Notes: generated by a model not told the origin, from the sequence alone. A stretch of 64,000 bases of DNA from Candidatus Omnitrophota bacterium (GCA_043732705.1 JAYTHE010000029.1:70445-134444); one strand, 5' to 3'. Positions 1 to 64,000 are shown, numbered from the stretch's first letter. Numbers and translations are program-made.

Positions 1-438
1 TTCTTTTTTACCTTGGTCTTCCAATGTTTTGAGACCCAGAAATTTTCCGATGCCGTATTTTGAATGCACGACATAATCACCACGCTCCAAATCTTTCGCG
101 CGAAAAACCGGCTCAAAAAGCGCGAACTGCTCTTCCAGCTTATCAAGTTTCTTTTGAAAAAAATCAGAAACGGGAATCAAAAAGACTTCGTCAAAGTGAG
201 TCATATTGCGGCCGTCGGAAAGCGTAAAATCGCGGATATTCATCACCTTATCGTCCGCGATACGAATACGCACCGGTAAACGGTAAGAAACAGGAAAAAT
301 ATCAAAAGCCGCGCCGCGTTGGGCATATTGGCCGGGCGCCGAGACAGCGCTTACGGGTTGATAGTGTAAAACGCCTAGCTTCTGCTCAAGCTCCTCCACC
401 CGAACTGAATCGCCCACTTGTAAACGGTAAACATCCAT
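1..438 (-). CDS. mfd: Mfd-like transcription-repair coupling factor, N-terminal portion (ORF starts at ATG 438-436; 3' end runs off window start)
   Basis: Manual translation of minus strand: MDVYRLQVGD...GQYAQRGAAFDIFP...GDYVVHSKYGIGKFLGL matches Mfd D2/D3 and RNAP-interaction (CarD-like) motifs; in-frame TAG 4 codons upstream of the Met. Confidence 0.5.
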   Translation of the reverse strand, partial: MDVYRLQVGDSVRVEELEQKLGVLHYQPVSAVSAPGQYAQRGAAFDIFPVSYRLPVRIRIADDKVMNIRDFTLSDGRNMTHFDEVFLIPVSDFFQKKLDKLEEQFALFEPVFRAKDLERGDYVVHSKYGIGKFLGLKTLEDQGKKE

Positions 439-505
439 GCGGTTAATCTAGCAAAAGCGGAAAATTATTAAATCGGGGAAATGGATGTGATTATGCGTGA
501 GCGCC

Positions 506-580
506 GGTTGCACCTTAACAGGGCAGAATATAACTATGCGTGAGTACCGGTTGCGCCTTGGCGCAGAGGTAAAATAAACT
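506..580. repeat. palindromic element (PE) family GGTTGNGC-loop-GCN'CAGAG: one degenerate copy (506-533) + one full copy (546-580) inside aspC-like 3' end
   Basis: ccggttgcgc cttg gcgcagaggtaaaataaac. Confidence 0.7.
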
Positions 581-1739
581 GTGCCATACGGCGAACGGCT
601 TCTTCAATATCTTTTTCGCTCGTCGCATAACTGACGCGAATATGTTTAGCACTCCCAAAGGGTTCGCCCGGCACCACCGCCAAATGCGCTTTCTCAAGCA
701 GTAATTCAGAGAGCTGCAATCCGGTCATGCCGGTATCCGCGATATTAATAAAAAGATAAAAAGCTCCTTCGGGACGAAAAGGTTTCAAAGAAGGAATCGC
801 TTTCAACAAATTGATGAAAAGATCCCGGCGCTTTTCATAAACCGCGCACATTTTTGCGGCTTCCGTATCGCCTTGATCAAGCGCCGTAATGCCGCCGGCC
901 TGCGCGAAAGAATTGGGGTTGGATGTTGAATGGCTTTGAAAGCTGGCGACGGCTTTGGCAAGCGGTTTATCGGGAATACCGGCATAACCCAAACGCCAGC
1001 CGGTCATCGCATAGGCCTTGCTATGGCCGTTTACAACGATGGTACGGGCGGCAATCTCCGCATCCAACGAAGCGATCGAAACGGCTTTAATTCCGCCAAA
1101 AGTAAGCTTCTCATAAATTTCATCACTCAAAATCTGGACATGCGGATTTTTTTTCAAAACGGGAATTAAAGCCCGCAATTCTTTTTCGGAATAAACTGCG
1201 CCCGTCGGATTAGACGGCGAATTTAAAATTAAAAGTTTGGTCTGAGGTGTAATACTTTTTTCAAGCATCGCAGGCGTGATTTTAAACCCGGTAGCTTCCG
1301 TTGTTTCAATCAAAACACTTTTAGCGCCGCACAAAATGGCCATTTCCGGGTAGCTGAGCCAAAACGGCGAAGGAATCAGAACTTCATCACCGGGATTAAG
1401 CATGGCATAAAACACATTAAAAATAACATGCTTCGCTCCGCAGCCAACCACAACTTGTTCGGGTTCAAAAGTAAGGCCTTGGTCGCGCTTAAATTTACGA
1501 ATGACCGCCTGTTTAATTTCAGGAGTACCGGTTTCGGGAGTATATTTTGTGGCGCCTTTTTGAAGGGCTTGAATCGCTGAATCTTTGATGAATTGCGGTG
1601 TATCGAAATCCGGCTCACCCGCGCTGAGAGAGATGACATCCAAACCTTGTGCGCGCATCGCTTTCGCTTTGGCAGCAATACCCAGGGTGAGAGAAGGCTT
1701 TACGGCTGTAACACGGTCCGAAAGTCTAATTGAACTCAT
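534..1739 (-). CDS. PLP-dependent class I/II aminotransferase (aspartate aminotransferase family)
   Basis: 401-aa ORF; motifs SLSAGEPDFDTP, NPSNPTG, SKAYAMTGWRLGY typical of AspC-family; last ~12 codons encoded by a palindromic repeat element. Confidence 0.85.
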   Translation of the reverse strand: MSSIRLSDRVTAVKPSLTLGIAAKAKAMRAQGLDVISLSAGEPDFDTPQFIKDSAIQALQKGATKYTPETGTPEIKQAVIRKFKRDQGLTFEPEQVVVGCGAKHVIFNVFYAMLNPGDEVLIPSPFWLSYPEMAILCGAKSVLIETTEATGFKITPAMLEKSITPQTKLLILNSPSNPTGAVYSEKELRALIPVLKKNPHVQILSDEIYEKLTFGGIKAVSIASLDAEIAARTIVVNGHSKAYAMTGWRLGYAGIPDKPLAKAVASFQSHSTSNPNSFAQAGGITALDQGDTEAAKMCAVYEKRRDLFINLLKAIPSLKPFRPEGAFYLFINIADTGMTGLQLSELLLEKAHLAVVPGEPFGSAKHIRVSYATSEKDIEEAVRRMAQFILPLRQGATGTHA

Positions 1740-1764
1740 GACTTAACCACCCGTTAAAATTAAA

Positions 1765-1816
1765 CTGCTCTGGGCTTCTCCAACCTTGCGGTTGGGTGGA
1801 AACCCAGAGCAATAAC
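1765..1816. repeat. PE, composite inverted pair (rplQ-aminotransferase spacer)
   Basis: ctgctctgggcttctccaacc / gcggttgggtggaaacccagagc. Confidence 0.8.
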
Positions 1817-1825
1817 AAATCGTGC

Positions 1826-2377
1826 TTACTGTTCGCGTTTGAAGAACTTGCGCAGATTACCGACAAAACCCTTTTTCTTTTCAGGGTCTTTATCTGCCGT
1901 TTTCTCAGAAACTTGCGTTTCTTCGGCCTTTTTGGATTTCTTGTCTGTCGTCGTTACTTCGGCTGCGACTTCTTTTTTAGCAGCAGCTTTTTTAGCTTTT
2001 TTCTTATACACAGGCGCATCAAAAATCTCCGTGAATTCAAGTAAAGCACGCTGCGCACCATCGCCTGTCCGTACTGTCGTTTTCAAAACACGGGTATAAC
2101 CGCCTTTGCGCTCACCGAATTTTGGCAAGATTTGAGTGACAACTTGTTCAGCGGCACGTGCGCATCCCAATTTTGAAATCAGTAAACGGCGTGCATGTAA
2201 ACCACCGCGTTTGGCAAGCGTCACCAAACTATCCACAAAGGCGCTGGTTTCACGCGCTTTGGCATAAGTCGTCACTATGCTTTTGCGATGGATAAGGCTT
2301 TTCGCCAGATTGCGCAAAAGTGCGGTACGGTGATCGGTTGTAACCCCTAATTTTCTTCTCATTTTACGATGGCGCAT
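1826..2377 (-). CDS. rplQ: 50S ribosomal protein L17 with ~50-aa Lys/Ala/Glu-rich C-terminal extension
   Basis: N-terminus MRHRKMRRKLGVTTDHRTALLRNL matches L17; tail KKKAKKAAAKKEVAAE... Confidence 0.95.
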   Translation of the reverse strand: MRHRKMRRKLGVTTDHRTALLRNLAKSLIHRKSIVTTYAKARETSAFVDSLVTLAKRGGLHARRLLISKLGCARAAEQVVTQILPKFGERKGGYTRVLKTTVRTGDGAQRALLEFTEIFDAPVYKKKAKKAAAKKEVAAEVTTTDKKSKKAEETQVSEKTADKDPEKKKGFVGNLRKFFKREQ

Positions 2378-2412
2378 GTCGATACCCTTTTATTTACTGA
2401 CAGTCTAAGCTA

Positions 2413-2478
2413 CGCGGTTGAGCGAAGCTCAGAGCATTAATGGCGGCTGAGACAACGTCTCAGAGCCAAAATATTTAC
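2413..2478. repeat. PE x2 tandem (rpoA-rplQ spacer)
   Basis: cggttgagcgaagctcagagc + ggctgagacaacgtctcagagccaaaatatttac. Confidence 0.8.
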
Positions 2479-2484
2479 TACTGA

Positions 2485-3516
2485 TTACTCCTGTGTCGCG
2501 TTTGCCGTTTCGTTACTTGCGGCAGGCGCTTCAGAAGAAGCTTTGCCCGCGAGGCGCGCGTCCACGTCCATTCCGAGTGAAAGCTGCATCGTCACGAGAA
2601 TAGCATTAATTTCGTTCAGGGATTTTTTGCCGAAATTTTTGTACTTCAGCATTTGCGCTTCGGACTTACGGATCAAATCACCGATAGTCTTGATGTTCGC
2701 GGCCTCTAAACAATTAGCGCTGCGCACGGAAAGCTCAAGTTCGCTGATCGGTTTCGCAACCAAGTCACGGAACCCCTTATCTTCCTCTTCTTCCTCTTCC
2801 TCTTCTTCAGGAATTTCGCCATAGTTGACGAAAATATCGAGGTGGCGCTGAAGAATATTCGAAGCGTAAAGCATCGCTTCTTCAGGATTCATCGCACCAT
2901 TTGTCCAAATTTCGAACGTCAGCTTGTCATAGTCTGTCATTTGACCGACACGTGTGTCTTCAACATTGAAGTTCACTTTTATTACAGGCGAATAAATAGA
3001 GTCGACTGGAACAATTCCGATTGTATCGTCTTCTTTTTTATTTCGTTCAGCGGCAACATATCCACGGCCGCGGCCGATTTCAAGCTCCATTCTAAAAGGA
3101 CGGTCTTTTGAAAGTGTGCAGATCACAAGATCTTTATTCACAATTTCAACGGTTTCGTCAGCTTGAATATCACCCGCTGTAATAGGACCTTCTTTTTTTG
3201 CTTCAAGGATGAGCTTCTTGGCTCCTTTGCCGTGATACTTTAAAACTAACTTTTTGATATTAAGAACGATCTGTGTGCCATCTTCGTAAACGCCATCAAG
3301 CGTTGCGAATTCATGCAGCATCCCGTCAATCTTAATGCTCGTAACTGCAGCACCATCAATCGATGAAATTAAAACACGGCGCAAAGAATTGCCGATGGTT
3401 GTGCCATAACCACGTTCAAAAGGTTCAGCAACAAACTTACCGTATGTCTTGGTCAAAGTTGATTTTTCAACTTCCAGACGCTTTGGCAATTCAAAAGTTT
3501 TCCAACGAATACCCAT
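2485..3516 (-). CDS. rpoA: DNA-directed RNA polymerase alpha subunit (with poly-Glu linker insertion)
   Basis: 343 aa; alpha NTD/CTD motifs; position after rpsD and before rplQ. Confidence 0.95.
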   Translation of the reverse strand: MGIRWKTFELPKRLEVEKSTLTKTYGKFVAEPFERGYGTTIGNSLRRVLISSIDGAAVTSIKIDGMLHEFATLDGVYEDGTQIVLNIKKLVLKYHGKGAKKLILEAKKEGPITAGDIQADETVEIVNKDLVICTLSKDRPFRMELEIGRGRGYVAAERNKKEDDTIGIVPVDSIYSPVIKVNFNVEDTRVGQMTDYDKLTFEIWTNGAMNPEEAMLYASNILQRHLDIFVNYGEIPEEEEEEEEEDKGFRDLVAKPISELELSVRSANCLEAANIKTIGDLIRKSEAQMLKYKNFGKKSLNEINAILVTMQLSLGMDVDARLAGKASSEAPAASNETANATQE

Positions 3517-3540
3517 AACAAACCTCCTAGTACTATTAAA

Positions 3541-3568
3541 TTTTTGCTCTGAGGCTACGCCTCAATCG
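3541..3568. repeat. PE, inverted orientation (rpsD-rpoA spacer)
   Basis: tttttgctctgaggctacgcctcaatcg. Confidence 0.7.
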
Positions 3569-3615
3569 CACTGAAACTATCTAATCTTTTATTTAAAAAA
3601 TCTGTCCGCTCAAAA

Positions 3616-4242
3616 TTATTTAGAGTACAACTCAACAATCATCGACTCTTCAACTGGCAGATTCGCATCCGCTTTAGTCGGCTGACGAAGCACTTCGCCT
3701 TCTAACTTAGAAGCATTAAATGAAAGCCATTCTGGAATCTTCAGGTCATTCCATTTTTCCAAATAATCTTTCACGCGCTTTTGTGTTTTTTCTTTTTCTT
3801 TGACCGAAATTTTATCTCCGGGTTTGACCTGGTAAGAAGGAATGTTAACTTTCTTGCCATTCACTGTTACATGTCCGTGATTCACAAACTGACGTGCTTC
3901 ACGGCGTGTCGTCGCAAAAAGTAAACGGTATGTGACGTTATCCAAACGGCATTCAAGCCGGCGGATCAAATTTTCACCAGTCACGCCTTTTTCACGCGCG
4001 GCACGAACAAAGAAAAGATGAAATTGGCGTTCAAGCAAGCCATAAATTCTCTTCAACTTTTGCTTTTCACGAAACTGAACACCGTAGTCAGACTGCTTGC
4101 GTTGACGTCCTGCGCCATGCTGACCAGGTTTTTTGTCCAGACGCTTTGTGTGCTTATCATCCGTGTCACGGCGGCCTTTAAGCCCAAGATTAATCCCTTC
4201 TGCGCGATGAAGCCGGACAACCGGTCCAATATACTTAGCCAT
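3616..4242 (-). CDS. rpsD: 30S ribosomal protein S4
   Basis: MAKYIGPVVRLHRAEGINL... ; internal Met chosen so that the start abuts the rpsK stop (ORF-track start 4275 judged too long). Confidence 0.9.
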   Translation of the reverse strand: MAKYIGPVVRLHRAEGINLGLKGRRDTDDKHTKRLDKKPGQHGAGRQRKQSDYGVQFREKQKLKRIYGLLERQFHLFFVRAAREKGVTGENLIRRLECRLDNVTYRLLFATTRREARQFVNHGHVTVNGKKVNIPSYQVKPGDKISVKEKEKTQKRVKDYLEKWNDLKIPEWLSFNASKLEGEVLRQPTKADANLPVEESMIVELYSK

Positions 4243-4244
4243 GT

Positions 4245-4613
4245 TCAGACTCTCCTTTTCTTGGGAGGACGGCATCCATTGTGAGGTACCGGCGTAATGT
4301 CGGTAATTGAACTCACATTCAGACCCGCGAGCTGTAATGCACGAATCGCTGATTCACGCCCGCCGCCCGGACCCTTAATAAAAACTTCCACTTCTTTCAT
4401 GCCGAATTCCATCGCTTTTTTAGCCGCTTTTTCAGAAGCAACCTGTGCGGCAAACGGAGTGGATTTTTTTGAACCCGCAAAACCATTCGCACCGGAAGAA
4501 GACCAGCAAACTGTCTGCCCCTTCGGGTCAGAGATAGTCACAATCGTATTATTAAAACTTGCGAAAATATGCACTACACCTTTGGTCAAGTGCTTAATCT
4601 TTTTCTTAGCCAT
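4245..4613 (-). CDS. rpsK: 30S ribosomal protein S11
   Basis: [15 protein letters not shown] motif. Confidence 0.95.
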
Positions 4614-4636
4614 TCTGCATCACTCCTGTTGCGATT

Positions 4637-4670
4637 ATATTTTGCCTCTGAGCCTGACGGCTCAACCGGC
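4637..4670. repeat. PE, inverted orientation (rpsM-rpsK spacer)
   Basis: atattttgcctctgagcctgacggctcaaccggc. Confidence 0.8.
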
Positions 4671-4681
4671 AATCAACTAAA

Positions 4682-5065
4682 TTATTTAGCTACGGGTTTC
4701 TTCGTCAGCCCGCCGATTGTCTTGCGCTTACCCTTGCGAGTACGTGCGTTGGTATGCGTGCGCTGTCCGCGAACCGGAAGCCCTTTAAGATGTCTTAATC
4801 CGCGATAAGTGCGAATATCCATCAAACGCTTGATGTTCTGGTGAATATCACGGCGCAAATCACCTTCGATTTTGCAGTCGCGCTGAAGCACGCCTGTAAT
4901 TGCCGAAAGTTCTGCTTCCGTTAAATCTTTGGCGCGCTTATCAGGATCGACTTTCGCCTTTTCCAAAATTTTGTAGGAAAGCGTGCGGCCTACACCAAAC
5001 AAATACGTAAGAGAGATAAAAGTTTTTTTGTCTCTCGGAATATCGACACCCAAAATACGCGGCAT
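4682..5065 (-). CDS. rpsM: 30S ribosomal protein S13
   Basis: [14 protein letters not shown]... Confidence 0.95.
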
Positions 5066-5076
5066 AGTTTCTCCTG

Positions 5077-5190
5077 TTATCCTTGACGTTGCTTATGCTT
5101 CGGATTTGTGCAAATCACATAAACCCGACGCTCGCGTCTTACAATTTTACAATTTTCACAAATTCTTTTTACTGACGAACGTACTTTCAT
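5077..5190 (-). CDS. rpmJ: 50S ribosomal protein L36
   Basis: Manual translation [37 protein letters not shown] (Cys4 zinc ribbon); not in ORF track because <60 aa. Confidence 0.85.
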
Positions 5191-5237
5191 TTTAAACCCC
5201 TTAACCTAACTTATTTTATCTTTACCCAGGCAACCTG

Positions 5238-5268
5238 CCGATTGCGCCGGCGGCGCAGAGGCAAAATG
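5238..5268. repeat. PE (infA-rpmJ spacer), tail overlaps infA stop
   Basis: ccgattgcgccggcggcgcagaggcaaaatg. Confidence 0.75.
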
Positions 5269-5487
5269 TCATTTCACGCGGTAAGTAATTCGCCCGCGGC
5301 TTAAATCATACGGTGAAAGTTCCACCTTAACCGAATCTCCCGGTAAAATGCGGATATAATTCATACGCATTTTTCCCGAAATATGCGCAAGAATAATGTG
5401 CCCATTTTCAAGTTGAACACGAAAGCGAGCATTAGGCAGCGGTTCCACCACTTTACCTTCTACTTCAATCGCTTCTTCTTTGGCCAT
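5269..5487 (-). CDS. infA: translation initiation factor IF-1
   Basis: 72 aa, S1-like fold sequence [30 protein letters not shown]. Confidence 0.95.
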
Positions 5488-5539
5488 TATTCTTACTTAT
5501 CTCTCTGTTTCGGCGACTACAACAGTTAAAACTGCTTTG

Positions 5540-6325
5540 CTATTTGACGGTTGGGCATCGCCCAGAGCCAAAGTTGTAATAGCCGCCTGTTAAATTTATA
5601 AATCCGTTTTCCGTAAACGCTATCGTATCTTCATAATGGCTTGCCCAGGAACGGTCTTTCGTTACCACGGTCCAGCCATCCGCTAAAATCTGTACTTCAT
5701 GCGAACCCTGCGTCACCATCGGCTCAATCGCCAAAACTAACCCCGGCTCAATCTTTAACCCTCTGCCCGCTTTCCCATAATTTGGAACCTGCGGTTCTTC
5801 ATGCAAACTTTTTCCGATTCCGTGCCCGACAAAATCTCGCACAACACCGTAACCGCGTGATTCAATATGCGCTTGAATCGCTGCTGACAAATCACCGATT
5901 TGACAGCCCGGTTTATACGCTGCAAGTCCCGCTTCCATTCCACCTTTGGAAGCATCGATCAACTTCTGGGTTTTCGCATCGGCTCCGCCGACGCACCAGG
6001 ATCTTGCCGCATCCGAATAAAAACTTTTGTATATCACTCCAATATCAAAACTTACCAGGTCGCCTTTTTTCAACTTTTTATTTCCCGGAATTCCATGCAC
6101 CACTTCTTCGTTCACCGAGATGCAGGCTACCTTCGGAAAACCGCGATATCCTTTAAATGCGGATGTGCCGCCATTTGCACGAATTATTTTATCCGCAATC
6201 GCGTCCAAATCATTCGTTGTCGCGTTTTCCACAACCGTCGGCTGCACAGCGGCAAAGATCTTTTGTATGATCATCGCCGCTTCCTGCATAATTTCAATCT
6301 CGCGCTTAGATTTAAGCTCGATCAT
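5540..6325 (-). CDS. map: methionine aminopeptidase type I (C-terminal 10 aa encoded by a repeat element)
   Basis: 261 aa; metal-binding D/D/H/E/E motifs (FVGHGIG, LAIEPM); location between adk and infA. Confidence 0.9.
   Translation of the reverse strand: MIELKSKREIEIMQEAAMIIQKIFAAVQPTVVENATTNDLDAIADKIIRANGGTSAFKGYRGFPKVACISVNEEVVHGIPGNKKLKKGDLVSFDIGVIYKSFYSDAARSWCVGGADAKTQKLIDASKGGMEAGLAAYKPGCQIGDLSAAIQAHIESRGYGVVRDFVGHGIGKSLHEEPQVPNYGKAGRGLKIEPGLVLAIEPMVTQGSHEVQILADGWTVVTKDRSWASHYEDTIAFTENGFINLTGGYYNFGSGRCPTVK
5546..5580. repeat. PE inside map 3' coding end
   Basis: gacggttgggcatcgcccagagccaaagttgtaat encodes FGSGRCPTVK. Confidence 0.8.
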
Positions 6326-6981
6326 GCAATCAGACTGAGTTTTTCAAAGAGCTTCGTTATAATCGGCTGCAGTTCCGGAACGTCATAATCGCCCGGAATA
6401 TTTTGCAACAAACCACGTTTTTGATAAAAATTGATCAAAGGCGCTGTTTCATTCTGATAAACATTTAACCGGTTGCGAATCGTTTCCGGCGCGTCATCCT
6501 TGCGCTGAATTAACTTCTCGCCTGTATCATCACAAATACCTTCAACTTTCGGAGGCATATTGCGAATGTGATAAACGCGGCCCGTTGTCGGGTTAACGCG
6601 ACGGCCCGAGAGCCGCTCTAAAATTACTTTTTCCGACGTTTCAAAGTTTAAAACCAAATCCAACGGAATATTTTCTTTCTCAAGAAACTTTTCCAACGCT
6701 TCCGCTTGTCCGAGCGTGCGCGGGTAACCATCCAAAATAAAGCCTTTGCCGCTTGGAAGAGCATTAATCTCGGAAAACATCATTTCATTCACAAGATCAT
6801 CAGAAACTAATGCGCCTTTCTCAATCGTCGAACGCGCTTGAACGCCAAGCCCTGTGCCTTCTTTCATATGCCGCCGCAAAATATCGCCTGTCGCTAGCTG
6901 CGTTAGGTTATATTTGTCTTTCATCACTTTCGCGTGCGTACCTTTTCCCGCTCCCGGGGGGCCTAAAAGAACAATGCGCAT
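6322..6981 (-). CDS. adk: adenylate kinase (with zinc-lid CxxC...CDDTG)
   Basis: MRIVLLGPPGAGKGT P-loop; LID with C..C. Confidence 0.95.
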   Translation of the reverse strand: MRIVLLGPPGAGKGTHAKVMKDKYNLTQLATGDILRRHMKEGTGLGVQARSTIEKGALVSDDLVNEMMFSEINALPSGKGFILDGYPRTLGQAEALEKFLEKENIPLDLVLNFETSEKVILERLSGRRVNPTTGRVYHIRNMPPKVEGICDDTGEKLIQRKDDAPETIRNRLNVYQNETAPLINFYQKRGLLQNIPGDYDVPELQPIITKLFEKLSLIA

Positions 6982-6986
6982 GATGC

Positions 6987-8321
6987 TTAAGCCCGCCGCG
7001 ACTTCAATTTGCCGTGCTTAATGAAACCTTCATAGTGACGCATTAAAAGCTGTGATTCGATTGTTTTCATAGTGTCTAAAATAACACCCACAATAATTAA
7101 AAGCCCGGTGCCGCCGAAAAAACTCGCCACTAAGAAAGGCAATTTTAAAAAATGATTCGATGAAACAACGCTCGGGAAAATCGCGATAAAAAATAATGCG
7201 ATCGCGCCCGAGGCAGCGATACGCGTCACAACAAAATCTAAAAATTCGGCTGTGTTTTTTCCAGGACGAATACCCGGAACAAAGCCGCCTGATTTCTGTA
7301 AATGATCAGCTACTTCTATCGGATTGAAAGTGATCGCTGTATAGAAAAAAGTAAAAAACAAAATTAATGCGCCATAAATAATTGAGTAACCCAAGCTGCC
7401 GTAGCTTAGAAAATGCGCCACGGAAGTTAATGATCCAGCTTGCGGAAAAAATCCCGCGATGGTTGCAGGAAATAAAATAACAGACTGCGCAAAAATAATA
7501 GGGATAACTCCGGCCTGGTTTACCTTCAAAGGAATATAAGTGCTGTTCCCGCCATAAACCCGGCTGCCGCGAATTTGCTTCGCGTGCTGAACAGGAATTT
7601 TTCTTGTCCCCTGAATAATACAGATGACTCCAATAACCGTACCAAAGAAAAGCGCTACCATAATCACAAGCTTCCACCACTGTAACTGGCCGGTGTTAGC
7701 AAGCACAATCGTTTGACGCAAAGCTTCGGGAATCCCGTCGACAATACCCGCCGCAATCAAAATTGAAATTCCATTTCCAATTCCAAATTTATCGATTTGT
7801 TCGCCGAGCCACATAATAAACGCCGTACCCGTCGTCATCGTCAACATCGCCGTTAGACGAAAAGCCCAACCCGGATTCGGGACAATCACTTCATCTTGAA
7901 ACATACGCGGATTTTCAAGCCAAAGCGCAATAAAAAAAGTTTGAATCAATCCCAAAATTACCGTGCCATAACGTGTGTATTGAGTTATTTTTTTACGGCC
8001 TTCTTCGCCTTCCTTCGTCATTTTTTCCAATGCCGGAATAACAACCGCCAAAAGCTGTAAGATAATGGAGGAGGAAACATAGGGCATGATTCCCAAAGCA
8101 AAAATCGACGCCTTTTGAAGCGCTCCACCGGTAAACATGCCCATAAAGCCAAGTAAGTTGCCGCCGCCCATTTTTTGAAAAAAGGCCGCAAGCGCCGCTT
8201 CATCCACGCCCGGAACCGGAACGAAAACGCCCAAGCGATAAACCACAATCATCGCCAAGGTAAAAAGCACCTTGTTGCGAAGTTCGGGGATTTTGAAAAT
8301 ATTTTGAAAGGCTTGCAGCAT
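6987..8321 (-). CDS. secY: preprotein translocase subunit SecY
   Basis: 444 aa, 10 TM, location after rplO. Confidence 0.95.
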   Translation of the reverse strand: MLQAFQNIFKIPELRNKVLFTLAMIVVYRLGVFVPVPGVDEAALAAFFQKMGGGNLLGFMGMFTGGALQKASIFALGIMPYVSSSIILQLLAVVIPALEKMTKEGEEGRKKITQYTRYGTVILGLIQTFFIALWLENPRMFQDEVIVPNPGWAFRLTAMLTMTTGTAFIMWLGEQIDKFGIGNGISILIAAGIVDGIPEALRQTIVLANTGQLQWWKLVIMVALFFGTVIGVICIIQGTRKIPVQHAKQIRGSRVYGGNSTYIPLKVNQAGVIPIIFAQSVILFPATIAGFFPQAGSLTSVAHFLSYGSLGYSIIYGALILFFTFFYTAITFNPIEVADHLQKSGGFVPGIRPGKNTAEFLDFVVTRIAASGAIALFFIAIFPSVVSSNHFLKLPFLVASFFGGTGLLIIVGVILDTMKTIESQLLMRHYEGFIKHGKLKSRRA

Positions 8322-8334
8322 GAAAAGGCTCTTA

Positions 8335-8766
8335 TTACGCTTCGATTAAAACGGCTTTACCGCCGGCTGCTTCGATTTTTGTTTTTGCCGAAGCGCTAAA
8401 AGCATGCGCCTTTACTGTGATAGCTTTTTGAATTTCGCCTGTACCAAGAATTTTGACCGATGCATTCTTTTTACGGATCACGCCATTTTGTACCAAAATT
8501 TCGGGGCTGATATCAGAAACCGTCATTTCAGCCAGCTGATGCAAGTTGACCGCCAAATAGCGCTCCTTCAAATCTTCACGGCTGAATCCGCGTTTTGGCA
8601 GCTTGCGCCAAAGAGGATTTTGTCCACCTTCAAAACCAGCGCGACGGCTATAACCTGAACGCGCTTTTTGACCTTTATGTCCCCTAGTCGAAGTTCCGCC
8701 GTGTCCGGATGAACCTCCGCGGCCAAGACGTTTCGGTTTTTTTTGATACGGCTTTTTTGCTTTCAT
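8335..8766 (-). CDS. rplO: 50S ribosomal protein L15
   Basis: Gly/Arg-rich N-terminus, KLGRGGSSGHGGTSTRGHKG. Confidence 0.9.
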   Translation of the reverse strand: MKAKKPYQKKPKRLGRGGSSGHGGTSTRGHKGQKARSGYSRRAGFEGGQNPLWRKLPKRGFSREDLKERYLAVNLHQLAEMTVSDISPEILVQNGVIRKKNASVKILGTGEIQKAITVKAHAFSASAKTKIEAAGGKAVLIEA

Positions 8767-8782
8767 AATTTTCTTACGCCTT

Positions 8783-8815
8783 TACGGTTGGGCGAAGCCC
8801 AGAGTGAAATATCAC
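8783..8815. repeat. PE (rpsE-rplO spacer; where rpmD would be)
   Basis: tacggttgggcgaagcccagagtgaaatatcac. Confidence 0.8.
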
Positions 8816-9405
8816 AGGCCTTCATAACCAACATCACTTTCTTCTTTTCGAAGGCGCTTATTCACAAGCGATTTTAAACCTTCTACAGTTGCTTTAAAAA
8901 CATTGACTGAGTTATCGCTGCCGAGACTCTTGGTCAAAATATCTTTGATTCCGCAAGATTCACAAACGGCACGAACCGCGCCGCCGGCAATAATTCCCGT
9001 TCCGGGAGCCGCCGGTTTCAAAAGCACTCTTGCTGCGCCGAAACGGCCGACAACTTCATGAGGTATCGTCGTCCCTTTCATAATAATCTTAATCGAACGC
9101 TTACGTGCGGCGGTGACAGCCTTGCGAATTGCATCCGCAACTTCGCCCGCTTTACCCTGGCCAAAACCAAGCTCGCCGTGGCCATTTCCGACCACAACAA
9201 GCGCGCTAAAACTAAAACGCTTACCACCCTTAACAACTTTGGAGGAACGGTTAATATCAACAACCTTTTCAAAATTAGTTGATTTAGCTTCCGGTGTAGA
9301 TCCGTCCAAAACATCCACAACTGCCAATGTCGCAACCGAAGGCACCGCCAAACGTTTTGCGCGTTCTGCTTCGGATTCTTTTTTTGCTTTCAACTTATCT
9401 GCCAT
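8812..9405 (-). CDS. rpsE: 30S ribosomal protein S5 (with ~35-aa N-terminal extension)
   Basis: S5 dsRBD and C-domain motifs ([29 protein letters not shown]); start chosen at MADKLK with SD; L30 gene absent downstream. Confidence 0.9.
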
Positions 9406-9420
9406 ATTTCCTTCTTTATT

Positions 9421-9512
9421 TCTGCTCTGGGTTTCACCCAACCGCAAATTTTATTTTCTTACTTTATGTCTATTCCGCCGGTTGAGCTAAAGCTCAGAGG
9501 CAAAATTAATAG
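9421..9512. repeat. PE x2, opposite orientations (rplR-rpsE spacer)
   Basis: tctgctctgggtttcacccaaccgc ... gccggttgagctaaagctcagaggcaaaattaat. Confidence 0.8.
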
Positions 9513-9513
9513 A

Positions 9514-9876
9514 TCAGAACTGTATTCCGCCTTCGCGCAATCCGTCGGCCAAGGCTTTGATGCGGCCATGATACAAGTATCCTGCACGATCAAAGCTAAT
9601 ACTCGAAATTCCTTTTTCCTTCATTTTTGCCGCATAAAACAGACCCAAATTTTTTGCCAAACCTGTTTTATCCGCATCTTTCGGAGCTTGCTTTAAAAAA
9701 GCTTTATCCTGTGTGGAAAAAGAAATCAATGTGCGCTGTGCAAAATCATCCACCACTTGAGCCTGAAGGCTGCGAGCCGAGCGATGAACTGACAAACGAG
9801 GACGTTCCGGTGTTCCGGAAATTTTTTTGCGAACGCGCACATGCCGATGTTGTCTGCCAAATTCTCTTGTATTCAT
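9514..9876 (-). CDS. rplR: 50S ribosomal protein L18
   Basis: 120 aa, RLSVHRSARSLQAQVVDD. Confidence 0.9.
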   Translation of the reverse strand: MNTREFGRQHRHVRVRKKISGTPERPRLSVHRSARSLQAQVVDDFAQRTLISFSTQDKAFLKQAPKDADKTGLAKNLGLFYAAKMKEKGISSISFDRAGYLYHGRIKALADGLREGGIQF

Positions 9877-9923
9877 AAATCAATCCTCTTCGATTCTAAA
9901 TTTTTGCTTAACGTTGCTGCTAA

Positions 9924-9958
9924 CGGCGGTTGCGCTTCAGCGCAGAGCCAAAACGTTA
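9924..9958. repeat. PE (rplF-rplR spacer)
   Basis: cggcggttgcgcttcagcgcagagccaaaacgtta. Confidence 0.85.
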
Positions 9959-10495
9959 ACTGCCGACTTTCTTACCTTGTTTGCGGCGCACTTGCTCGCC
10001 GACATAACGAATTCCCTTGCCCTTATACGGCTCCGGAGGACTAAAACTGCGAATTTCAGCGGCAGCTTGCCCCACCGACTGCTTATCTGCACCTGTAATA
10101 ACAATACGTGTTGGACTTGGACACTTGATATCAAGACCTTCTTCGATTTGGTAATCACTCGGGTGAGTAAAGCCAAGTACCATACTTAACACTTTACCCT
10201 TGATCGCCGCCTTAAAACCAACACCGATAAGCTCCAACTCTTTAACATATCCTTCAGTGACACCTTGAATCATATTACGAATGACTGCACGCGTTGTACC
10301 ATGCAAAGAGCGGTCAAGCGGCTCATCCGAAGAGCGGGTCACCACAACTTCTTTATCTTTTGATTCAACTTTGATTTTCGAGTGCACATCAAAATTAAGC
10401 TCCCCCTTAGGCCCCTTGACTTTGATCTTTTGACCCTGAATCGTAATTTGTACTTTATCCAGAACTGATACTGGTTTTCTTCCTACTCTCGACAT
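9956..10495 (-). CDS. rplF: 50S ribosomal protein L6
   Basis: MSRVGRKPVSV... Confidence 0.95.
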   Translation of the reverse strand: MSRVGRKPVSVLDKVQITIQGQKIKVKGPKGELNFDVHSKIKVESKDKEVVVTRSSDEPLDRSLHGTTRAVIRNMIQGVTEGYVKELELIGVGFKAAIKGKVLSMVLGFTHPSDYQIEEGLDIKCPSPTRIVITGADKQSVGQAAAEIRSFSPPEPYKGKGIRYVGEQVRRKQGKKVGS

Positions 10496-10537
10496 AATTC
10501 TTTTCCTTAAACTTTACTTAACCTTTTTAGCACTTAT

Positions 10538-10570
10538 ACGATTGCGCTTTAGCGCAGAGCAAAACAATAC
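10538..10570. repeat. PE (rpsH-rplF spacer)
   Basis: acgattgcgctttagcgcagagcaaaacaatac. Confidence 0.8.
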
Positions 10571-10578
10571 AGACAGCG

Positions 10579-10977
10579 TTACCAAACTGTGCAAATAAAT
10601 TCGCCGCCAACATTCATTTCTTTGGCCTGACGATCGGTCATAAGACCTTTTGAAGTCGAAACAATCGCGACGCCAAAACCACCCTGAACATGCGGAACTT
10701 TTTTAACACCAACATAGCGGCGCAATCCGGGAGTCGAAATACGGCGGATCCCCTGAATCGCAGGCTTGCGGCCTTTAACATATTTTAAATGAACGCGCAC
10801 AAACTTCTTGGCGCCTTCTTCAAAAACCTTCGAGCCTTGAATAAAACCTTCTTTTTCAAGGATCTCAAGAATCTTGACCGCAACGTTCGAAGAAGGAGTG
10901 GTGACCTTGTCCAAACGCGCCTGAGATGCATTGCGCAAAACCGTTAAAAAATCACCTACAAAATCACTTTGAGACAT
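10579..10977 (-). CDS. rpsH: 30S ribosomal protein S8
   Basis: 132 aa, DFVGDFLTVLRNA... Confidence 0.95.
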   Translation of the reverse strand: MSQSDFVGDFLTVLRNASQARLDKVTTPSSNVAVKILEILEKEGFIQGSKVFEEGAKKFVRVHLKYVKGRKPAIQGIRRISTPGLRRYVGVKKVPHVQGGFGVAIVSTSKGLMTDRQAKEMNVGGEFICTVW

Positions 10978-10994
10978 GCGTTCTTTTTCTCCTA

Positions 10995-11090
10995 TTGCGG
11001 TTGTGCGCCTTTAAGCGCACAGAGCCAAATATCACTAACTCGATTTAATTACCTTTTTGCGCTTAAGCGCAAAAGAGGCGAAAAATTACA
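10995..11090. repeat. PE x2 (rpsZ-rpsH spacer)
   Basis: ttgcggttgtgcgcctttaagcgcacagagccaaatatcac ; tttttgcgcttaagcgcaaaagaggcgaaaaattac. Confidence 0.8.
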
Positions 11091-11092
11091 GG

Positions 11093-11278
11093 TTACCAGC
11101 TCGAGCGAACAACGCCCGGAATTAATCCGTCGTTAGCAAGCTCGCGAAAGCAAATTCGGCAAACCTGATATTTACCAATATATCCGCGCGCGCGGCCGCA
11201 ACGCTGACAACGATTATATTTTTGAACTTTAAATTTGGGTGTGAGCCGTTGCTTGACAACTAAACAGGTCTTTGCCAT
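11093..11278 (-). CDS. rpsZ: 30S ribosomal protein S14 type Z (zinc-binding, 61 aa)
   Basis: [10 protein letters not shown]...CRICFRELA Cys4 motif. Confidence 0.9.
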
Positions 11279-11296
11279 GAAATTCTCTTCCTCTTA

Positions 11297-11917
11297 TTAT
11301 CTTTTTTTGAATGGAAAACCGAGAAGCTCCAAAAGCTTTTTGGCTTCCTGGTTATTCGTTGCCGTTGTCACAAAAGTCACGTCCATACCCTGGACTTTTT
11401 TAACTTTATCAAATTGAACCTCGGAAAAAACGGTTTGTTCCGTGATTCCGATCGAAAAATTTCCGCGGCCGTCAAAGCTTCGGTCCGAATATCCTTGAAA
11501 ATCGCGGATACGCGGCATCGCTAAATTGAACAAACGGTCCATAAATTCATACATGCGCGCTTTGCGGAGAGTTACTTTCAAACCGATCGGAGAGTTTTCG
11601 CGCAGTTTAAACGCGGAAATCGCCTTCTTGGCGCGGCGCACAACCGGCTTTTGTCCGGTGATCAAAGAAAGTTCTTCAGCACATTGCTCAAAAATCTTGA
11701 TATCGGAAGGGCCTTCTTTAATACCCATATTCACAACGATTTTTTGAAGCTTCGGAATCTGCATCTTGTTCTTATAGCCAAATTCTTTAGCAAGCTGCGG
11801 AGAAATTTCCGCATCATACTTCGCCTTCAATCGCGGCGTATAATTTGATTTCTCATTTATTTTTTTTGCCGGTTGAGCGGAGCGCTCAGAGGCAGATTTT
11901 TTATCGTCCGTTGCCAT
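11297..11917 (-). CDS. rplE: 50S ribosomal protein L5 (N-terminal ~25-aa extension containing a repeat element)
   Basis: L5 core KLQKIVVNMGIKEG...; ATG 11917 preceded by AGGAGAGG SD and overlaps rplX stop (TAATATG). Confidence 0.9.
   Translation of the reverse strand: MATDDKKSASERSAQPAKKINEKSNYTPRLKAKYDAEISPQLAKEFGYKNKMQIPKLQKIVVNMGIKEGPSDIKIFEQCAEELSLITGQKPVVRRAKKAISAFKLRENSPIGLKVTLRKARMYEFMDRLFNLAMPRIRDFQGYSDRSFDGRGNFSIGITEQTVFSEVQFDKVKKVQGMDVTFVTTATNNQEAKKLLELLGFPFKKR
11868..11907. repeat. PE inside rplE 5' coding extension (inverted orientation)
   Basis: gccggttgagcggagcgctcagaggcag encodes SASERSAQPA on minus strand. Confidence 0.8.
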
Positions 11918-11918
11918 A

Positions 11919-12227
11919 TTAGAAAACCTCTCCTGACTTTTTAGCCAAGCGCTGCTTAGTGCCGTCTGCAAGCCGTGAATATCCTACGCGGGTGGGCTTA
12001 CCAGAACGCGGGCAAATCAATTTCACGTTTGAAACATGAAGTTTGCCCTCGACTTTGGAAATTCCGCCTTTGGGATTATCCTGGCTCTTTCTTAAATACA
12101 CCGTTTGATAATTAATTTTTTCAACGAGCAATCCCTGCTGCGCTGAAAAAACACGCATCACTTTACCTTTTTTACCTTTATCTTTACCCGCAATAACGAG
12201 CACTTCATCGCCTTTTCTGATCTTCAT
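11919..12227 (-). CDS. rplX: 50S ribosomal protein L24
   Basis: MKIRKGDEVLVIAGKDKGKKG KOW motif. Confidence 0.9.
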   Translation of the reverse strand: MKIRKGDEVLVIAGKDKGKKGKVMRVFSAQQGLLVEKINYQTVYLRKSQDNPKGGISKVEGKLHVSNVKLICPRSGKPTRVGYSRLADGTKQRLAKKSGEVF

Positions 12228-12229
12228 GA

Positions 12230-12598
12230 CTACACAACCTCCGGAGCCAATGAAATAATTTTTGTGAATGCGCAGTCGCGAAGTTCACGCGCTACGGGAC
12301 CGAAAATGCGTGTTCCGCGAGGGTTCTTCGCATTATCGATCAAAACAATAGCATTCGACGAAAAACGAACCGTTGATCCGTCTTTGCGCTGAATCGGAAA
12401 ACGTGTACGAACTACAACCGCCTTAACAACCTCACCCTTTTTAACGGCGGAAGTGGGAATAGCTTCTTTAACCGCAGCGGTAATAATGTCGCCCACTTCG
12501 GCAACCAAAGTTCCATGGCGCCCGATAACACCGATCATCGAGGCTTTTTTTGCGCCGCTATTATCGGCAATATCAAGAATAGAACGAATCTGAATCAT
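12230..12598 (-). CDS. rplN: 50S ribosomal protein L14
   Basis: [18 protein letters not shown]; internal Met chosen over ORF-track start. Confidence 0.9.
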
Positions 12599-12852
12599 GC
12601 TGCCACCACTTTCGTCACGCGCCAACGCTTACTCTTGGATGTCGGACTTGTTTCAACGATATGAACCTTGTCACCGGTTTTTGAAATATTTTTCTCATCA
12701 TGCGCATAGCATTTGATCTGACGCGAAATAACTTTTTTATATTCAGAATGTTGAAAAACCTTGGTTACTTCAATAACGCGAGTCTTGTTCATTTTGTCGC
12801 TTGTAACGACACCTTCTAAAATACTAGCTGATTTTTTTACGGCTTCGGACAT
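12595..12852 (-). CDS. rpsQ: 30S ribosomal protein S17
   Basis: 85 aa, OB fold sequence. Confidence 0.9.
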
Positions 12853-12853
12853 A

Positions 12854-13150
12854 TTACGACGCGCTCCTGCTGGTTATATTTTTACTCTGGGTCTTCGACC
12901 CAACCGCGGCCTTGCTCTGAGACTTCGTCTCAGTCGCACTTTGTTGAGACTTTGTCTCAACTGCTTTTTGCTGATTCGCCACTGTTAGAACTCTTGCAAT
13001 ATCACGGCGCATTTCTTTAATCGTGGAATGTTTTTCCAGCTTGCCCAATTTCGCATCAAAACGAAGCTGCATGAGTTGCTTTTTCAGCTGTGTTTCTTTT
13101 TCCGCTAATTCTTCTTTGCTTAAATTTTGGTAATCAGCTACTTTTGCCAT
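12854..13150 (-). CDS. rpmC: 50S ribosomal protein L29 with ~35-aa C-terminal tail encoded by three palindromic repeat units
   Basis: MAKVADYQNLSKEELAEKETQLKKQLMQLRF L29 core; TAATATG junction with rplP; tail AVETKSQQSATETKSQSK... Confidence 0.85.
   Translation of the reverse strand: MAKVADYQNLSKEELAEKETQLKKQLMQLRFDAKLGKLEKHSTIKEMRRDIARVLTVANQQKAVETKSQQSATETKSQSKAAVGSKTQSKNITSRSAS
12876..12964. repeat. PE x3 forming the rpmC C-terminal tail
   Basis: tactctgggtcttcgacccaaccgcgg ; ctgagacttcgtctcag ; ttgagactttgtctcaa. Confidence 0.8.
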
Positions 13151-13151
13151 A

Positions 13152-13568
13152 TTAGATTCCTTCACGCTTCACAAATTTGGTCCGGAACGGGATTTTATGC
13201 GCGCAGAGGCGAAAGGCAGACTTCGCGAGCAATTCCGGAATTCCTGACATTTCAAAAATAATGCGTCCCGGTTTAATAACACAAACATAAAACTCAGGCG
13301 AACCTTTACCCTTACCCATACGAGTTTCGGGCGGACGCTTGGTATACGGCTTATCCGGAAAAGCACGCAGCCACAATTTACCACTGCGTTTGACGTGACG
13401 TGAAAGAGCCACACGCGCCGCTTCAATTTGAATTGCTGTCAAATAACCGCGGTCGATTGCCTTTAAAGCATAATCTCCGAACGCCAAGCTTGATCCGCGG
13501 GTAGCAACACCGCCCATGGACCCACGCTGCATTTTTCTATATTTGACACGTTTCGGCATTAACGACAT
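13152..13568 (-). CDS. rplP: 50S ribosomal protein L16
   Basis: [13 protein letters not shown]... Confidence 0.95.
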
Positions 13569-13585
13569 AAATTCCTTTTCTTCTT

Positions 13586-13620
13586 TTGCCGCTGAGCGTT
13601 AGCTCAGAGGCAAATATTAC
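13586..13620. repeat. PE (rpsC-rplP spacer)
   Basis: ttgccgctgagcgttagctcagaggcaaatattac. Confidence 0.8.
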
Positions 13621-13622
13621 CC

Positions 13623-14351
13623 TTAGGCTTTGACCGCTGCGGTATCCGCTGAAGCAGCCGCATTTACTTCAGCTTCTTTGCTTGCTTGAAGCTCACGCTC
13701 CAAACGTTTTTCAGCCTGTTCTTTCTTAACTAAAATATCACCCTTATAGATCCAAACTTTGCAACCGATGGTTCCGTAAGCCGTGAAAGCTTCAATAAAA
13801 CCATAGTCAACATCGGCGCGAAAAGTTTGAAGCGGAACCTTGCCTTCATGATACCCTTCAGCACGCGCGATTTCCGCGCCGCCCAAGCGTCCCTTAACCT
13901 GCATCTTAATTCCAAGCGCGCCTTTTTGCATGGCAAGCTGCATTGCGCGTTTCATCGCGCGACGAAAGCCAATACGTTTTTCAAGCTGCTGAGCTACGTT
14001 TTCAGCCACAAGCTGCGCGTCAATCTGCGGAACCTTAACTTCCTTAATATCCAAAAAGATTTCGTTTTTTGTAATCTTAGATACATCGTCTTTGATCTTG
14101 TCAATTTCTTGTCCGCGACGCCCGATGATAACGCCGGGTTTTGCGGCGAAAATTCTTACGCGCACGCGTCCCTGTGAACGTTCGATTTCAACGCTGGAAA
14201 TTCCAGCTGGCCCAAGTTTCTTTTTAATGTACGTACGGATTTTCAAATCCTCGTGCAATAAAACACCCGCATTTTTATTGGAAAACCAGCGGGCTTTCCA
14301 AGTGCGGATGTATCCTAATCTGATTCCGTACGGATGAACTTTCTGGCCCAA
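13623..14351 (-). CDS. rpsC: 30S ribosomal protein S3
   Basis: [13 protein letters not shown]..., KH domain. Confidence 0.95.
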
Positions 14352-14401
14352 AACGTTTTCTCCTTTTACTCAAATTGTCTTTATGACAATTTGAAATTTA
14401 A

Positions 14402-14863
14402 TTACTGCGCCTTAGCGGCCGCTGATTTCTTGGTTGTCTTTTTTGCTTTTTCTTCGACAACCTGTGTATAAACTGGATTCACAACTTTCTTACCTTCAGC
14501 CACAATCACAGTCACGTGAGTTGTGCGCTTCAACATACGATCCATACGCCCCTGAGAACGCGGAAAAATACGTTTCATCGTCGGACCGTTGTCGGTCAAA
14601 ACTTCCTTAACGATCAGCTTGGATTCATCCAAACCCTTGACCTTTGCGTTGGCTAAAGCGCTGTTCAAAACTTTTGCAATAATACGTGCACCTTTTTTAT
14701 TAGTGACATGCAAAATCGCAACTGCATCGGATGCAGGCTTCTTACGCACAATGTCCGCAACCAAACCCATCTTACGGGTTGAAATTCTTGCGTACTGCCA
14801 ACTCGCAACCGCATGCTTTTCTGATACTGTTCTATTTTTTGCTAACGTTCCGCTATGGCTCAT
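14402..14863 (-). CDS. rplV: 50S ribosomal protein L22 (Lys/Ala-rich C-terminal extension)
   Basis: LVADIVRKKPASDAVAILHVTNKKGARII... Confidence 0.9.
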   Translation of the reverse strand: MSHSGTLAKNRTVSEKHAVASWQYARISTRKMGLVADIVRKKPASDAVAILHVTNKKGARIIAKVLNSALANAKVKGLDESKLIVKEVLTDNGPTMKRIFPRSQGRMDRMLKRTTHVTVIVAEGKKVVNPVYTQVVEEKAKKTTKKSAAAKAQ

Positions 14864-14912
14864 TTCTTTATCTCACTTTTTGTTCGTAATAATGCTTTTA
14901 TTACTGCTCCGT

Positions 14913-14948
14913 CTTGCGGTTGGGCAAAACCCAGAGCTAAAATTTAAC
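14913..14948. repeat. PE (rpsS-rplV spacer)
   Basis: cttgcggttgggcaaaacccagagctaaaatttaac. Confidence 0.85.
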
Positions 14949-14950
14949 TG

Positions 14951-15250
14951 CTATGTTTTAGCGACGGTACCAGCTGCCGCGGCTTTTTCGCCCGATTGAC
15001 CGTGACCGCGGAATTTCCGGGTTGGAGCAAATTCGCCGACGCGATGCCCCACCATTTCTTCCGTTACAAACAAACCTAAAAAATCTTTTCCATTGTGAAT
15101 CGAAAGCGTCGCCCCTACAAAATCAGCTGTGATAGTTGAACGGCGAGACCATGTTTTAATGGGCTTGCGGTCTTTCGTCTGAACAGCCTTTTGGACTTTC
15201 ATCAGTAACTTCTCGTCAACAAATACACCTTTTTTCGATGAACGGCTCAT
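14951..15250 (-). CDS. rpsS: 30S ribosomal protein S19
   Basis: [16 protein letters not shown]... Confidence 0.95.
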
Positions 15251-15297
15251 TTTATTTTTTCCCTATCTAATCTTGTTTTATCAATTCTTGCTTACAA

Positions 15298-15331
15298 CAG
15301 CGGTTGCGCTTTAGCGCAGAGCCAAATATTA
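15298..15331. repeat. PE (rplB-rpsS spacer), tail supplies rplB stop
   Basis: cagcggttgcgctttagcgcagagccaaatatta. Confidence 0.85.
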
Positions 15332-16156
15332 CTTTCTTCTGTCTTTCACAATAAACTTGTTCGTGATTTTCGATTTCTTACGAGTCTTAAGACCTTTGGA
15401 TTTTTGACCCCAAGGACTCTTCGGATGTTCATTCGACTTCGACTTCGCCTCACCACCACCCATCGGATGGTCAACAGGGTTACGAACAATCGCGCGCGTA
15501 ATTGGGCGACGGCCCATCCAACGTGTTTTTCCGGCTTTTCCGTATACTAATTTTTCATGTTCAAGATTTGAACATTGGCCGATTGTCGCGAAAGCATTGA
15601 CAGGAACCAAACGCACTTCACCCGAGGGCATTTTCACGTGAGCATAAGCGCCTTCTTTTGCAAGAATCTGTGCCATTCCGCCTGCGGCACGAACCATTTT
15701 TCCGCCGCGGCCGGCAAGAAGCTCAATATTATGAATCGGCGAGCCTTCAGGAATACGGCTCAAAGGAAGATGATTGCCAAGCTTTACTTCTGCTTCGGGG
15801 CCGCTCACAATTTTTTCGCCGACTTTCAAACCATCCGGGCAAATGATGTAGCGCTTTTCACCATCTTCATATTGGACAAGCGAAATACGCGAGCTGCGAT
15901 TGGGGTCATATTCCACGGTCAGCACAGTTGCGGGAATTCCAAAACGTTCGCGGCGAAAATCAACGATACGAATGCGGCGCTTATGCCCGCCTCCGCGGCC
16001 ACGCTTCGTGATATGTCCGTGATTGTTGCGGCCACCGGAAGAATGCTTGCTTAACGTCAACGGCCAATGCGGTTTGCTGACTGTTAATTCAGCAAAGTCT
16101 GATACCTGCTTGTAGCGCCCTGACGGCGTAATTGGTCTAAATTTTGTCAATCCCAT
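15329..16156 (-). CDS. rplB: 50S ribosomal protein L2
   Basis: 275 aa, GRNNHGHITKRGRGGGHKR. Confidence 0.95.
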   Translation of the reverse strand: MGLTKFRPITPSGRYKQVSDFAELTVSKPHWPLTLSKHSSGGRNNHGHITKRGRGGGHKRRIRIVDFRRERFGIPATVLTVEYDPNRSSRISLVQYEDGEKRYIICPDGLKVGEKIVSGPEAEVKLGNHLPLSRIPEGSPIHNIELLAGRGGKMVRAAGGMAQILAKEGAYAHVKMPSGEVRLVPVNAFATIGQCSNLEHEKLVYGKAGKTRWMGRRPITRAIVRNPVDHPMGGGEAKSKSNEHPKSPWGQKSKGLKTRKKSKITNKFIVKDRRK

Positions 16157-16197
16157 ATTTTTTTCTCTATTTTTTTCTCTATTTTTTTCTGTTACTT

Positions 16198-16235
16198 AAT
16201 CGCGGTTGGGCAAAGCCCAGAGCCAAAATATTACT
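16198..16235. repeat. PE (rplW-rplB spacer)
   Basis: tcgcggttgggcaaagcccagagccaaaatattac. Confidence 0.85.
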
Positions 16236-16236
16236 G

Positions 16237-16524
16237 TTACTTCGTAAAATCGATCTTCTCGCCCTTTTGGAGCGTGACCGTTGCTTTTTTCCAGCTGGCG
16301 GTAAGCCCGGGCTGAGCGCGTAAACGGCGCTGTTTTCCATCGTAATTAATCGTATTGATCTTAGTCACATGAACGTTATAAAACTTTTCTACAGCGGACT
16401 TGATCTGCTTCTTATTGCTCGCGCGGTGAACACGAAAAGAGTATTTTCCGAAAGACTCAGATTCACGCGTCGCTTTTTCGGTTACAACCGGCTCCAAAAT
16501 TACGTCGAACATATGCAGCTTCAT
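16237..16524 (-). CDS. rplW: 50S ribosomal protein L23
   Basis: MKLHMFDVILEPVVTEKAT; internal start chosen to avoid overlap with rplD. Confidence 0.85.
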   Translation of the reverse strand: MKLHMFDVILEPVVTEKATRESESFGKYSFRVHRASNKKQIKSAVEKFYNVHVTKINTINYDGKQRRLRAQPGLTASWKKATVTLQKGEKIDFTK

Positions 16525-16525
16525 A

Positions 16526-17185
16526 TTACTTCGCTCCTGCTTCTTTCGTGGACTTCGTTCCGACAACACGCGCTTCAATCGCAGCCAATGCATCCTGATC
16601 AATAATCAAACGATCGCGCTGCAAAACATCGTACGCGGTAAAGTTACGCGCTTCTTTGACATCAATCCATTCAAGCATATTGCGTGAAGCTTTCTTCAAA
16701 TTTGCATCACTTTCTTTCACCACGCAAAGTGCGCGGCGGCCATCTGTCGGCTGCGCCTTCATCAAGTCAACCCATTCTTTGGTTTTGGATGTTGAAAGCT
16801 TGATACTTTCCAAAACAACCAATTTCTTTTCAGCCGCTTTAAAACTTAAAGCTGAAGCCAAAGCCGAAGTTCTCATTGACTGTGACAAATGCACGGAATA
16901 ATCACGTGTCAAAGGTCCAAAAATTGTTCCGCCGCCTTTCCACAAAGGCGAACGATTGGAACCCGCACGAGCACGGCCCGTTCCTTTTTGCTTCCAGGGC
17001 TTCTTACCGCCGCCGCTCACATTACCGCGAGTTTTTGTATGCGCGGTACCGCTGCGCAAATTTGCAGCATAACCATTGCGAACTAAGTTCAAAAGACGCT
17101 GATTCACCCGAACTCCGAAAACTTCCGGATTCAGGACAACTTCACTTTTCTTTTTTCCCTCTTTAGAGTAAAGGGGTGCCTTCAT
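16526..17185 (-). CDS. rplD: 50S ribosomal protein L4
   Basis: 219 aa, position between rplC and rplW. Confidence 0.9.
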   Translation of the reverse strand: MKAPLYSKEGKKKSEVVLNPEVFGVRVNQRLLNLVRNGYAANLRSGTAHTKTRGNVSGGGKKPWKQKGTGRARAGSNRSPLWKGGGTIFGPLTRDYSVHLSQSMRTSALASALSFKAAEKKLVVLESIKLSTSKTKEWVDLMKAQPTDGRRALCVVKESDANLKKASRNMLEWIDVKEARNFTAYDVLQRDRLIIDQDALAAIEARVVGTKSTKEAGAK

Positions 17186-17211
17186 ATAATTTTCCTTAAT
17201 AATTTAGCGGT

Positions 17212-17940
17212 CTATTTTTTTTCCGCTTCAGTTTTCTCAATCGCCGGTTGAGCAGAAGGCTCAGAGGCAGAATTCGACTGGGCCGAATGAACTAGCCAAG
17301 ACTTTGCTTTCCCTTTTTTCAGAGAATTCTTAATTACAAGATATCCGCCGTTATGCCCCGGAATACTCCCGCGGACAATTAAAACGCCCTGCTCTTCATC
17401 AGCATCGACCACAAAGCAATTTGATTTGGTAATAGTATCTGTACCCATATGTCCGGCCATTTTACGTCCGCGATAAGTGCGGCCCGGGGTCGAGTTTTGT
17501 CCGGTTGATCCGGCTTCGCGGCCAAACTTAGAACCATGAGCGGCTTCGCCGCCCTTAAAACCGTGGCGCTTAATAACACTTTGAAACCCTTTACCTTTGG
17601 AAACTCCGGTCACATCAATATAGTCACCTGCTTCAAATTGCTTCACGGAAAGCTGCGCGCCCAGCGTCAAACCTTCGAGTTTTTCCGAACGGATTTCACG
17701 GATAAAATGCATCGCGTCTTTAACGCCGGATTTCTTAATGTGACCCATGAGGGCCTTGCCCAAATTCTTTTCTTTTGCCTTGCCATAAGCAAGCTGAACA
17801 GCCTGATAACCGTCTTTTTCTTTGGTGCGAATCGCCGTTACATAGCAAGGCGAGCAATCCAAAACCGTGACCGGAATTTGGCGGCCATCTTCATCAAACA
17901 CCTGTGTCATTCCAACTTTTTTTCCGAGCAAACCAATCAT
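17212..17940 (-). CDS. rplC: 50S ribosomal protein L3
   Basis: MIGLLGKKVGMTQVFDEDG. Confidence 0.95.
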   Translation of the reverse strand: MIGLLGKKVGMTQVFDEDGRQIPVTVLDCSPCYVTAIRTKEKDGYQAVQLAYGKAKEKNLGKALMGHIKKSGVKDAMHFIREIRSEKLEGLTLGAQLSVKQFEAGDYIDVTGVSKGKGFQSVIKRHGFKGGEAAHGSKFGREAGSTGQNSTPGRTYRGRKMAGHMGTDTITKSNCFVVDADEEQGVLIVRGSIPGHNGGYLVIKNSLKKGKAKSWLVHSAQSNSASEPSAQPAIEKTEAEKK

Positions 17941-17958
17941 TTTCTTTTCCTTTTATTA

Positions 17959-18034
17959 TTGATGCGCATCGTTCCCGATCGCAGAGCAAAATATTTTTTC
18001 ATTGCGCTTGAGCCAAAGGCTCAGAGCCCTTTAC
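17959..18034. repeat. PE-like x2, variants (rpsJ-rplC spacer)
   Basis: ttgatgcgcatcgttcccgatcgcagagcaaaatat ; attgcgcttgagccaaaggctcagagccc. Confidence 0.6.
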
Positions 18035-18345
18035 AATTTGATCTGTACGTCCACGCCCGCTGGTAAATCGAGCTTCTGGAGCGCATCCACCGTGCGGGAT
18101 GTCGGCTCTTCCAATTCAATCAAACGCTTGTGTGTACGAACTTCGTATTGGTCACGCGCCTTCTTATCAATATGCGGTCCGCGCAAAACAGTCGTCTTCC
18201 AAATGTGCGTCGGCAAAGGAATCGGGCCGATGATTTTAGCGCCGGTGCGGCGTGCTGTTCCGACAATTTCATGCACTGATTGATCCAGCACACGGCTGTC
18301 GTAAGCTTGCAGCTTAATTCTAATTTTTTCTTTTACTTGCGCCAT
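18031..18345 (-). CDS. rpsJ: 30S ribosomal protein S10
   Basis: [21 protein letters not shown]. Confidence 0.95.
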
Positions 18346-18413
18346 TTTTTTAAATCCTGTTTTATTTTTTTCGCGATTCGAGTTTTATCGAGAATCGCAT
18401 TTAAATCACTGGC

Positions 18414-20495
18414 TTAGACTGTAATAATTTTTTCTGCGACGTTGCGCGGAACTTCTTTATAACCCTGAGGCTCCATAGTGTAAGTTGCACGGCCCTGAGA
18501 AAGAGAACGGGACGCCATCGCATAACCAAACATTTCGCTCAAAGGAACATGTCCAATGATTGATTTCAAAATTCCGCGGTTTCCCATTTCCTGAATAACG
18601 CAACGGCGGGACTGCAAGTCACCGACAATGTCGCCCATATATTCATCCGGAACCACAACTTCAACTTTCATGATCGGCTCAAGCAAAATCGGGCTGGCTC
18701 TTCTGAAAGCTTCTTTGAAAGCAAAAATGCCGGCCATTTTAAACGCAATTTCTGAAGAGTCAACATCGTGATAGCTGCCATCGGTTACGGTGGCTTTAAC
18801 GTCAGTCACAGGAAAACCCGCCAAAACGCCGCCGCTGCAAGCGTCACGAACACCATCTTCAATTGCGGGAATAAATTCACGGGGAATGCGTCCACCGACA
18901 ACTTTATTAACAAACTCAATGCCTTTTCCGGATTCCAAGGGTTCAACTTCAAGGTAGCAATGGCCGTATTGCCCGCGTCCACCGGACTGCTTGATAAACT
19001 TACCTTCTGCCTCGGCTTTATTTGTAATCGTTTCCTTGTAAGCAACCTGCGGCTTACCGACATTTACTTCAACCGCGTATTCACGCTTCATGACATCAAC
19101 TTTAATATCAAGGTGCAATTCGCCCATGCCGCCGATAAGTGTTTGACCTGTTTCCATATCGCTACGTACGCGAAAAGTAGGATCTTCAGAAACAAGACGA
19201 CCCATAACATCCGACATACGGTCACGGTCAGCTTTAGTTTTCGGTTCAATGGAAAGCCAAACTACAGGTTCCGGGATAAACAAACTTTCAAGAATGATGG
19301 GGTGATCTTCGTCACAAATCGAATCGCCGGTTTTGGCTTCTTTGATACCGACAGCAGCAACAATATTACCTGCGCCAGCTTCTTCAATTTCTTCACGCTT
19401 GTTGGCATGCATCAAAACCAAACGGCCAAGGCGTTCTGTTTTGCGGGTACGCGGATTATAAATATAAGAACCGCTTTTAAGGGTTCCGGAATAAATGCGG
19501 ATATAAGTTAAAGAACCCACAAACTTATCACTTGCGATTTTAAACGCAAAACATGCGAGCGGTTCATTGTCACCGACTTTACGAATAATCGGCTTACCTT
19601 CATCGTTCGGATCTTTGCCTTCAAGCGGCGGAACGTCACAAGGCGCGGGCAAATAATTTACAACCGCATCAAGCAATTGCTGAACACCCTTGTTCTTAAG
19701 CGCTGAACCACAAATAACGGGCTGAACTTTAATATCAATTGTGGCTCTGCGAATTGCGCGGCGGATTTCTTCGATGTTGGGTTCTTTACCTTCGATAAAC
19801 TTATTCATTAATCCGTCATCATGCTCGGAAAACTTTTCGATCATGAATTCGCGCGCTTTTTTTGCGGCAGCTTGATATTCTGCGGGAATTTCTTGGACTG
19901 TATATTTTTCGCCTTTATCCGCGGTATCAAAAATATTGGCTTTCATTTCGACTAAATCAATTAAGCCAACAAAGTTTTCTTCAGCGCCCATCGGGATTTG
20001 AATCGGAACCGCATTTGCACCGAGCTGGTCGCGCATTTGTTGAACGTTTGGTTCAAAGGTCGCGCCGGTGCGGTCCATCTTATTAATGAAAGCGATACGG
20101 GGAACGCGGTAACGATCAGCCTGGCGCCAAACAGTTTCAGATTGCGGCTCAACGCCCTCAACCGCACCAAACACCGCAACACAGCCATCAAGAACGCGCA
20201 TGGAACGTTCAACTTCAATTGTGAAATCTACGTGGCCGGGAGTATCAATAATATTGAGACGGCAATCATTCCAAAAGCAAGTCGTCGCGGCAGATGTAAT
20301 CGTAATTCCGCGTTCCTGCTCTTGAACCATCCAGTCCATGACGGCTGTACCTTCATGAACTTCACCAATTTTATAGGTGCGGCCGGTGTAATAAAGAATA
20401 CGCTCAGTTGTTGTCGTTTTACCGGCATCGATATGCGCCGCAATTCCAAAGTTGCGGATTTTTTCCAGCGGATAATGTTTTTTGTCGTCTGCCAT
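18414..20495 (-). CDS. fusA: elongation factor G
   Basis: 693 aa; [13 protein letters not shown]1, DTPGHVDF G3, NKMD G4. Confidence 0.97.
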
Positions 20496-20525
20496 AATCT
20501 TCTATAACTATTTTTTTATTCTTTT

Positions 20526-20562
20526 AAAAATAAACGTTCGGTAAGTTTTAACTTACCGAACC
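20526..20562 (-). terminator. hairpin + U-tract between rpsG and fusA (attenuator-like)
   Basis: GTTCGGTAAGTTAAAACTTACCGAAC followed by GUUUAUUUUU on minus transcript. Confidence 0.45.
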
Positions 20563-20579
20563 AATATAACTGTCTCGTA

Positions 20580-21047
20580 TCACCAGCGGTAATGTGCAAA
20601 AGCGCGATTCGATTCCGCCATCTTATGCATATCTTCGCGTTTCTTAACCGAAGATCCCGTTTTCTGATAACTATCGATAATTTCCTGCGCAAGCTTTTGG
20701 CTCATCGGCTTGCCTTTACGCGAAGACGCGTAATCCTGCATCCATCGTAAGGCCAGTGCAATGCTGCGCGCTTCTTCCACATTTACAGGAACCTGATAAG
20801 TTGCTCCGCCAACGCGCCGCGACTTAGTTTCCAAAAATGGTCGGACATTCTCTACTGCCTGACGGAAAACTTCAAGAGGATTTTTGCCTGTTTTTTCTTT
20901 AACGATATCGAGGGCTTCGTATACAATTGCTTCAGCGGTTGGCTTTTTGCCGCATTTCATGACCATGTTGATCATTTTTGCAATGATAAGATCACTATAG
21001 CGCGGATCCGGATCGATTAATCTTTTAGCTGCTGTTCTTCTTCTCAT
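20580..21047 (-). CDS. rpsG: 30S ribosomal protein S7
   Basis: 155 aa, [17 protein letters not shown]. Confidence 0.95.
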
Positions 21048-21061
21048 GGTTTCCTATCCCC

Positions 21062-21472
21062 TTACTTCGCGGCCGGCTTAGCGGCAGCTTTAGCGTCTTT
21101 TTTGGGGGTTTTTGCCCCATACTTAGAACGTGAAACAGTACGCTTATCAACACCGGATGTATCCAGTTTGCCGCGTACAATATGGTAACGAACGCCCGGC
21201 AAATCCTTCACTTTGCCGCCGCGCACAAGAACAATTGAATGCTCCTGTAAGTTATGGCCTTCACCCGGGATATATGCCGTAATCTCATGCCCGTTGGTCA
21301 AACGGATACGGGCGATTTTGCGCAATGCAGAGTTCGGTTTCTTAGGAGTCTGTGTTCTAACAAGCAGACAAACACCTTTACGAAACGGTGCTTTTTGCAG
21401 CGCCGGTGATTTCGTTTTTACATTAACCGGTTTTCTACCTTTGCGAACAAGCTGATTAATCGTGGGTGCCAT
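21062..21472 (-). CDS. rpsL: 30S ribosomal protein S12 (short Lys/Ala C-terminal extension)
   Basis: [14 protein letters not shown]...; internal Met preferred over ORF-track start. Confidence 0.9.
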
Positions 21473-21497
21473 GAACTCTAAATTCTCCTTAGTACTA

Positions 21498-21571
21498 TTT
21501 GCGGTTGCGCCAAAGCGCAGAGCCAAAAGTTATCGTGCGGTTGTGCCAAAGGCACAGAGCCAAAAATATTA
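21498..21571. repeat. PE x2 tandem (rpoC-rpsL spacer)
   Basis: tgcggttgcgccaaagcgcagagccaaaag ; tgcggttgtgccaaaggcacagagccaaaaatatta. Confidence 0.85.
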
Positions 21572-24500
21572 TTGTTTCTCTTGAGCTGTCGCAACGCCTT
21601 CACTCGGCTCTGCTTCTTTGCGCGCAAGGCCGGGCAAAACGCCCGAAATATCTTTTTCGATTCTAAACTGTTGATGAATCTTGAAACCAGTTCCCGCCGG
21701 AATCAAATGTCCCATGATGACATTTTCTTTGAGTCCGCGCAGATAGTCGCGCTTGCCCGCAGCCGCAGCTTCGGTCAATACACGAGTAGTTTCCTGGAAA
21801 CTCGCCGCCGAAATAAAACTTTCCGTTGTGAGCGAGGCCTTGGTAATACCAAGGAGGATCGGAGTCGCCTTCGCGGGCTCTTTACCTTTCTTCACCATTT
21901 TTTCGTTTTCTTCTTTGAAGAGCTGCTTCTCAACATGAGAACCAACAAGGAAATCTGTGTCTCCGGAATCTTCAACGCGGACTTTGCGAAGCATCTGACG
22001 CACGATAATTTCAACGTGCTTATCGTTCAGCTTCACGCCCTGTAAACGGTAAACTTCCTGAACTTCGCGCACGAGATAATCCATCAGCGCACGCTCTCCG
22101 GATACTTTCAAAATATCCTGCGGAACAACCGGTCCGTCCACGAGCTGTTCGCCTGCTTGAACGCGATCGCCGGTATAAACGTTCAAATGTTTTCCGTGAG
22201 GAATGAGATACTCACAAACCATTCCCGCGGGACTCTTCACAATAATTTTGCGTTTACCTTTAACTACATCGCCGATTTCAACGATACCGTCGATTTCAGA
22301 AATAACAGAGGGGTTCTTCGGCTTGCGGGCTTCAAAAAGCTCGGCAACACGCGGCAAACCACCGGTGATATCGCGGGTTTTTGCAATCTTACGCGGTGTC
22401 TTCGCGATCATCATACCGCTTGTCAACTGCTGGCCGTCTTGGGCAACAATATGAGCGCCGGTAGGAATCGGATAAAACGCAAGCACGGCATCATTTGGAC
22501 CTACAATCAAAAGCTGCGGATGCAGATCTTCTTTGTGGTCAATAATGACTCGCTCAATCAAGCCAGTTGTAGCATCCATTTCTTCATTCATACTGACGCC
22601 GGCTTTAATATCTTCGTAGCGTACTTTTCCGGCAACTTCAGTCAAAATCGGAACCGTGTATGGATCCCACTTAACAAATGTTTCGCCTTTTTCAACTTTG
22701 CCGCCGTCTTTCGGAGCAATGATCGCACCGGTCGGAATAGTATATTTTTCCAACTCGCGGCCTGTTGCGTCATGAACGGTAATCTGTCCGTTACGATTTA
22801 ACACAACGACTTCTTTACCTTCAGTCACAACCGTTTTCAAGTTGTGAAATTTCACGACACCCGAATTACGTGCGCGAAAATAAGACTGCTCGATAACACG
22901 TGAAGCCGTACCACCGATGTGAAAGGTACGCATCGTCAACTGTGTTCCAGGTTCACCGATCGACTGCGCGGCGATAATGCCAGTTGCGGTTCCTAGCTCA
23001 ACCATGCGGCGGTTACCCAAGTCGCGACCGTAGCAATAAGCACAAATGCCTTTGACGGATTCACAGAAAAGCGGAGAACGAATGCGAATCTTTTCAATTC
23101 CGAATTCTGTTATTTTCTTAACTACATCTTCATCAATTAATTGACCTGTCTTTACAATTACCTTGTCTGTAATAACATCAACAACATTATCCAGCGCCAC
23201 GCGGCCAAGAATACGATCGCCCAACGAAACGATTTCTTCTTCACCTTCATAAACCGGCTCCATCACAATACCTTGCAAAGTGCCGCAATCAATTTCACTG
23301 ATGATCACGTCTTGCGCAACGTCAACGAGGCGGCGGGTCAAGTAACCGGAATCCGCTGTTTTAAGCGCGGTATCGGCCAAACCTTTACGCGCACCGTGAG
23401 TGGAAATAAAGTATTCCAAAACGGTCAACCCTTCACGGAAATTAGCCGTAATCGGACTCTCAATAATTTCACCTGATGGTTTTGCCATCAAACCACGCAT
23501 ACCGGCCAGCTGACGAATCTGCTGCTTTGAACCGCGGGCGCCGGAATCGGCCATCATGAAAATCGGATTAAAAGATTCAAGCTCTTCAAACATGGTGTCG
23601 GAAACACGATCCGTGATGTGCGTCCAAATATCGATAACCTTGTTATAGCGTTCACCTTCGGTAATAACACCCTGGCGATACTGACTCTCGATTGACTTCA
23701 CTTGCTTGTGACCTTCATCCAAAAACTTAATTTTGGACAATGGAATTTTTGCATCGTTAATGCCAATTGAAATTCCGGCAGCGGTCGCGTGCTGGAATCC
23801 AAGCTTCTTCAGGCGGTCGAGAAGCTGAATAACTTCAAAGTGACCGAATTGGTTGTAGCACTCAGCAATAACTTTTCCGAGCTTCGCTTTAGTCATAACT
23901 TCATTTACAAAGCGGAAGCCTTTTGGAAATTCATTATTGAAAAGAATACGTCCAAGATGCGTTTCAACAATTTCACCTTTTTCGAGGCGGATTTTTACTT
24001 TGGCATGCTTGTGAACCTGTCCGTCAAGAAAAGCAAGCTCGGCTTCTTCATAGCTGCCAAAAGTCAAACCTTCACCCAATACGCCAGCGCGCGATTTGGT
24101 GAGATAGTAAAGACCCAATACGATATCCTGCGTCGGAGCCACAATCGGCTGACCGTTTGCGGGATTAAAAATATTATTTGCCGAAAGCATCAACACACGG
24201 CATTCCATGATCGCTTCCATTGAAAGCGGAACGTGAACGGCCATCTGGTCACCGTCGAAGTCGGCGTTGAAAGCCGTACAAACGAGAGGATGAATACGGA
24301 TCGCTTTGCCTTCAATCAATACCGGCTCAAAAGCCTGGATACCGAGACGATGCAATGTCGGAGCGCGGTTGAGCATAATCGGATGCTCTTGAATGACTTC
24401 ATCCAAAATATCCCAAACTTCGGGGCGTACGCGTTCAACAATTTTCTTCGCTGAACGGATTGTATGCACATGCCCGCGGTCTTTTAACTTACGAATAATG

Positions 24501-25615
24501 AAAGGCTCGAAAAGCTCAAGCGCCATCTTCTTCGGCAAACCACATTGGTGAATTTTAAGTTCAGGGCCGACGACAATAACCGAGCGACCTGAATAGTCGA
24601 CGCGTTTACCGAGCAAATTCTGACGGAAACGGCCTTGCTTACCTTTCAACATATCGCTCAAAGATTTGAGCGGACGGTTGCCTGCGCCCAAAACTGGGCG
24701 GCCATGACGACCATTGTCAAAAAGTGCATCGACAGCTTCTTGAAGCATGCGTTTTTCGTTACGGATAATAACGTCCGGAGCTTTAAGATCGAGAAGCTTC
24801 TTCAAACGGTTATTACGGTTGATAACACGGCGATAAAGATCGTTAAGATCGGAAGTCGCAAAACGGCCGCCGTCCAAAGCAACAAGCGGACGAAGATCGG
24901 GCGGGATTACCGGCACGACGTTCAAAATCATCCATTCGGGCTTATTACCGGATTTGCGGAAAGCTTCAACGATTTTGAGAATCTTTGTTCCACGCGCACG
25001 AGTTTGTTTCGACTTCGCTGTGCGAACTTGACGCTGATATTTAACAGCCATCTTATCAAGCTCAAGACCTGACAAAAGATCTTGAACAGCAGCAGCACCC
25101 ATTCCAGCTTTGAAACTTTCAGCGCCGTATTGCTCAACTGCTTTTTGATATTCTTCTTCCGTTAAAAGCTGATGCGGCTTTAAAGGAGTTTCCTTCGGAT
25201 CGATCACGATAAATTCTTCATAATAAAGAACTTTTTCGAGCGAACGCACGCTTAGGTCTAGCAAGTTACCGATGCGTGAAGGCATGGTCTTAAAAAACCA
25301 AATATGCGAAACCGGAGTTACAAGGTCAATATGGCCCATGCGCTCACGACGAACACGCGACAATGTGATTTCAACGCCACAACGGTCGCAAATCACACCC
25401 TTGTACTTGATACGCTTATATTTTCCACAAGCGCATTCATAGTCTTTGGTTGGTCCAAAAATTTTCTCACAGAAAAGCCCGTCTTTTTCAGGCTTTAATG
25501 TGCGGTAATTAATGGTTTCAGGTTTTCTAACTTCGCCATGAGACCATCCGCGGACGATCTCCGGAGAAGCAATCTGAATGCTTACTGAATCGAAGGTATT
25601 GATATCGTATGTCAT
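21569..25615 (-). CDS. rpoC: DNA-directed RNA polymerase beta' subunit
   Basis: 1348 aa; [12 protein letters not shown] catalytic motif, zinc-binding CxxC. Confidence 0.97.
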
Positions 25616-28600
25616 ACTTTTAACTTCTCCTTCGCGTCCTGTTTTTCTTTTTCAGCGGCAATAGTAGCTGCTTCAGCTTCCTGTGACAAAGCCAAACCTA
25701 GCTTAGCCTTCGCGCCGTTCTTTTCAGGAACAATGTCGAGTCCGAGTGCTTGCAATTCTTTTACAAGAACGTTGAATGATTCAGGTGTACCAGCATGAAG
25801 CGCCGGCTCACCCTTAACAATCGCTTCATAAACTTTAGTGCGTCCGACAACATCGTCCGACTTCACTGTCAAAAGTTCCTGCAAAGTGAAAGCCGCGCCA
25901 TAAGCTTCAAGCGCCCAAACTTCCATTTCACCGAAACGCTGACCACCAAACTGCGCTTTACCACCCAGCGGCTGCTGAGTTACAAGCGAGTAAGGCCCGA
26001 TCGAACGAGCGTGAATCTTGTCATCCGCCAAATGCGCCAGCTTGAGCATATAAATTTGCCCAACAGTCACTTTTTCATCAAACTTCTGTCCTGTGCGGCC
26101 ATCAAAAAGATCGGTCTTACCTTCTTCAGGTAATTTCGCTTCTTTAAGCAAAGCTTTAATTTCAGCTTCAGTCGCACCGGAGAAAACCGGTGTTTCAATT
26201 TTAATTCCAAGAACTTTTGCAGCCCAACCCATATGCGTTTCGAGCAGCTGCCCAACGTTCATACGTGAAGGAACACCAAGCGGGTTCAAAACAATTTCAA
26301 CCGGCGATCCATCCGGAAGATACGGCATGTCTTCTTCGGGAAGAATTTTTGCGATAACACCCTTGTTACCGTGGCGTCCGGCCATTTTGTCACCCACAGA
26401 GATTTTTCTCTTCGAGCAAACATAAACAACCACTTTTTTAATAACGCCTGGAGGAAGCTCGTCGCCTTTTTTCACATGTTCGATTTCGCGTGTACGCTCA
26501 ATGACAAGCTCATCGATTTCGTCACTCCAAACACGTGCTAATTTTTTGACGGACTCCTCAGCTTCTTCGTCAGTCAAACGCAATGTATCCCAATCAGCCG
26601 TGTCGAATCTCTTCAGGTCGCCCTTACTAAGCGTGTGGCCTGACTTGATCAAAACTTCGCCGAGAACATCGTCTAAAAGATCATCCGCAAGCTTAGTACC
26701 GACCAAAAGCTCGGTTACTTTGCTGAGGCGAATATCTTTCAGAGAATCAATGCGTTGCTGATAGCGGTCTTTGATTTCCGCGATATTAGTCGCCTCTTCT
26801 TTTTTCTCTTCTTTTGTTTTCGCCTGAGATTCTTTGCGCGCGAACATTTTCACGTCCACAACGATTCCTTCCACACCGGGAGGAACAGTCAAAGATGCGT
26901 CACGAACGTCGCCGGCTTTTTCACCGAAGATTGCGCGTAAAAGTTTTTCTTCAGGGGAAAGTTCGATTTCTGACTTCGGAGTAATTTTACCGACAAGAAT
27001 ATCGCCAGGCTTCACTTCCGCACCAACACGAACCACACCTTCCAAATCAAGGTCTTTCAATGCTTCTTCGCCGACATTCGGAATGTCGCGCGTGATTTCT
27101 TCATTACCAAGCTTGGTATCACGAGCTTCGACTTCAAACTCTTCGATGTGAAGCGAAGTATAAACGTCTTCTTTTGAAAGACGTTCGCTCAAAATGATAG
27201 CGTCTTCAAAGTTGTATCCGCCCCACGGCATGAAAGCCACCATCACATTGCGGCCGAGCGCGAGCTCTCCACCCTGAGTTGCGGCACCGTCAGCGAGAGG
27301 ATCGCCTTTTTTAACTTTGTCGCCTTTTTTAACAAGCGGGCGCTGATTCAAACATGTTCCGGCATTGGAACGTTCAAACTTGTTCAGCTTATAGTTGATG
27401 TCATCTACGATGATTTCATCAGCAGAAACATACTTAACGGTTCCCTTTTGTTTAGAAATAACAACCGCACCTGAGTCGCGCGCGACATATTTTTCCATAC
27501 CGGTTCCGACAAGCGGAGAATCAGTAATTAAAAGAGGAACGGCCTGACGTTGCATGTTCGAACCCATGAGAGCGCGGTTAGCGTCGTCATGTTCAAGGAA
27601 CGGAATCAAAGATGCAGCAACAGAAACGAGCTGACGCGGAGAAACGTCCATGTAATCAATTTCCTCAGGCTTCTTTTTCAAGAAGTCACCACGGCAGCGG
27701 CAAGAAACAACGTCATTGACGAACTTGCCGGACTTTTCAATTTCCTCATTCGCCTGAGCGATAACATAACGATCTTCAACATCCGCTGTTAAATAATCAA
27801 TTTTTTCTGTTACTTTTCCATTCACCACTTTGCGGTACGGAGTTTCCAAAAAGCCGACTTCATTCACACGTGCAAAAGTTGAAAGCGACGCGATAAGACC
27901 GATATTCGGTCCTTCCGGCGTTTCAATCGGACAAACACGTCCATAATGCGAAGGATGCACGTCGCGAACTTCAAAGCCCGCGCGCTCACGTGAAAGACCG
28001 CCTGGCCCGAGAGCCGACAAACGGCGCTTATGCGTTAATTCCGCAAGAGGATTAGTTTGATCCATGAATTGAGAAAGCTGACTGCGGCCAAAGAAATCCT
28101 TGATCGCGGCAGAAATCAATTTTGGATTGATCAAATTGTGAGGCATCGCCGCATCAAGATCATAAATCGACATACGCTCAACACATGAACGCTTCATGCG
28201 CGCGAGACCGACGCGGAATTGATTTTGAAGCAGCTCACCTACGGAACGCACGCGGCGGTTTCCAAGATGGTCAATATCATCCACTTTGATTTCGCCCGAA
28301 CGAAGGCGGAGAAGCTGGCCCAAAACTTTGACCACGTCTTCGTAACCAAGCGTCGTCTTATCAGATTTACCTTCCATTCCAAGCTTACGATTAAGCATGA
28401 AACGTCCGACATTGCCGAGGTCATAACGCTGTTGGTCGAAAAACAACTTGTGAATCAAATCTTTAGCGGTTGATTCTGTTGGTGGATCACCGGGACGTAC
28501 ACGGCGATAAATCGCAAGCTGCGCATCGGCGCTTGTCTGATACGGATCGCGTTCAAGCGTATTCATGATGCAAAGATCATCGTTCGGCAACTTTGCAATC

Positions 28601-29409
28601 GTGAAAGACTTCACTTTACTTGCCGCAAAAACTTCGAGAATGTCTTTGGTCAAACGTGAACCGGCGAGCGCGATTGTTTCCTGATTTTCAGGATTAATAA
28701 CGTTGTCGGCAATAAAAGAACCTTCGAGCTTCGCAAACTTGGAACGGTCGAAACCTTTTACGTCTTCGATTTGATAAAAGCTTTCCAAGAGGGCGCGTGT
28801 TGAAGGACAGCCCAAAGCGCGGAGAAGCGTTGTCGCAAGAATCTTGCGCTTACGGTCAATGAAGGCATACATGACACCATTGATATCTGTTTCAAATTCA
28901 AGCCATGCACCACGATACGGAATAATGCGCACGCCATAGATTTTTTTACCGCTCGGATGAACAGACTCTTCCAAAGAAAGACCAGGAGAACGGTGCAGCT
29001 GACTGACGACAACGCGTTCAGCGCCGTTGATCACGAAAGTTCCGGTTTCAGTCATAAGCGGAAGCTCGCCGATATAAACTTCCTGCTCTTTTGAAACGCC
29101 TTTACGCACAAGACGCAGTTTGACCTTCAAAGGGGCAGCATAGGTCATTCCGCGGCGGTGACATTCTAAAATAGAATATTTGGGCTTACCGAGAACATAG
29201 CCGCTGTACTCGAGACGGCAAGTTCCGTCGAAACTTTCAATCGGAAAGCAATCCGCGAAAGCAGACTCTAACCCTTGGCGCTTGCGCTTGCGGGCAGAAC
29301 CCATCGACTGCAAAAACTCTTCGTATGAGTGAATTTGGATTTCAACCAAATTCGGCAGTTCAACCGTATCTAAAATTTTAGTGAAAACTTTTCTTTCAGT
29401 TAAAGGCAC
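25612..29409 (-). CDS. rpoB: DNA-directed RNA polymerase beta subunit
   Basis: 1265 aa; rifampicin-cluster and catalytic motifs; 4-nt overlap with rpoC. Confidence 0.97.
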
Positions 29410-29435
29410 AGTAGGCCCTCCCTGGAATGATCTCT

Positions 29436-29465
29436 GGAAAAATCAGGGGCTCGCACGAGCCCCTG
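29436..29465 (-). terminator. rplL-rpoB attenuator/partial terminator
   Basis: CAGGGGCTCGTGCGAGCCCCTG + AUUUUUCC on minus transcript; same position as the known rplL-rpoB attenuator in enterobacteria. Confidence 0.55.
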
Positions 29466-29487
29466 CTTAATACTGAACCGAAAGCGA

Positions 29488-29898
29488 TTACTTGATTTCG
29501 ACTTTAGCGCCGGCAGCTTCGAGCTGCTTCTTGATCTTTTCAGCTTCGTCTTTGGTCGCGCCTTCTTTAACAACCTTAGGAGCAGCTTCAACAAGGTCCT
29601 TAGCTTCTTTCAAGCCAAGGCTGGTTACAGCGCGAATTTCCTTAATAACATTGATTTTTTGTTCGCCAGCGCTGACAAGAACAACATTAAATGCTGTCTT
29701 TTCTTCAGCTGCGGCTGCACCGGCACCACCGCCAACTGCGGCAACTGCTGCTGGAGCTGCGGAAGCTGCGCTTACGCCAAACTTTTCTTCGAGAGCTTTA
29801 ACCAATGTGGCCAACTCAAGAACTGTAAGACCTTCAATAGTTGTTAATACGGATTGCAGTTTTTCGGATACTGCTGTTTTTTCTGCTGTTGCTGTCAT
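29488..29898 (-). CDS. rplL: 50S ribosomal protein L7/L12
   Basis: Ala-rich hinge, [11 protein letters not shown]... Confidence 0.95.
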
Positions 29899-29940
29899 TT
29901 GATTCGAGCCTCCTTGATGATGATTTCAAAAACGTTTTAC

Positions 29941-30063
29941 TTTTTGCTCTGCGTTATGCGCAACCGCGGTTGGGCTTTTGCCCAGAGCCTAAACTTTACA
30001 GTGCGCCCATTTTTTTGCTCTGCTTTAAACGCCGGTTGCGGCGATGTCGCAGAGGCAAAAATA
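29941..30063. repeat. PE x3 (rplJ-rplL spacer)
   Basis: tttttgctctgcgttatgcgcaaccgc ; cgcggttgggcttttgcccagagcc ; gccggttgcggcgatgtcgcagaggcaaaaatatta. Confidence 0.8.
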
Positions 30064-30600
30064 TTAATTCGAAGCCGGCGCCGCTTCCTTTTTCGTGCGG
30101 ATCTGATCCAGCGCGACAACAAGGCCGCGCATGGTATTCGCTAACACACAAACAAACCCGGTGATCGGAGAATTCATTCTCACAACCATCTGAGTTAAAA
30201 GCTCATGACGCGAAGGCAGCTTCGAAAGCTGCTGAACAAATTCAGCACCTTCTAATTTACCCTCGAAAAGAACACCTACGCATTTGATCTGCGGAGAAAC
30301 TTTTGTACCTTCAACCACATACTTGGAAATGTCTTGCGGCTCTTTATCACCAAAAGTCAAAATTACGGAGCCGGTTAAAAGCGATTCAACATTCGCTGTA
30401 ACGCCTCGGCCTTTTAAAATTTTGCGCGCCATCGCATGCTTCACAAGCATCGAACGGTTCGCTGCTTTATTCATCTTTGCACGGGCCCTGGAAAGATCCG
30501 AAACACTTACTTTTTCAAAGTTTGAAAAGAAAACGTAAGAACTCTTCGCGAATTCCTTTTCGATTTCCTGATACATCATTTCTTTATCAATCGACGGCAT
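30064..30600 (-). CDS. rplJ: 50S ribosomal protein L10
   Basis: 178 aa between rplA and rplL. Confidence 0.9.
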   Translation of the reverse strand: MPSIDKEMMYQEIEKEFAKSSYVFFSNFEKVSVSDLSRARAKMNKAANRSMLVKHAMARKILKGRGVTANVESLLTGSVILTFGDKEPQDISKYVVEGTKVSPQIKCVGVLFEGKLEGAEFVQQLSKLPSRHELLTQMVVRMNSPITGFVCVLANTMRGLVVALDQIRTKKEAAPASN

Positions 30601-30629
30601 ATTTTCCTCTATCTAACTTTGTTTGCTTT

Positions 30630-30667
30630 TCGCGGTTGCGCCTTCTGCGCAGAGCAAAAAAATGTTT
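30630..30667. repeat. PE (rplA-rplJ spacer / L10 leader position)
   Basis: tcgcggttgcgccttctgcgcagagcaaaaaaatg. Confidence 0.8.
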
Positions 30668-31354
30668 TTACAGACTGCTTAAGTTAAGTGTTAATCCCGG
30701 GCCCTGTGTCGGAGCAACAGTAATACTCTTTACGTATTCACCTTTGCTTGCTGCAGGCTTTGCATCACGCACTGCTTTAACAACGCTCTTGGCATTCTCA
30801 AGAATATTTTGCTCGGTGAATGAAATCTTGCCGCAAATTGCATGCAATCCGCCGGTCTTATCACTCTTAAATTCAACGCGCCCTGCTTTCAACTCTTTAA
30901 CCGCAGTCGCAACCTGAGGGGTCACACCGCCTGTTTTAGGCGTTGGCATTAGACCCTTAGGCCCAAGTACGCGGCCTAGTTTGGAAACTTCACGCATCAT
31001 GTCGGGATGTGCCACAACTGCGTCAAACTCAAACCAACCTGCCAAAACTTTAGCGACCAATTCTTCACCGCCGATATAATCAGCGCCAGCTGCTTTAGCT
31101 GCGTTGACTGCCTCACCTTTGCAAAAGCAAAGAACACGAACGCTTTTGCCACTGCCATGAGGAAGCGAAACCGTACCACGAACGTTTTCATCACCAGAAT
31201 CTGCTTTGATTCCGAGCTGAAAGTTCAACGTAATGGTTTCATCATATTTATTGTCGCTTACTTGCTTGATAACCTTCACAGCATCAGCGAGTGAATAAAC
31301 TTTTCCCGTTTCTACGAGAGCTGATCTTTTTACCTGACGTTTACTTTGCTTCAT
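30668..31354 (-). CDS. rplA: 50S ribosomal protein L1
   Basis: MKQSKRQVKRS... internal start preferred. Confidence 0.9.
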   Translation of the reverse strand: MKQSKRQVKRSALVETGKVYSLADAVKVIKQVSDNKYDETITLNFQLGIKADSGDENVRGTVSLPHGSGKSVRVLCFCKGEAVNAAKAAGADYIGGEELVAKVLAGWFEFDAVVAHPDMMREVSKLGRVLGPKGLMPTPKTGGVTPQVATAVKELKAGRVEFKSDKTGGLHAICGKISFTEQNILENAKSVVKAVRDAKPAASKGEYVKSITVAPTQGPGLTLNLSSL

Positions 31355-31363
31355 ACTGTTTCC

Positions 31364-31393
31364 TTTTAACTCTGCGCTTTCGCGCAACCGTTA
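31364..31393. repeat. PE, inverted orientation (rplK-rplA spacer)
   Basis: ttttaactctgcgctttcgcgcaaccgtta. Confidence 0.75.
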
Positions 31394-31819
31394 ACCTTCA
31401 ATAACTTCGATACCCATGCTCCGCGCTGTACCTTCGACTACTCTCATGGCACTTTCGAGCTTGGTCGCATTCATATCCACCATTTTCTTTTTGGCGATTT
31501 CAGCAACCTGGGATTTCTTAATTTGACCAATTTTTACTTTGCCAGCTTCACCGGATGCTTTTGCCAAACCAACCGCTTTTTTAATTGAAGCGGAAACCGG
31601 CGGCTGCTTAAGAATAAAATCAAAAGACTTATCTTTGTAAACCGTCATCACAACAGGGAAAACAGTTCCCATGTCTTTTTTTGTGCGTTCGTTGAACTGC
31701 TTACAGAACTCCATGATGTTAACACCATGTTGACCGAGCGCAGGACCTACCGGAGGAGCAGGATTCGCTTGTCCGCCCGGAAGCTGTAATTTGATATATG
31801 TTTTAATTTCTTTTGCCAT
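31391..31819 (-). CDS. rplK: 50S ribosomal protein L11
   Basis: [32 protein letters not shown]. Confidence 0.95.
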
Positions 31820-31826
31820 CTGTGTC

Positions 31827-31860
31827 TTTTTCGCTCTGAGCGTTTAAACGCTCAACCGCG
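31827..31860. repeat. PE, inverted orientation (nusG-rplK spacer)
   Basis: tttttcgctctgagcgtttaaacgctcaaccgcg. Confidence 0.8.
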
Positions 31861-31874
31861 ATTCCTTTTCTCGT

Positions 31875-32420
31875 TTAGATTCTTTCGACTTGCCAGTATT
31901 CAAGTTCAACCGGCGTTGCACGTCCAAAAATTGTTACTCGCACACGAAGCTTGCCGCGATCCGGATTGATTTGCTCAATCACTCCGTTAAAATTCGCAAA
32001 CGCACCCTCTTTAACACGAACGCTTTCACCTTCGCCAAATTCAACTTTAGGCTTCGGCTTGGAAGTTTTTTCTTCCTGGCCTTGAATAATCTCGCTGATT
32101 TCTTTTTCAGTAAGAGGAATCGGGCGCTTGCCAGTTCCAACAAACCCGGAAACCCCCGGGGTGTTCTTCACGAGATACCAAGTCTCATCGCTCAAATCCA
32201 TCTTCACAAAGATATAACCGGCAAAAAATTTACGGTCGCTGATACGTTTTTTTCCGCCCTTAACTTCACTTACCTTTTCTGTCGGAATCAAAACTTCCTG
32301 AATCTTGTCAGCCAAACCCTGCATTTGCGCGCGCACCAATAAACCGGAACGGGCCTTGCCTTCAAGACCTGTCTGCGTGTGCACTACATACCATTTAAGA
32401 TCTGCCATTGTAACCATCAA
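31875..32420 (-). CDS. nusG: transcription termination/antitermination factor NusG
   Basis: NGN + KOW domains (WYVVHTQTGLEGKA ...). Confidence 0.9.
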   Translation of the reverse strand: MMVTMADLKWYVVHTQTGLEGKARSGLLVRAQMQGLADKIQEVLIPTEKVSEVKGGKKRISDRKFFAGYIFVKMDLSDETWYLVKNTPGVSGFVGTGKRPIPLTEKEISEIIQGQEEKTSKPKPKVEFGEGESVRVKEGAFANFNGVIEQINPDRGKLRVRVTIFGRATPVELEYWQVERI

Positions 32421-32608
32421 CCCCGCCGGATCAACACGCTCAATAAAGAGGAGTTGCCAAAATCAATTACAAAAATTAAACCTGTCAAAAAAGCCGCCGC
32501 AATAATCACAACGATGCCAGCCTGAATCACTTCAGCGCGCGCAGGCCAAGTTACCTTTTTCAACTCTTGAACGATCTCACCGAAAAAACCGCCGATTTTC
32601 TGAATCAT
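32417..32608 (-). CDS. secE: preprotein translocase subunit SecE
   Basis: 63 aa single TM, overlaps nusG start by 4 nt, downstream of tRNA-Trp. Confidence 0.8.
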   Translation of the reverse strand: MIQKIGGFFGEIVQELKKVTWPARAEVIQAGIVVIIAAAFLTGLIFVIDFGNSSLLSVLIRRG

Positions 32609-32624
32609 TTAATCTCTCAACTAT

Positions 32625-32706
32625 TTTACGGTTGCGCCTTAGCGCAGAGCCAAATCTTTTACTGTGCGGCTGGGCATCATCACCCAGAGCCGAAACATAT
32701 CGTACG
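32625..32706. repeat. PE x2 (upstream of secE)
   Basis: tacggttgcgccttagcgcagagccaaatc ; gcggctgggcatcatcacccagagccgaaacatatcgtac. Confidence 0.8.
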
Positions 32707-32710
32707 ATAC

Positions 32711-32730
32711 AGGCCTGGTAGGTTCGGCAC
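32711..32730 (-). other. partial duplicate of tRNA-Trp 3' end (att-like direct repeat)
   Basis: aggcctggtaggttcg vs aggcctggtaggattcg at 32941. Confidence 0.55.
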
Positions 32731-32898
32731 CTTCCGTTCATGTCCGCTAGTCGCGGCATTCACTACAGGTTGCCACCCGCTTCGCCTGGCCTTCGCTATA
32801 CGCGAATCTGACATTAGTCAGATTCTTGCTCCGCTCAGCTTCGTCATTTGCGAAGCTCCCTTCGAAACCTACTTAACAATCGCTCTTGCCAACTCTTT

Positions 32899-32940
32899 CC
32901 GCCGGTTGCGCTGGCAACGCAGAGGCGAAATAATTCGTAC
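32899..32940. repeat. PE abutting tRNA-Trp 3' end
   Basis: ccgccggttgcgctggcaacgcagaggcgaaataattcgtac. Confidence 0.75.
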
Positions 32941-33014
32941 AGGCCTGGTAGGATTCGAACCTACAACAAGCGGTTTTGGAGACCGCCGCTCTAGCCAATT
33001 GGAGCTACAGGCCT
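32941..33014 (-). tRNA. trnW: tRNA-Trp (anticodon CCA)
   Basis: Cloverleaf by eye: acceptor AGGCCTG/CAGGCCT, D-loop AGCTCCAATTGGCTAGAGC, anticodon loop CTCCAAA, T-loop GGTTCGAATCC. Confidence 0.85.
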
Positions 33015-33038
33015 ATAAAACCTAAAACCCCGCATTCG

Positions 33039-33082
33039 CTTCGCGGTTGTGCCAAAAGCACAGAGCCAAAATAACTCGTTAC
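33039..33082. repeat. PE (rpmG-tRNA-Trp spacer), tail supplies rpmG stop
   Basis: cttcgcggttgtgccaaaagcacagagccaaaataactcgtta. Confidence 0.8.
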
Positions 33083-33234
33083 TTCTTCTCTTTGAAAAGA
33101 ATATGCTTGCGCAACGTCGGACAATATTTTTTTCTCTCAAGCCGTTCGGGATTCTGCTTCTTGTTCTTCCGAGTCATATAAGTCGTCGAACTCGCGGGAT
33201 CCGTCGAAACCAAAGTTATAATTTCACTAGCCAT
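33079..33234 (-). CDS. rpmG: 50S ribosomal protein L33
   Basis: Manual translation [51 protein letters not shown]; not in ORF track (<60 aa). Confidence 0.85.
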
Positions 33235-33252
33235 TTAAAACCTCTTGTTTTT

Positions 33253-33274
33253 ATCTGCAAATAAATTTGCAGAT
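33253..33274 (-). promoter_or_regulatory. perfect 9-bp hairpin ATCTGCAAA-TAAA-TTTGCAGAT just upstream of rpmG SD
   Basis: palindrome read directly. Confidence 0.35.
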
Positions 33275-33312
33275 AAAAAATCCCCGCTGATTTTTCAGCG
33301 GGGATTTAAAAA
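33275..33312 (-). terminator. intrinsic terminator after tuf (stem ATCCCCGCTG/CAGCGGGGAT + T6)
   Basis: 10-bp GC-rich stem followed by UUUUUU on minus-strand transcript. Confidence 0.7.
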
Positions 33313-33314
33313 AA

Positions 33315-34514
33315 CTATTCGACAATCTCGCTTACAACACCTGCGCCAACTGTTTTACCGCCTTCGCGAATCGCGAAGCGTAATTCCTTTTCCATGGCAA
33401 CGGGAGCAATCAATTCGCCCGTGATGGAAACGTTGTCACCAGGCATCACCATTTCGCGGCCGGCCGGCAACTCAACGATGCCGGTTACGTCGGTGGTACG
33501 GAAATAAAACTGAGGGCGATATCCCTTGAAGAAAGGGGTATGACGTCCGCCTTCTTCTTTGCTCAAGATATAAACTTCGGCTTTGAACTTTTTGTGAGGA
33601 GAAACAGAGTTCGGAGCGCAAATAACCATACCGCGCTGAATCTGATCTTTTTCAACACCGCGAAGCAAAAGACCTACGTTGTCGCCGGCTTGACCCTGAT
33701 CAAGCATCTTACGGAACATTTCAACGCCGGTTACAGTTGTCTTCAATTTTTGTTCCTGCATACCAACGATTTCAGCTTCATCACCCACTTTGATGATTCC
33801 GCGTTCAATACGTCCTGTCGCAACAGTACCGCGACCTGAGATTGAGAAAACGTCTTCAACTGACATCAAGAAAGGCTTGTCAATTTCGCGCTTCGGCTCA
33901 GGAATGTGCTGATCCAATGCATCCACCAACTCTTCAATGCACTTGATTGCAGCAGGATCTTTTGGATTTTGTGCAGCCGGGAGACCGGAACCGCGAATAA
34001 CCGGGATTTTATCTCCGGGAAACTTATACTTTGTTAAAAGATCGCGGACTTCCATTTCAACGAGATCAAGAAGTTCTTTGTCATCAACAAGGTCAATCTT
34101 GTTAAGAAAAACAACGATCGCAGGAACGCCAACCTGACGTGCAAGCAAAATGTGTTCACGTGTTTGCGGCATCGGACCGTCAACAGCGGAAACAACGAGA
34201 ATCGCTCCGTCCATCTGCGCGGCGCCGGTGATCATATTTTTAATATAGTCAGCGTGTCCCGGGCAGTCAATGTGAGCATAATGACGTGTCGCGGATGAGT
34301 ATTCAACGTGGGAAACAGCAATAGTAACGATTTTAGAATCGTCGCGAACAGTTCCGCCCTTTGCAATTTCAGCATACGTCTTAATATCAGCAAGACCTTT
34401 TGCATTTTGAACCATGCAAAGCGCTGTAGTTAACGTAGTTTTACCATGGTCGACGTGGCCAATTGTACCGACGTTTACGTGCGGTTTTGTTCTGTCAAAT
34501 TTTTCTTTTGCCAT
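33315..34514 (-). CDS. tuf: elongation factor Tu
   Basis: 399 aa; [22 protein letters not shown] motifs. Confidence 0.97.
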
Positions 34515-34547
34515 GGTCGTATCTCCTTCGATTATATTTTACAAATT

Positions 34548-34584
34548 TTATTTCGCTCTGCGAAACCGCACTACATATACTCGT
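34548..34584. repeat. degenerate half-PE upstream of tuf
   Basis: tttcgctctgcgaaaccgcac. Confidence 0.4.
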
Positions 34585-34594
34585 TCCGAAACCC

Positions 34595-34667
34595 AGCTGA
34601 AGATGGGAATCGAACCCACGACCTCGTCCTTACCAAGGACGTGCTCTACCAACTGAGCTACTTCAGC
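34595..34667 (-). tRNA. trnT: tRNA-Thr (anticodon GGT)
   Basis: GCTGAAGTAGCTCAGTTGGTAGAGC...CCTTGGTAAGG...GGTTCGATTCC cloverleaf by eye. Confidence 0.85.
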
Positions 34668-34754
34668 ACCAGCTGAAGGCAAAAAATCTCTCTCAACCTT
34701 TTTGGGGTAGAGAATACCCATAGGGACTCTGGTCCTGAGGATAAAAGAGCTGAC

Positions 34755-34782
34755 ATTCTATCCTCGGTTTTTCGCATGTCAA
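34755..34782 (-). promoter_or_regulatory. sigma70-like promoter (TTGACA-16-TAGAAT) directed at tRNA-Thr/tuf
   Basis: read on minus strand in AT-rich spacer with upstream A-tracts. Confidence 0.4.
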
Positions 34783-34980
34783 TTCTTTTTTAGGAAATTT
34801 TTTAACTTTTTTTTGAACACGTCCCAATCTAAAAATTAGGCTGTTAAACTGCCAAAAAACTTGAAAAGTATCGCTAAAAAAAGAATGTTTCCTTTTTTTA
34901 ATAATATTTATTTATAGTTAATTTTATATGTAAATTGATAGCGATAGATAGTTTTTGACATTTTTAATTTTTCCGGAAAC

Positions 34981-35008
34981 TTGACCGAATATTTTTACTG
35001 TATATAAT
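34981..35008 (+). promoter_or_regulatory. sigma70-like promoter (TTGACC-16-TATAAT) for gpmA
   Basis: hexamers ~45 nt upstream of gpmA ATG. Confidence 0.45.
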
Positions 35009-35054
35009 GCCGCGTCTTTCAAGCAATACCTGACTCAATATTAACGGAGAAACT

Positions 35055-35693
35055 ATGCCGACTTTAATTCTTATCCGCCATGGAGAATCACAATGGAATC
35101 TTGAAAACCGTTTCACCGGCTGGGTGGATGTCGAGCTTTCCGCAAAGGGCGTCAATGAAGCCAATGAGGCCGGCAAGAAATTGGCCGGCTATAAAATCGA
35201 TAAGGCTTATACTTCTATTCTTAAACGCGCGATCAATACGCTGGACCTTGCTCTTCAGTCAGCGGGAAAAACCGGCCTTCCGATCATACGCGATAAAGCT
35301 TTAAACGAACGCCATTACGGCGCCTTACAAGGTTTGAATAAAGCCGAAACCGCCAATTTATATAGTGATGAGCAGGTTCATATTTGGCGCCGCAGCTATG
35401 ATGTGCCGCCCCCAACAGAAAAAACAGATTTTAATCCGGAAGGCTTCAGCGAAAGCTTGAAAGATACCGCTGCGCGCGCCGTACCTTATTTTGAAAAAAA
35501 TATTGCCGCAGATTTAAAAGCCGGAAAAAATGTGATTGTTGCCGCGCATGGCAACAGCTTGCGCGCAATCGTCATGCACTTAGAAAAAATGACCAAAGAG
35601 CAAGTTTTGGAATTGAATATTCCAACCGCAACGCCGCTCGTTTATGAGCTCGATAATAATTTGAAAATTATTTCAAAAAAGATACTGAAGTGA
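35055..35693 (+). CDS. gpmA: 2,3-bisphosphoglycerate-dependent phosphoglycerate mutase
   Basis: LILIRHGESQWNLENRFTGWVDV catalytic His motif. Confidence 0.9.
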   Translation: MPTLILIRHGESQWNLENRFTGWVDVELSAKGVNEANEAGKKLAGYKIDKAYTSILKRAINTLDLALQSAGKTGLPIIRDKALNERHYGALQGLNKAETANLYSDEQVHIWRRSYDVPPPTEKTDFNPEGFSESLKDTAARAVPYFEKNIAADLKAGKNVIVAAHGNSLRAIVMHLEKMTKEQVLELNIPTATPLVYELDNNLKIISKKILK

Positions 35694-35730
35694 AATAAGC
35701 AAATCATTTACGGAACAACGTAAATGGTAT

Positions 35731-35783
35731 TGCGAATTTCATCCCCGCGAAAGCGGGAATCTAATCCCACTGGATTCCCGCCT
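35731..35783. repeat. two tandem hairpins ATCCCCGCG-AAA-GCGGGAAT and ATTCCCGC-CTGC-GCGGGAAT between convergent gpmA and hypothetical gene
   Basis: read directly; related stem to tuf terminator ATCCCCGCTG. Confidence 0.5.
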
Positions 35784-35819
35784 GCGCGGGAATGACAAAC
35801 AACCGGCTTTTAGCTCTAA

Positions 35820-36599
35820 CTAGTGAGTCGCAGAATTAGGGTTTGTTTCCGCGGCTTTAGACAGTACTTCGAATTCTGCTTCAGCCGCTTCGCGCCTGGC
35901 TTCATTGTCGGCGTGTTCGCGGATTTCCTCCTCTACAGAAGAGGCAATTCCATGATATTGCGGCGCGGGCAGAAGCGGCGCATTACCCTCTTCATTTAAA
36001 CCGATACGCTGAAAAAGTTCACGCGCGAAAATCTGCGCAACAACCCTGAAATTTGATTTTTCCCCGACGCTGAATTCTTTATTTTGGAAATCATATTTTT
36101 TCTTTTTTAGAAGCGGGGAAGTCGCGTCTGTTTCGACAACTTCATTAACTGAAATCCGCGTTTCAACCGGCGACAAACCAAGTCCCCGGTTTTTTTTGCG
36201 CGCGTCTTCCGGCTGCACCAGCAAATGGAAATTCAAATGGCCGCTGACCCGGCGCATGAGAGCAATTTTGTTGATTTGAATATCGAGCAAAACCGGCTTT
36301 AAATCGCCTTCGCTGAAGAAGCCCCTGCTCCTGTCAAAACGCATGTCCACCCGCTCAATTTCGAGCATGTCACCGCGCGGAAAACCATAGGGATTCCCAA
36401 CTTTGAGCTTCTCTAAAATAATGCCGGGTAAAGACAAGTCGATTTGCGCCTTCTGAATCGAGATATCGGTATCCCAATAAAGACCCAGCGAAGACGAAAG
36501 CGCGGTCTTCAAAAGGAGTCCGTTGAAAAGAATGCCGAGCGCAATGATCAAAAGAAATACCTGCACCCAAAAGATAAAAAAACGTACGATTTTGTTCAT
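35820..36599 (-). CDS. hypothetical membrane-anchored protein (N-terminal TM, acidic C-terminus)
   Basis: 259-aa ORF, no recognisable catalytic motif. Confidence 0.5.
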   Translation of the reverse strand: MNKIVRFFIFWVQVFLLIIALGILFNGLLLKTALSSSLGLYWDTDISIQKAQIDLSLPGIILEKLKVGNPYGFPRGDMLEIERVDMRFDRSRGFFSEGDLKPVLLDIQINKIALMRRVSGHLNFHLLVQPEDARKKNRGLGLSPVETRISVNEVVETDATSPLLKKKKYDFQNKEFSVGEKSNFRVVAQIFARELFQRIGLNEEGNAPLLPAPQYHGIASSVEEEIREHADNEARREAAEAEFEVLSKAAETNPNSATH

Positions 36600-36606
36600 G
36601 TATTAC

Positions 36607-36636
36607 TTGACAATTTACTTTCTTTCAGCATAATAT
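36607..36636 (+). promoter_or_regulatory. sigma70-like promoter (TTGACA-18-TAATAT) for atp operon
   Basis: hexamers ~60 nt upstream of atpZ-like ORF; -35 sits 8 nt beyond the start of the divergent gene. Confidence 0.45.
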
Positions 36637-36696
36637 TCGCGGTTTCATTTATTTTATAAATGCTTGAAGCCATTGGGGTTGTGACAATTATAATGT

Positions 36697-37002
36697 TTGG
36701 CACACCGTTCGTGTTTGGCCGCCAAGGACCAGCAAATTCTTAATAACTTAAAAATTTTCGGGCTCGCACTCACCATTCCTACGGTTTTGGTTTGCGGACC
36801 TCTGCTGGGATATGGCATTGCTTGTGCTTTAATCAAAAAGGGGATGTCCCCTTCTTTAGCCTTGCCTCTGCTAGTAGGTGCGGGATCTATTTTAGCATTA
36901 GTCCAAACTTTTAGAACGGTTAAATTGATTTCAAAAGCAGAGACGACCAGCGCTAAAGGGACAGAGGCTAAAGAAATTCATGACCGAGAGCATACAAAGT
37001 GA
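36697..37002 (+). CDS. AtpZ/AtpI-like small membrane protein preceding ATP synthase genes
   Basis: 101 aa, two TM helices, position immediately upstream of atpB. Confidence 0.45.
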   Translation: MAHRSCLAAKDQQILNNLKIFGLALTIPTVLVCGPLLGYGIACALIKKGMSPSLALPLLVGAGSILALVQTFRTVKLISKAETTSAKGTEAKEIHDREHTK

Positions 37003-37828
37003 ACATATTGCCGGAGCTGCAGCAAATCATGAAGCAGTTCACGAAGCGCACGAGTTCCCCAACTTCATCCACTTACTTTCCGACCGCTTCCACGATTCCG
37101 CCATTTTGCATTTTATGCATCAGTGGGAAAACCTTTTTTTCTCAGGAACAATTTTAGTTCTCATTTCCTCCATCCTTTTGATTGCTGCTGCGCGTGACAC
37201 ATTGATTCCGGATGTTTTTCGAAATGCGGTCGAAGCGCTTGTCGAAGGCATTGAAAATTTCATTGTCAGCATCTTGGGCGAAGAAGGCCGCAAGCATGTT
37301 CCTTTTTTAGGCACAACTTTTCTTTATATCTTCTTCATGAATTACTGCGGGTTGTTTCCTTTTTTTAAATCTCCGACTTCTTCTTTAAACACTACGATTC
37401 CTTTGGCTTTGATTGCGGTTTGTTATATTCAATATTGGGGGCTTCGCGAACTAGGTTTTAAAAAATATTTACTGCATATCGCCGGCAGCCCGGAAGGCAT
37501 CGCCTCGTGGATCATCGGCGTCATTCTGCTTTTCCCGCTTAATATCATGCTTGAGTTCCTCGCTGTTCCATTAAGTTTATCCGTTCGTCTCTTCGCGAAC
37601 GTCTCGAGTGAAGACTCTTTGCTTTATCAATTTTCGCGCATTGTTTTGCGTTCATATTTATTCGCTTTTCCGCTGCAGCTTTTTGGAAATGCCCTCGCGT
37701 TTCTTTTCAGCGGAATTCAAGCTTTCGTTTTTACTTTGCTGACAACCGTTTATATCAAAGCCATGATGCCCGGTGAACATGGCCCCGAACACTCTGAGTC
37801 TTTGACTCAACCGGTATCGGGACATTAA
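36980..37828 (+). CDS. atpB: F0F1 ATP synthase subunit a
   Basis: conserved LSLSVRLFANV (essential Arg) motif. Confidence 0.85.
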   Translation: MTESIQSEHIAGAAANHEAVHEAHEFPNFIHLLSDRFHDSAILHFMHQWENLFFSGTILVLISSILLIAAARDTLIPDVFRNAVEALVEGIENFIVSILGEEGRKHVPFLGTTFLYIFFMNYCGLFPFFKSPTSSLNTTIPLALIAVCYIQYWGLRELGFKKYLLHIAGSPEGIASWIIGVILLFPLNIMLEFLAVPLSLSVRLFANVSSEDSLLYQFSRIVLRSYLFAFPLQLFGNALAFLFSGIQAFVFTLLTTVYIKAMMPGEHGPEHSESLTQPVSGH

Positions 37829-37879
37829 GACAATAATTTTAGAAACAAATTTTTCAAATTAAATTAAGGAGATCAGACA

Positions 37880-38104
37880 ATGTTAACTAAAGAAATCGTA
37901 CTCGCTTTCGCAATTCCTCTCGGCCTCGGCATCGCTGCTTTGGGCTGCGGTATCGGCATCGGTAACGCCGTGAACGGCGCCATGCAGGCTATCGGCCGTC
38001 AACCTGAAGCTTCCGGAAAAATTATTCCGAATATGCTTATCGGATGCGCTTTGATCGAAGCTCTTACACTTTACGTGTTCGCGCTTGCACTCATGAAAAT
38101 CTGA
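37880..38104 (+). CDS. atpE: F0F1 ATP synthase subunit c
   Basis: 74 aa hairpin, GIGNAV...ALIEALTLYVF. Confidence 0.95.
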   Translation: MLTKEIVLAFAIPLGLGIAALGCGIGIGNAVNGAMQAIGRQPEASGKIIPNMLIGCALIEALTLYVFALALMKI

Positions 38105-38124
38105 TCTGAAACAAAAATGCACGT

Positions 38125-38610
38125 ATGAATATTGTTCCAGCAGAAATTTTAGTCCAGCTTGTCGCTTTTCTGATTGCGTTTTTCACGCTGAGAAAGTACG
38201 CGTGGATTCCGATGCAAAAATCACTCGCCGCGCGCCGTGACCACATCAAATGCAGTATTGAAGATGTGGAACGCGCTAAAGCCGAGATGGAAAAGCTGAA
38301 AGCGGAATACCAGGAACTTCTCAAGAGAATCGAAGATGAAGGCCGTATTAAAATGGCTGAAGTCGTCGAGGCCGGCCGCCTGATCGCGAAAGAGACCCAG
38401 GATAAAGCCCGTGAAGAAGCTCAGCGCACTTTTGATAAAACAAAAGCTGCGCTTGATTTGGAAGTCGCGAAAGCGCGCATCACCATGCGCCGTGAAATCG
38501 CCGATCTTTCGATTCATGTTGCTGAAAAAATTTTAGGCGATCATTTAAGTGACGGCAAACAGCGCGAAAAAGCTTCGCAGCTCGTAGATCAATTCGAAAA
38601 ATCATTATGA
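38125..38610 (+). CDS. atpF: F0F1 ATP synthase subunit b
   Basis: N-terminal TM + long charged helix. Confidence 0.85.
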   Translation: MNIVPAEILVQLVAFLIAFFTLRKYAWIPMQKSLAARRDHIKCSIEDVERAKAEMEKLKAEYQELLKRIEDEGRIKMAEVVEAGRLIAKETQDKAREEAQRTFDKTKAALDLEVAKARITMRREIADLSIHVAEKILGDHLSDGKQREKASQLVDQFEKSL

Positions 38611-39191
38611 AAGACGCAGGAATTATCGCCAAACGCTACGCGGAAGCCCTTTTCAACCTCTGCCTGAAGGAAAAGAACCTTGGGGTGGTTGAAAAGTCTT
38701 TTGATTCGTTTGTAAATGAAACCACGAAGAACACAACTTTCGTGCACTTCATGGAGAGCCCCGTGATTCCGCATAAAAGCAAAGAAGCTGTGCTTGAAAA
38801 AATTATTCCTCAAGGAATGCCGCCGCTCTTGGTGCTTTTTTTGAAACTGGTCCTGGCTAAAAAAAGGTTTGAAGTTTTGACTTTGATCGAAAAAACTTTT
38901 CAACAGCGCTCGGAACGCTATCGCGGTGTTCATCGGGCGGAATTAACCACGGCGGTTGCCGTGGAGCTCGCGGCAGAAAAAAAACTAACCGCACTGCTTG
39001 AAAAGAAATTTTCTCGAGAGAAAATTTCGGCTTCTGAGCCTTCGGCTCAACCGGAAGTTATTCTTACAAAAAAAGTTGATCCCAAAATATTGGGCGGATT
39101 TATTTTAAAATGGGATGAGCTCGTCGTTGATGCGAGCTATCAAACAAAATTACGCGAAATGAAGCAGCGGCTCTATGCCACCGCGATCTAA
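38607..39191 (+). CDS. atpH: F0F1 ATP synthase subunit delta
   Basis: position between b and alpha; OSCP-like length. Confidence 0.8.
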   Translation: MKDAGIIAKRYAEALFNLCLKEKNLGVVEKSFDSFVNETTKNTTFVHFMESPVIPHKSKEAVLEKIIPQGMPPLLVLFLKLVLAKKRFEVLTLIEKTFQQRSERYRGVHRAELTTAVAVELAAEKKLTALLEKKFSREKISASEPSAQPEVILTKKVDPKILGGFILKWDELVVDASYQTKLREMKQRLYATAI

Positions 39192-39367
39192 TACAATTTA
39201 AAATCTTGCCTTGCTGGAAGCAAACAGTTCAAAAAGCTTCAGATGCAAGGCGCAGACGAGCAACCGAGGAGGCGTACTGAAAACGTACGTCGCACGAGCG
39301 TTGCGAAGTTTGTAACGCAGCAGATGAATTTTTTCAACTGTTTGCGCAACAAAAGGAATGAACCATT

Positions 39368-40873
39368 ATGTTGAAGGCTGATGAAGTAACACAGGCGCTC
39401 GAAAAAGAAATCGCAAAGTATCAATCGAAGCTCGACATTGAATCGGTTGGATATGTGCTTCAAGTCGGCGACGGAATCGCGCGCGTGCACGGACTTGAAA
39501 CCGTCATGGCCGGCGAACTCGTCACATTCGAAGACGGCACCGCCGGGCTCGTTTTGAACCTTGAACCCAGCCAGGTCGGCGTGGTTATTCTCGGTGATGA
39601 CCGCAAGATTAAAGAAGGCGGCATGGTTAAACGTACGGGCAAAATCGCTGAAGTTCCCGTTGGCCCGGCATTAAAAGGCCGCGTAGTGAATCCGCTCGGC
39701 GAACCACTGGACGGCAAAGGCCCAATTGTTTCCAATAAAAAACGTCCGATTGAAACGCTGCCTCCATCAGTGATTCAACGCCAGCCCGTTAAAGAGCCTT
39801 TGCAAACAGGTATCAAAGCCGTCGATGCCATGATTCCAATCGGACGCGGACAACGCGAATTAATTATCGGTGACCGTCAAACCGGGAAAACCGCGATTAT
39901 TGTTGATACCATCATCAATCAGAAAGGCACAGGCATTCACTGTATTTATGTCGCGATCGGACAAAAACTTTCCAGCGTTCTCGCGCTTGCGAAAAAATTC
40001 GAAGAGCATGGCGCAATGGAATTCACGACCATTGTGTGCGCTTCTTCGAATGATCCCGCTCCGCTTCAATACTTAGCGCCTTATGCCGGCTGCGCAATCG
40101 GCGAAGAAGTCATGCATACGGGCGGTCATGCGCTTGTCGCGTTTGACGATCTTTCCAAGCACGCCGTCGCTTACCGTCAGTTGTCATTGCTTTTGCAGCG
40201 CCCGCCCGGACGTGAAGCTTATCCCGGAGACGTTTTCTATATTCACTCGCGACTGCTTGAACGCGCCGCGAAAATGCGTGAAGATTTGGGCGGCGGTTCT
40301 TTAACGGCTTTGCCCGTTATTGAAACTCAGCTCGGCGACGTCTCGGCTTATATTCCAACCAACGTAATTTCGATTACGGACGGACAGATTTATCTCGAAA
40401 CCGATTTGTTTTACGCGGGTGTTCGGCCGGCGATTAACGTCGGTCTTTCCGTTTCACGCGTGGGCGGTAATGCTCAAACCAAAGCGATGAAACAAGTTGC
40501 GGGAACTTTGCGTCTGGCGCTTGCGCAGTACCGCGAACTCGCGGCATTCGCCCAGCTTTCAACCGACCTTGATAAAGCAACGAAAGACCAGTTGACACGC
40601 GGTGAACGCATGGTTGAACTTTTGAAGCAAGACGTTTTTGAACCGCAGCCTTTCGAAAAGCAGGTTGCGATTCTTTTAGCCGGAAACGAAGGTATCTTGG
40701 ATGACATCCCGCTGAAACGTTTGCGTGATTTCGAAACCGGTTATTTCCAATTTTTGGATTCAAATTACGCTGATGCTGTCAAAGACATCCAAAAAAATAA
40801 AAAACTTTCGGATGAAGTCAAAACGAAATTAAAGCAAGCTGCGGTTACATTCAAACAATCATTCAAGCAGTAA
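39368..40873 (+). CDS. atpA: F0F1 ATP synthase subunit alpha
   Basis: GDRQTGKT Walker A. Confidence 0.97.
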
Positions 40874-40925
40874 CATTTGGGTGGTTTTACATAAAGTAAA
40901 ACCACCGTTTATAAAAAGCTAAATT

Positions 40926-41810
40926 ATGAGCGGTCAACTACGTACATTAAAAAATCGAATCCGCAGTATTTCCAGCACAAAGAAAATCACGCGTGCGATG
41001 GAAATGGTGTCGGCGTCCAAGCTCAAGCGCTATCAAAAAATGGTGCAGGACGGCGCTGCCTATGCGGAAGGCTTACTTAATCTTTTGAAACGTGTTAGCG
41101 CCAGCAGCGCCGAAGCGACTCATCCCCTTTTAGAAAAAAGGCCTGAGAAAAAGAAAGCATTAATCGTTTTTACTTCGGATGCGGGCCTTGCTGGTTCTTA
41201 TAATCAGGACTTAATTGGCGCTGCCGGAAAATTTTTAAAAAATGAAAAAGAAGCTCCGGTTCTGCTGGGTGTGGGAAAAATGGGCGTTCAATTTTTGAAG
41301 AAATCGGGCTCTGATTTCGAAAAAATCTTTATCGAAACCAAGGCCGCGGAAATTGAAAACGTTATTACATCTATTAAAGACACCACCCTGGAACTTTTCA
41401 TGTCAAAACGCGTGGATGCAATCTACGTCACTTACAGCCGCTTTATCAGCGCTTCCCGCTTTCAAGCAGTTACGGAAAAACTATTACCTTTCACGCTCGA
41501 TGCGGTAAAAACAAAATCCCCTGCCGAAGAAACTAAAAAACCTACGGAAGAAAATTACATCATGGAGCCTGACGCGAATGCTTTATTTGAAAAATTAGTG
41601 CCGGCGGTTTTCAGCATGCGTATCCGCAGTATTTTTCTTGAATCTTTTGTGAGCGAACAGATGGCACGCATGAACGCCATGCATCAAGCAACTGAAAACG
41701 CTTCGGAATTGATCGACGAACTTGTGCTTGAACGCAATAAAGCGCGTCAAGCCGCGATTACTAAAGAACTTATTGAAATTATTTCCGGTTCCAAAGCTAT
41801 GAAGGCTTGA
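40926..41810 (+). CDS. atpG: F0F1 ATP synthase subunit gamma
   Basis: 294 aa, KITRAMEMVSASK. Confidence 0.9.
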   Translation: MSGQLRTLKNRIRSISSTKKITRAMEMVSASKLKRYQKMVQDGAAYAEGLLNLLKRVSASSAEATHPLLEKRPEKKKALIVFTSDAGLAGSYNQDLIGAAGKFLKNEKEAPVLLGVGKMGVQFLKKSGSDFEKIFIETKAAEIENVITSIKDTTLELFMSKRVDAIYVTYSRFISASRFQAVTEKLLPFTLDAVKTKSPAEETKKPTEENYIMEPDANALFEKLVPAVFSMRIRSIFLESFVSEQMARMNAMHQATENASELIDELVLERNKARQAAITKELIEIISGSKAMKA

Positions 41811-41849
41811 GAGCCGCGCTAACATTTGGTTTTTAAATATAAAATTTAA

Positions 41850-43335
<1,486 letters not shown>

Positions 43336-43337
<2 letters not shown>

Positions 43338-43451
43338 TATTTGCCTCTGCGTTGTTTTTTAGTCTCTGCGTTTCACGCAACCGACAATAAAAATAACGCA
43401 ATTGGCAAAAACAAATTCCGGTTGCGCTTTGGCGCAGAGGAAAAAGAATAC
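43336..43451. repeat. PE x3 (one half, one inverted, one direct) in atpD-atpC spacer
   Basis: atatttgcctctgcg ; gtctctgcgtttcacgcaaccgac ; tccggttgcgctttggcgcagaggaaaaagaatac. Confidence 0.8.
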
Positions 43452-43453
43452 AG

Positions 43454-43714
43454 ATGAGCTACAACCTACAGATCATTACACCGCAGGGAAAAGTTTACGA
43501 TGCTGAGGTCGAGCATGCACAGGTTCCGGGCGATCCCGGCTCCTTCGGCGTGCTTTCCAATCATGCGGCGCTTATCTCCTCTTCAACGGGCGGCAAGCTG
43601 TCAATCCGCGAAAAAGGCGGCAAAAACAGCTCTTTTACCGTAGGCGCAGGATTTTTTGAAACCCGTAAGAATCAGGCCGTATTTTTGGCCGAATCTTTTG
43701 CGGAACGTACCTAA
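43454..43714 (+). CDS. atpC: F0F1 ATP synthase subunit epsilon, short form (N-terminal beta-sandwich only)
   Basis: 86 aa MSYNLQIITPQGKVYDAEVEHAQVPGDPGSFGVLSNHAAL; lacks C-terminal helical hairpin. Confidence 0.8.
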   Translation: MSYNLQIITPQGKVYDAEVEHAQVPGDPGSFGVLSNHAALISSSTGGKLSIREKGGKNSSFTVGAGFFETRKNQAVFLAESFAERT

Positions 43715-43717
43715 TCA

Positions 43718-44218
43718 ATGAAAGCGCTTTTCTTCTGGCTCTTTTCGGTCATTTCTGTCGTCAGTGCGCTGAGTATTTTATTTGTAAGACGGCCCACACG
43801 CGCTTTGCTCGGCCTTCTGGTTTCCATGCTTTGCTTAAGCGTACTTTATACTTTGCTGCATGCCTATTTCGTTGCCATCGTGCATTTGATTGTCTATGCC
43901 GGTGCGGTCATGGTACTTTTTCTTTTTGTGATCATGCTGCAAGGTTTAGGCGCTACAACACTTCCGCTTCTCGAGAGATTCAATAAAGGTCATTTGATTT
44001 TGACCGTTCTTTCTGGTGCGATATTTGTGACACTTTTAACCGTTATTTTTTCAAACGCCAAGCTGCCTGCCTTACAAAATCCGGAAGGCACGGTAGAAAA
44101 CTTAGGGCACATTTTGTTTTCCAATTATATTCTGCCCTTTGAACTTATTTCCGTTTTGGTTCTTCTGGGTATTTTTGCCGCCGTAACCTTAGCAAAAAAT
44201 GAAAGGGCGGCGGCATGA
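43718..44218 (+). CDS. nuoJ: NADH-quinone oxidoreductase subunit J
   Basis: 166 aa, 5 TM, NuoJ-like N-terminus. Confidence 0.85.
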   Translation: MKALFFWLFSVISVVSALSILFVRRPTRALLGLLVSMLCLSVLYTLLHAYFVAIVHLIVYAGAVMVLFLFVIMLQGLGATTLPLLERFNKGHLILTVLSGAIFVTLLTVIFSNAKLPALQNPEGTVENLGHILFSNYILPFELISVLVLLGIFAAVTLAKNERAAA

Positions 44219-44523
44219 CAACTATCCCTTCTGAATATTATTTAGTCTTGGCCGGCATTCTTTTTTCCATCGGTCTTTTCGGGATTTTACTGCGCCGTAA
44301 CATCCTGATTATTCTTTTGTGTCTGGAACTGATGCTGAATGCCGCAAATCTTGTTTTAGTCACCGCCTCTTCGGTTCATGGCCATACTGACGGCCAAATT
44401 ATGGCCTTTTTTGTGATGGTGATTGCCGCGGTGGAAGTCACTATCGGCCTCGCGATTGCTGTTTTACTTTTTAAAGAAAAAAATACCGTCGACACCGGAG
44501 AGATTACATCTCTCAAAGGTTAA
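44215..44523 (+). CDS. nuoK: NADH-quinone oxidoreductase subunit K
   Basis: 102 aa, LCLELMLNAANL motif. Confidence 0.9.
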   Translation: MTTIPSEYYLVLAGILFSIGLFGILLRRNILIILLCLELMLNAANLVLVTASSVHGHTDGQIMAFFVMVIAAVEVTIGLAIAVLLFKEKNTVDTGEITSLKG

Positions 44524-44615
44524 AACTTAAAAGTCAAAACTCAAAACCTAAAACTTGCTCGAACAACTTTGGGTTCCAAGCTATGGTTTTAAGATTTTAG
44601 ATTTAAATTTTGAGC
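44522..44615. repeat. ~90-bp palindromic MITE-like element (nuoK-nuoL spacer)
   Basis: aaaacttaaaagtcaaaactcaaaacc ... gctatggttttaagattttagatttaaatttt; arms mutually reverse-complementary. Confidence 0.6.
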
Positions 44616-44620
44616 TTATT

Positions 44621-46594
44621 ATGCTGAGTTTATGTTGGACAATTTTGGGATTGCCGCTTGCCGCTTCCGCGGTGATTTCGCTTTTATTAATTCCCGCCGA
44701 AAAGGCCGCTAAAGATAAACATTTTTTCCGCACAGCATCTGCCTTTTTGTCCGTTCTTTCGATGGCAGCCGCATTCGGCTTAAGTCTTTTGCTTCTGCAG
44801 AACTTCCGCAGCATTGAAAACCATAGCGAGGTTTTTGAAACTTCCCTGAATTGGATGACTTTACCGCAATTCCGGATTGAAATCGGTTTGCTTCTCAATA
44901 ATCTTACATTGCTGATGCTTTTAATTGTGACCGGCGTATCTTTACTCGTAGCACTATTCTCCTCCCGGTACATGAAAGGCGAAGAGGGCTATTCCCGTTA
45001 TTTTGCCGCGCTTTCTTTTTTTGCTTTTTCAATGCTCGGAATCGTGCTTTCCAATAATTTGATCCAGATTTTTATTTTTTGGGAATTGGTCGGTGTGGCT
45101 TCTTATCTTTTAATCGGTTTCTGGTTTGAAAAGCCTTCGGCCAGCATCGCATCAAAAAAAGCTTTTCTCGTAACGCGTATCGGTGACGTTGGCATGATGC
45201 TTGGCATTCTGCTTTTGCTCGGGCTATTACTCAAATCCGGCACTGGTACATTTAACTTTCTTGAGTTGGAAACAAGACTGCATCAGTCTGCTTTACCGGC
45301 CGGGCTTTTCACCTTGGCCTGCATTGGTATTTTTTTCGGAGCCGTTGGTAAATCGGCGCAGGTGCCTTTGCATGTTTGGCTGCCGGATGCGATGGAAGGT
45401 CCGACACCGGCCAGTGCATTAATCCACGCCGCGACCATGGTTGCTGCGGGCGTGTTCATGCTTGCCCGTCTTTTCTTTTTATTTGAAATGAGTCCAGTAA
45501 CACTGCAAATCATAGCTTGGACCGGTATTATCACCGCTTTTCTCGCGGCATCCATTGCTGTTGTTCAAAATGACATTAAAAAGGTACTCGCCTACTCCAC
45601 GCTTTCGCAGCTGGGATATATGGTCATGGCCGTCGGCCTTAAAAACCCCGAAGCCGGAATGTTTCATTTAACAACCCACGCTTTTTTCAAAGCCTTGCTC
45701 TTTCTTGGCGCCGGCAGTTTGATCCATGCTCTGCACACGCAGGATATATGGGAGATGTCGGCACTGGTCCGTTCCGACCAAAGTCATTCTGCCTCTGCGT
45801 CTTCGACGCAACCGGCACATCGCAGCTGGCTAAAAACTATTCCTATCACAGGTCTTACTTTTCTAATCGGAACTGCCGCGCTTGCAGGGCTTCCTTTTAC
45901 GAGCGGTTTTTTCAGCAAAGAAGAAATTCTCGGTGCGGCTTCGACCGGTCCCCGCATTGTTTTTGGAATGGCACTTGCGGTTGTTTTTCTGACAGCTTTC
46001 TACATGGGCCGCGCTGTTACAATTATCTTCTGGAGCTCCGCTCCAACCAGACACCCTCAAAAACATGTGGAAATACATGAAGATAATTGGATGATTACTG
46101 TTCCGCTGCTTATCCTCGCTGTTTTTTCTTTAATTGCCGGCTATTTACCTTTCAAATCATTTTTAGAGAATCAAACAGCGCATGCTGAAATTCATCCGCA
46201 GTGGCTGGCTGCGGCTTCAGTCACCCTTGCTTGCTGCGGACTTTTACTCAGTTTTGTTCTTTACCGCCGGTCTTCTTCGCCTCTGAGCCAAGGGCTCAAC
46301 CGGAAAAACCTCCTAACTCAACTCGTCACATTTCTTAAAGAAAAATATTATTTCGATAAATTCTATGACTGGTTCATCATTCATGTTCAGGAAAATATCG
46401 CGCGTGCCGCGGACAACTTCGAACGTGTCGTGCTTGAACGCGGCGGCAATCAAGGTTTGGCGGGTTTAACGCAATTTCTGGGAAATACAGCGCGTAAATT
46501 ACAAAACGGCTGGATCCAAAGCTATGCTCTTGTTTTCGCAATCGGCTTTATTGCATTGGTTGCTTATCTTGTATTTTGCGGAGCAAAGTTATGA
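44621..46594 (+). CDS. nuoL: NADH-quinone oxidoreductase subunit L
   Basis: WLPDAMEGPTPASALIHAATMVAAG motif; start moved to ATG 44621 after the MITE-like spacer element. Confidence 0.9.
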   Translation: MLSLCWTILGLPLAASAVISLLLIPAEKAAKDKHFFRTASAFLSVLSMAAAFGLSLLLLQNFRSIENHSEVFETSLNWMTLPQFRIEIGLLLNNLTLLMLLIVTGVSLLVALFSSRYMKGEEGYSRYFAALSFFAFSMLGIVLSNNLIQIFIFWELVGVASYLLIGFWFEKPSASIASKKAFLVTRIGDVGMMLGILLLLGLLLKSGTGTFNFLELETRLHQSALPAGLFTLACIGIFFGAVGKSAQVPLHVWLPDAMEGPTPASALIHAATMVAAGVFMLARLFFLFEMSPVTLQIIAWTGIITAFLAASIAVVQNDIKKVLAYSTLSQLGYMVMAVGLKNPEAGMFHLTTHAFFKALLFLGAGSLIHALHTQDIWEMSALVRSDQSHSASASSTQPAHRSWLKTIPITGLTFLIGTAALAGLPFTSGFFSKEEILGAASTGPRIVFGMALAVVFLTAFYMGRAVTIIFWSSAPTRHPQKHVEIHEDNWMITVPLLILAVFSLIAGYLPFKSFLENQTAHAEIHPQWLAAASVTLACCGLLLSFVLYRRSSSPLSQGLNRKNLLTQLVTFLKEKYYFDKFYDWFIIHVQENIARAADNFERVVLERGGNQGLAGLTQFLGNTARKLQNGWIQSYALVFAIGFIALVAYLVFCGAKL

Positions 46595-46613
46595 CACTGC
46601 ACGGGACACATTT

Positions 46614-48071
46614 ATGATTGCGGCATTACCTTTCATTCCTTATTTAGCAGCATTGGCAATTCTTTGCGTTCCGGCTGCAAAGGAAAAACTTTTACGCTGG
46701 CTTACGATCGGTGCAACCGGTGCTTGTTTGCTGATCACGCTGGTTTTAACGCAGCATTTTGACCGTACACTTCCAGGCTTTCAATTTGTTCATTCCTGGG
46801 ATTGCTTTGCAGAAATGGGCATCCGTTATCAGGTCGGACTTGACGGTATTAATCTTATTTTCTGCCTGTTGCTGGCCATTGTCGCTTTTGCCGGTGCTTT
46901 TATTGCTGTCAAAACAAAAAATCGCCTGAAAGAATATCTTTTTTATTATTTGATCTTAACGGGCAGCATGTTTGCCGTTTTTACAGTATTGAATGTTTTC
47001 TTCTTATATGTCTTTTATGAAATGACTTTGATCCCGGTTTTTGCAATGTTAGGAATCGCAGGTCATCCGGCGCTGAAAGAAAAAGGCGCGATGCATCTTG
47101 CGCTTTATATGATGGCCGGCGCAGTGATCGGCCTTTTCGCAATATTTAACTTATACGATATTCTCGGCCCGGCCTTCATGGACCTAACCCAGGCCAAGGC
47201 AGTTGCACTTTCTAATGCGCCATTATTAACGCCCGATGTTCAGAAGTGGCTCGCCGCGCTTTTGATTGTCGGTTTCGGCATCATGACTTCACTTTGGCCG
47301 CTTCATAACTGGTCGCCTTCCGCTTATGCCGCTGCGCCATCGTCTTTGTCCATGCTGCATGCCGGAGTAAAAATTGGTCCATATTTTCTGCTGCGCATTG
47401 CAATCGCTTATTTGCCGGCCGGCTTTCAGTTTTGGGCGCCTTCTTTAGCCGTTCTCGCGACCATCGGCGTAATCTACGGCGGTTTTGCAGCCATTCGCCA
47501 AAAGAGCTTGAATACGATGGCGGCTTTTTCAAGTGTCAGCCACATAGGCTATGTTTTGCTCGCTTTAGCGGCCCTCAATCTGACTTCATTATCCGCAGGA
47601 ATCCTGCTTATTTTTGGCCACGGGATCATGACCGCTTGTCTGTTCGGTTTGATCGGGCATTTAACCGCACAAGCCCATACGGACGGTATTCACGAATTCG
47701 GCGGACTCGGCAAATCACTCCCTTTCTTTTCTGTCTGTTTTATGCTGACCTCGCTGGCGTCATCGGGAATTCCGGGCTTTGCTAATTTTCCTGCGGAACT
47801 TTTAGTTTTTCTGAGCTCCTGGAAAAATTTTTCGGCCGCGGTTATTTTTGGAGTTTTTGGAGTTTTGATCACAGCGATTTATATGATCCGTGCGGTTCAG
47901 GCGCTTTGCTTCGGTACGGAAAGCAACCGCTCAAAAAACTTAACAGACATGACAACACTCTTTGATAAAACACCTTTTCTGATTTTATTGGCCGTGCTTT
48001 GCTTTTTCGGATTTTTTCCAAGCGCGCTCTTATCGATTATTCAACCGGCAGTCACAAGGCTTTTATCATGA
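46614..48071 (+). CDS. nuoM: NADH-quinone oxidoreductase subunit M
   Basis: antiporter-like; start MIAALPFIPYL. Confidence 0.9.
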   Translation: MIAALPFIPYLAALAILCVPAAKEKLLRWLTIGATGACLLITLVLTQHFDRTLPGFQFVHSWDCFAEMGIRYQVGLDGINLIFCLLLAIVAFAGAFIAVKTKNRLKEYLFYYLILTGSMFAVFTVLNVFFLYVFYEMTLIPVFAMLGIAGHPALKEKGAMHLALYMMAGAVIGLFAIFNLYDILGPAFMDLTQAKAVALSNAPLLTPDVQKWLAALLIVGFGIMTSLWPLHNWSPSAYAAAPSSLSMLHAGVKIGPYFLLRIAIAYLPAGFQFWAPSLAVLATIGVIYGGFAAIRQKSLNTMAAFSSVSHIGYVLLALAALNLTSLSAGILLIFGHGIMTACLFGLIGHLTAQAHTDGIHEFGGLGKSLPFFSVCFMLTSLASSGIPGFANFPAELLVFLSSWKNFSAAVIFGVFGVLITAIYMIRAVQALCFGTESNRSKNLTDMTTLFDKTPFLILLAVLCFFGFFPSALLSIIQPAVTRLLS

Positions 48072-49489
48072 GCAGCTTAGGCCTTTCTCATTTTATTCCG
48101 GATTTAATCAGCGTCGGACTGCTGGCTTATTTCCTGACTGAAGCCATCATCACGGGACAAAAAGACCACCGTTCTATTTTCAATCCTTTGGCCGTAGGAA
48201 CCGTAATTCTCGGCGCCGCGCTTTTCTTTTTCGGACGTAATACCGGCACGGGCTTCGGCGGAATGGTTTCAAACGATCTTTTTGCGCTTTATTTTAAAAC
48301 TTTCTTTACGCTGGTCTTTTTCGTGATTGTTTTCATATGCCGTGATTTCTTCAAGGATTCGGCCGCCAAACAGCAAGAATTCGGATTAATTCTCTGGTGC
48401 CCGTTGATCGGCCTTTATTTTCTCGCTTCCGCTTCCCATTTCTTGATGCTTTTCATAGCGCTTGAAATATTGACCATGGCTATTTACCTGCTTGCCGCTT
48501 ACAGCCGGCGGACGATTTCAGTTGAAGCAGGCCTTAAATATTTAATGATGGGATCAATCGCTTCGGGTTTTACGATTTTCGGAATCGCATTGCTTTATAT
48601 GCAAACCGGCACACTTTCATTCGCGGAAATCGCAGCCGTAAAACAAACTTTATTCGCCAGCCGCCTAGGTTTGCTGGCGCTGCTTTTTATTTTTGCGGGA
48701 TTGGGATTTAAAGCGGCAACCTTTCCTTTTCAGCTTTGGGTTCCGGACGTTTATCAAGGTTCGCCGGCGCCCGTTTCCGCACTCATGTCGGTTGCTTCCA
48801 AAGCCGCGGGATTTTTGCTGATCATTCGTTTTTTTGGCATGACAGTCGGGCCATTGAATGCGCATTGGAAAATGGCTTTGTCCGTGTTGTCTCTTTTTAC
48901 TTTGCTCTACGGTAATTTGGGTGCTTTGGCACAAACGAGCTTTAAGCGCCTCATGGGCTATTCCAGCATCGGCCATGCGGGTTATTTGATGCTTGCCATT
49001 GCCTCAGGCACAGCTTCAAGCACAGCGGCCATCTTGTATTACTTCACGGGTTACGCAGCAAGTACTTTGGCTGTTTTTTATGCCATTACCTTGGTTGAAA
49101 AAGCAATAGGCTCGGATTCAACCGAAAATTTTGAGGGCCTTTCAAAAACATCGCCTTTCCTTTCCGCTGTCCTTTTTATTGCACTTTTATCTTTAGCCGG
49201 TGTTCCACCGCTTGCAGGCTTTATGGGGAAATTCTGGATTCTCTTTTTAGGACTACAGGCAGGTTTAGGATGGCTTGTGTCGGCCGGACTGGTAATGGTT
49301 GTGGTAGGGCTCTATTATTATCTTTCGATCGCAATCAAAATGATTTTTCGCGAACCGAAACTTAAGGCGGAAATTCAAATTTCAATTTCAGCTAAATTAA
49401 TTCTTTGTGTTTTAACCCTTCTCTCGCTCAGCATGGGATTGTTGCAGGCGCCGCTAATTCGAATCGCCGCGGCCGCCATCGGCCGATAA
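48068..49489 (+). CDS. nuoN: NADH-quinone oxidoreductase subunit N
   Basis: antiporter-like; ATGA overlap with nuoM. Confidence 0.85.
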   Translation: MSSLGLSHFIPDLISVGLLAYFLTEAIITGQKDHRSIFNPLAVGTVILGAALFFFGRNTGTGFGGMVSNDLFALYFKTFFTLVFFVIVFICRDFFKDSAAKQQEFGLILWCPLIGLYFLASASHFLMLFIALEILTMAIYLLAAYSRRTISVEAGLKYLMMGSIASGFTIFGIALLYMQTGTLSFAEIAAVKQTLFASRLGLLALLFIFAGLGFKAATFPFQLWVPDVYQGSPAPVSALMSVASKAAGFLLIIRFFGMTVGPLNAHWKMALSVLSLFTLLYGNLGALAQTSFKRLMGYSSIGHAGYLMLAIASGTASSTAAILYYFTGYAASTLAVFYAITLVEKAIGSDSTENFEGLSKTSPFLSAVLFIALLSLAGVPPLAGFMGKFWILFLGLQAGLGWLVSAGLVMVVVGLYYYLSIAIKMIFREPKLKAEIQISISAKLILCVLTLLSLSMGLLQAPLIRIAAAAIGR

Positions 49490-49494
49490 TTTTC

Positions 49495-49872
49495 TCAAGC
49501 GTTACCGCGCGGCTTCCAAAACTGCGCCTGTGAAATTACGCCTTCGGCATGAAGCGCCTCGATTAATTCATTGCCTGTTTTTGGCAGTGCAATTACGCGT
49601 CCATTTTTAAAAAGAATCATGGCCGTTTCGGCGTATAAAAAATTACCGAGGCGGTATTCCCAAAGCTCATACGAATTGGGGCCATATGGCATCATCGAAA
49701 CAATATGCGGCGGGCCTTCTAAAGTATATTGAACCTGCTCGGGAGTATTGCCGATTTGAATACTGCGCATGCGGTCAAAAACATAGGCGCGCGTCGTGGC
49801 ATCAGGAATCATCGTGCAGCCTGAAAAAATGAAGTTTCCCAATAAAATTAACAATATAAATTTATTTTTCAT
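49495..49872 (-). CDS. putative lipoprotein
   Basis: MKNKFILLILLGNFIFSGC lipobox. Confidence 0.5.
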   Translation of the reverse strand: MKNKFILLILLGNFIFSGCTMIPDATTRAYVFDRMRSIQIGNTPEQVQYTLEGPPHIVSMMPYGPNSYELWEYRLGNFLYAETAMILFKNGRVIALPKTGNELIEALHAEGVISQAQFWKPRGNA

Positions 49873-50255
49873 GAAATAAGGCTGGAAACAATCAGCATAA
49901 AAATACCCGCCGCGGCCCCGCAACCCAAAATAATCGCGAAAATAATGCGTCGATCCCAAATATAAATAAAGGCCCGGCGCCAATGCAAATAAGAAATGTA
50001 AAAAAAAATAAACTTAGCGGCACTTAATGTCAGAATTCCCGCCGCAAGAAAAGATACGGGATGCGCGGCCTGATAAAAACAAGCCCAGGCCAAGAGCGCC
50101 AAGGTCATGTAAGCCCAGCAAATCAAACCTAACCAAATCGGCCGTTCCTCCGGGAAAACTTTTTCGCCAATAGTTCTCCCCAACAAACAAAAGCCTATGA
50201 CAGACCAGCTCAGTGTAATTAAACCCGCAATGAAAGTTAATAAAGACAATGTCAT
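49869..50255 (-). CDS. hypothetical 4-TM membrane protein
   Basis: 128-aa hydrophobic ORF, 4-nt overlap with downstream lipoprotein gene. Confidence 0.45.
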   Translation of the reverse strand: MTLSLLTFIAGLITLSWSVIGFCLLGRTIGEKVFPEERPIWLGLICWAYMTLALLAWACFYQAAHPVSFLAAGILTLSAAKFIFFYISYLHWRRAFIYIWDRRIIFAIILGCGAAAGIFMLIVSSLIS

Positions 50256-50326
50256 GCTATTTTAACTATTTGCTGAAATAAAAAAGGGGGATGGGTTAAA
50301 ACCCATCCCCCATTCTTTCAATTGAG

Positions 50327-50797
50327 TTAGGATTGTGCCGGGGCCACAGTTGTCAAGGCATCTGCGCTCGCGGAACTATCCGCGGCAGTCGCAGCGGCGT
50401 TTTCGGCAGCAGCAGCCGCATCTTTTTCAGCGGATTGTGTTTGTTCCGCGCTTGCTTTTTTAGCCGCATGTCGTTTCTTGGCATGTTTTTTCGTATGTTT
50501 TTTAGCTTTTCGCTTAGCAGCCGTCTTTTTCTTGCTTTTGCTCTTTTTAGGCTTTTTAGCTTCCGTCGTTGTAGTTGTCGTCGTCGCATTCGCTGTTGTC
50601 ACAGCAGGAGTCGTGGTCGTTGTTGTAGTCGTCGCGTCTGCGGCCGGAGCTGCATAAGGGTCATTTGAGTCTGCCGCAACAGTTGTTGTCGCTACCGCGG
50701 GCGCTGCAGCTGCATCCTCAGCAACCACGGGTGCCGGGACAGTCATAATAAGAACCCCAAAAATAACCGCTAAATTTTTCAAGAACTCGCTCTTCAT
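50327..50797 (-). CDS. secreted low-complexity Thr/Ala/Lys-rich protein
   Basis: signal peptide, poly-Thr runs, Lys-rich middle. Confidence 0.5.
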   Translation of the reverse strand: MKSEFLKNLAVIFGVLIMTVPAPVVAEDAAAAPAVATTTVAADSNDPYAAPAADATTTTTTTTPAVTTANATTTTTTTEAKKPKKSKSKKKTAAKRKAKKHTKKHAKKRHAAKKASAEQTQSAEKDAAAAAENAAATAADSSASADALTTVAPAQS

Positions 50798-50989
50798 AAT
50801 CTCTCCTGTTTGAATTAGTAATAGTGCGGGTTGAACGAAACGCCAAGCCTCGTCATTTCAGTTCTAACGAAGTGCTAGGCCACATCCGATTTATTTTGAG
50901 ATGTGGCACAGCACAGCGTATTATTTTGAAATAATGAACTCATTATTTCAATTTCAACGAAGCGCTAGTATAAAGATTCAGGCCAGAAA

Positions 50990-51223
50990 TTAAAGATTTT
51001 TTTCAATTTTTTTGCCGTTTTTAAGTCTTTTCCAGCCCTCGATAAGCAGCGAAACGGCAATCAAAAAAGTCCCTAAAAAGCCGGTTAAGGCAAATAACAA
51101 AGTCTTTTGGGATCCGCACCAAAAAGCGGCCGCCAACAATAAAACCGCCGGTACGGCATACCTGCATATATATTGTGAAAAAGTCACTTTTGCGACTGAA
51201 GCGCATGCCGGCAATGCGGGCAT
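50990..51223 (-). CDS. small 2-TM membrane ORF (overlaps upstream ORF; possibly frameshifted continuation)
   Basis: hydrophobic 77-aa ORF. Confidence 0.3.
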   Translation of the reverse strand: MPALPACASVAKVTFSQYICRYAVPAVLLLAAAFWCGSQKTLLFALTGFLGTFLIAVSLLIEGWKRLKNGKKIEKNL

Positions 51224-51558
51224 TCAAGCATCACCTTCAGAACGGGAATACTGCAGCGCGGGCAGCGACGATGCCCCTCGGGCGCAGGGCCATAATGCCA
51301 CCAAATCCACTTTACCAAGGCCGAAAGCAATCCAGCCATGAGAACTCCCAGGATGATCAGTTTCCAGATATTAAGCAATTCCGGATTAAGCTCAAAGTGA
51401 AAGATTTTTTTTACGAGCATGGGCATGAACCAAGCCCATGCCGCAACAACAAGCCACTTGATCACACGTAAAAGCGGCCGCGTGCTTAAATCAATCCACC
51501 CTGCCGCATCCGCGACAAGCAGCATCAGTCCCGCAACTAAAAAAGGCATCCACAGCAT
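51184..51558 (-). CDS. membrane protein with C-terminal Cys4 zinc ribbon
   Basis: CPRC...CPHC motif after 3 TM helices. Confidence 0.45.
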   Translation of the reverse strand: MLWMPFLVAGLMLLVADAAGWIDLSTRPLLRVIKWLVVAAWAWFMPMLVKKIFHFELNPELLNIWKLIILGVLMAGLLSALVKWIWWHYGPAPEGHRRCPRCSIPVLKVMLECPHCRHALQSQK

Positions 51559-51571
51559 AAAAACCTCATCT

Positions 51572-51670
51572 CAAAGGTTAAAAGTAAAATCTGAAAATAT
51601 AACTTAAAGGCCAAAATTATCCGGACAGTTTTTATTTTTGGGCTATGGTTTTAATCTTTAAGATTTAACC
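51572..51670. repeat. left ~100-bp inverted repeat flanking EVE gene (MITE-like family)
   Basis: ...ataacttaaaggccaaaattatccggacagtttttatttttgggctatggttttaatctttaagatttaacc. Confidence 0.7.
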
Positions 51671-52119
51671 TCTAACCTAGTAATAATTTGCCAATGTTTT
51701 TCGGAAACAGGCTGTACAGAAAGCCGGCTGCCTTTTTGTAAAAGCAGCATTCCCTCAAGCCCTGTCATTTTTTTAAGCTCTTCCAAAGATAAAAAACGTT
51801 TAAATTTTTTTACGAAATTTAGATCCACAAGATACCAAGTCGGATTTTCTTTTTTACTTTTGGGATCATAATGCACATCTTTTTTATCAAACGCCGTGGG
51901 GTCAGGATAAGGTTTCCCCGCGACTTTGGCAATGCCGGCAATACCTGATGGCTCAGCATTTGAATAATAAAAGAAAACAAGATCCCCTGGTTTCATTTGA
52001 TCGCGCATAAAATTACGCGCTTGATAATTGCGCACGCCGTCCCACATCGTTTTACCGTCACGGGCAAGATCCTCTATGGAATATACATCCGGCTCGGACT
52101 TCATCAGCCAATAATTCAT
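51658..52119 (-). CDS. EVE (PUA-like) domain protein
   Basis: MNYWLMKSEPDVYSIEDL...WDGVRNYQARNFMR typical EVE N-terminus; flanked by ~105-bp inverted repeats. Confidence 0.8.
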   Translation of the reverse strand: MNYWLMKSEPDVYSIEDLARDGKTMWDGVRNYQARNFMRDQMKPGDLVFFYYSNAEPSGIAGIAKVAGKPYPDPTAFDKKDVHYDPKSKKENPTWYLVDLNFVKKFKRFLSLEELKKMTGLEGMLLLQKGSRLSVQPVSEKHWQIITRLEVKS

Positions 52120-52123
52120 AACA

Positions 52124-52235
52124 ACTTAAAGGTTAAAGCTCAAAAGTCAAAACCATAGCCCGAAACTAAAAACTGTCCGGATAGTTTTGGCCTTTAAGTT
52201 ATAGTTTTAAGCTTTTACCTTTAACTTTTAACCTT
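52124..52235. repeat. right ~105-bp inverted repeat flanking EVE gene
   Basis: reverse complement ~85% identical to 51572-51670, 40-bp core with one mismatch. Confidence 0.7.
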
Positions 52236-52599
52236 TCTTAATTGCCCCTAAAATAAAAAATATCCATCCCGTCATCAAAAGTAGCCCGCCAATTGGCGTA
52301 ACAGCACCAAAGCCGCGAATACCCGTTAGCGCTAATATATAGAGACTGCCCGAAAAAACAATAACCCCAGCCGTAAAACAAGTTCCCGCACGAGAAATAA
52401 GTTTCGAATCGAAAACAGAAACAGCCCAAGAAGCGGCAAGCAGGGCAAAAGCATGATAAGTCTGATAACGCACGCCGGTTTCAAAAATGAGGAGCATTTC
52501 AGAGGACAAATGTTGTTTTAGGGCATGGGCGCCAAAGGCTCCCAACAGAACGCTTAAAAACCCAAACACTGTGCCTGTAATAAACAACATTTTTTGCAT
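52228..52599 (-). CDS. DUF423-family small membrane protein
   Basis: GAFGAHAL motif, 4 TM. Confidence 0.6.
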   Translation of the reverse strand: MQKMLFITGTVFGFLSVLLGAFGAHALKQHLSSEMLLIFETGVRYQTYHAFALLAASWAVSVFDSKLISRAGTCFTAGVIVFSGSLYILALTGIRGFGAVTPIGGLLLMTGWIFFILGAIKKG

Positions 52600-52706
52600 G
52601 GAAGCATTATACAGAAAATATGGAAACCCTGATAGACGACAGCTCCATTTTTGGTTTAAAATATTCGAGATCGTTTTAACCATCTTTTCATCGAGGGAGA
52701 TTCATA

Positions 52707-53072
52707 ATGAAAAATTCACCCGTTCTTAAACTTTTAGCTCTTTTGCTCGCCTTTGGCATGGCTTTATCAGGCTGCAGCACAACCAAGGTCGCCAAGGATT
52801 GGAATGGCGTTTCATCCCCGGATGGTAAGCCACTTGCTCATGTCAGCACATCCAATATGGCGATCCATTTGTTGCTGGGGAAAAATCCGGCCTGGGGCAA
52901 TGCAAGTCTTGAACAAACCGTTTCAGACTTCACAGCCGCTGCCAAAGCTCAGGGCGCGTCCAAAGTGCGCATTGTTCAATCGAACAGCACTTCATGGTGG
53001 TTCATATTCTTCCCGTTCTCCTTGCTTGTTACTCCTGTAACCAGCAATGTAGCCGGAGACGCGATCGCCTAA
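52707..53072 (+). CDS. putative lipoprotein
   Basis: LLAFGMALSGCSTT lipobox; GAGGGAGA SD. Confidence 0.55.
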   Translation: MKNSPVLKLLALLLAFGMALSGCSTTKVAKDWNGVSSPDGKPLAHVSTSNMAIHLLLGKNPAWGNASLEQTVSDFTAAAKAQGASKVRIVQSNSTSWWFIFFPFSLLVTPVTSNVAGDAIA

Positions 53073-53089
53073 GCGGTTTCTTTTCGCAA

Positions 53090-53128
53090 ATAAAAAACGC
53101 GGGGTCAGAAATGACCTCGCGTTTTTCT
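53090..53128. terminator. bidirectional intrinsic terminator between convergent lipoprotein gene and nuoI
   Basis: A6-ACGCGGGGTCA-GAAA-TGACCTCGCGT-T5. Confidence 0.65.
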
Positions 53129-53153
53129 TTTACGGTATTGAAAGAATAAAATT

Positions 53154-53224
53154 AACCGTTTGCGGTCAGGTGTAATCCAGAGCAAAAGCTACGGTTGCGC
53201 GAAGCGCAGAGTAAAAAGATGCGG
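53154..53224. repeat. PE x2 (variant + canonical) downstream of nuoI
   Basis: tttgcggtcaggtgtaatccagagcaaaagc ; tacggttgcgcgaagcgcagagtaaaaagatgcgg. Confidence 0.7.
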
Positions 53225-53824
53225 TTACTGCGAGAGAACTTTTTGGAGATCGCGCTTCGCGACAACTTGCGCATAAAGCGGATTGGGATTAAGCAGCTCA
53301 ACAATATCGAGTTTCATACCTTCGCGCGTATAAGACGCCATATCAAGAATCTGCGTATCCATGCGAATCGCGTCTTCGGGACAAGCCTCAACACAAAATC
53401 CGCAAAAAACACATTTTCCAAGATCAATATCAAAACTCTTGGGACGTTTTTCAATATTTACGTCGGGATGTTCCTCCGCCACAATCGTGATGCACTTTGC
53501 GGGACAAACTGTTTCACACATCATGCACGCCACACAGCGCGGTGAATTATCCACGCGTTTGGTTAAACGATGCCGTGTGCGTAATCGCGAAGGTGGCTTG
53601 CGTCGCTCTTCGGGGTACATGATGGTTACACCCGCGCGAATTAATTTAAAAAGCCCAATCGCATGCATCGTGTGAAAAAAAAGATTTTTCCAGAAATGCC
53701 CGCCGGTAATCCATACGCCGCGGATGATTTCAGGAACATAAATCTGCTGCCAGAAGTTGAGTACAGGCCGGTCAACGACCTTGGTTTTTATCGTCATAGG
53801 GATTGGAATTGTAGCACAACTCAC
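53225..53824 (-). CDS. nuoI: NADH-quinone oxidoreductase subunit I (2x[4Fe-4S] ferredoxin)
   Basis: CVACMMCETVCP and CVFCGFCVEACP motifs; GTG start at 53824 or ATG at 53797. Confidence 0.85.
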   Translation of the reverse strand: MSCATIPIPMTIKTKVVDRPVLNFWQQIYVPEIIRGVWITGGHFWKNLFFHTMHAIGLFKLIRAGVTIMYPEERRKPPSRLRTRHRLTKRVDNSPRCVACMMCETVCPAKCITIVAEEHPDVNIEKRPKSFDIDLGKCVFCGFCVEACPEDAIRMDTQILDMASYTREGMKLDIVELLNPNPLYAQVVAKRDLQKVLSQ

Positions 53825-53832
53825 GCTTGGCG

Positions 53833-56800
53833 TTAAGCAGCAGAAAGCGTTAATTGGACGCCAAAGATTTGGGCTGCCAGGGCATCCAAGCCCACACTGT
53901 GAAACAGTTTGGCAATACCTTGGTCCGTGAGAATTCGATAGTCACCCATTTGCCGTAGTAAAGTAACCGTCTCAGAAGAATCATCCTGGCTCATCAAAGC
54001 TGAACGACGCGCATATTTTCCATGCGTTTGTGCGGCTAAGTCTTGCGGACTGACAAAGACCAGGCCTTGTCCCTTGAACCCTTTCGCCTCGATTAAATTT
54101 TTGAATTCCAGCCGTTGCTGTTCGTTTTCAGCATAAATCGCAAACAGTTTATCGCCCAATACTCGTTTATCTTGTAAGAATCCCTTTTGATGCACAAGTG
54201 CAGGACTTAAAACAACCAAATCCGCCGGTGATTTCATAATTTTATCCATAACAGTCGGCAACACCGGAGCACCAAAATATTGCCCATAAAACCTACTAAA
54301 CTCGGAACGCGTCATAGTATTAACAAATGACACTGAAAAAATATTCCTAGCCATTCTGGTGACTTCAATCTGAGATTGCGGCGAAACTATCAGTTCTTTT
54401 GTCCGCATTTCCGAGCGTAGCACTTTATCGGCAGCAACTGCGTTGTCTGGCAAATTCCACCTATAAATTAGTTCACGAATAAGAATACGATTGACCATTG
54501 ACTGCCTTGAAAATTCACGCTGCTGGCCTGGGTTTTTGACTTGTCTCATCAAAGTGAGCGACAACTCTCTGCTGAATGGATTAACAACGTGGTGCACAAG
54601 ACCCATTGCACCATCTTCACTCATTCTATTAAGAACCTCTTCGAGAGATATTCCTCGAAGATCTTGCATTGTTTTCAGCAAAGTCTGAACCTCTTGATCA
54701 TTCAAAAGCTCCGTATTTTTCATGCCATGAAAACGATCCGCCAATGTTTTTTCATCGTCGGAGCCATAAATCCATTGATCTCGAGCCACCAACGAATCTA
54801 AATATTTAGAAAAATTAAACTCCGTTTTTCTTTTTTCTTTTGCATCCCAAGCAAAAAATGATTTTGTTGTAAATGTTGTGTCTCGAGAAGCCGCTTTTAA
54901 GCGTGCCAAAACTAAAGAGAAACTTTGATCTTCGCTGTTTCTCAAAACCTCTTGCGATTCGGAGCGTGGAACGGTCACAGCTGGCGCAGTTTTTATTTCA
55001 AGTGGTTCAATAAAGCCGGTTTGCAAGCTATCACCACTTGGTATCACATGAACTAAAAATCCTTTGCGGGCTCCATCGCTAGCTAGATTTTCTTTCAACT
55101 GCATTTTTAAATTGCCTTTCACACCACTTTTTAGTTTGATTTCTACTGCCTCCTGGTCAACGCTATTGATTTTGATACGAACCAATTTCAAAATCTTTCC
55201 GGTATGGCTCAAATCTTTCCTTTGATCACGCTCAAGCTCTGCTGTAAAAGAAACTTCGAAGCGCGCAGCTTGGGTCCGCACTCCCGGGATAATTCCAAAT
55301 TGATAAATGCCGCTAACCTTAACACGTTTTCCAGGACGAAATAGTCCGCGGCTCGCTACTTGATTATGTAACTCTTCATCACGCGAATTATCGGGGCGCA
55401 AAGTCATAACAACACCAAATCTGTCCGGCGGTTCGCCTCTCGGTCCTTCTCCGTCCCGCGCTTCTGAACGGACACGCTTTGCAATAGCTCTTTTTATTTT
55501 TCCGAATAAAACTTTCCCATCTGGCGATGCAAGATAATGCAAGGTATGCGAATATTCTCCGGGATGTTTCCAAATATCAGTCTCAAAAAAATTAACGGAC
55601 ACGAGGTGAAACTCTTCGATTTCGTTAAGATTGTAATTTTCTTTTATTTTTTTCAACTCGGCATCAGAAACAAAATATAAATACGCCGTTGTAAACTCGC
55701 GATTGACCCCGTCTTCAAGATCATATTCACGATATATACCATTTTGTTTAGTAAGCGGAATGAACCGGTCTGAGTCAATACGAATACCCACTTCCTCTTC
55801 CGCTTCGCGGCCTGCGGCCGCAATCGGCAATTCGCCGAAATCAACATGGCCGTTCACCGAAACCTGCCATTTCCCCTTGGACGAAGCTTTATTCTGACTG
55901 CGTTTTTGAAACAACAATCTTCCTTTTGAGTCTACAAAATAAATATGTGCCGACATGTGATAAAAACCCTTTTTATGCGCCTCGTCTTTCTTTGCTTTGC
56001 GCCCGGAAAGAATATTGCCATGCTTGTCAGTTAAAGCCACCCCTTCAACGGCTTCGCTTGACTCCACCCCCATTTTTCCGCCCTTTAAAATTAAAACATC
56101 CTGCCGCATTTCGGAGCGCGGTGCTGCAAGCCCTTGGCTCGTGAAACCTTCCTGTCTTACGCTCTTTTCTGGTCTCACCTCAGACGGAGGAAGAATGAGA
56201 TCCGCGGGTTCTGCTTGCCGCAATAAATCAAATTGCTGCAGCGCATCCATCAACCCTTGAAATAAACTTTCTTCCTTTTTTTCTTCGGCGCTTAACGCTT
56301 CCATTTGCTGCCGAAAAGCACGGATTTTTTCTTCGACCTGGCGCTGTGCTTCTAAATCGGCTTTGTAGTCTTCATAATCGGCGCGGCCATGCAGATTTTC
56401 GATCATTCGGTTTTGATAATAATCCCGCTGCCATTGCAACTCAGACAGAGAGCCTTCTTTTGGGGCCGCTTGCCTTGCTTGAGTAGATTTTTCTGATTCA
56501 GTCATGTGTTTACGTACCGCTGCCTTTAATGCTTCTTGCCTTTGGTTTGTGAAATTAATATGAAACGGCCCACGAAGAGCTAGGTGACGGACCAAATCTA
56601 AATATTCAACTGTTTCATCCGACAAAGACCGCAGCCAATCTGCGATTCGTTTAAGTCTGGGCAAAGTGTCTTGCAGGAGAGGTTCAAACGAGTCAACCGG
56701 AAAAAATCCACGATTCATATAAGGTGTGGCAAAAAGCGTTGGCTGTCCGACCTTATTTAAAGCAAAGAATACGCCCCGCCCAAACTCGTCTTCTTTCCAC

Positions 56801-59800
56801 AGAGGTACATGGCTGCGAAGCCATTGCGCCGTGTTACGAATCGAAAAATAATTTTTTTTCAACCAACTATTAAGTAATTCAAACTCATGCTGATAAATGT
56901 CAGCCGCTAAAAATTCAAACCATACCGCTCGTCCTCCTTTAAATTGAAACGCATGGTTGTTTGAGCGATGCGCAGAGAAAACAACTTCCCATAAAGGCAT
57001 CAAACAAGCTTGCAGCAGCTGCCCGTCTGCCAATAATCCTTTTGCGGCAATTTGGAACGCAGTCATCGCGGGATTCGCCGTAAGAGCAGCGAATGCCCCT
57101 ATTAAATTTTGCATAAAAATTCGCCGCGTTTGGGAACGATCTAAATAATCTGCCGTGTGCAAAAACAAATCCTCCGCTAGCATCGGAATGCTTTCCACGA
57201 AACGCTGCGGCGACACAATTCGCCGCGCAGGTTCGTTTGCATTCTCGGCCTTTATTTTTTCAAAAACGGGCTGCCAATACGCAAACGCAAAGGGCTGTTT
57301 TGAAAGAAACTCTGAAAATTCTTCCGCAAGAGCGTCCTTCACTTCAAGCTTGGGCATTTTGAAACGCAGCCATTTCACTAAAAACTTGTTTTCTTCCCTT
57401 TGAATTTTTTCATGAATAAACCTTTCCGCGAGCTTAAGCAATGCCTGTTTATTCCCGACATCATCTCCCCCAACAATCAGCTCATTACGCATTTCGGAGC
57501 GTGCCATTTCCCGGTAAAGCGCAAAATGCTTTTCGGCATTCGCTTGCTGCGAAAAACTTTGAACTGCAAAAGCGCGCCCCGCTTTCCCCATAGCTCTGCG
57601 TTTTTCCGGATGATCCGCCAAATCCAAAATTGCTTCGGCCATCGCTTCTCTATCGCCTTGCTTCACAAAAACTCCCGCATCCGGGCTCAACGCTTGATCA
57701 ACGCCTTCGGCCTCATAGCTCACAACCGGAACTTCCATCGCTCCCGCCTCGATCGCCATCAATCCCAAAGATTCATAGCGCGTCGGAAACACGACTAAAT
57801 CGCTTGCGCGATAACCTTCGCGCACTACCGTTGGCGATCCCGCCGGCAGTATTTGAAAACAATCTTCTAAGTTTTCTCTTCTGATCCCTACAGCAACCGC
57901 GAGATTAATCTCACGGTTTTCATCTTGAGGCCCCATCAATACAAACTGGAATTTAAAATCAGGCCGCTTCTCCCTCAAAATTCTGGCGACTTCAATCAAT
58001 TCTGGCTGGTTTTTTTGTTTGCTGAACCGTGCAGGATAGAAAATCATGAATCGGTCTTTTTTATCGCCCAACATCTTTTCTCTGGCTTTCGCGCGATCTA
58101 CTTTTGCCGGATCTTCAAAATCAGTATCAATGCTGGCTTTGATTAAACGGGTCCTTGAGTCCCGCAATCGCGGAAGAGCAACGGTCGTATACCCGACCAA
58201 AACAGGCACAAGCCATGGCGCGGCCAAATTAAAAATCAAACGGATAACCCATTTAAGCGGCCAAAACCAACGCGCTTTGCCGGCATATAATCGATAAGGC
58301 ATATGATTGGTCGTCACAACCGGGATGCGCTTAATCCCAAAAAGCGCAAAATCAAAAGGCGAGTTCATTTGATGTGAATGAATCACATCGACAGGCTCAG
58401 ATCGCGCAATCTCAGAAACAACCGCGCGGATTTTTTTCATCCATCGAAAATCTCCCAATGGAGTATTGGGATAAGATTCAAAATCAGAAATCGGATGAAA
58501 AATCAATGTCCCTTGACCGTGTTTGAGTTCACCCCCTACTGTGTTGGCTTTTTCGGCGCGGTAAACAATATGAATGCGCACGGGATAACGCCGCGTCAGC
58601 TCTTCGTTAAGGCGGTGCACATAAGTCATCATGCCACCTTTGCGTAAAATTTCCCAATCCATGACCTGAACAATTGTCAGTTCGCGAACGGACGAACCTG
58701 CTCTCCGCATTTCGGAGCGGGCGTCCCATTTTTTTCGAAATTCAATCCATGGCTGAAACTGATTGAATTCAAAATGATCGGGAGCGGCGTCCACCCCGCT
58801 TGCTAAGCTCTGAACGGCAGCAATATCACGCCGGTTGGAATGTCCCGAATCCGCGTCCATTGTCCCTTCGATTAAATCAATAATCGCTTTAAAGCTTAAA
58901 TTTGAATTATCCAAATCAATCCAAAACTCGGTTTTGTAATTTGTCATTTCATCGCTCTGATTACCAACTTGAATCCCACGGCGACCATAACGATCGATTA
59001 GTATTCTTTGTTGTTCGGTGGGCAGTCCTGATGAACGGTAATAACTTTCAACTTCTACTTTCGGCTTAATTACATAACTAAACTCATATGCTGAGGGACC
59101 AAAACCGGTCACAATTTCATCGGTATTCAATAGTAGGTTTAACTCCCTAAAAAAATCTTTAACTGCTCCTTCGGTGATCCGTGATTCGGAACGACGATCA
59201 GAAGCTTTTTGATATTTCCAGCGAATTGCATGATCACGCGACACATTGATTAATTTACCTTCCGGCCGGCCTTGTGTATTAAGCAATTTCACCGGAATCA
59301 TTTCCGGCCCGCCGGCTGTGTCTTCTGAAACTTCCAGAACGATGAGTGCATCCACAGTGCCAATAATGATGCGGTCACCCATTTTAAAATCAGTATCAGC
59401 CTCTATATTATAAACGGGGCTATCAGACAAAAATCCATACCGTGATCGTTTAGTAAGAAAACTTATCTTTTCAATTTGGGCCGATGAGCTGTAATCCGCA
59501 TTGCTTTTTTGAGCGCGCGTATCACGATGCAAAAAAAGCAATCGATGCTCAGCGACTGACTTACGGCCTTGGCGCTGATAGGGATTTTCAAGATACCACT
59601 TCGCTAATTTTCTCTGCGGTTCAAGGCTCAGATTTTGAGCCGCCCAAGCAAGCGCGTTATCACGCGCCTTGCGGTCCGCGGGAGAAAACATCTGACCCAA
59701 ATAAATTGCCTCTAAAAGAATTTCAATATACGCAACTGACCAATGATTGTTACGTTTCGCATTTTTCCAAACCTCATCTTTCAGCGGCTTCAATTCATCA

Positions 59801-62800
59801 AAAAGGAATTGAATCGCCTTTTTCCCGCCTGCAAAAGACTGCATCAATGTCCAAGCCCACTTGTCTTCATAATAATCTTCAAGACTTACTACTTTAGACG
59901 GAATAGAAAATTCTAAAATCGCATCCGCGAACGAAAGCGCCTGTTGCGAGATTTGAAACGCAGGACTCATTGCTATTCCGGAGGTAAGATTTGAAGTAAT
60001 CGCTGACAACAAAGCCGTGCGGTCTTTTTTTAAAAATATTTTTTCAAATTTTCTGATGTTTGCTGCCTGTTCAGGAAAAGTTTTTTTAACTCGTTCTATA
60101 TAAGCCCAGTCAACATCACGCATTTCGGAACGACTCACCACACCAGATCTCGGATCTAACGAAACAGATCCGGGATCTGGGGGGGCCAACCGCATTTCGG
60201 AGCGGTCGTTTTGTTTTTTGGAAAGTGATTTGATTTCGTTCCATCGCGGCGGTCGGTTAATAAGGTTCGCAGCAATTGCGGCGAGTCCGTACCCTATAAA
60301 ATCTTTGGGGTCATAAGTCGTCCAAATAAATGCGCTTGGTAGCTGCACATATTTAGTCATTAACTCTTCGAGAGCAAACACAAGCGGAACTCCAACATTC
60401 GAAAGCAATAAGGCTGTCCGCAAATCGGCAAGCCATCCTTTATAAACGAAAATAATTGCGGTCACGCCATACCCAAACAAACTGCACGAAAGAGGGAACA
60501 ATAAATCCGGCAGCCAATCGAGCCATGTCCAATAATTTTCTTTCCCGATCGTTTGGGATCGAAGAACAAGAAGCATCTGATCCCACATTAAAAACGCTCC
60601 GCCGAAGCCCAACATCTTGATTGCATGGCTCAACTGGGTCGAAAAAAGCGCGCGACTCACCGAACTAGATCCCGGATCTAACGGAACAGATCCGGGATCT
60701 GGGGGGGCCAACCGCATTTCGGAACGGGTCCTTTGTTCTTTAAAAAGAGCTTTGATTTCGTTCCATCGCGGTGGCCGGTTAATAAGGTTCGCGGCAATTG
60801 CGGCGAGTCCGTACCCTATAAAATCTTTGGGGTCATAAGCTGTTCCAAGACCCCATTCCGGAACAGGCACCCACTTCGTCACGAGTTCTTCGATCGCAAA
60901 GGCAACTGGAACTCCAATGTTCGTAAGCAATAAGATAGCCCGTAAATCAGCGACCCATCCTTTAAATAAGGCAAAAATGGCTCCCCCGCTATATCCAATT
61001 AAGCTACAACTAAGAGGCACAAATAAATCTGGCAACCAATCAAGCCATGTCCAATAGTTTTCTCTCCCTATCGTTTGGCGCCGTAGCAAGCAAAGCGCTT
61101 CATCGAACACAAAAATGAGCCCACCCCACGTCATCATCCGAATGGCATGTTTAAGTTGCGCAATCGAAAGAGAGCGAATATCTTTGGCTTCTCCTTTGCT
61201 CGGTTTTTTACGCGATTCGGAACGAACGAAGCCGGGTGATGTGATTGAATCTAACCCTCTTATTTCTGATCGGAACTGATAAGCCGTAATGAGCTGCTGC
61301 ATCTGTTCGCCGGGACTTAGTTGTCCGGCCAGTATATTTAAAAATTGTCTTTCGCTTGCATGAAGTTTGTTCAACTCCGCATAAGCCTTTTGCGCCCATT
61401 CCTCGACTGTCCCCGGACTCTCCGCTAAATGAATCTCTCTTAGGGCAGCCTCCGCTCTTATAACCGCATCAATTTGTTTCAATGCGTACGCATGCGAAAA
61501 TTCGGACTCAGAGTGTCCAATCGCGGCCCCTTCGTCTTGTAGCAAATGGAGAATCGCGCGGACCACTGGTAACCTTGCCCATCCGTCCAGGATCTCTTGG
61601 ATGCCGGAAGCGTACACATACCATCGGATGTCACTTTCTGACCAATCCGCACTGCCGGTCCAATCTTTAAACCACTGCCTTAGAAGGTCGTAGCCGTCGG
61701 GGTTGATTTTAAAACCCAGTCCATATTCTGACTGGGTCTCCGGAAAATCAGTTTCGGCTTCGGCAGGTAATTTACTGCGATAGAGCGCGACAGCATCCAA
61801 TATTTTTTTCCGCAATTTTAAATCACCAAGCGCCTCCTCGGCTTTTCGTTTCTGGAGATCTTTTTTAACTTCAGCCGCATACAGTTTTCTATCTTGTTCG
61901 ACCTGCCTGACGTTTACGCAAATACTCACAACAATTCCGGTTTCAGCATGAAGGTAATAGATGCGCCCACCATCTTTTGAAAGCGCGATTTTTTTCCAAA
62001 TATGTCCGTTCGTTTTAAATATTTTTGCGCGCTCCAGACTTTTCACAACCCATAAATTGCCAAAAGATTGGGGCATGTTTTTCGATTGGTTTTGTATTGA
62101 TCCGGAAATAAATTCCCCTTCCTTTATAAACTCACCGGTATCATCCGCTTTGATTTTTAATTCCTGTAATTTTCCTGAAAAAACAGGCGTCTGGACCGTG
62201 GGCAAATAACCAATATAAGTGATTTGCATCATCCCAATACCGGCCGGCCACAAACCATATTTTTGCCCCGCGGCCGCTTGATGCTGAGTTAACGCCGCTA
62301 AAAGCTGCGGGCTAACAAGAGCGGGCGAGGCCGAATTTTCCAATTTCCAATCACGCATTTGCGGTAAAAAGTGATACAGCCGATCCGAGTTTTGGCCTTG
62401 CATGTAAAGATGCACAAGCAAAGTGCGATAAACCAACAAGTCTTGTGCGGATAATTGGTTTAAATCATGCGGATGCCAGCCTGTCGGGTACATGGCATAC
62501 AAAGCAAAGATTTTGGGATCGGTCCGAGTCCAGGTTAAATCATTTGATTGAACGGCAAATCGAAGACGTTTATAGCCTGAAAGATCGGGCCGGCCCGCAT
62601 AAGACTGCATTTCATTTAAAATGGCCAAAACTTGCTTTCTTTTGGGTTCATCCAACTTTTCAAAAAGGTCAATTCCAAACAAGCCTATTTTTAATCTCTT
62701 CAGAATTTCTACGGAATCAAAATGAGTTTGATTATTAAATATGGTTTGCAACTCATGGGCGCGCTCTTCCGGATAAGCCGTGACATACTGCCGCACTTCA

Positions 62801-63969
62801 TTAGATTCAGGAGAATTGAAGGGAATGGTTGCTAAATAATAACCCGCAACAATTCTCGCTTTTGCTTCTGAAAATTCTGAAATGTTTTGAAAATACTTCC
62901 TCAAAGCGGCCGGAGACGCACCCATGACTGCCGATAATAATGCGATGGTTTTGGCGCCAAAAATTTCGAAATGCATCAGAATGAGCCCATGATAACCTTC
63001 GAACATTTGTTCTGCGTTAAATCGATTCATCGGGTCATCACTCGCGCCTTGCTGAAGATCAACAACATGCTTTTTAAATTCTTCATATGCCGTTAAAAGG
63101 CTCCCAGCCGACAGATTGTCTTTCACTTCCAAAAGCCTGAAAAAATCTTCGTGGGCGTTTTTTTTGCGCTCGATTCCGGCGGCTTTAAAAAATGGCTCCG
63201 CCTCTTGCACATAGCCGCGAAGCCTTTCGATTTGCAATTTCTCCGAAAAGCGCTCTTCCGAAAAACTTTGACTATGATGATCTTCCGCGATTTTTTTTAA
63301 ATTATTTGTAAGCTGAGCATATTCGACAAGATTCATGATTTTGCTTACCAAGATAGCCAGCTTTGCTAAATGCGGGCCCGCCGCACCCCATCGCCCCCGC
63401 CCTTTGGTTGTTTGGGAAGCGAGATAGTTTTTAACTTGGACATAAGTGACACGCGTACCCAAATTCCGCCATAAACTAAAAAGTGTTTCCAGCTCTTTTA
63501 AAATTAAATCATCACGGGCAGAATGAATATTTAGCTCAGCCAATAAATCTAAGGCGCTATAAATTTCTTCCGTCGTTGGAATCGCTTGCCTCTCCGCGTT
63601 TTTGACAAAAGCAGCCGCTATTTCCACTGTATGGACATGAGCCGAAACAGCTTGAGAACTACTTTGTTTTTGGATTCTTTCACGCATATCCCACGCACGT
63701 TGATACTCACTCTTTTGTTTCCAATTCTTTTCTCCTGGGCCGGCAGATATAACAACGTTCAATGCCTCAAGAATATCCGTATCGCCGGCTTGAATCCTTT
63801 CAGAATAAAGCTTGGCAACAAGATCGCGGGGATCGGGAACATGAATTTGCCGTTCAACTAAATTGCTTCTGTTACCGTAAAACGTCATGGCGCTGACCCA
63901 TGCCGCGACTTGGTCAACTGTCTCGCGCCGCAAACCATTTGCACTTTCCAGAGCAAGCCACTCGGACAT
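53833..63969 (-). CDS. giant multidomain protein (3378 aa as read from ATG 63969; no in-frame stop upstream before window end): GT4 glycosyltransferase + Nudix hydrolase + duplicated 4-TM modules + recurrent RSEMR linkers
   Basis: single uninterrupted ORF; GT4 C-domain motif YESLGLMAIEAGAMEVPVV...EAEG; Nudix box GHVDFGELPIAAAGREAEEEVGI; tandem ~175-aa hydrophobic repeats. Confidence 0.8.
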   Translation of the reverse strand: MSEWLALESANGLRRETVDQVAAWVSAMTFYGNRSNLVERQIHVPDPRDLVAKLYSERIQAGDTDILEALNVVISAGPGEKNWKQKSEYQRAWDMRERIQKQSSSQAVSAHVHTVEIAAAFVKNAERQAIPTTEEIYSALDLLAELNIHSARDDLILKELETLFSLWRNLGTRVTYVQVKNYLASQTTKGRGRWGAAGPHLAKLAILVSKIMNLVEYAQLTNNLKKIAEDHHSQSFSEERFSEKLQIERLRGYVQEAEPFFKAAGIERKKNAHEDFFRLLEVKDNLSAGSLLTAYEEFKKHVVDLQQGASDDPMNRFNAEQMFEGYHGLILMHFEIFGAKTIALLSAVMGASPAALRKYFQNISEFSEAKARIVAGYYLATIPFNSPESNEVRQYVTAYPEERAHELQTIFNNQTHFDSVEILKRLKIGLFGIDLFEKLDEPKRKQVLAILNEMQSYAGRPDLSGYKRLRFAVQSNDLTWTRTDPKIFALYAMYPTGWHPHDLNQLSAQDLLVYRTLLVHLYMQGQNSDRLYHFLPQMRDWKLENSASPALVSPQLLAALTQHQAAAGQKYGLWPAGIGMMQITYIGYLPTVQTPVFSGKLQELKIKADDTGEFIKEGEFISGSIQNQSKNMPQSFGNLWVVKSLERAKIFKTNGHIWKKIALSKDGGRIYYLHAETGIVVSICVNVRQVEQDRKLYAAEVKKDLQKRKAEEALGDLKLRKKILDAVALYRSKLPAEAETDFPETQSEYGLGFKINPDGYDLLRQWFKDWTGSADWSESDIRWYVYASGIQEILDGWARLPVVRAILHLLQDEGAAIGHSESEFSHAYALKQIDAVIRAEAALREIHLAESPGTVEEWAQKAYAELNKLHASERQFLNILAGQLSPGEQMQQLITAYQFRSEIRGLDSITSPGFVRSESRKKPSKGEAKDIRSLSIAQLKHAIRMMTWGGLIFVFDEALCLLRRQTIGRENYWTWLDWLPDLFVPLSCSLIGYSGGAIFALFKGWVADLRAILLLTNIGVPVAFAIEELVTKWVPVPEWGLGTAYDPKDFIGYGLAAIAANLINRPPRWNEIKALFKEQRTRSEMRLAPPDPGSVPLDPGSSSVSRALFSTQLSHAIKMLGFGGAFLMWDQMLLVLRSQTIGKENYWTWLDWLPDLLFPLSCSLFGYGVTAIIFVYKGWLADLRTALLLSNVGVPLVFALEELMTKYVQLPSAFIWTTYDPKDFIGYGLAAIAANLINRPPRWNEIKSLSKKQNDRSEMRLAPPDPGSVSLDPRSGVVSRSEMRDVDWAYIERVKKTFPEQAANIRKFEKIFLKKDRTALLSAITSNLTSGIAMSPAFQISQQALSFADAILEFSIPSKVVSLEDYYEDKWAWTLMQSFAGGKKAIQFLFDELKPLKDEVWKNAKRNNHWSVAYIEILLEAIYLGQMFSPADRKARDNALAWAAQNLSLEPQRKLAKWYLENPYQRQGRKSVAEHRLLFLHRDTRAQKSNADYSSSAQIEKISFLTKRSRYGFLSDSPVYNIEADTDFKMGDRIIIGTVDALIVLEVSEDTAGGPEMIPVKLLNTQGRPEGKLINVSRDHAIRWKYQKASDRRSESRITEGAVKDFFRELNLLLNTDEIVTGFGPSAYEFSYVIKPKVEVESYYRSSGLPTEQQRILIDRYGRRGIQVGNQSDEMTNYKTEFWIDLDNSNLSFKAIIDLIEGTMDADSGHSNRRDIAAVQSLASGVDAAPDHFEFNQFQPWIEFRKKWDARSEMRRAGSSVRELTIVQVMDWEILRKGGMMTYVHRLNEELTRRYPVRIHIVYRAEKANTVGGELKHGQGTLIFHPISDFESYPNTPLGDFRWMKKIRAVVSEIARSEPVDVIHSHQMNSPFDFALFGIKRIPVVTTNHMPYRLYAGKARWFWPLKWVIRLIFNLAAPWLVPVLVGYTTVALPRLRDSRTRLIKASIDTDFEDPAKVDRAKAREKMLGDKKDRFMIFYPARFSKQKNQPELIEVARILREKRPDFKFQFVLMGPQDENREINLAVAVGIRRENLEDCFQILPAGSPTVVREGYRASDLVVFPTRYESLGLMAIEAGAMEVPVVSYEAEGVDQALSPDAGVFVKQGDREAMAEAILDLADHPEKRRAMGKAGRAFAVQSFSQQANAEKHFALYREMARSEMRNELIVGGDDVGNKQALLKLAERFIHEKIQREENKFLVKWLRFKMPKLEVKDALAEEFSEFLSKQPFAFAYWQPVFEKIKAENANEPARRIVSPQRFVESIPMLAEDLFLHTADYLDRSQTRRIFMQNLIGAFAALTANPAMTAFQIAAKGLLADGQLLQACLMPLWEVVFSAHRSNNHAFQFKGGRAVWFEFLAADIYQHEFELLNSWLKKNYFSIRNTAQWLRSHVPLWKEDEFGRGVFFALNKVGQPTLFATPYMNRGFFPVDSFEPLLQDTLPRLKRIADWLRSLSDETVEYLDLVRHLALRGPFHINFTNQRQEALKAAVRKHMTESEKSTQARQAAPKEGSLSELQWQRDYYQNRMIENLHGRADYEDYKADLEAQRQVEEKIRAFRQQMEALSAEEKKEESLFQGLMDALQQFDLLRQAEPADLILPPSEVRPEKSVRQEGFTSQGLAAPRSEMRQDVLILKGGKMGVESSEAVEGVALTDKHGNILSGRKAKKDEAHKKGFYHMSAHIYFVDSKGRLLFQKRSQNKASSKGKWQVSVNGHVDFGELPIAAAGREAEEEVGIRIDSDRFIPLTKQNGIYREYDLEDGVNREFTTAYLYFVSDAELKKIKENYNLNEIEEFHLVSVNFFETDIWKHPGEYSHTLHYLASPDGKVLFGKIKRAIAKRVRSEARDGEGPRGEPPDRFGVVMTLRPDNSRDEELHNQVASRGLFRPGKRVKVSGIYQFGIIPGVRTQAARFEVSFTAELERDQRKDLSHTGKILKLVRIKINSVDQEAVEIKLKSGVKGNLKMQLKENLASDGARKGFLVHVIPSGDSLQTGFIEPLEIKTAPAVTVPRSESQEVLRNSEDQSFSLVLARLKAASRDTTFTTKSFFAWDAKEKRKTEFNFSKYLDSLVARDQWIYGSDDEKTLADRFHGMKNTELLNDQEVQTLLKTMQDLRGISLEEVLNRMSEDGAMGLVHHVVNPFSRELSLTLMRQVKNPGQQREFSRQSMVNRILIRELIYRWNLPDNAVAADKVLRSEMRTKELIVSPQSQIEVTRMARNIFSVSFVNTMTRSEFSRFYGQYFGAPVLPTVMDKIMKSPADLVVLSPALVHQKGFLQDKRVLGDKLFAIYAENEQQRLEFKNLIEAKGFKGQGLVFVSPQDLAAQTHGKYARRSALMSQDDSSETVTLLRQMGDYRILTDQGIAKLFHSVGLDALAAQIFGVQLTLSAA

Positions 63970-64000
63970 CGCGAGCGTTTTAACATAATCATTCTCAGAG

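Follow-up and report, generated by a model that had tools for sequence, protein, structure and literature searches.

The 64,000-nt window, the whole stretch of Candidatus Omnitrophota bacterium DNA that was analysed, ends in part of a gene for a modular giant protein on the minus strand (53833..64000). This ORF supplies 3,388 codons, the C-terminal part of P0001, a protein of 7,377 aa whose tail was 100% identical to the window ORF over 3,378 aa. The frame stays open to the edge of the window: positions 63970-64000 encode SENDYVKTLA in frame, the same as in P0001, and the ATG at 63969 specifies an internal Met. The "giant ORF" of an earlier note on this DNA therefore exists, but as only part of a gene: its frame runs past 64000 and it forms the tail of P0001. 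Outside the window, P0001 carries an N-terminal signal peptide and a DAH...EAQ...GGFH domain, with weak methyltransferase, M23, and AAA matches in its upstream part.

The window ORF contained all 12 occurrences of a recurrent pentapeptide, comprising seven RSEMR and five variants (RSESR twice, RSEIR, RSEAR, and RSESQ); P0001 has 22 such delimiter sites in total. Composition predicts 0.0018 RSEMR and 0.08 RSE.R in the window protein, so the seven RSEMR copies claimed in the earlier note were confirmed and far exceed expectation, and its RSESR variants were recovered at aa 916 (61210) and aa 1593. Four of its RSEMR positions (54403, 56104, 58705, and 60190) are exact, while three (57488, 60119, and 60710) miss by 1-2 nt. 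The exact pattern CCGCATTTCGGRRCG had four matches versus 0.02 expected. Allowing ≤3 mismatches, CCGCATTTCGGAGCG had eight matches in 54403-60726, namely the seven RSEMR sites and one unrelated 3-mismatch match at 57124, and three scattered matches in the rest of the window, each with 3 mismatches. When all six frames of the window were searched, no further RSEMR and only two stray RSESR were found, at 11440 (minus strand) and 62520 (plus strand). The x(E)LIVxG tail said to follow the motif did not hold up, as it was present after only 3-4 of the seven RSEMR sites and was not conserved across the family described below.

Modules between the motifs

The sites had been placed at boundaries between modules, and this was borne out along the minus strand of the window. 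Following an RSEIR variant found by translation search (aa 900, 61258..61272), an RSESR variant (aa 916, 61210..61224) opens the first of two tandem hydrophobic, putative membrane units of family D1 (60205..61209), which run from motif to motif and are 60% identical over that span. RSEMR at aa 1082 (60712..60726) forms the joint of units 1 and 2, RSEMR at aa 1256 (60190..60204) closes unit 2, and the 174-codon period of the units equals the motif spacing. A 19-aa remnant of a third unit, LAPPDPGSVSLDPRSGVVS (60133..60189), ends at the next RSEMR (aa 1280, 60118..60132). The remnant follows the opening of unit 2 as far as GTG AGT CG and reads as motif from there on, which puts the junction of this truncated unit at a motif's first Arg codon.

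Two complete enzyme domains are bracketed in the same way. RSEMR at aa 1751 (58705..58719) lies immediately ahead of a GT4 glycosyltransferase module (aa 1756-2156, 57502..58704; Pfam PF00534/PF13439), and RSEMR at aa 2157 (57487..57501) lies immediately past it. The Pfam GT4 match spans aa 1778-2155, and stand-alone GT4 proteins align to the segment over nearly their whole lengths (P0004, residues 7-394 of 400; P0006, residues 4-392 of 396), making the module a complete enzyme unit. An AF2 model of the module (pLDDT 82) had a confident fold from ~8 residues past one RSEMR up to the start of the next, with the motif continuing straight on from the last GT4 helix; pLDDT is low at the motifs, in part artefactually, as the flanks lay outside the alignment. 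A Nudix hydrolase module (aa 2623-2833, 55471..56103), identified by Pfam PF00293 and an NCBIfam isopentenyl-diphosphate isomerase-like match, has its domain at aa 2670-2795 (NCBIfam 2639-2807) between RSEMR at aa 2618 (56104..56118) and RSEAR at aa 2834 (55456..55470).

Five other motif-bounded segments of 153-456 aa had no family match in a Pfam search: module A (59194-60117), module B (58720-59178), module C (56119-57486), module D (54967-55455), and module E (54418-54951). Two stand-alone proteins, P0032 and P0086, match module A. An RSESR variant at aa 1593 (59179..59193) separates A from B, and a degenerate delimiter, RSESQ at aa 3002 (54952..54966), separates D from E. RSEMR at aa 3185 (54403..54417) precedes the C-terminal module (aa 3190-3378, 53836..54402), which ends in LTLSAA.

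The shuffling of modules at these joints, one of the uses suggested for the motif, was supported by comparison with other loci. The closest relative, L001, and P0001 have only the N-terminal domain and the GT4 module in common. The L001 GT4 module is 48% identical to that of the window and has RSEMR on both sides, but it occupies aa 1760-2167 in L001 versus aa 5750-6156 in P0001, and the homology begins directly past one RSEMR and ends at the next. The third membrane unit is likewise joined at a motif. Family-wide, 39.5% of internal homology-block starts fell ≤15 aa from a motif, versus 6.1% under random placement, so homology blocks begin and end at the motif while module positions differ. 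Since modules carry their own delimiters, in-frame duplication, loss, and transfer between paralogues are possible, leading to combinatorial architectures; the delimiter thereby suggests a mechanism for the evolution of combinatorial module arrays.

A delimiter probably read at the peptide level

We defined a family of Omnitrophota N-domain modular giant proteins from 80 loci (L001-L080) with the N-terminal domain of P0001. This N-domain had 535 tblastn-confirmed matches, and the named records were Omnitrophota without exception. R-[SAP]-E-x-R occurred 370 times in 94 family ORFs (213,000 residues, 1.74 per 1,000 aa) and 17 times in 544 neighbouring ORFs (200,000 residues, 0.09 per 1,000 aa; composition expectation 0.076), with a median inter-motif length of 226 aa in the family. 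The enrichment seen when the motif was counted against expectation is therefore a property of the family as well as of the window protein. Conservation is limited to the five residues, with small residues at -1 and -2 and a slight excess of P/G/S/A in the flanks (0.36 versus 0.27). Met is found at the x position in only 48 of 368 sites family-wide, with A, V, L, S, and T among the other frequent residues. The phylum-wide consensus is [A/S/G]-R-[S>A,P]-E-x-R, of which RSEMR is the form in this genome. An [AS]A C-terminus was found in 28 of 37 complete family ORFs versus 22 of 533 other ORFs, and the LTLSAA of the window protein fits it. The family architecture consists of a signal peptide, a hydrolase-like N-domain, variable self-contained modules (enzymes, membrane units, and modules without an assigned function), and a C-terminal module that finishes in [AS]-Ala, with the delimiter at every junction. 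The module-delimiting role proposed for the motif is thus strongly supported and extends to a whole, large family of secreted Omnitrophota giant proteins. A delimiter this strict can be searched for, which permits objective parsing of modules for structure prediction and annotation.

Dialects of the delimiter differed by genome. Some genomes used RSEMR and others RSESR, RAEVR, or RPESR; three used [GA][AS]SLG instead, with RxExR essentially absent, and P0120 contained GARLA 21 times. The probability of an identical pentapeptide was 0.26 for different loci of one genome versus 0.088 between genomes, while copies of the same pentapeptide were 3.3 nt apart within a genome and 3.6 nt apart between genomes. 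Because unlinked loci of a genome have the dialect in common at the peptide and not the nucleotide level, the motif appears to be read as a peptide by a genome-wide factor.

Conservation at the nucleotide level had also been reported, with recent homogenisation or a nucleic-acid function as its cause. The conservation is real in the window gene, where the seven RSEMR copies differ by 1.2 nt on average, some of the differences being synonymous. Ser is TCC at 9 of 12 sites (12% gene usage), the last Arg is CGG at 7 of 11 (17%), and the first Arg is CGY at 11 of 12. Neither homogenisation nor a nucleic-acid function generalises, since amino acids are what is conserved over the 370 family sites. 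Glu codons there are unbiased and the last Arg draws on all six codons. A synonymous bias nonetheless accompanies the motifs (first Arg CGY, Ser TCC, G in the third base of the x codon, last Arg CGG) and was not seen in non-motif R-S-E tripeptides. CGG at the last Arg was observed 129 times in the family versus 92 expected, and its usage in window housekeeping genes is 4%. A purely peptide-level role leaves this motif-specific codon bias without an explanation. RNA structure at the motifs had no consistent pairing, with a folding energy of -16.4 versus -14.7 +/- 4.8 kcal/mol.

Possible cleavage and its alternatives

The longest predicted proteins known, reaching about 147,000 aa, come from Omnitrophota, and the literature asks whether such giants work uncut or are cleaved, and at which points. 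The most likely reading, which we put at even odds (probability about 0.5), is that the delimiter is the cleavage site of a site-specific protease in a bacterial polyprotein. In such a scheme a genome-wide factor would recognise the delimiter as a peptide, and a site-specific endopeptidase would cut there and free the modules from the polyprotein. As in a polyprotein, one short consensus stands at each junction of functional units. The N-terminal domain would be the leading candidate protease, acting in cis or trans. It heads every family member with a visible N-terminus. Against this role, stand-alone N-domain proteins of ~505 aa without attached modules exist. With moderate confidence we assign it to the EreA/ChaN-like/TIKI/TraB superfamily on the basis of a split alpha/beta core, a helical insertion, an N-terminal x-x-H, Glu, and Arg, and a C-terminal G-x-x-H, although Foldseek gave no significant match and a profile search of PDB sequences gave no match. 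The EreA/ChaN/TIKI superfamily also includes esterases and one haem-binding protein, and we regard the domain's identity as the protease as doubtful. A neighbourhood comparison found no conserved protease gene beside the family genes, consistent with the protease being encoded in cis or at another genomic locus. A wider proposal, tentative and less likely than not, is that the giant proteins are true polyproteins. A leader protease of TIKI/EreA-like type, or else a partner encoded in the genome, would cut at RSExR, [GA][AS]SLG, or GARLA, and enzymes and membrane units would be freed by the dozen, either at the cell surface or into prey. If cleavage holds, the delimiter would predict cleavage sites precisely, supply the cleavage map so far lacking for the largest known proteins, account for in-frame module reshuffling, and possibly define a new specificity class of TIKI/EreA-like peptidases.

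Tight junctions speak against cleavage: the motif adjoins the last GT4 helix and the first strand that follows begins within 1-8 residues, leaving little linker for a protease. A single protease might also have difficulty reaching sites that lie to either side of the membrane units. The scant linker would suit an uncleaved inter-module signal at which an export or insertion machine, chaperone, or assembly factor docks or pauses while handling the chain module by module, in a protein that works whole. The evidence for a common peptide-level reader applies equally to such a signal, the rare CGG at the last Arg could slow the ribosome at every boundary, and the C-terminal [AS]A tag along with a signal peptide at the N-terminus suggests whole-chain handling. 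It would leave unaccounted for a hydrolase-like domain conserved at the head of each protein and modules that are complete stand-alone enzymes, which suggests independent work; to our knowledge there is no known system of this kind, and we judge the signal unlikely. A passive role as structural linker or domain cap, with R-S-E-x-R forming a charged turn or salt-bridged cap that insulates folds and needs no reader, is consistent with sites that are always at a domain edge, R/E/R charges that could cap helices, and the extension of the last GT4 helix by the motif in the AF2 model. That one motif lies beside folds as unrelated as GT-B, Nudix, membrane units, and all-helical modules argues against it, as do the switch of entire genomes to the chemically unrelated [GA][AS]SLG or GARLA and genome-wide dialects of the variable residue, unexpected in a passive linker. 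We consider a cap quite unlikely.

Another reading makes the 15-mer a DNA-level joint, a microhomology or recombinase site at which modules are shuffled, duplicated, or deleted in frame, with the peptide as a by-product. In its favour are homology blocks that stop at the motif, a membrane-unit period equal to the motif spacing, a third unit joined at the AGT CG of a motif, the motif-specific bias toward CGY-TCC-GAR-NNG-CGG, and window RSEMR copies only 1.2 nt apart on average. Family-wide conservation of amino acids rather than bases (unbiased Glu, six Arg codons, a varying x) and the 3.3 nt between same-peptide copies within genomes make such joints improbable. The repeat also ends at ~15 nt, too short for homologous recombination, all repeats are direct without internal symmetry, and no recombinase is conserved nearby. 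We rate as highly improbable an RNA or translation signal, in which the AUG in RSEMR is an internal start or the 15-mer an RNase or structure element splitting the mRNA into module-sized messages. The N-terminus-like sequence after RSEMR (MR-x-ELIV...) and the many window genes without a Shine-Dalgarno sequence would agree with internal starts; the scarcity of Met at x family-wide, a frame open across all 22 junctions, and internal AUGs without a preceding Shine-Dalgarno do not. Folding energy was ordinary, pairing was inconsistent, and an Rfam search of the gene gave no match.

Comparison with known systems

The closest published counterparts are the Omnitrophota giant proteins named Archaeovorins (West-Roberts et al. 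2023) and the "multi-enzyme" class (Nielsen & Lui 2026). The proteins described here resemble both in phylum and in their glycosyltransferase, methyltransferase, peptidase, NUDIX, P-loop ATPase, and HEAT repertoire, and resemble published Omnitrophota giants in having a signal peptide and transmembrane helices. The Archaeovorin domain combination is present as GT4 and NUDIX in the window and weak methyltransferase/M23/AAA matches upstream in P0001. P0001 is smaller, at 7,377 aa versus >30 kaa for published Omnitrophota giants. The Archaeovorin name was later equated with a dockerin architecture; domain searches covering the window protein and upstream P0001 sequence found no dockerin. Post-translational cleavage of Omnitrophota giants was suspected earlier, with the cleavage points unknown and with C39 and S8 as the peptidase domains named, neither of them the present N-domain. 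The papers on Omnitrophota giant proteins consulted here make no mention of the delimiter, its dialects, or the [AS]A C-terminus. A public data set for V. archaeovorus is PXD025008.

The predicted release of modules in a polyprotein-like manner would be analogous to the processing of MARTX toxins (multifunctional autoprocessing repeats-in-toxin, Vibrio RtxA). MARTX sites are a loose Leu-X whereas the Omnitrophota delimiter is a strict pentapeptide, and MARTX toxins have a type I secretion signal in contrast to the N-terminal Sec-type signal peptide and internal membrane units of the Omnitrophota protein. Identity with MARTX was rejected, as Pfam and NCBIfam searches of the window protein and the upstream 4,000 aa turned up neither RTX glycine-rich repeats nor a C80 cysteine protease. 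Site-specific recombination cassettes (integron attC, shufflon sfx) were rejected as well, given ~15-nt direct repeats, 3.3 nt divergence, and no conserved neighbouring recombinase.

Viral polyproteins (picornavirus 3C, potyvirus NIa, leader proteases) have one ORF, the same short consensus at junctions, and a protease in the chain. The Omnitrophota family is similar in a consensus that is uniform per genome and drifts between lineages and in its candidate in-chain protease, and differs in belonging to a cellular bacterium with several paralogues per genome and variable module order. The candidate protease fold is EreA/ChaN/TIKI-like whereas the viral ones are chymotrypsin-like or papain-like, and processing in Omnitrophota is putative. 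Should cleavage be confirmed, the family would parallel viral polyprotein processing in a cellular organism, its site dialects co-evolving. In gingipain/HagA of Porphyromonas gingivalis and around the cores of cyanobactin precursors, repeated short recognition sequences also mark the cuts in multi-unit precursors, but these are far smaller, with few unit types, other proteases (C25 in gingipains, S8 in cyanobactins), and no module shuffling comparable to that of the Omnitrophota proteins.

RSEMR copies in the giant ORF and its full-length gene

RSEMR occurred seven times in the window ORF, at aa 1082, 1256, 1280, 1751, 2157, 2618 and 3185 (translation of the minus strand), versus 0.0018 expected from its protein composition. 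Translation also gave the variants RSEIR (aa 900), RSESR (aa 916 and 1593), RSEAR (aa 2834) and RSESQ (aa 3002). The RSEMR sites share a single minus-strand ORF (53833-63969). The earlier note had named occurrence of the 15-mer in unrelated genes as what would refute it. A six-frame scan found no further RSEMR in the other 54 kb of the window, which consists of housekeeping genes (rpoB/rpoC-sized ORFs, ATP synthase subunits, nuoJ, nuoI), and by this test the observation is not refuted. At the nucleotide level, the exact pattern CCGCATTTCGGRRCG was present four times in the window compared to 0.02 expected from shuffles. Allowing up to three mismatches, CCGCATTTCGGAGCG matched eight times within 54403-60726; seven of these were the RSEMR sites and the eighth, at 57124 with three mismatches, was unrelated. 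Three further matches, each with three mismatches, were scattered elsewhere in the window. The originally reported sites are thus real, although three of the positions were wrong by 1-2 nt, and the observation is confirmed with a far wider reach than the earlier reader could see.

With aa 1060-2259 as the query, exhaustive HMMER searching retrieved P0001, a 7,377-aa NCBI protein encoded on a 156.7-kb contig. The window ORF is identical to the last 3,378 residues of P0001, and the 31 nt between its ‘start’ ATG and the window end are in frame and read as P0001, so the C-terminal 46% of the gene lies in the window. P0001 contains 11 RSEMR and 11 variant delimiters. It begins with a signal-peptide-like segment followed by a conserved domain of ~500 aa (the N-domain), and its upstream modules had weak matches to P-loop ATPase, M23 peptidase, methyltransferase and HEAT repeats. 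Pfam had no match to inter-motif modules A-F or to the first 899 aa of the window ORF. A word-indexed search for relatives of module C, exact-sequence matching of the ORF, rpoB and P0001, and single-protein scans of contigs from genomes and metagenomes likewise returned no match; relatives were revealed by the exhaustive HMMER search and by a profile of the N-domain. The codons CGA, CGG, AGA and AGG together made up 54% of Arg codons in the giant gene (53833-63969, minus strand) versus 11% in rpoBC, ATP synthase and nuo genes, suggesting that the gene is weakly expressed or has had an evolutionary history of its own.

Motif-bounded modules across Omnitrophota

The delimiter lies at module boundaries, as the earlier note had proposed. 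The Pfam GT4 domain (aa 1778-2155) has RSEMR at 1751 and 2157 on either side, and the Nudix domain (aa 2670-2795; 2639-2807 with NCBIfam) lies between RSEMR at 2618 and RSEAR at 2834. Segments between motifs span 153-456 aa. Two complete stand-alone GT4 enzymes, P0004 (residues 7-394 of 400) and P0006 (4-392 of 396), match the GT4 segment end to end. When aa 1736-2181 were modelled with AlphaFold (pLDDT 82), the confident fold ran from ~8 residues past the first RSEMR to the second; alignment depth at the flanks was thin, so low confidence there is weak evidence. Two hydrophobic, putative membrane units share 60% identity from motif to motif, and after them lies a 19-aa remnant of a third that stops at ‘GTG AGT CG’, the start of the next motif.

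Searching GTDB representative genomes with the N-domain profile gave 535 confirmed matches, from which 80 loci were kept. These belonged to Omnitrophota wherever named; a genome frequently had more than one locus, and some loci lay in tandem. The 94 long family ORFs, 213 kaa in total, contained 370 copies of R-[SAP]-E-x-R (1.74 per kaa, median spacing 226 aa). Neighbouring ORFs totalling 200 kaa contained 17 (0.09 per kaa), and the rate expected from composition is 0.076 per kaa. Conservation was limited to the five residues: x was A, V, M, L or S, positions -1 and -2 were small, and the flanks were enriched in Pro/Gly/Ser/Ala. The distant relatives P0003 and P0155, found by protein search, had RSELR, RSEIR or RSEAR after the N-domain and after the GT4 module. 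One family member (locus L069, 9871-21424) was without the delimiter and had a long tandem-repeat array instead (e.g., LG.GV 21 times, VL.VE 17 times). At locus L031, a single in-frame stop (16861-16864), 80 aa past a motif, divides two long family ORFs; sequencing error, pseudogenisation or readthrough could account for it. Several other apparent ORF splits, including entries for L011 and L065, were runs of N in the assemblies.

Modules move as motif-bounded units. The closest relative, L001 (UBA2337), has an N-domain 55% identical to that of P0001, and only this domain and the GT4 module are common to both proteins. The GT4 module occupies aa 1760-2167 in L001 versus 5750-6156 in P0001, and the 48% identity between the copies begins directly after one RSEMR and ends at the next. 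Across the whole family, homology blocks shared between members had 39.5% of their internal starts within 15 aa of a motif, versus 6.1% under random placement. Five proteins each had a module of ~1,300 aa at a different position, with each copy beginning at a motif. Of the earlier suggestion that the repeats are recombination joints, the in-frame rearrangements at the motif do occur, but a DNA joint is retained only as a secondary effect.

Peptide and nucleotide signals at the delimiter

The motif codons were strikingly uniform within the window (54403-61272, minus strand), and the earlier note had read this as recent homogenisation or a nucleic-acid-level function. We scored synonymous bias at the 370 motif sites of the family against each ORF's own codon usage. 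The first Arg favoured CGC (161 observed vs 90 expected) and CGT (124 vs 68) over AGR (17 vs 88; p = 2e-38 in one test for this position), and Ser favoured TCC (125 vs 64) over AGY (26 vs 90; p = 5e-19, also one test). Non-Met x codons had G at the third base 160 times compared to 98 expected, and the last Arg was the rare codon CGG 129 times compared to 92 expected (p = 8e-5). The bias was absent from non-motif R-S-E tripeptides, and codon-pair context was rejected as its cause since R-S, S-E and R-S-E usage outside the motif was normal. A Ser that is old and under constraint, and that alternates with Ala and Pro, would be expected to keep its TCN class, but the opposite codon preferences of the two motif arginines go beyond that explanation. 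The codon bias is real and exceeds peptide selection alone, possibly through a ribosome pause at boundaries or a DNA/RNA constraint. Family-wide, only a minority of sites have Met at x, and an internal translation start at the motif was rejected on that ground. Peptide is nonetheless favoured over DNA as the conserved signal: Glu codons at the motif were unbiased, the last Arg drew on all six codons, copies encoding the same pentapeptide differed by 3.3 nt when taken from one genome and by 3.6 nt when taken from different genomes, the DNA repeat was limited to ~15 nt, and RNA folding at the motif was nothing unusual. Rfam found only two tRNAs in the window. The codon uniformity and its family-wide bias stand, while homogenisation or a nucleic-acid function is outweighed by the peptide evidence.

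The delimiter had genome-specific versions, or dialects: RSESR in CAZDVO, RAEVR in CAZMFE, RPE[SA]R in CAZGID, RSELR in CAYRBY and CAYSSX, and RSEMR in the window genome and L001. Two sites had identical pentapeptides with a probability of 0.28 within a locus and 0.26 at different loci of one genome, the latter three times the value between genomes (0.088). Three Omnitrophota genomes had essentially no RxExR and repeated [GA][AS]SLG instead. Alternative delimiters were listed for loci L013, L023, L032, L040 and L058 and for P0120, a high-GC protein of 6,782 aa with a related GT4 module, which had 21 copies of GARLA, spaced 106-533 aa apart, as well as one GARLS, and ended in SRAA. Such concerted amino-acid change across unlinked genes without nucleotide homogenisation is as predicted from co-evolution with a single genome-encoded reader, and is the pattern known from viral polyprotein cleavage sites. 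We consider it probable (roughly 0.75) that the motif delimits modules at the peptide level and is read by a common factor. Proteolytic cleavage, at even odds, is the best-supported mechanism we infer for it.

Candidate reader, known systems and neighbouring genes

The N-domain heads every motif-bearing ORF with a visible N-terminus. No conserved protease or recombinase was found adjoining the family genes among the neighbours of the loci, which were housekeeping genes; an M48-like peptidase was a neighbour at four loci only. Structures and proteins listed for the N-domain were EreA-like 2rad and 2qgm, HopBA1, a TraB protein, EreC and ChaN, and neither a profile search of PDB sequences nor Foldseek gave anything significant in the PDB. 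Among the members of its candidate superfamily are two site-specific proteases, TIKI and RRSP, but also esterases and a haem-binding protein. N-domain similarity correlated with dialect (rho = 0.34, p = 0.02), in an underpowered comparison of 10 ORFs with non-independent pairs. The domain also occurs alone in secreted proteins of ~505 aa and in proteins of ~1,000 aa without the delimiter (listed without a polyprotein: P0158, P0162, P0165, L015, L021, L025, L054, L079), so its function is not always tied to the polyprotein. The N-domain is a reasonable candidate for the protease and a lead, if an unlikely one.

Complete family ORFs ended in Ala in 33 of 37 cases and in [AS]-Ala in 28 of 37 (SAA, RSA, KSA, ASA). 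Of other ORFs, 22 of 533 had the [AS]-Ala ending. The last residues of the window protein are LTLSAA (53836-53856, minus strand). By analogy, this conserved tag resembles an ssrA-like/C-terminal-processing or secretion tag. The C-terminal domain was too divergent for its alignment to yield invariant catalytic residues.

The family's architecture works most like that of MARTX toxins or viral polyproteins, but the protein is a member of neither: no RTX repeats or C80 domain were found, nor a viral protease fold. P0001 belongs instead to the poorly understood giant proteins of Omnitrophota, for which published work describes domains of GT, methyltransferase, peptidase and NUDIX type and a suspicion that the chains are cleaved, with the cleavage points stated to be unknown. 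The open-access papers and preprints consulted on these proteins made no mention of the delimiter, and an earlier description elsewhere is possible; the same kinds of sources gave nothing relevant on RSEMR or GARLA in giant proteins or bacterial polyproteins.

In the window, nuoI (53225-53824, minus strand) begins 8 nt past the stop codon of the giant gene on the same strand and is probably co-transcribed with it. It lies apart from nuoJ-nuoN (43718-49489, plus strand), which makes the complex I operon a split one. A 156-aa ORF (50327-50797, minus strand) combines a signal peptide with a low-complexity stretch rich in Thr and Ala (TTTTTTTTPAVTT...) and a Lys-rich tail like that of histone H1.
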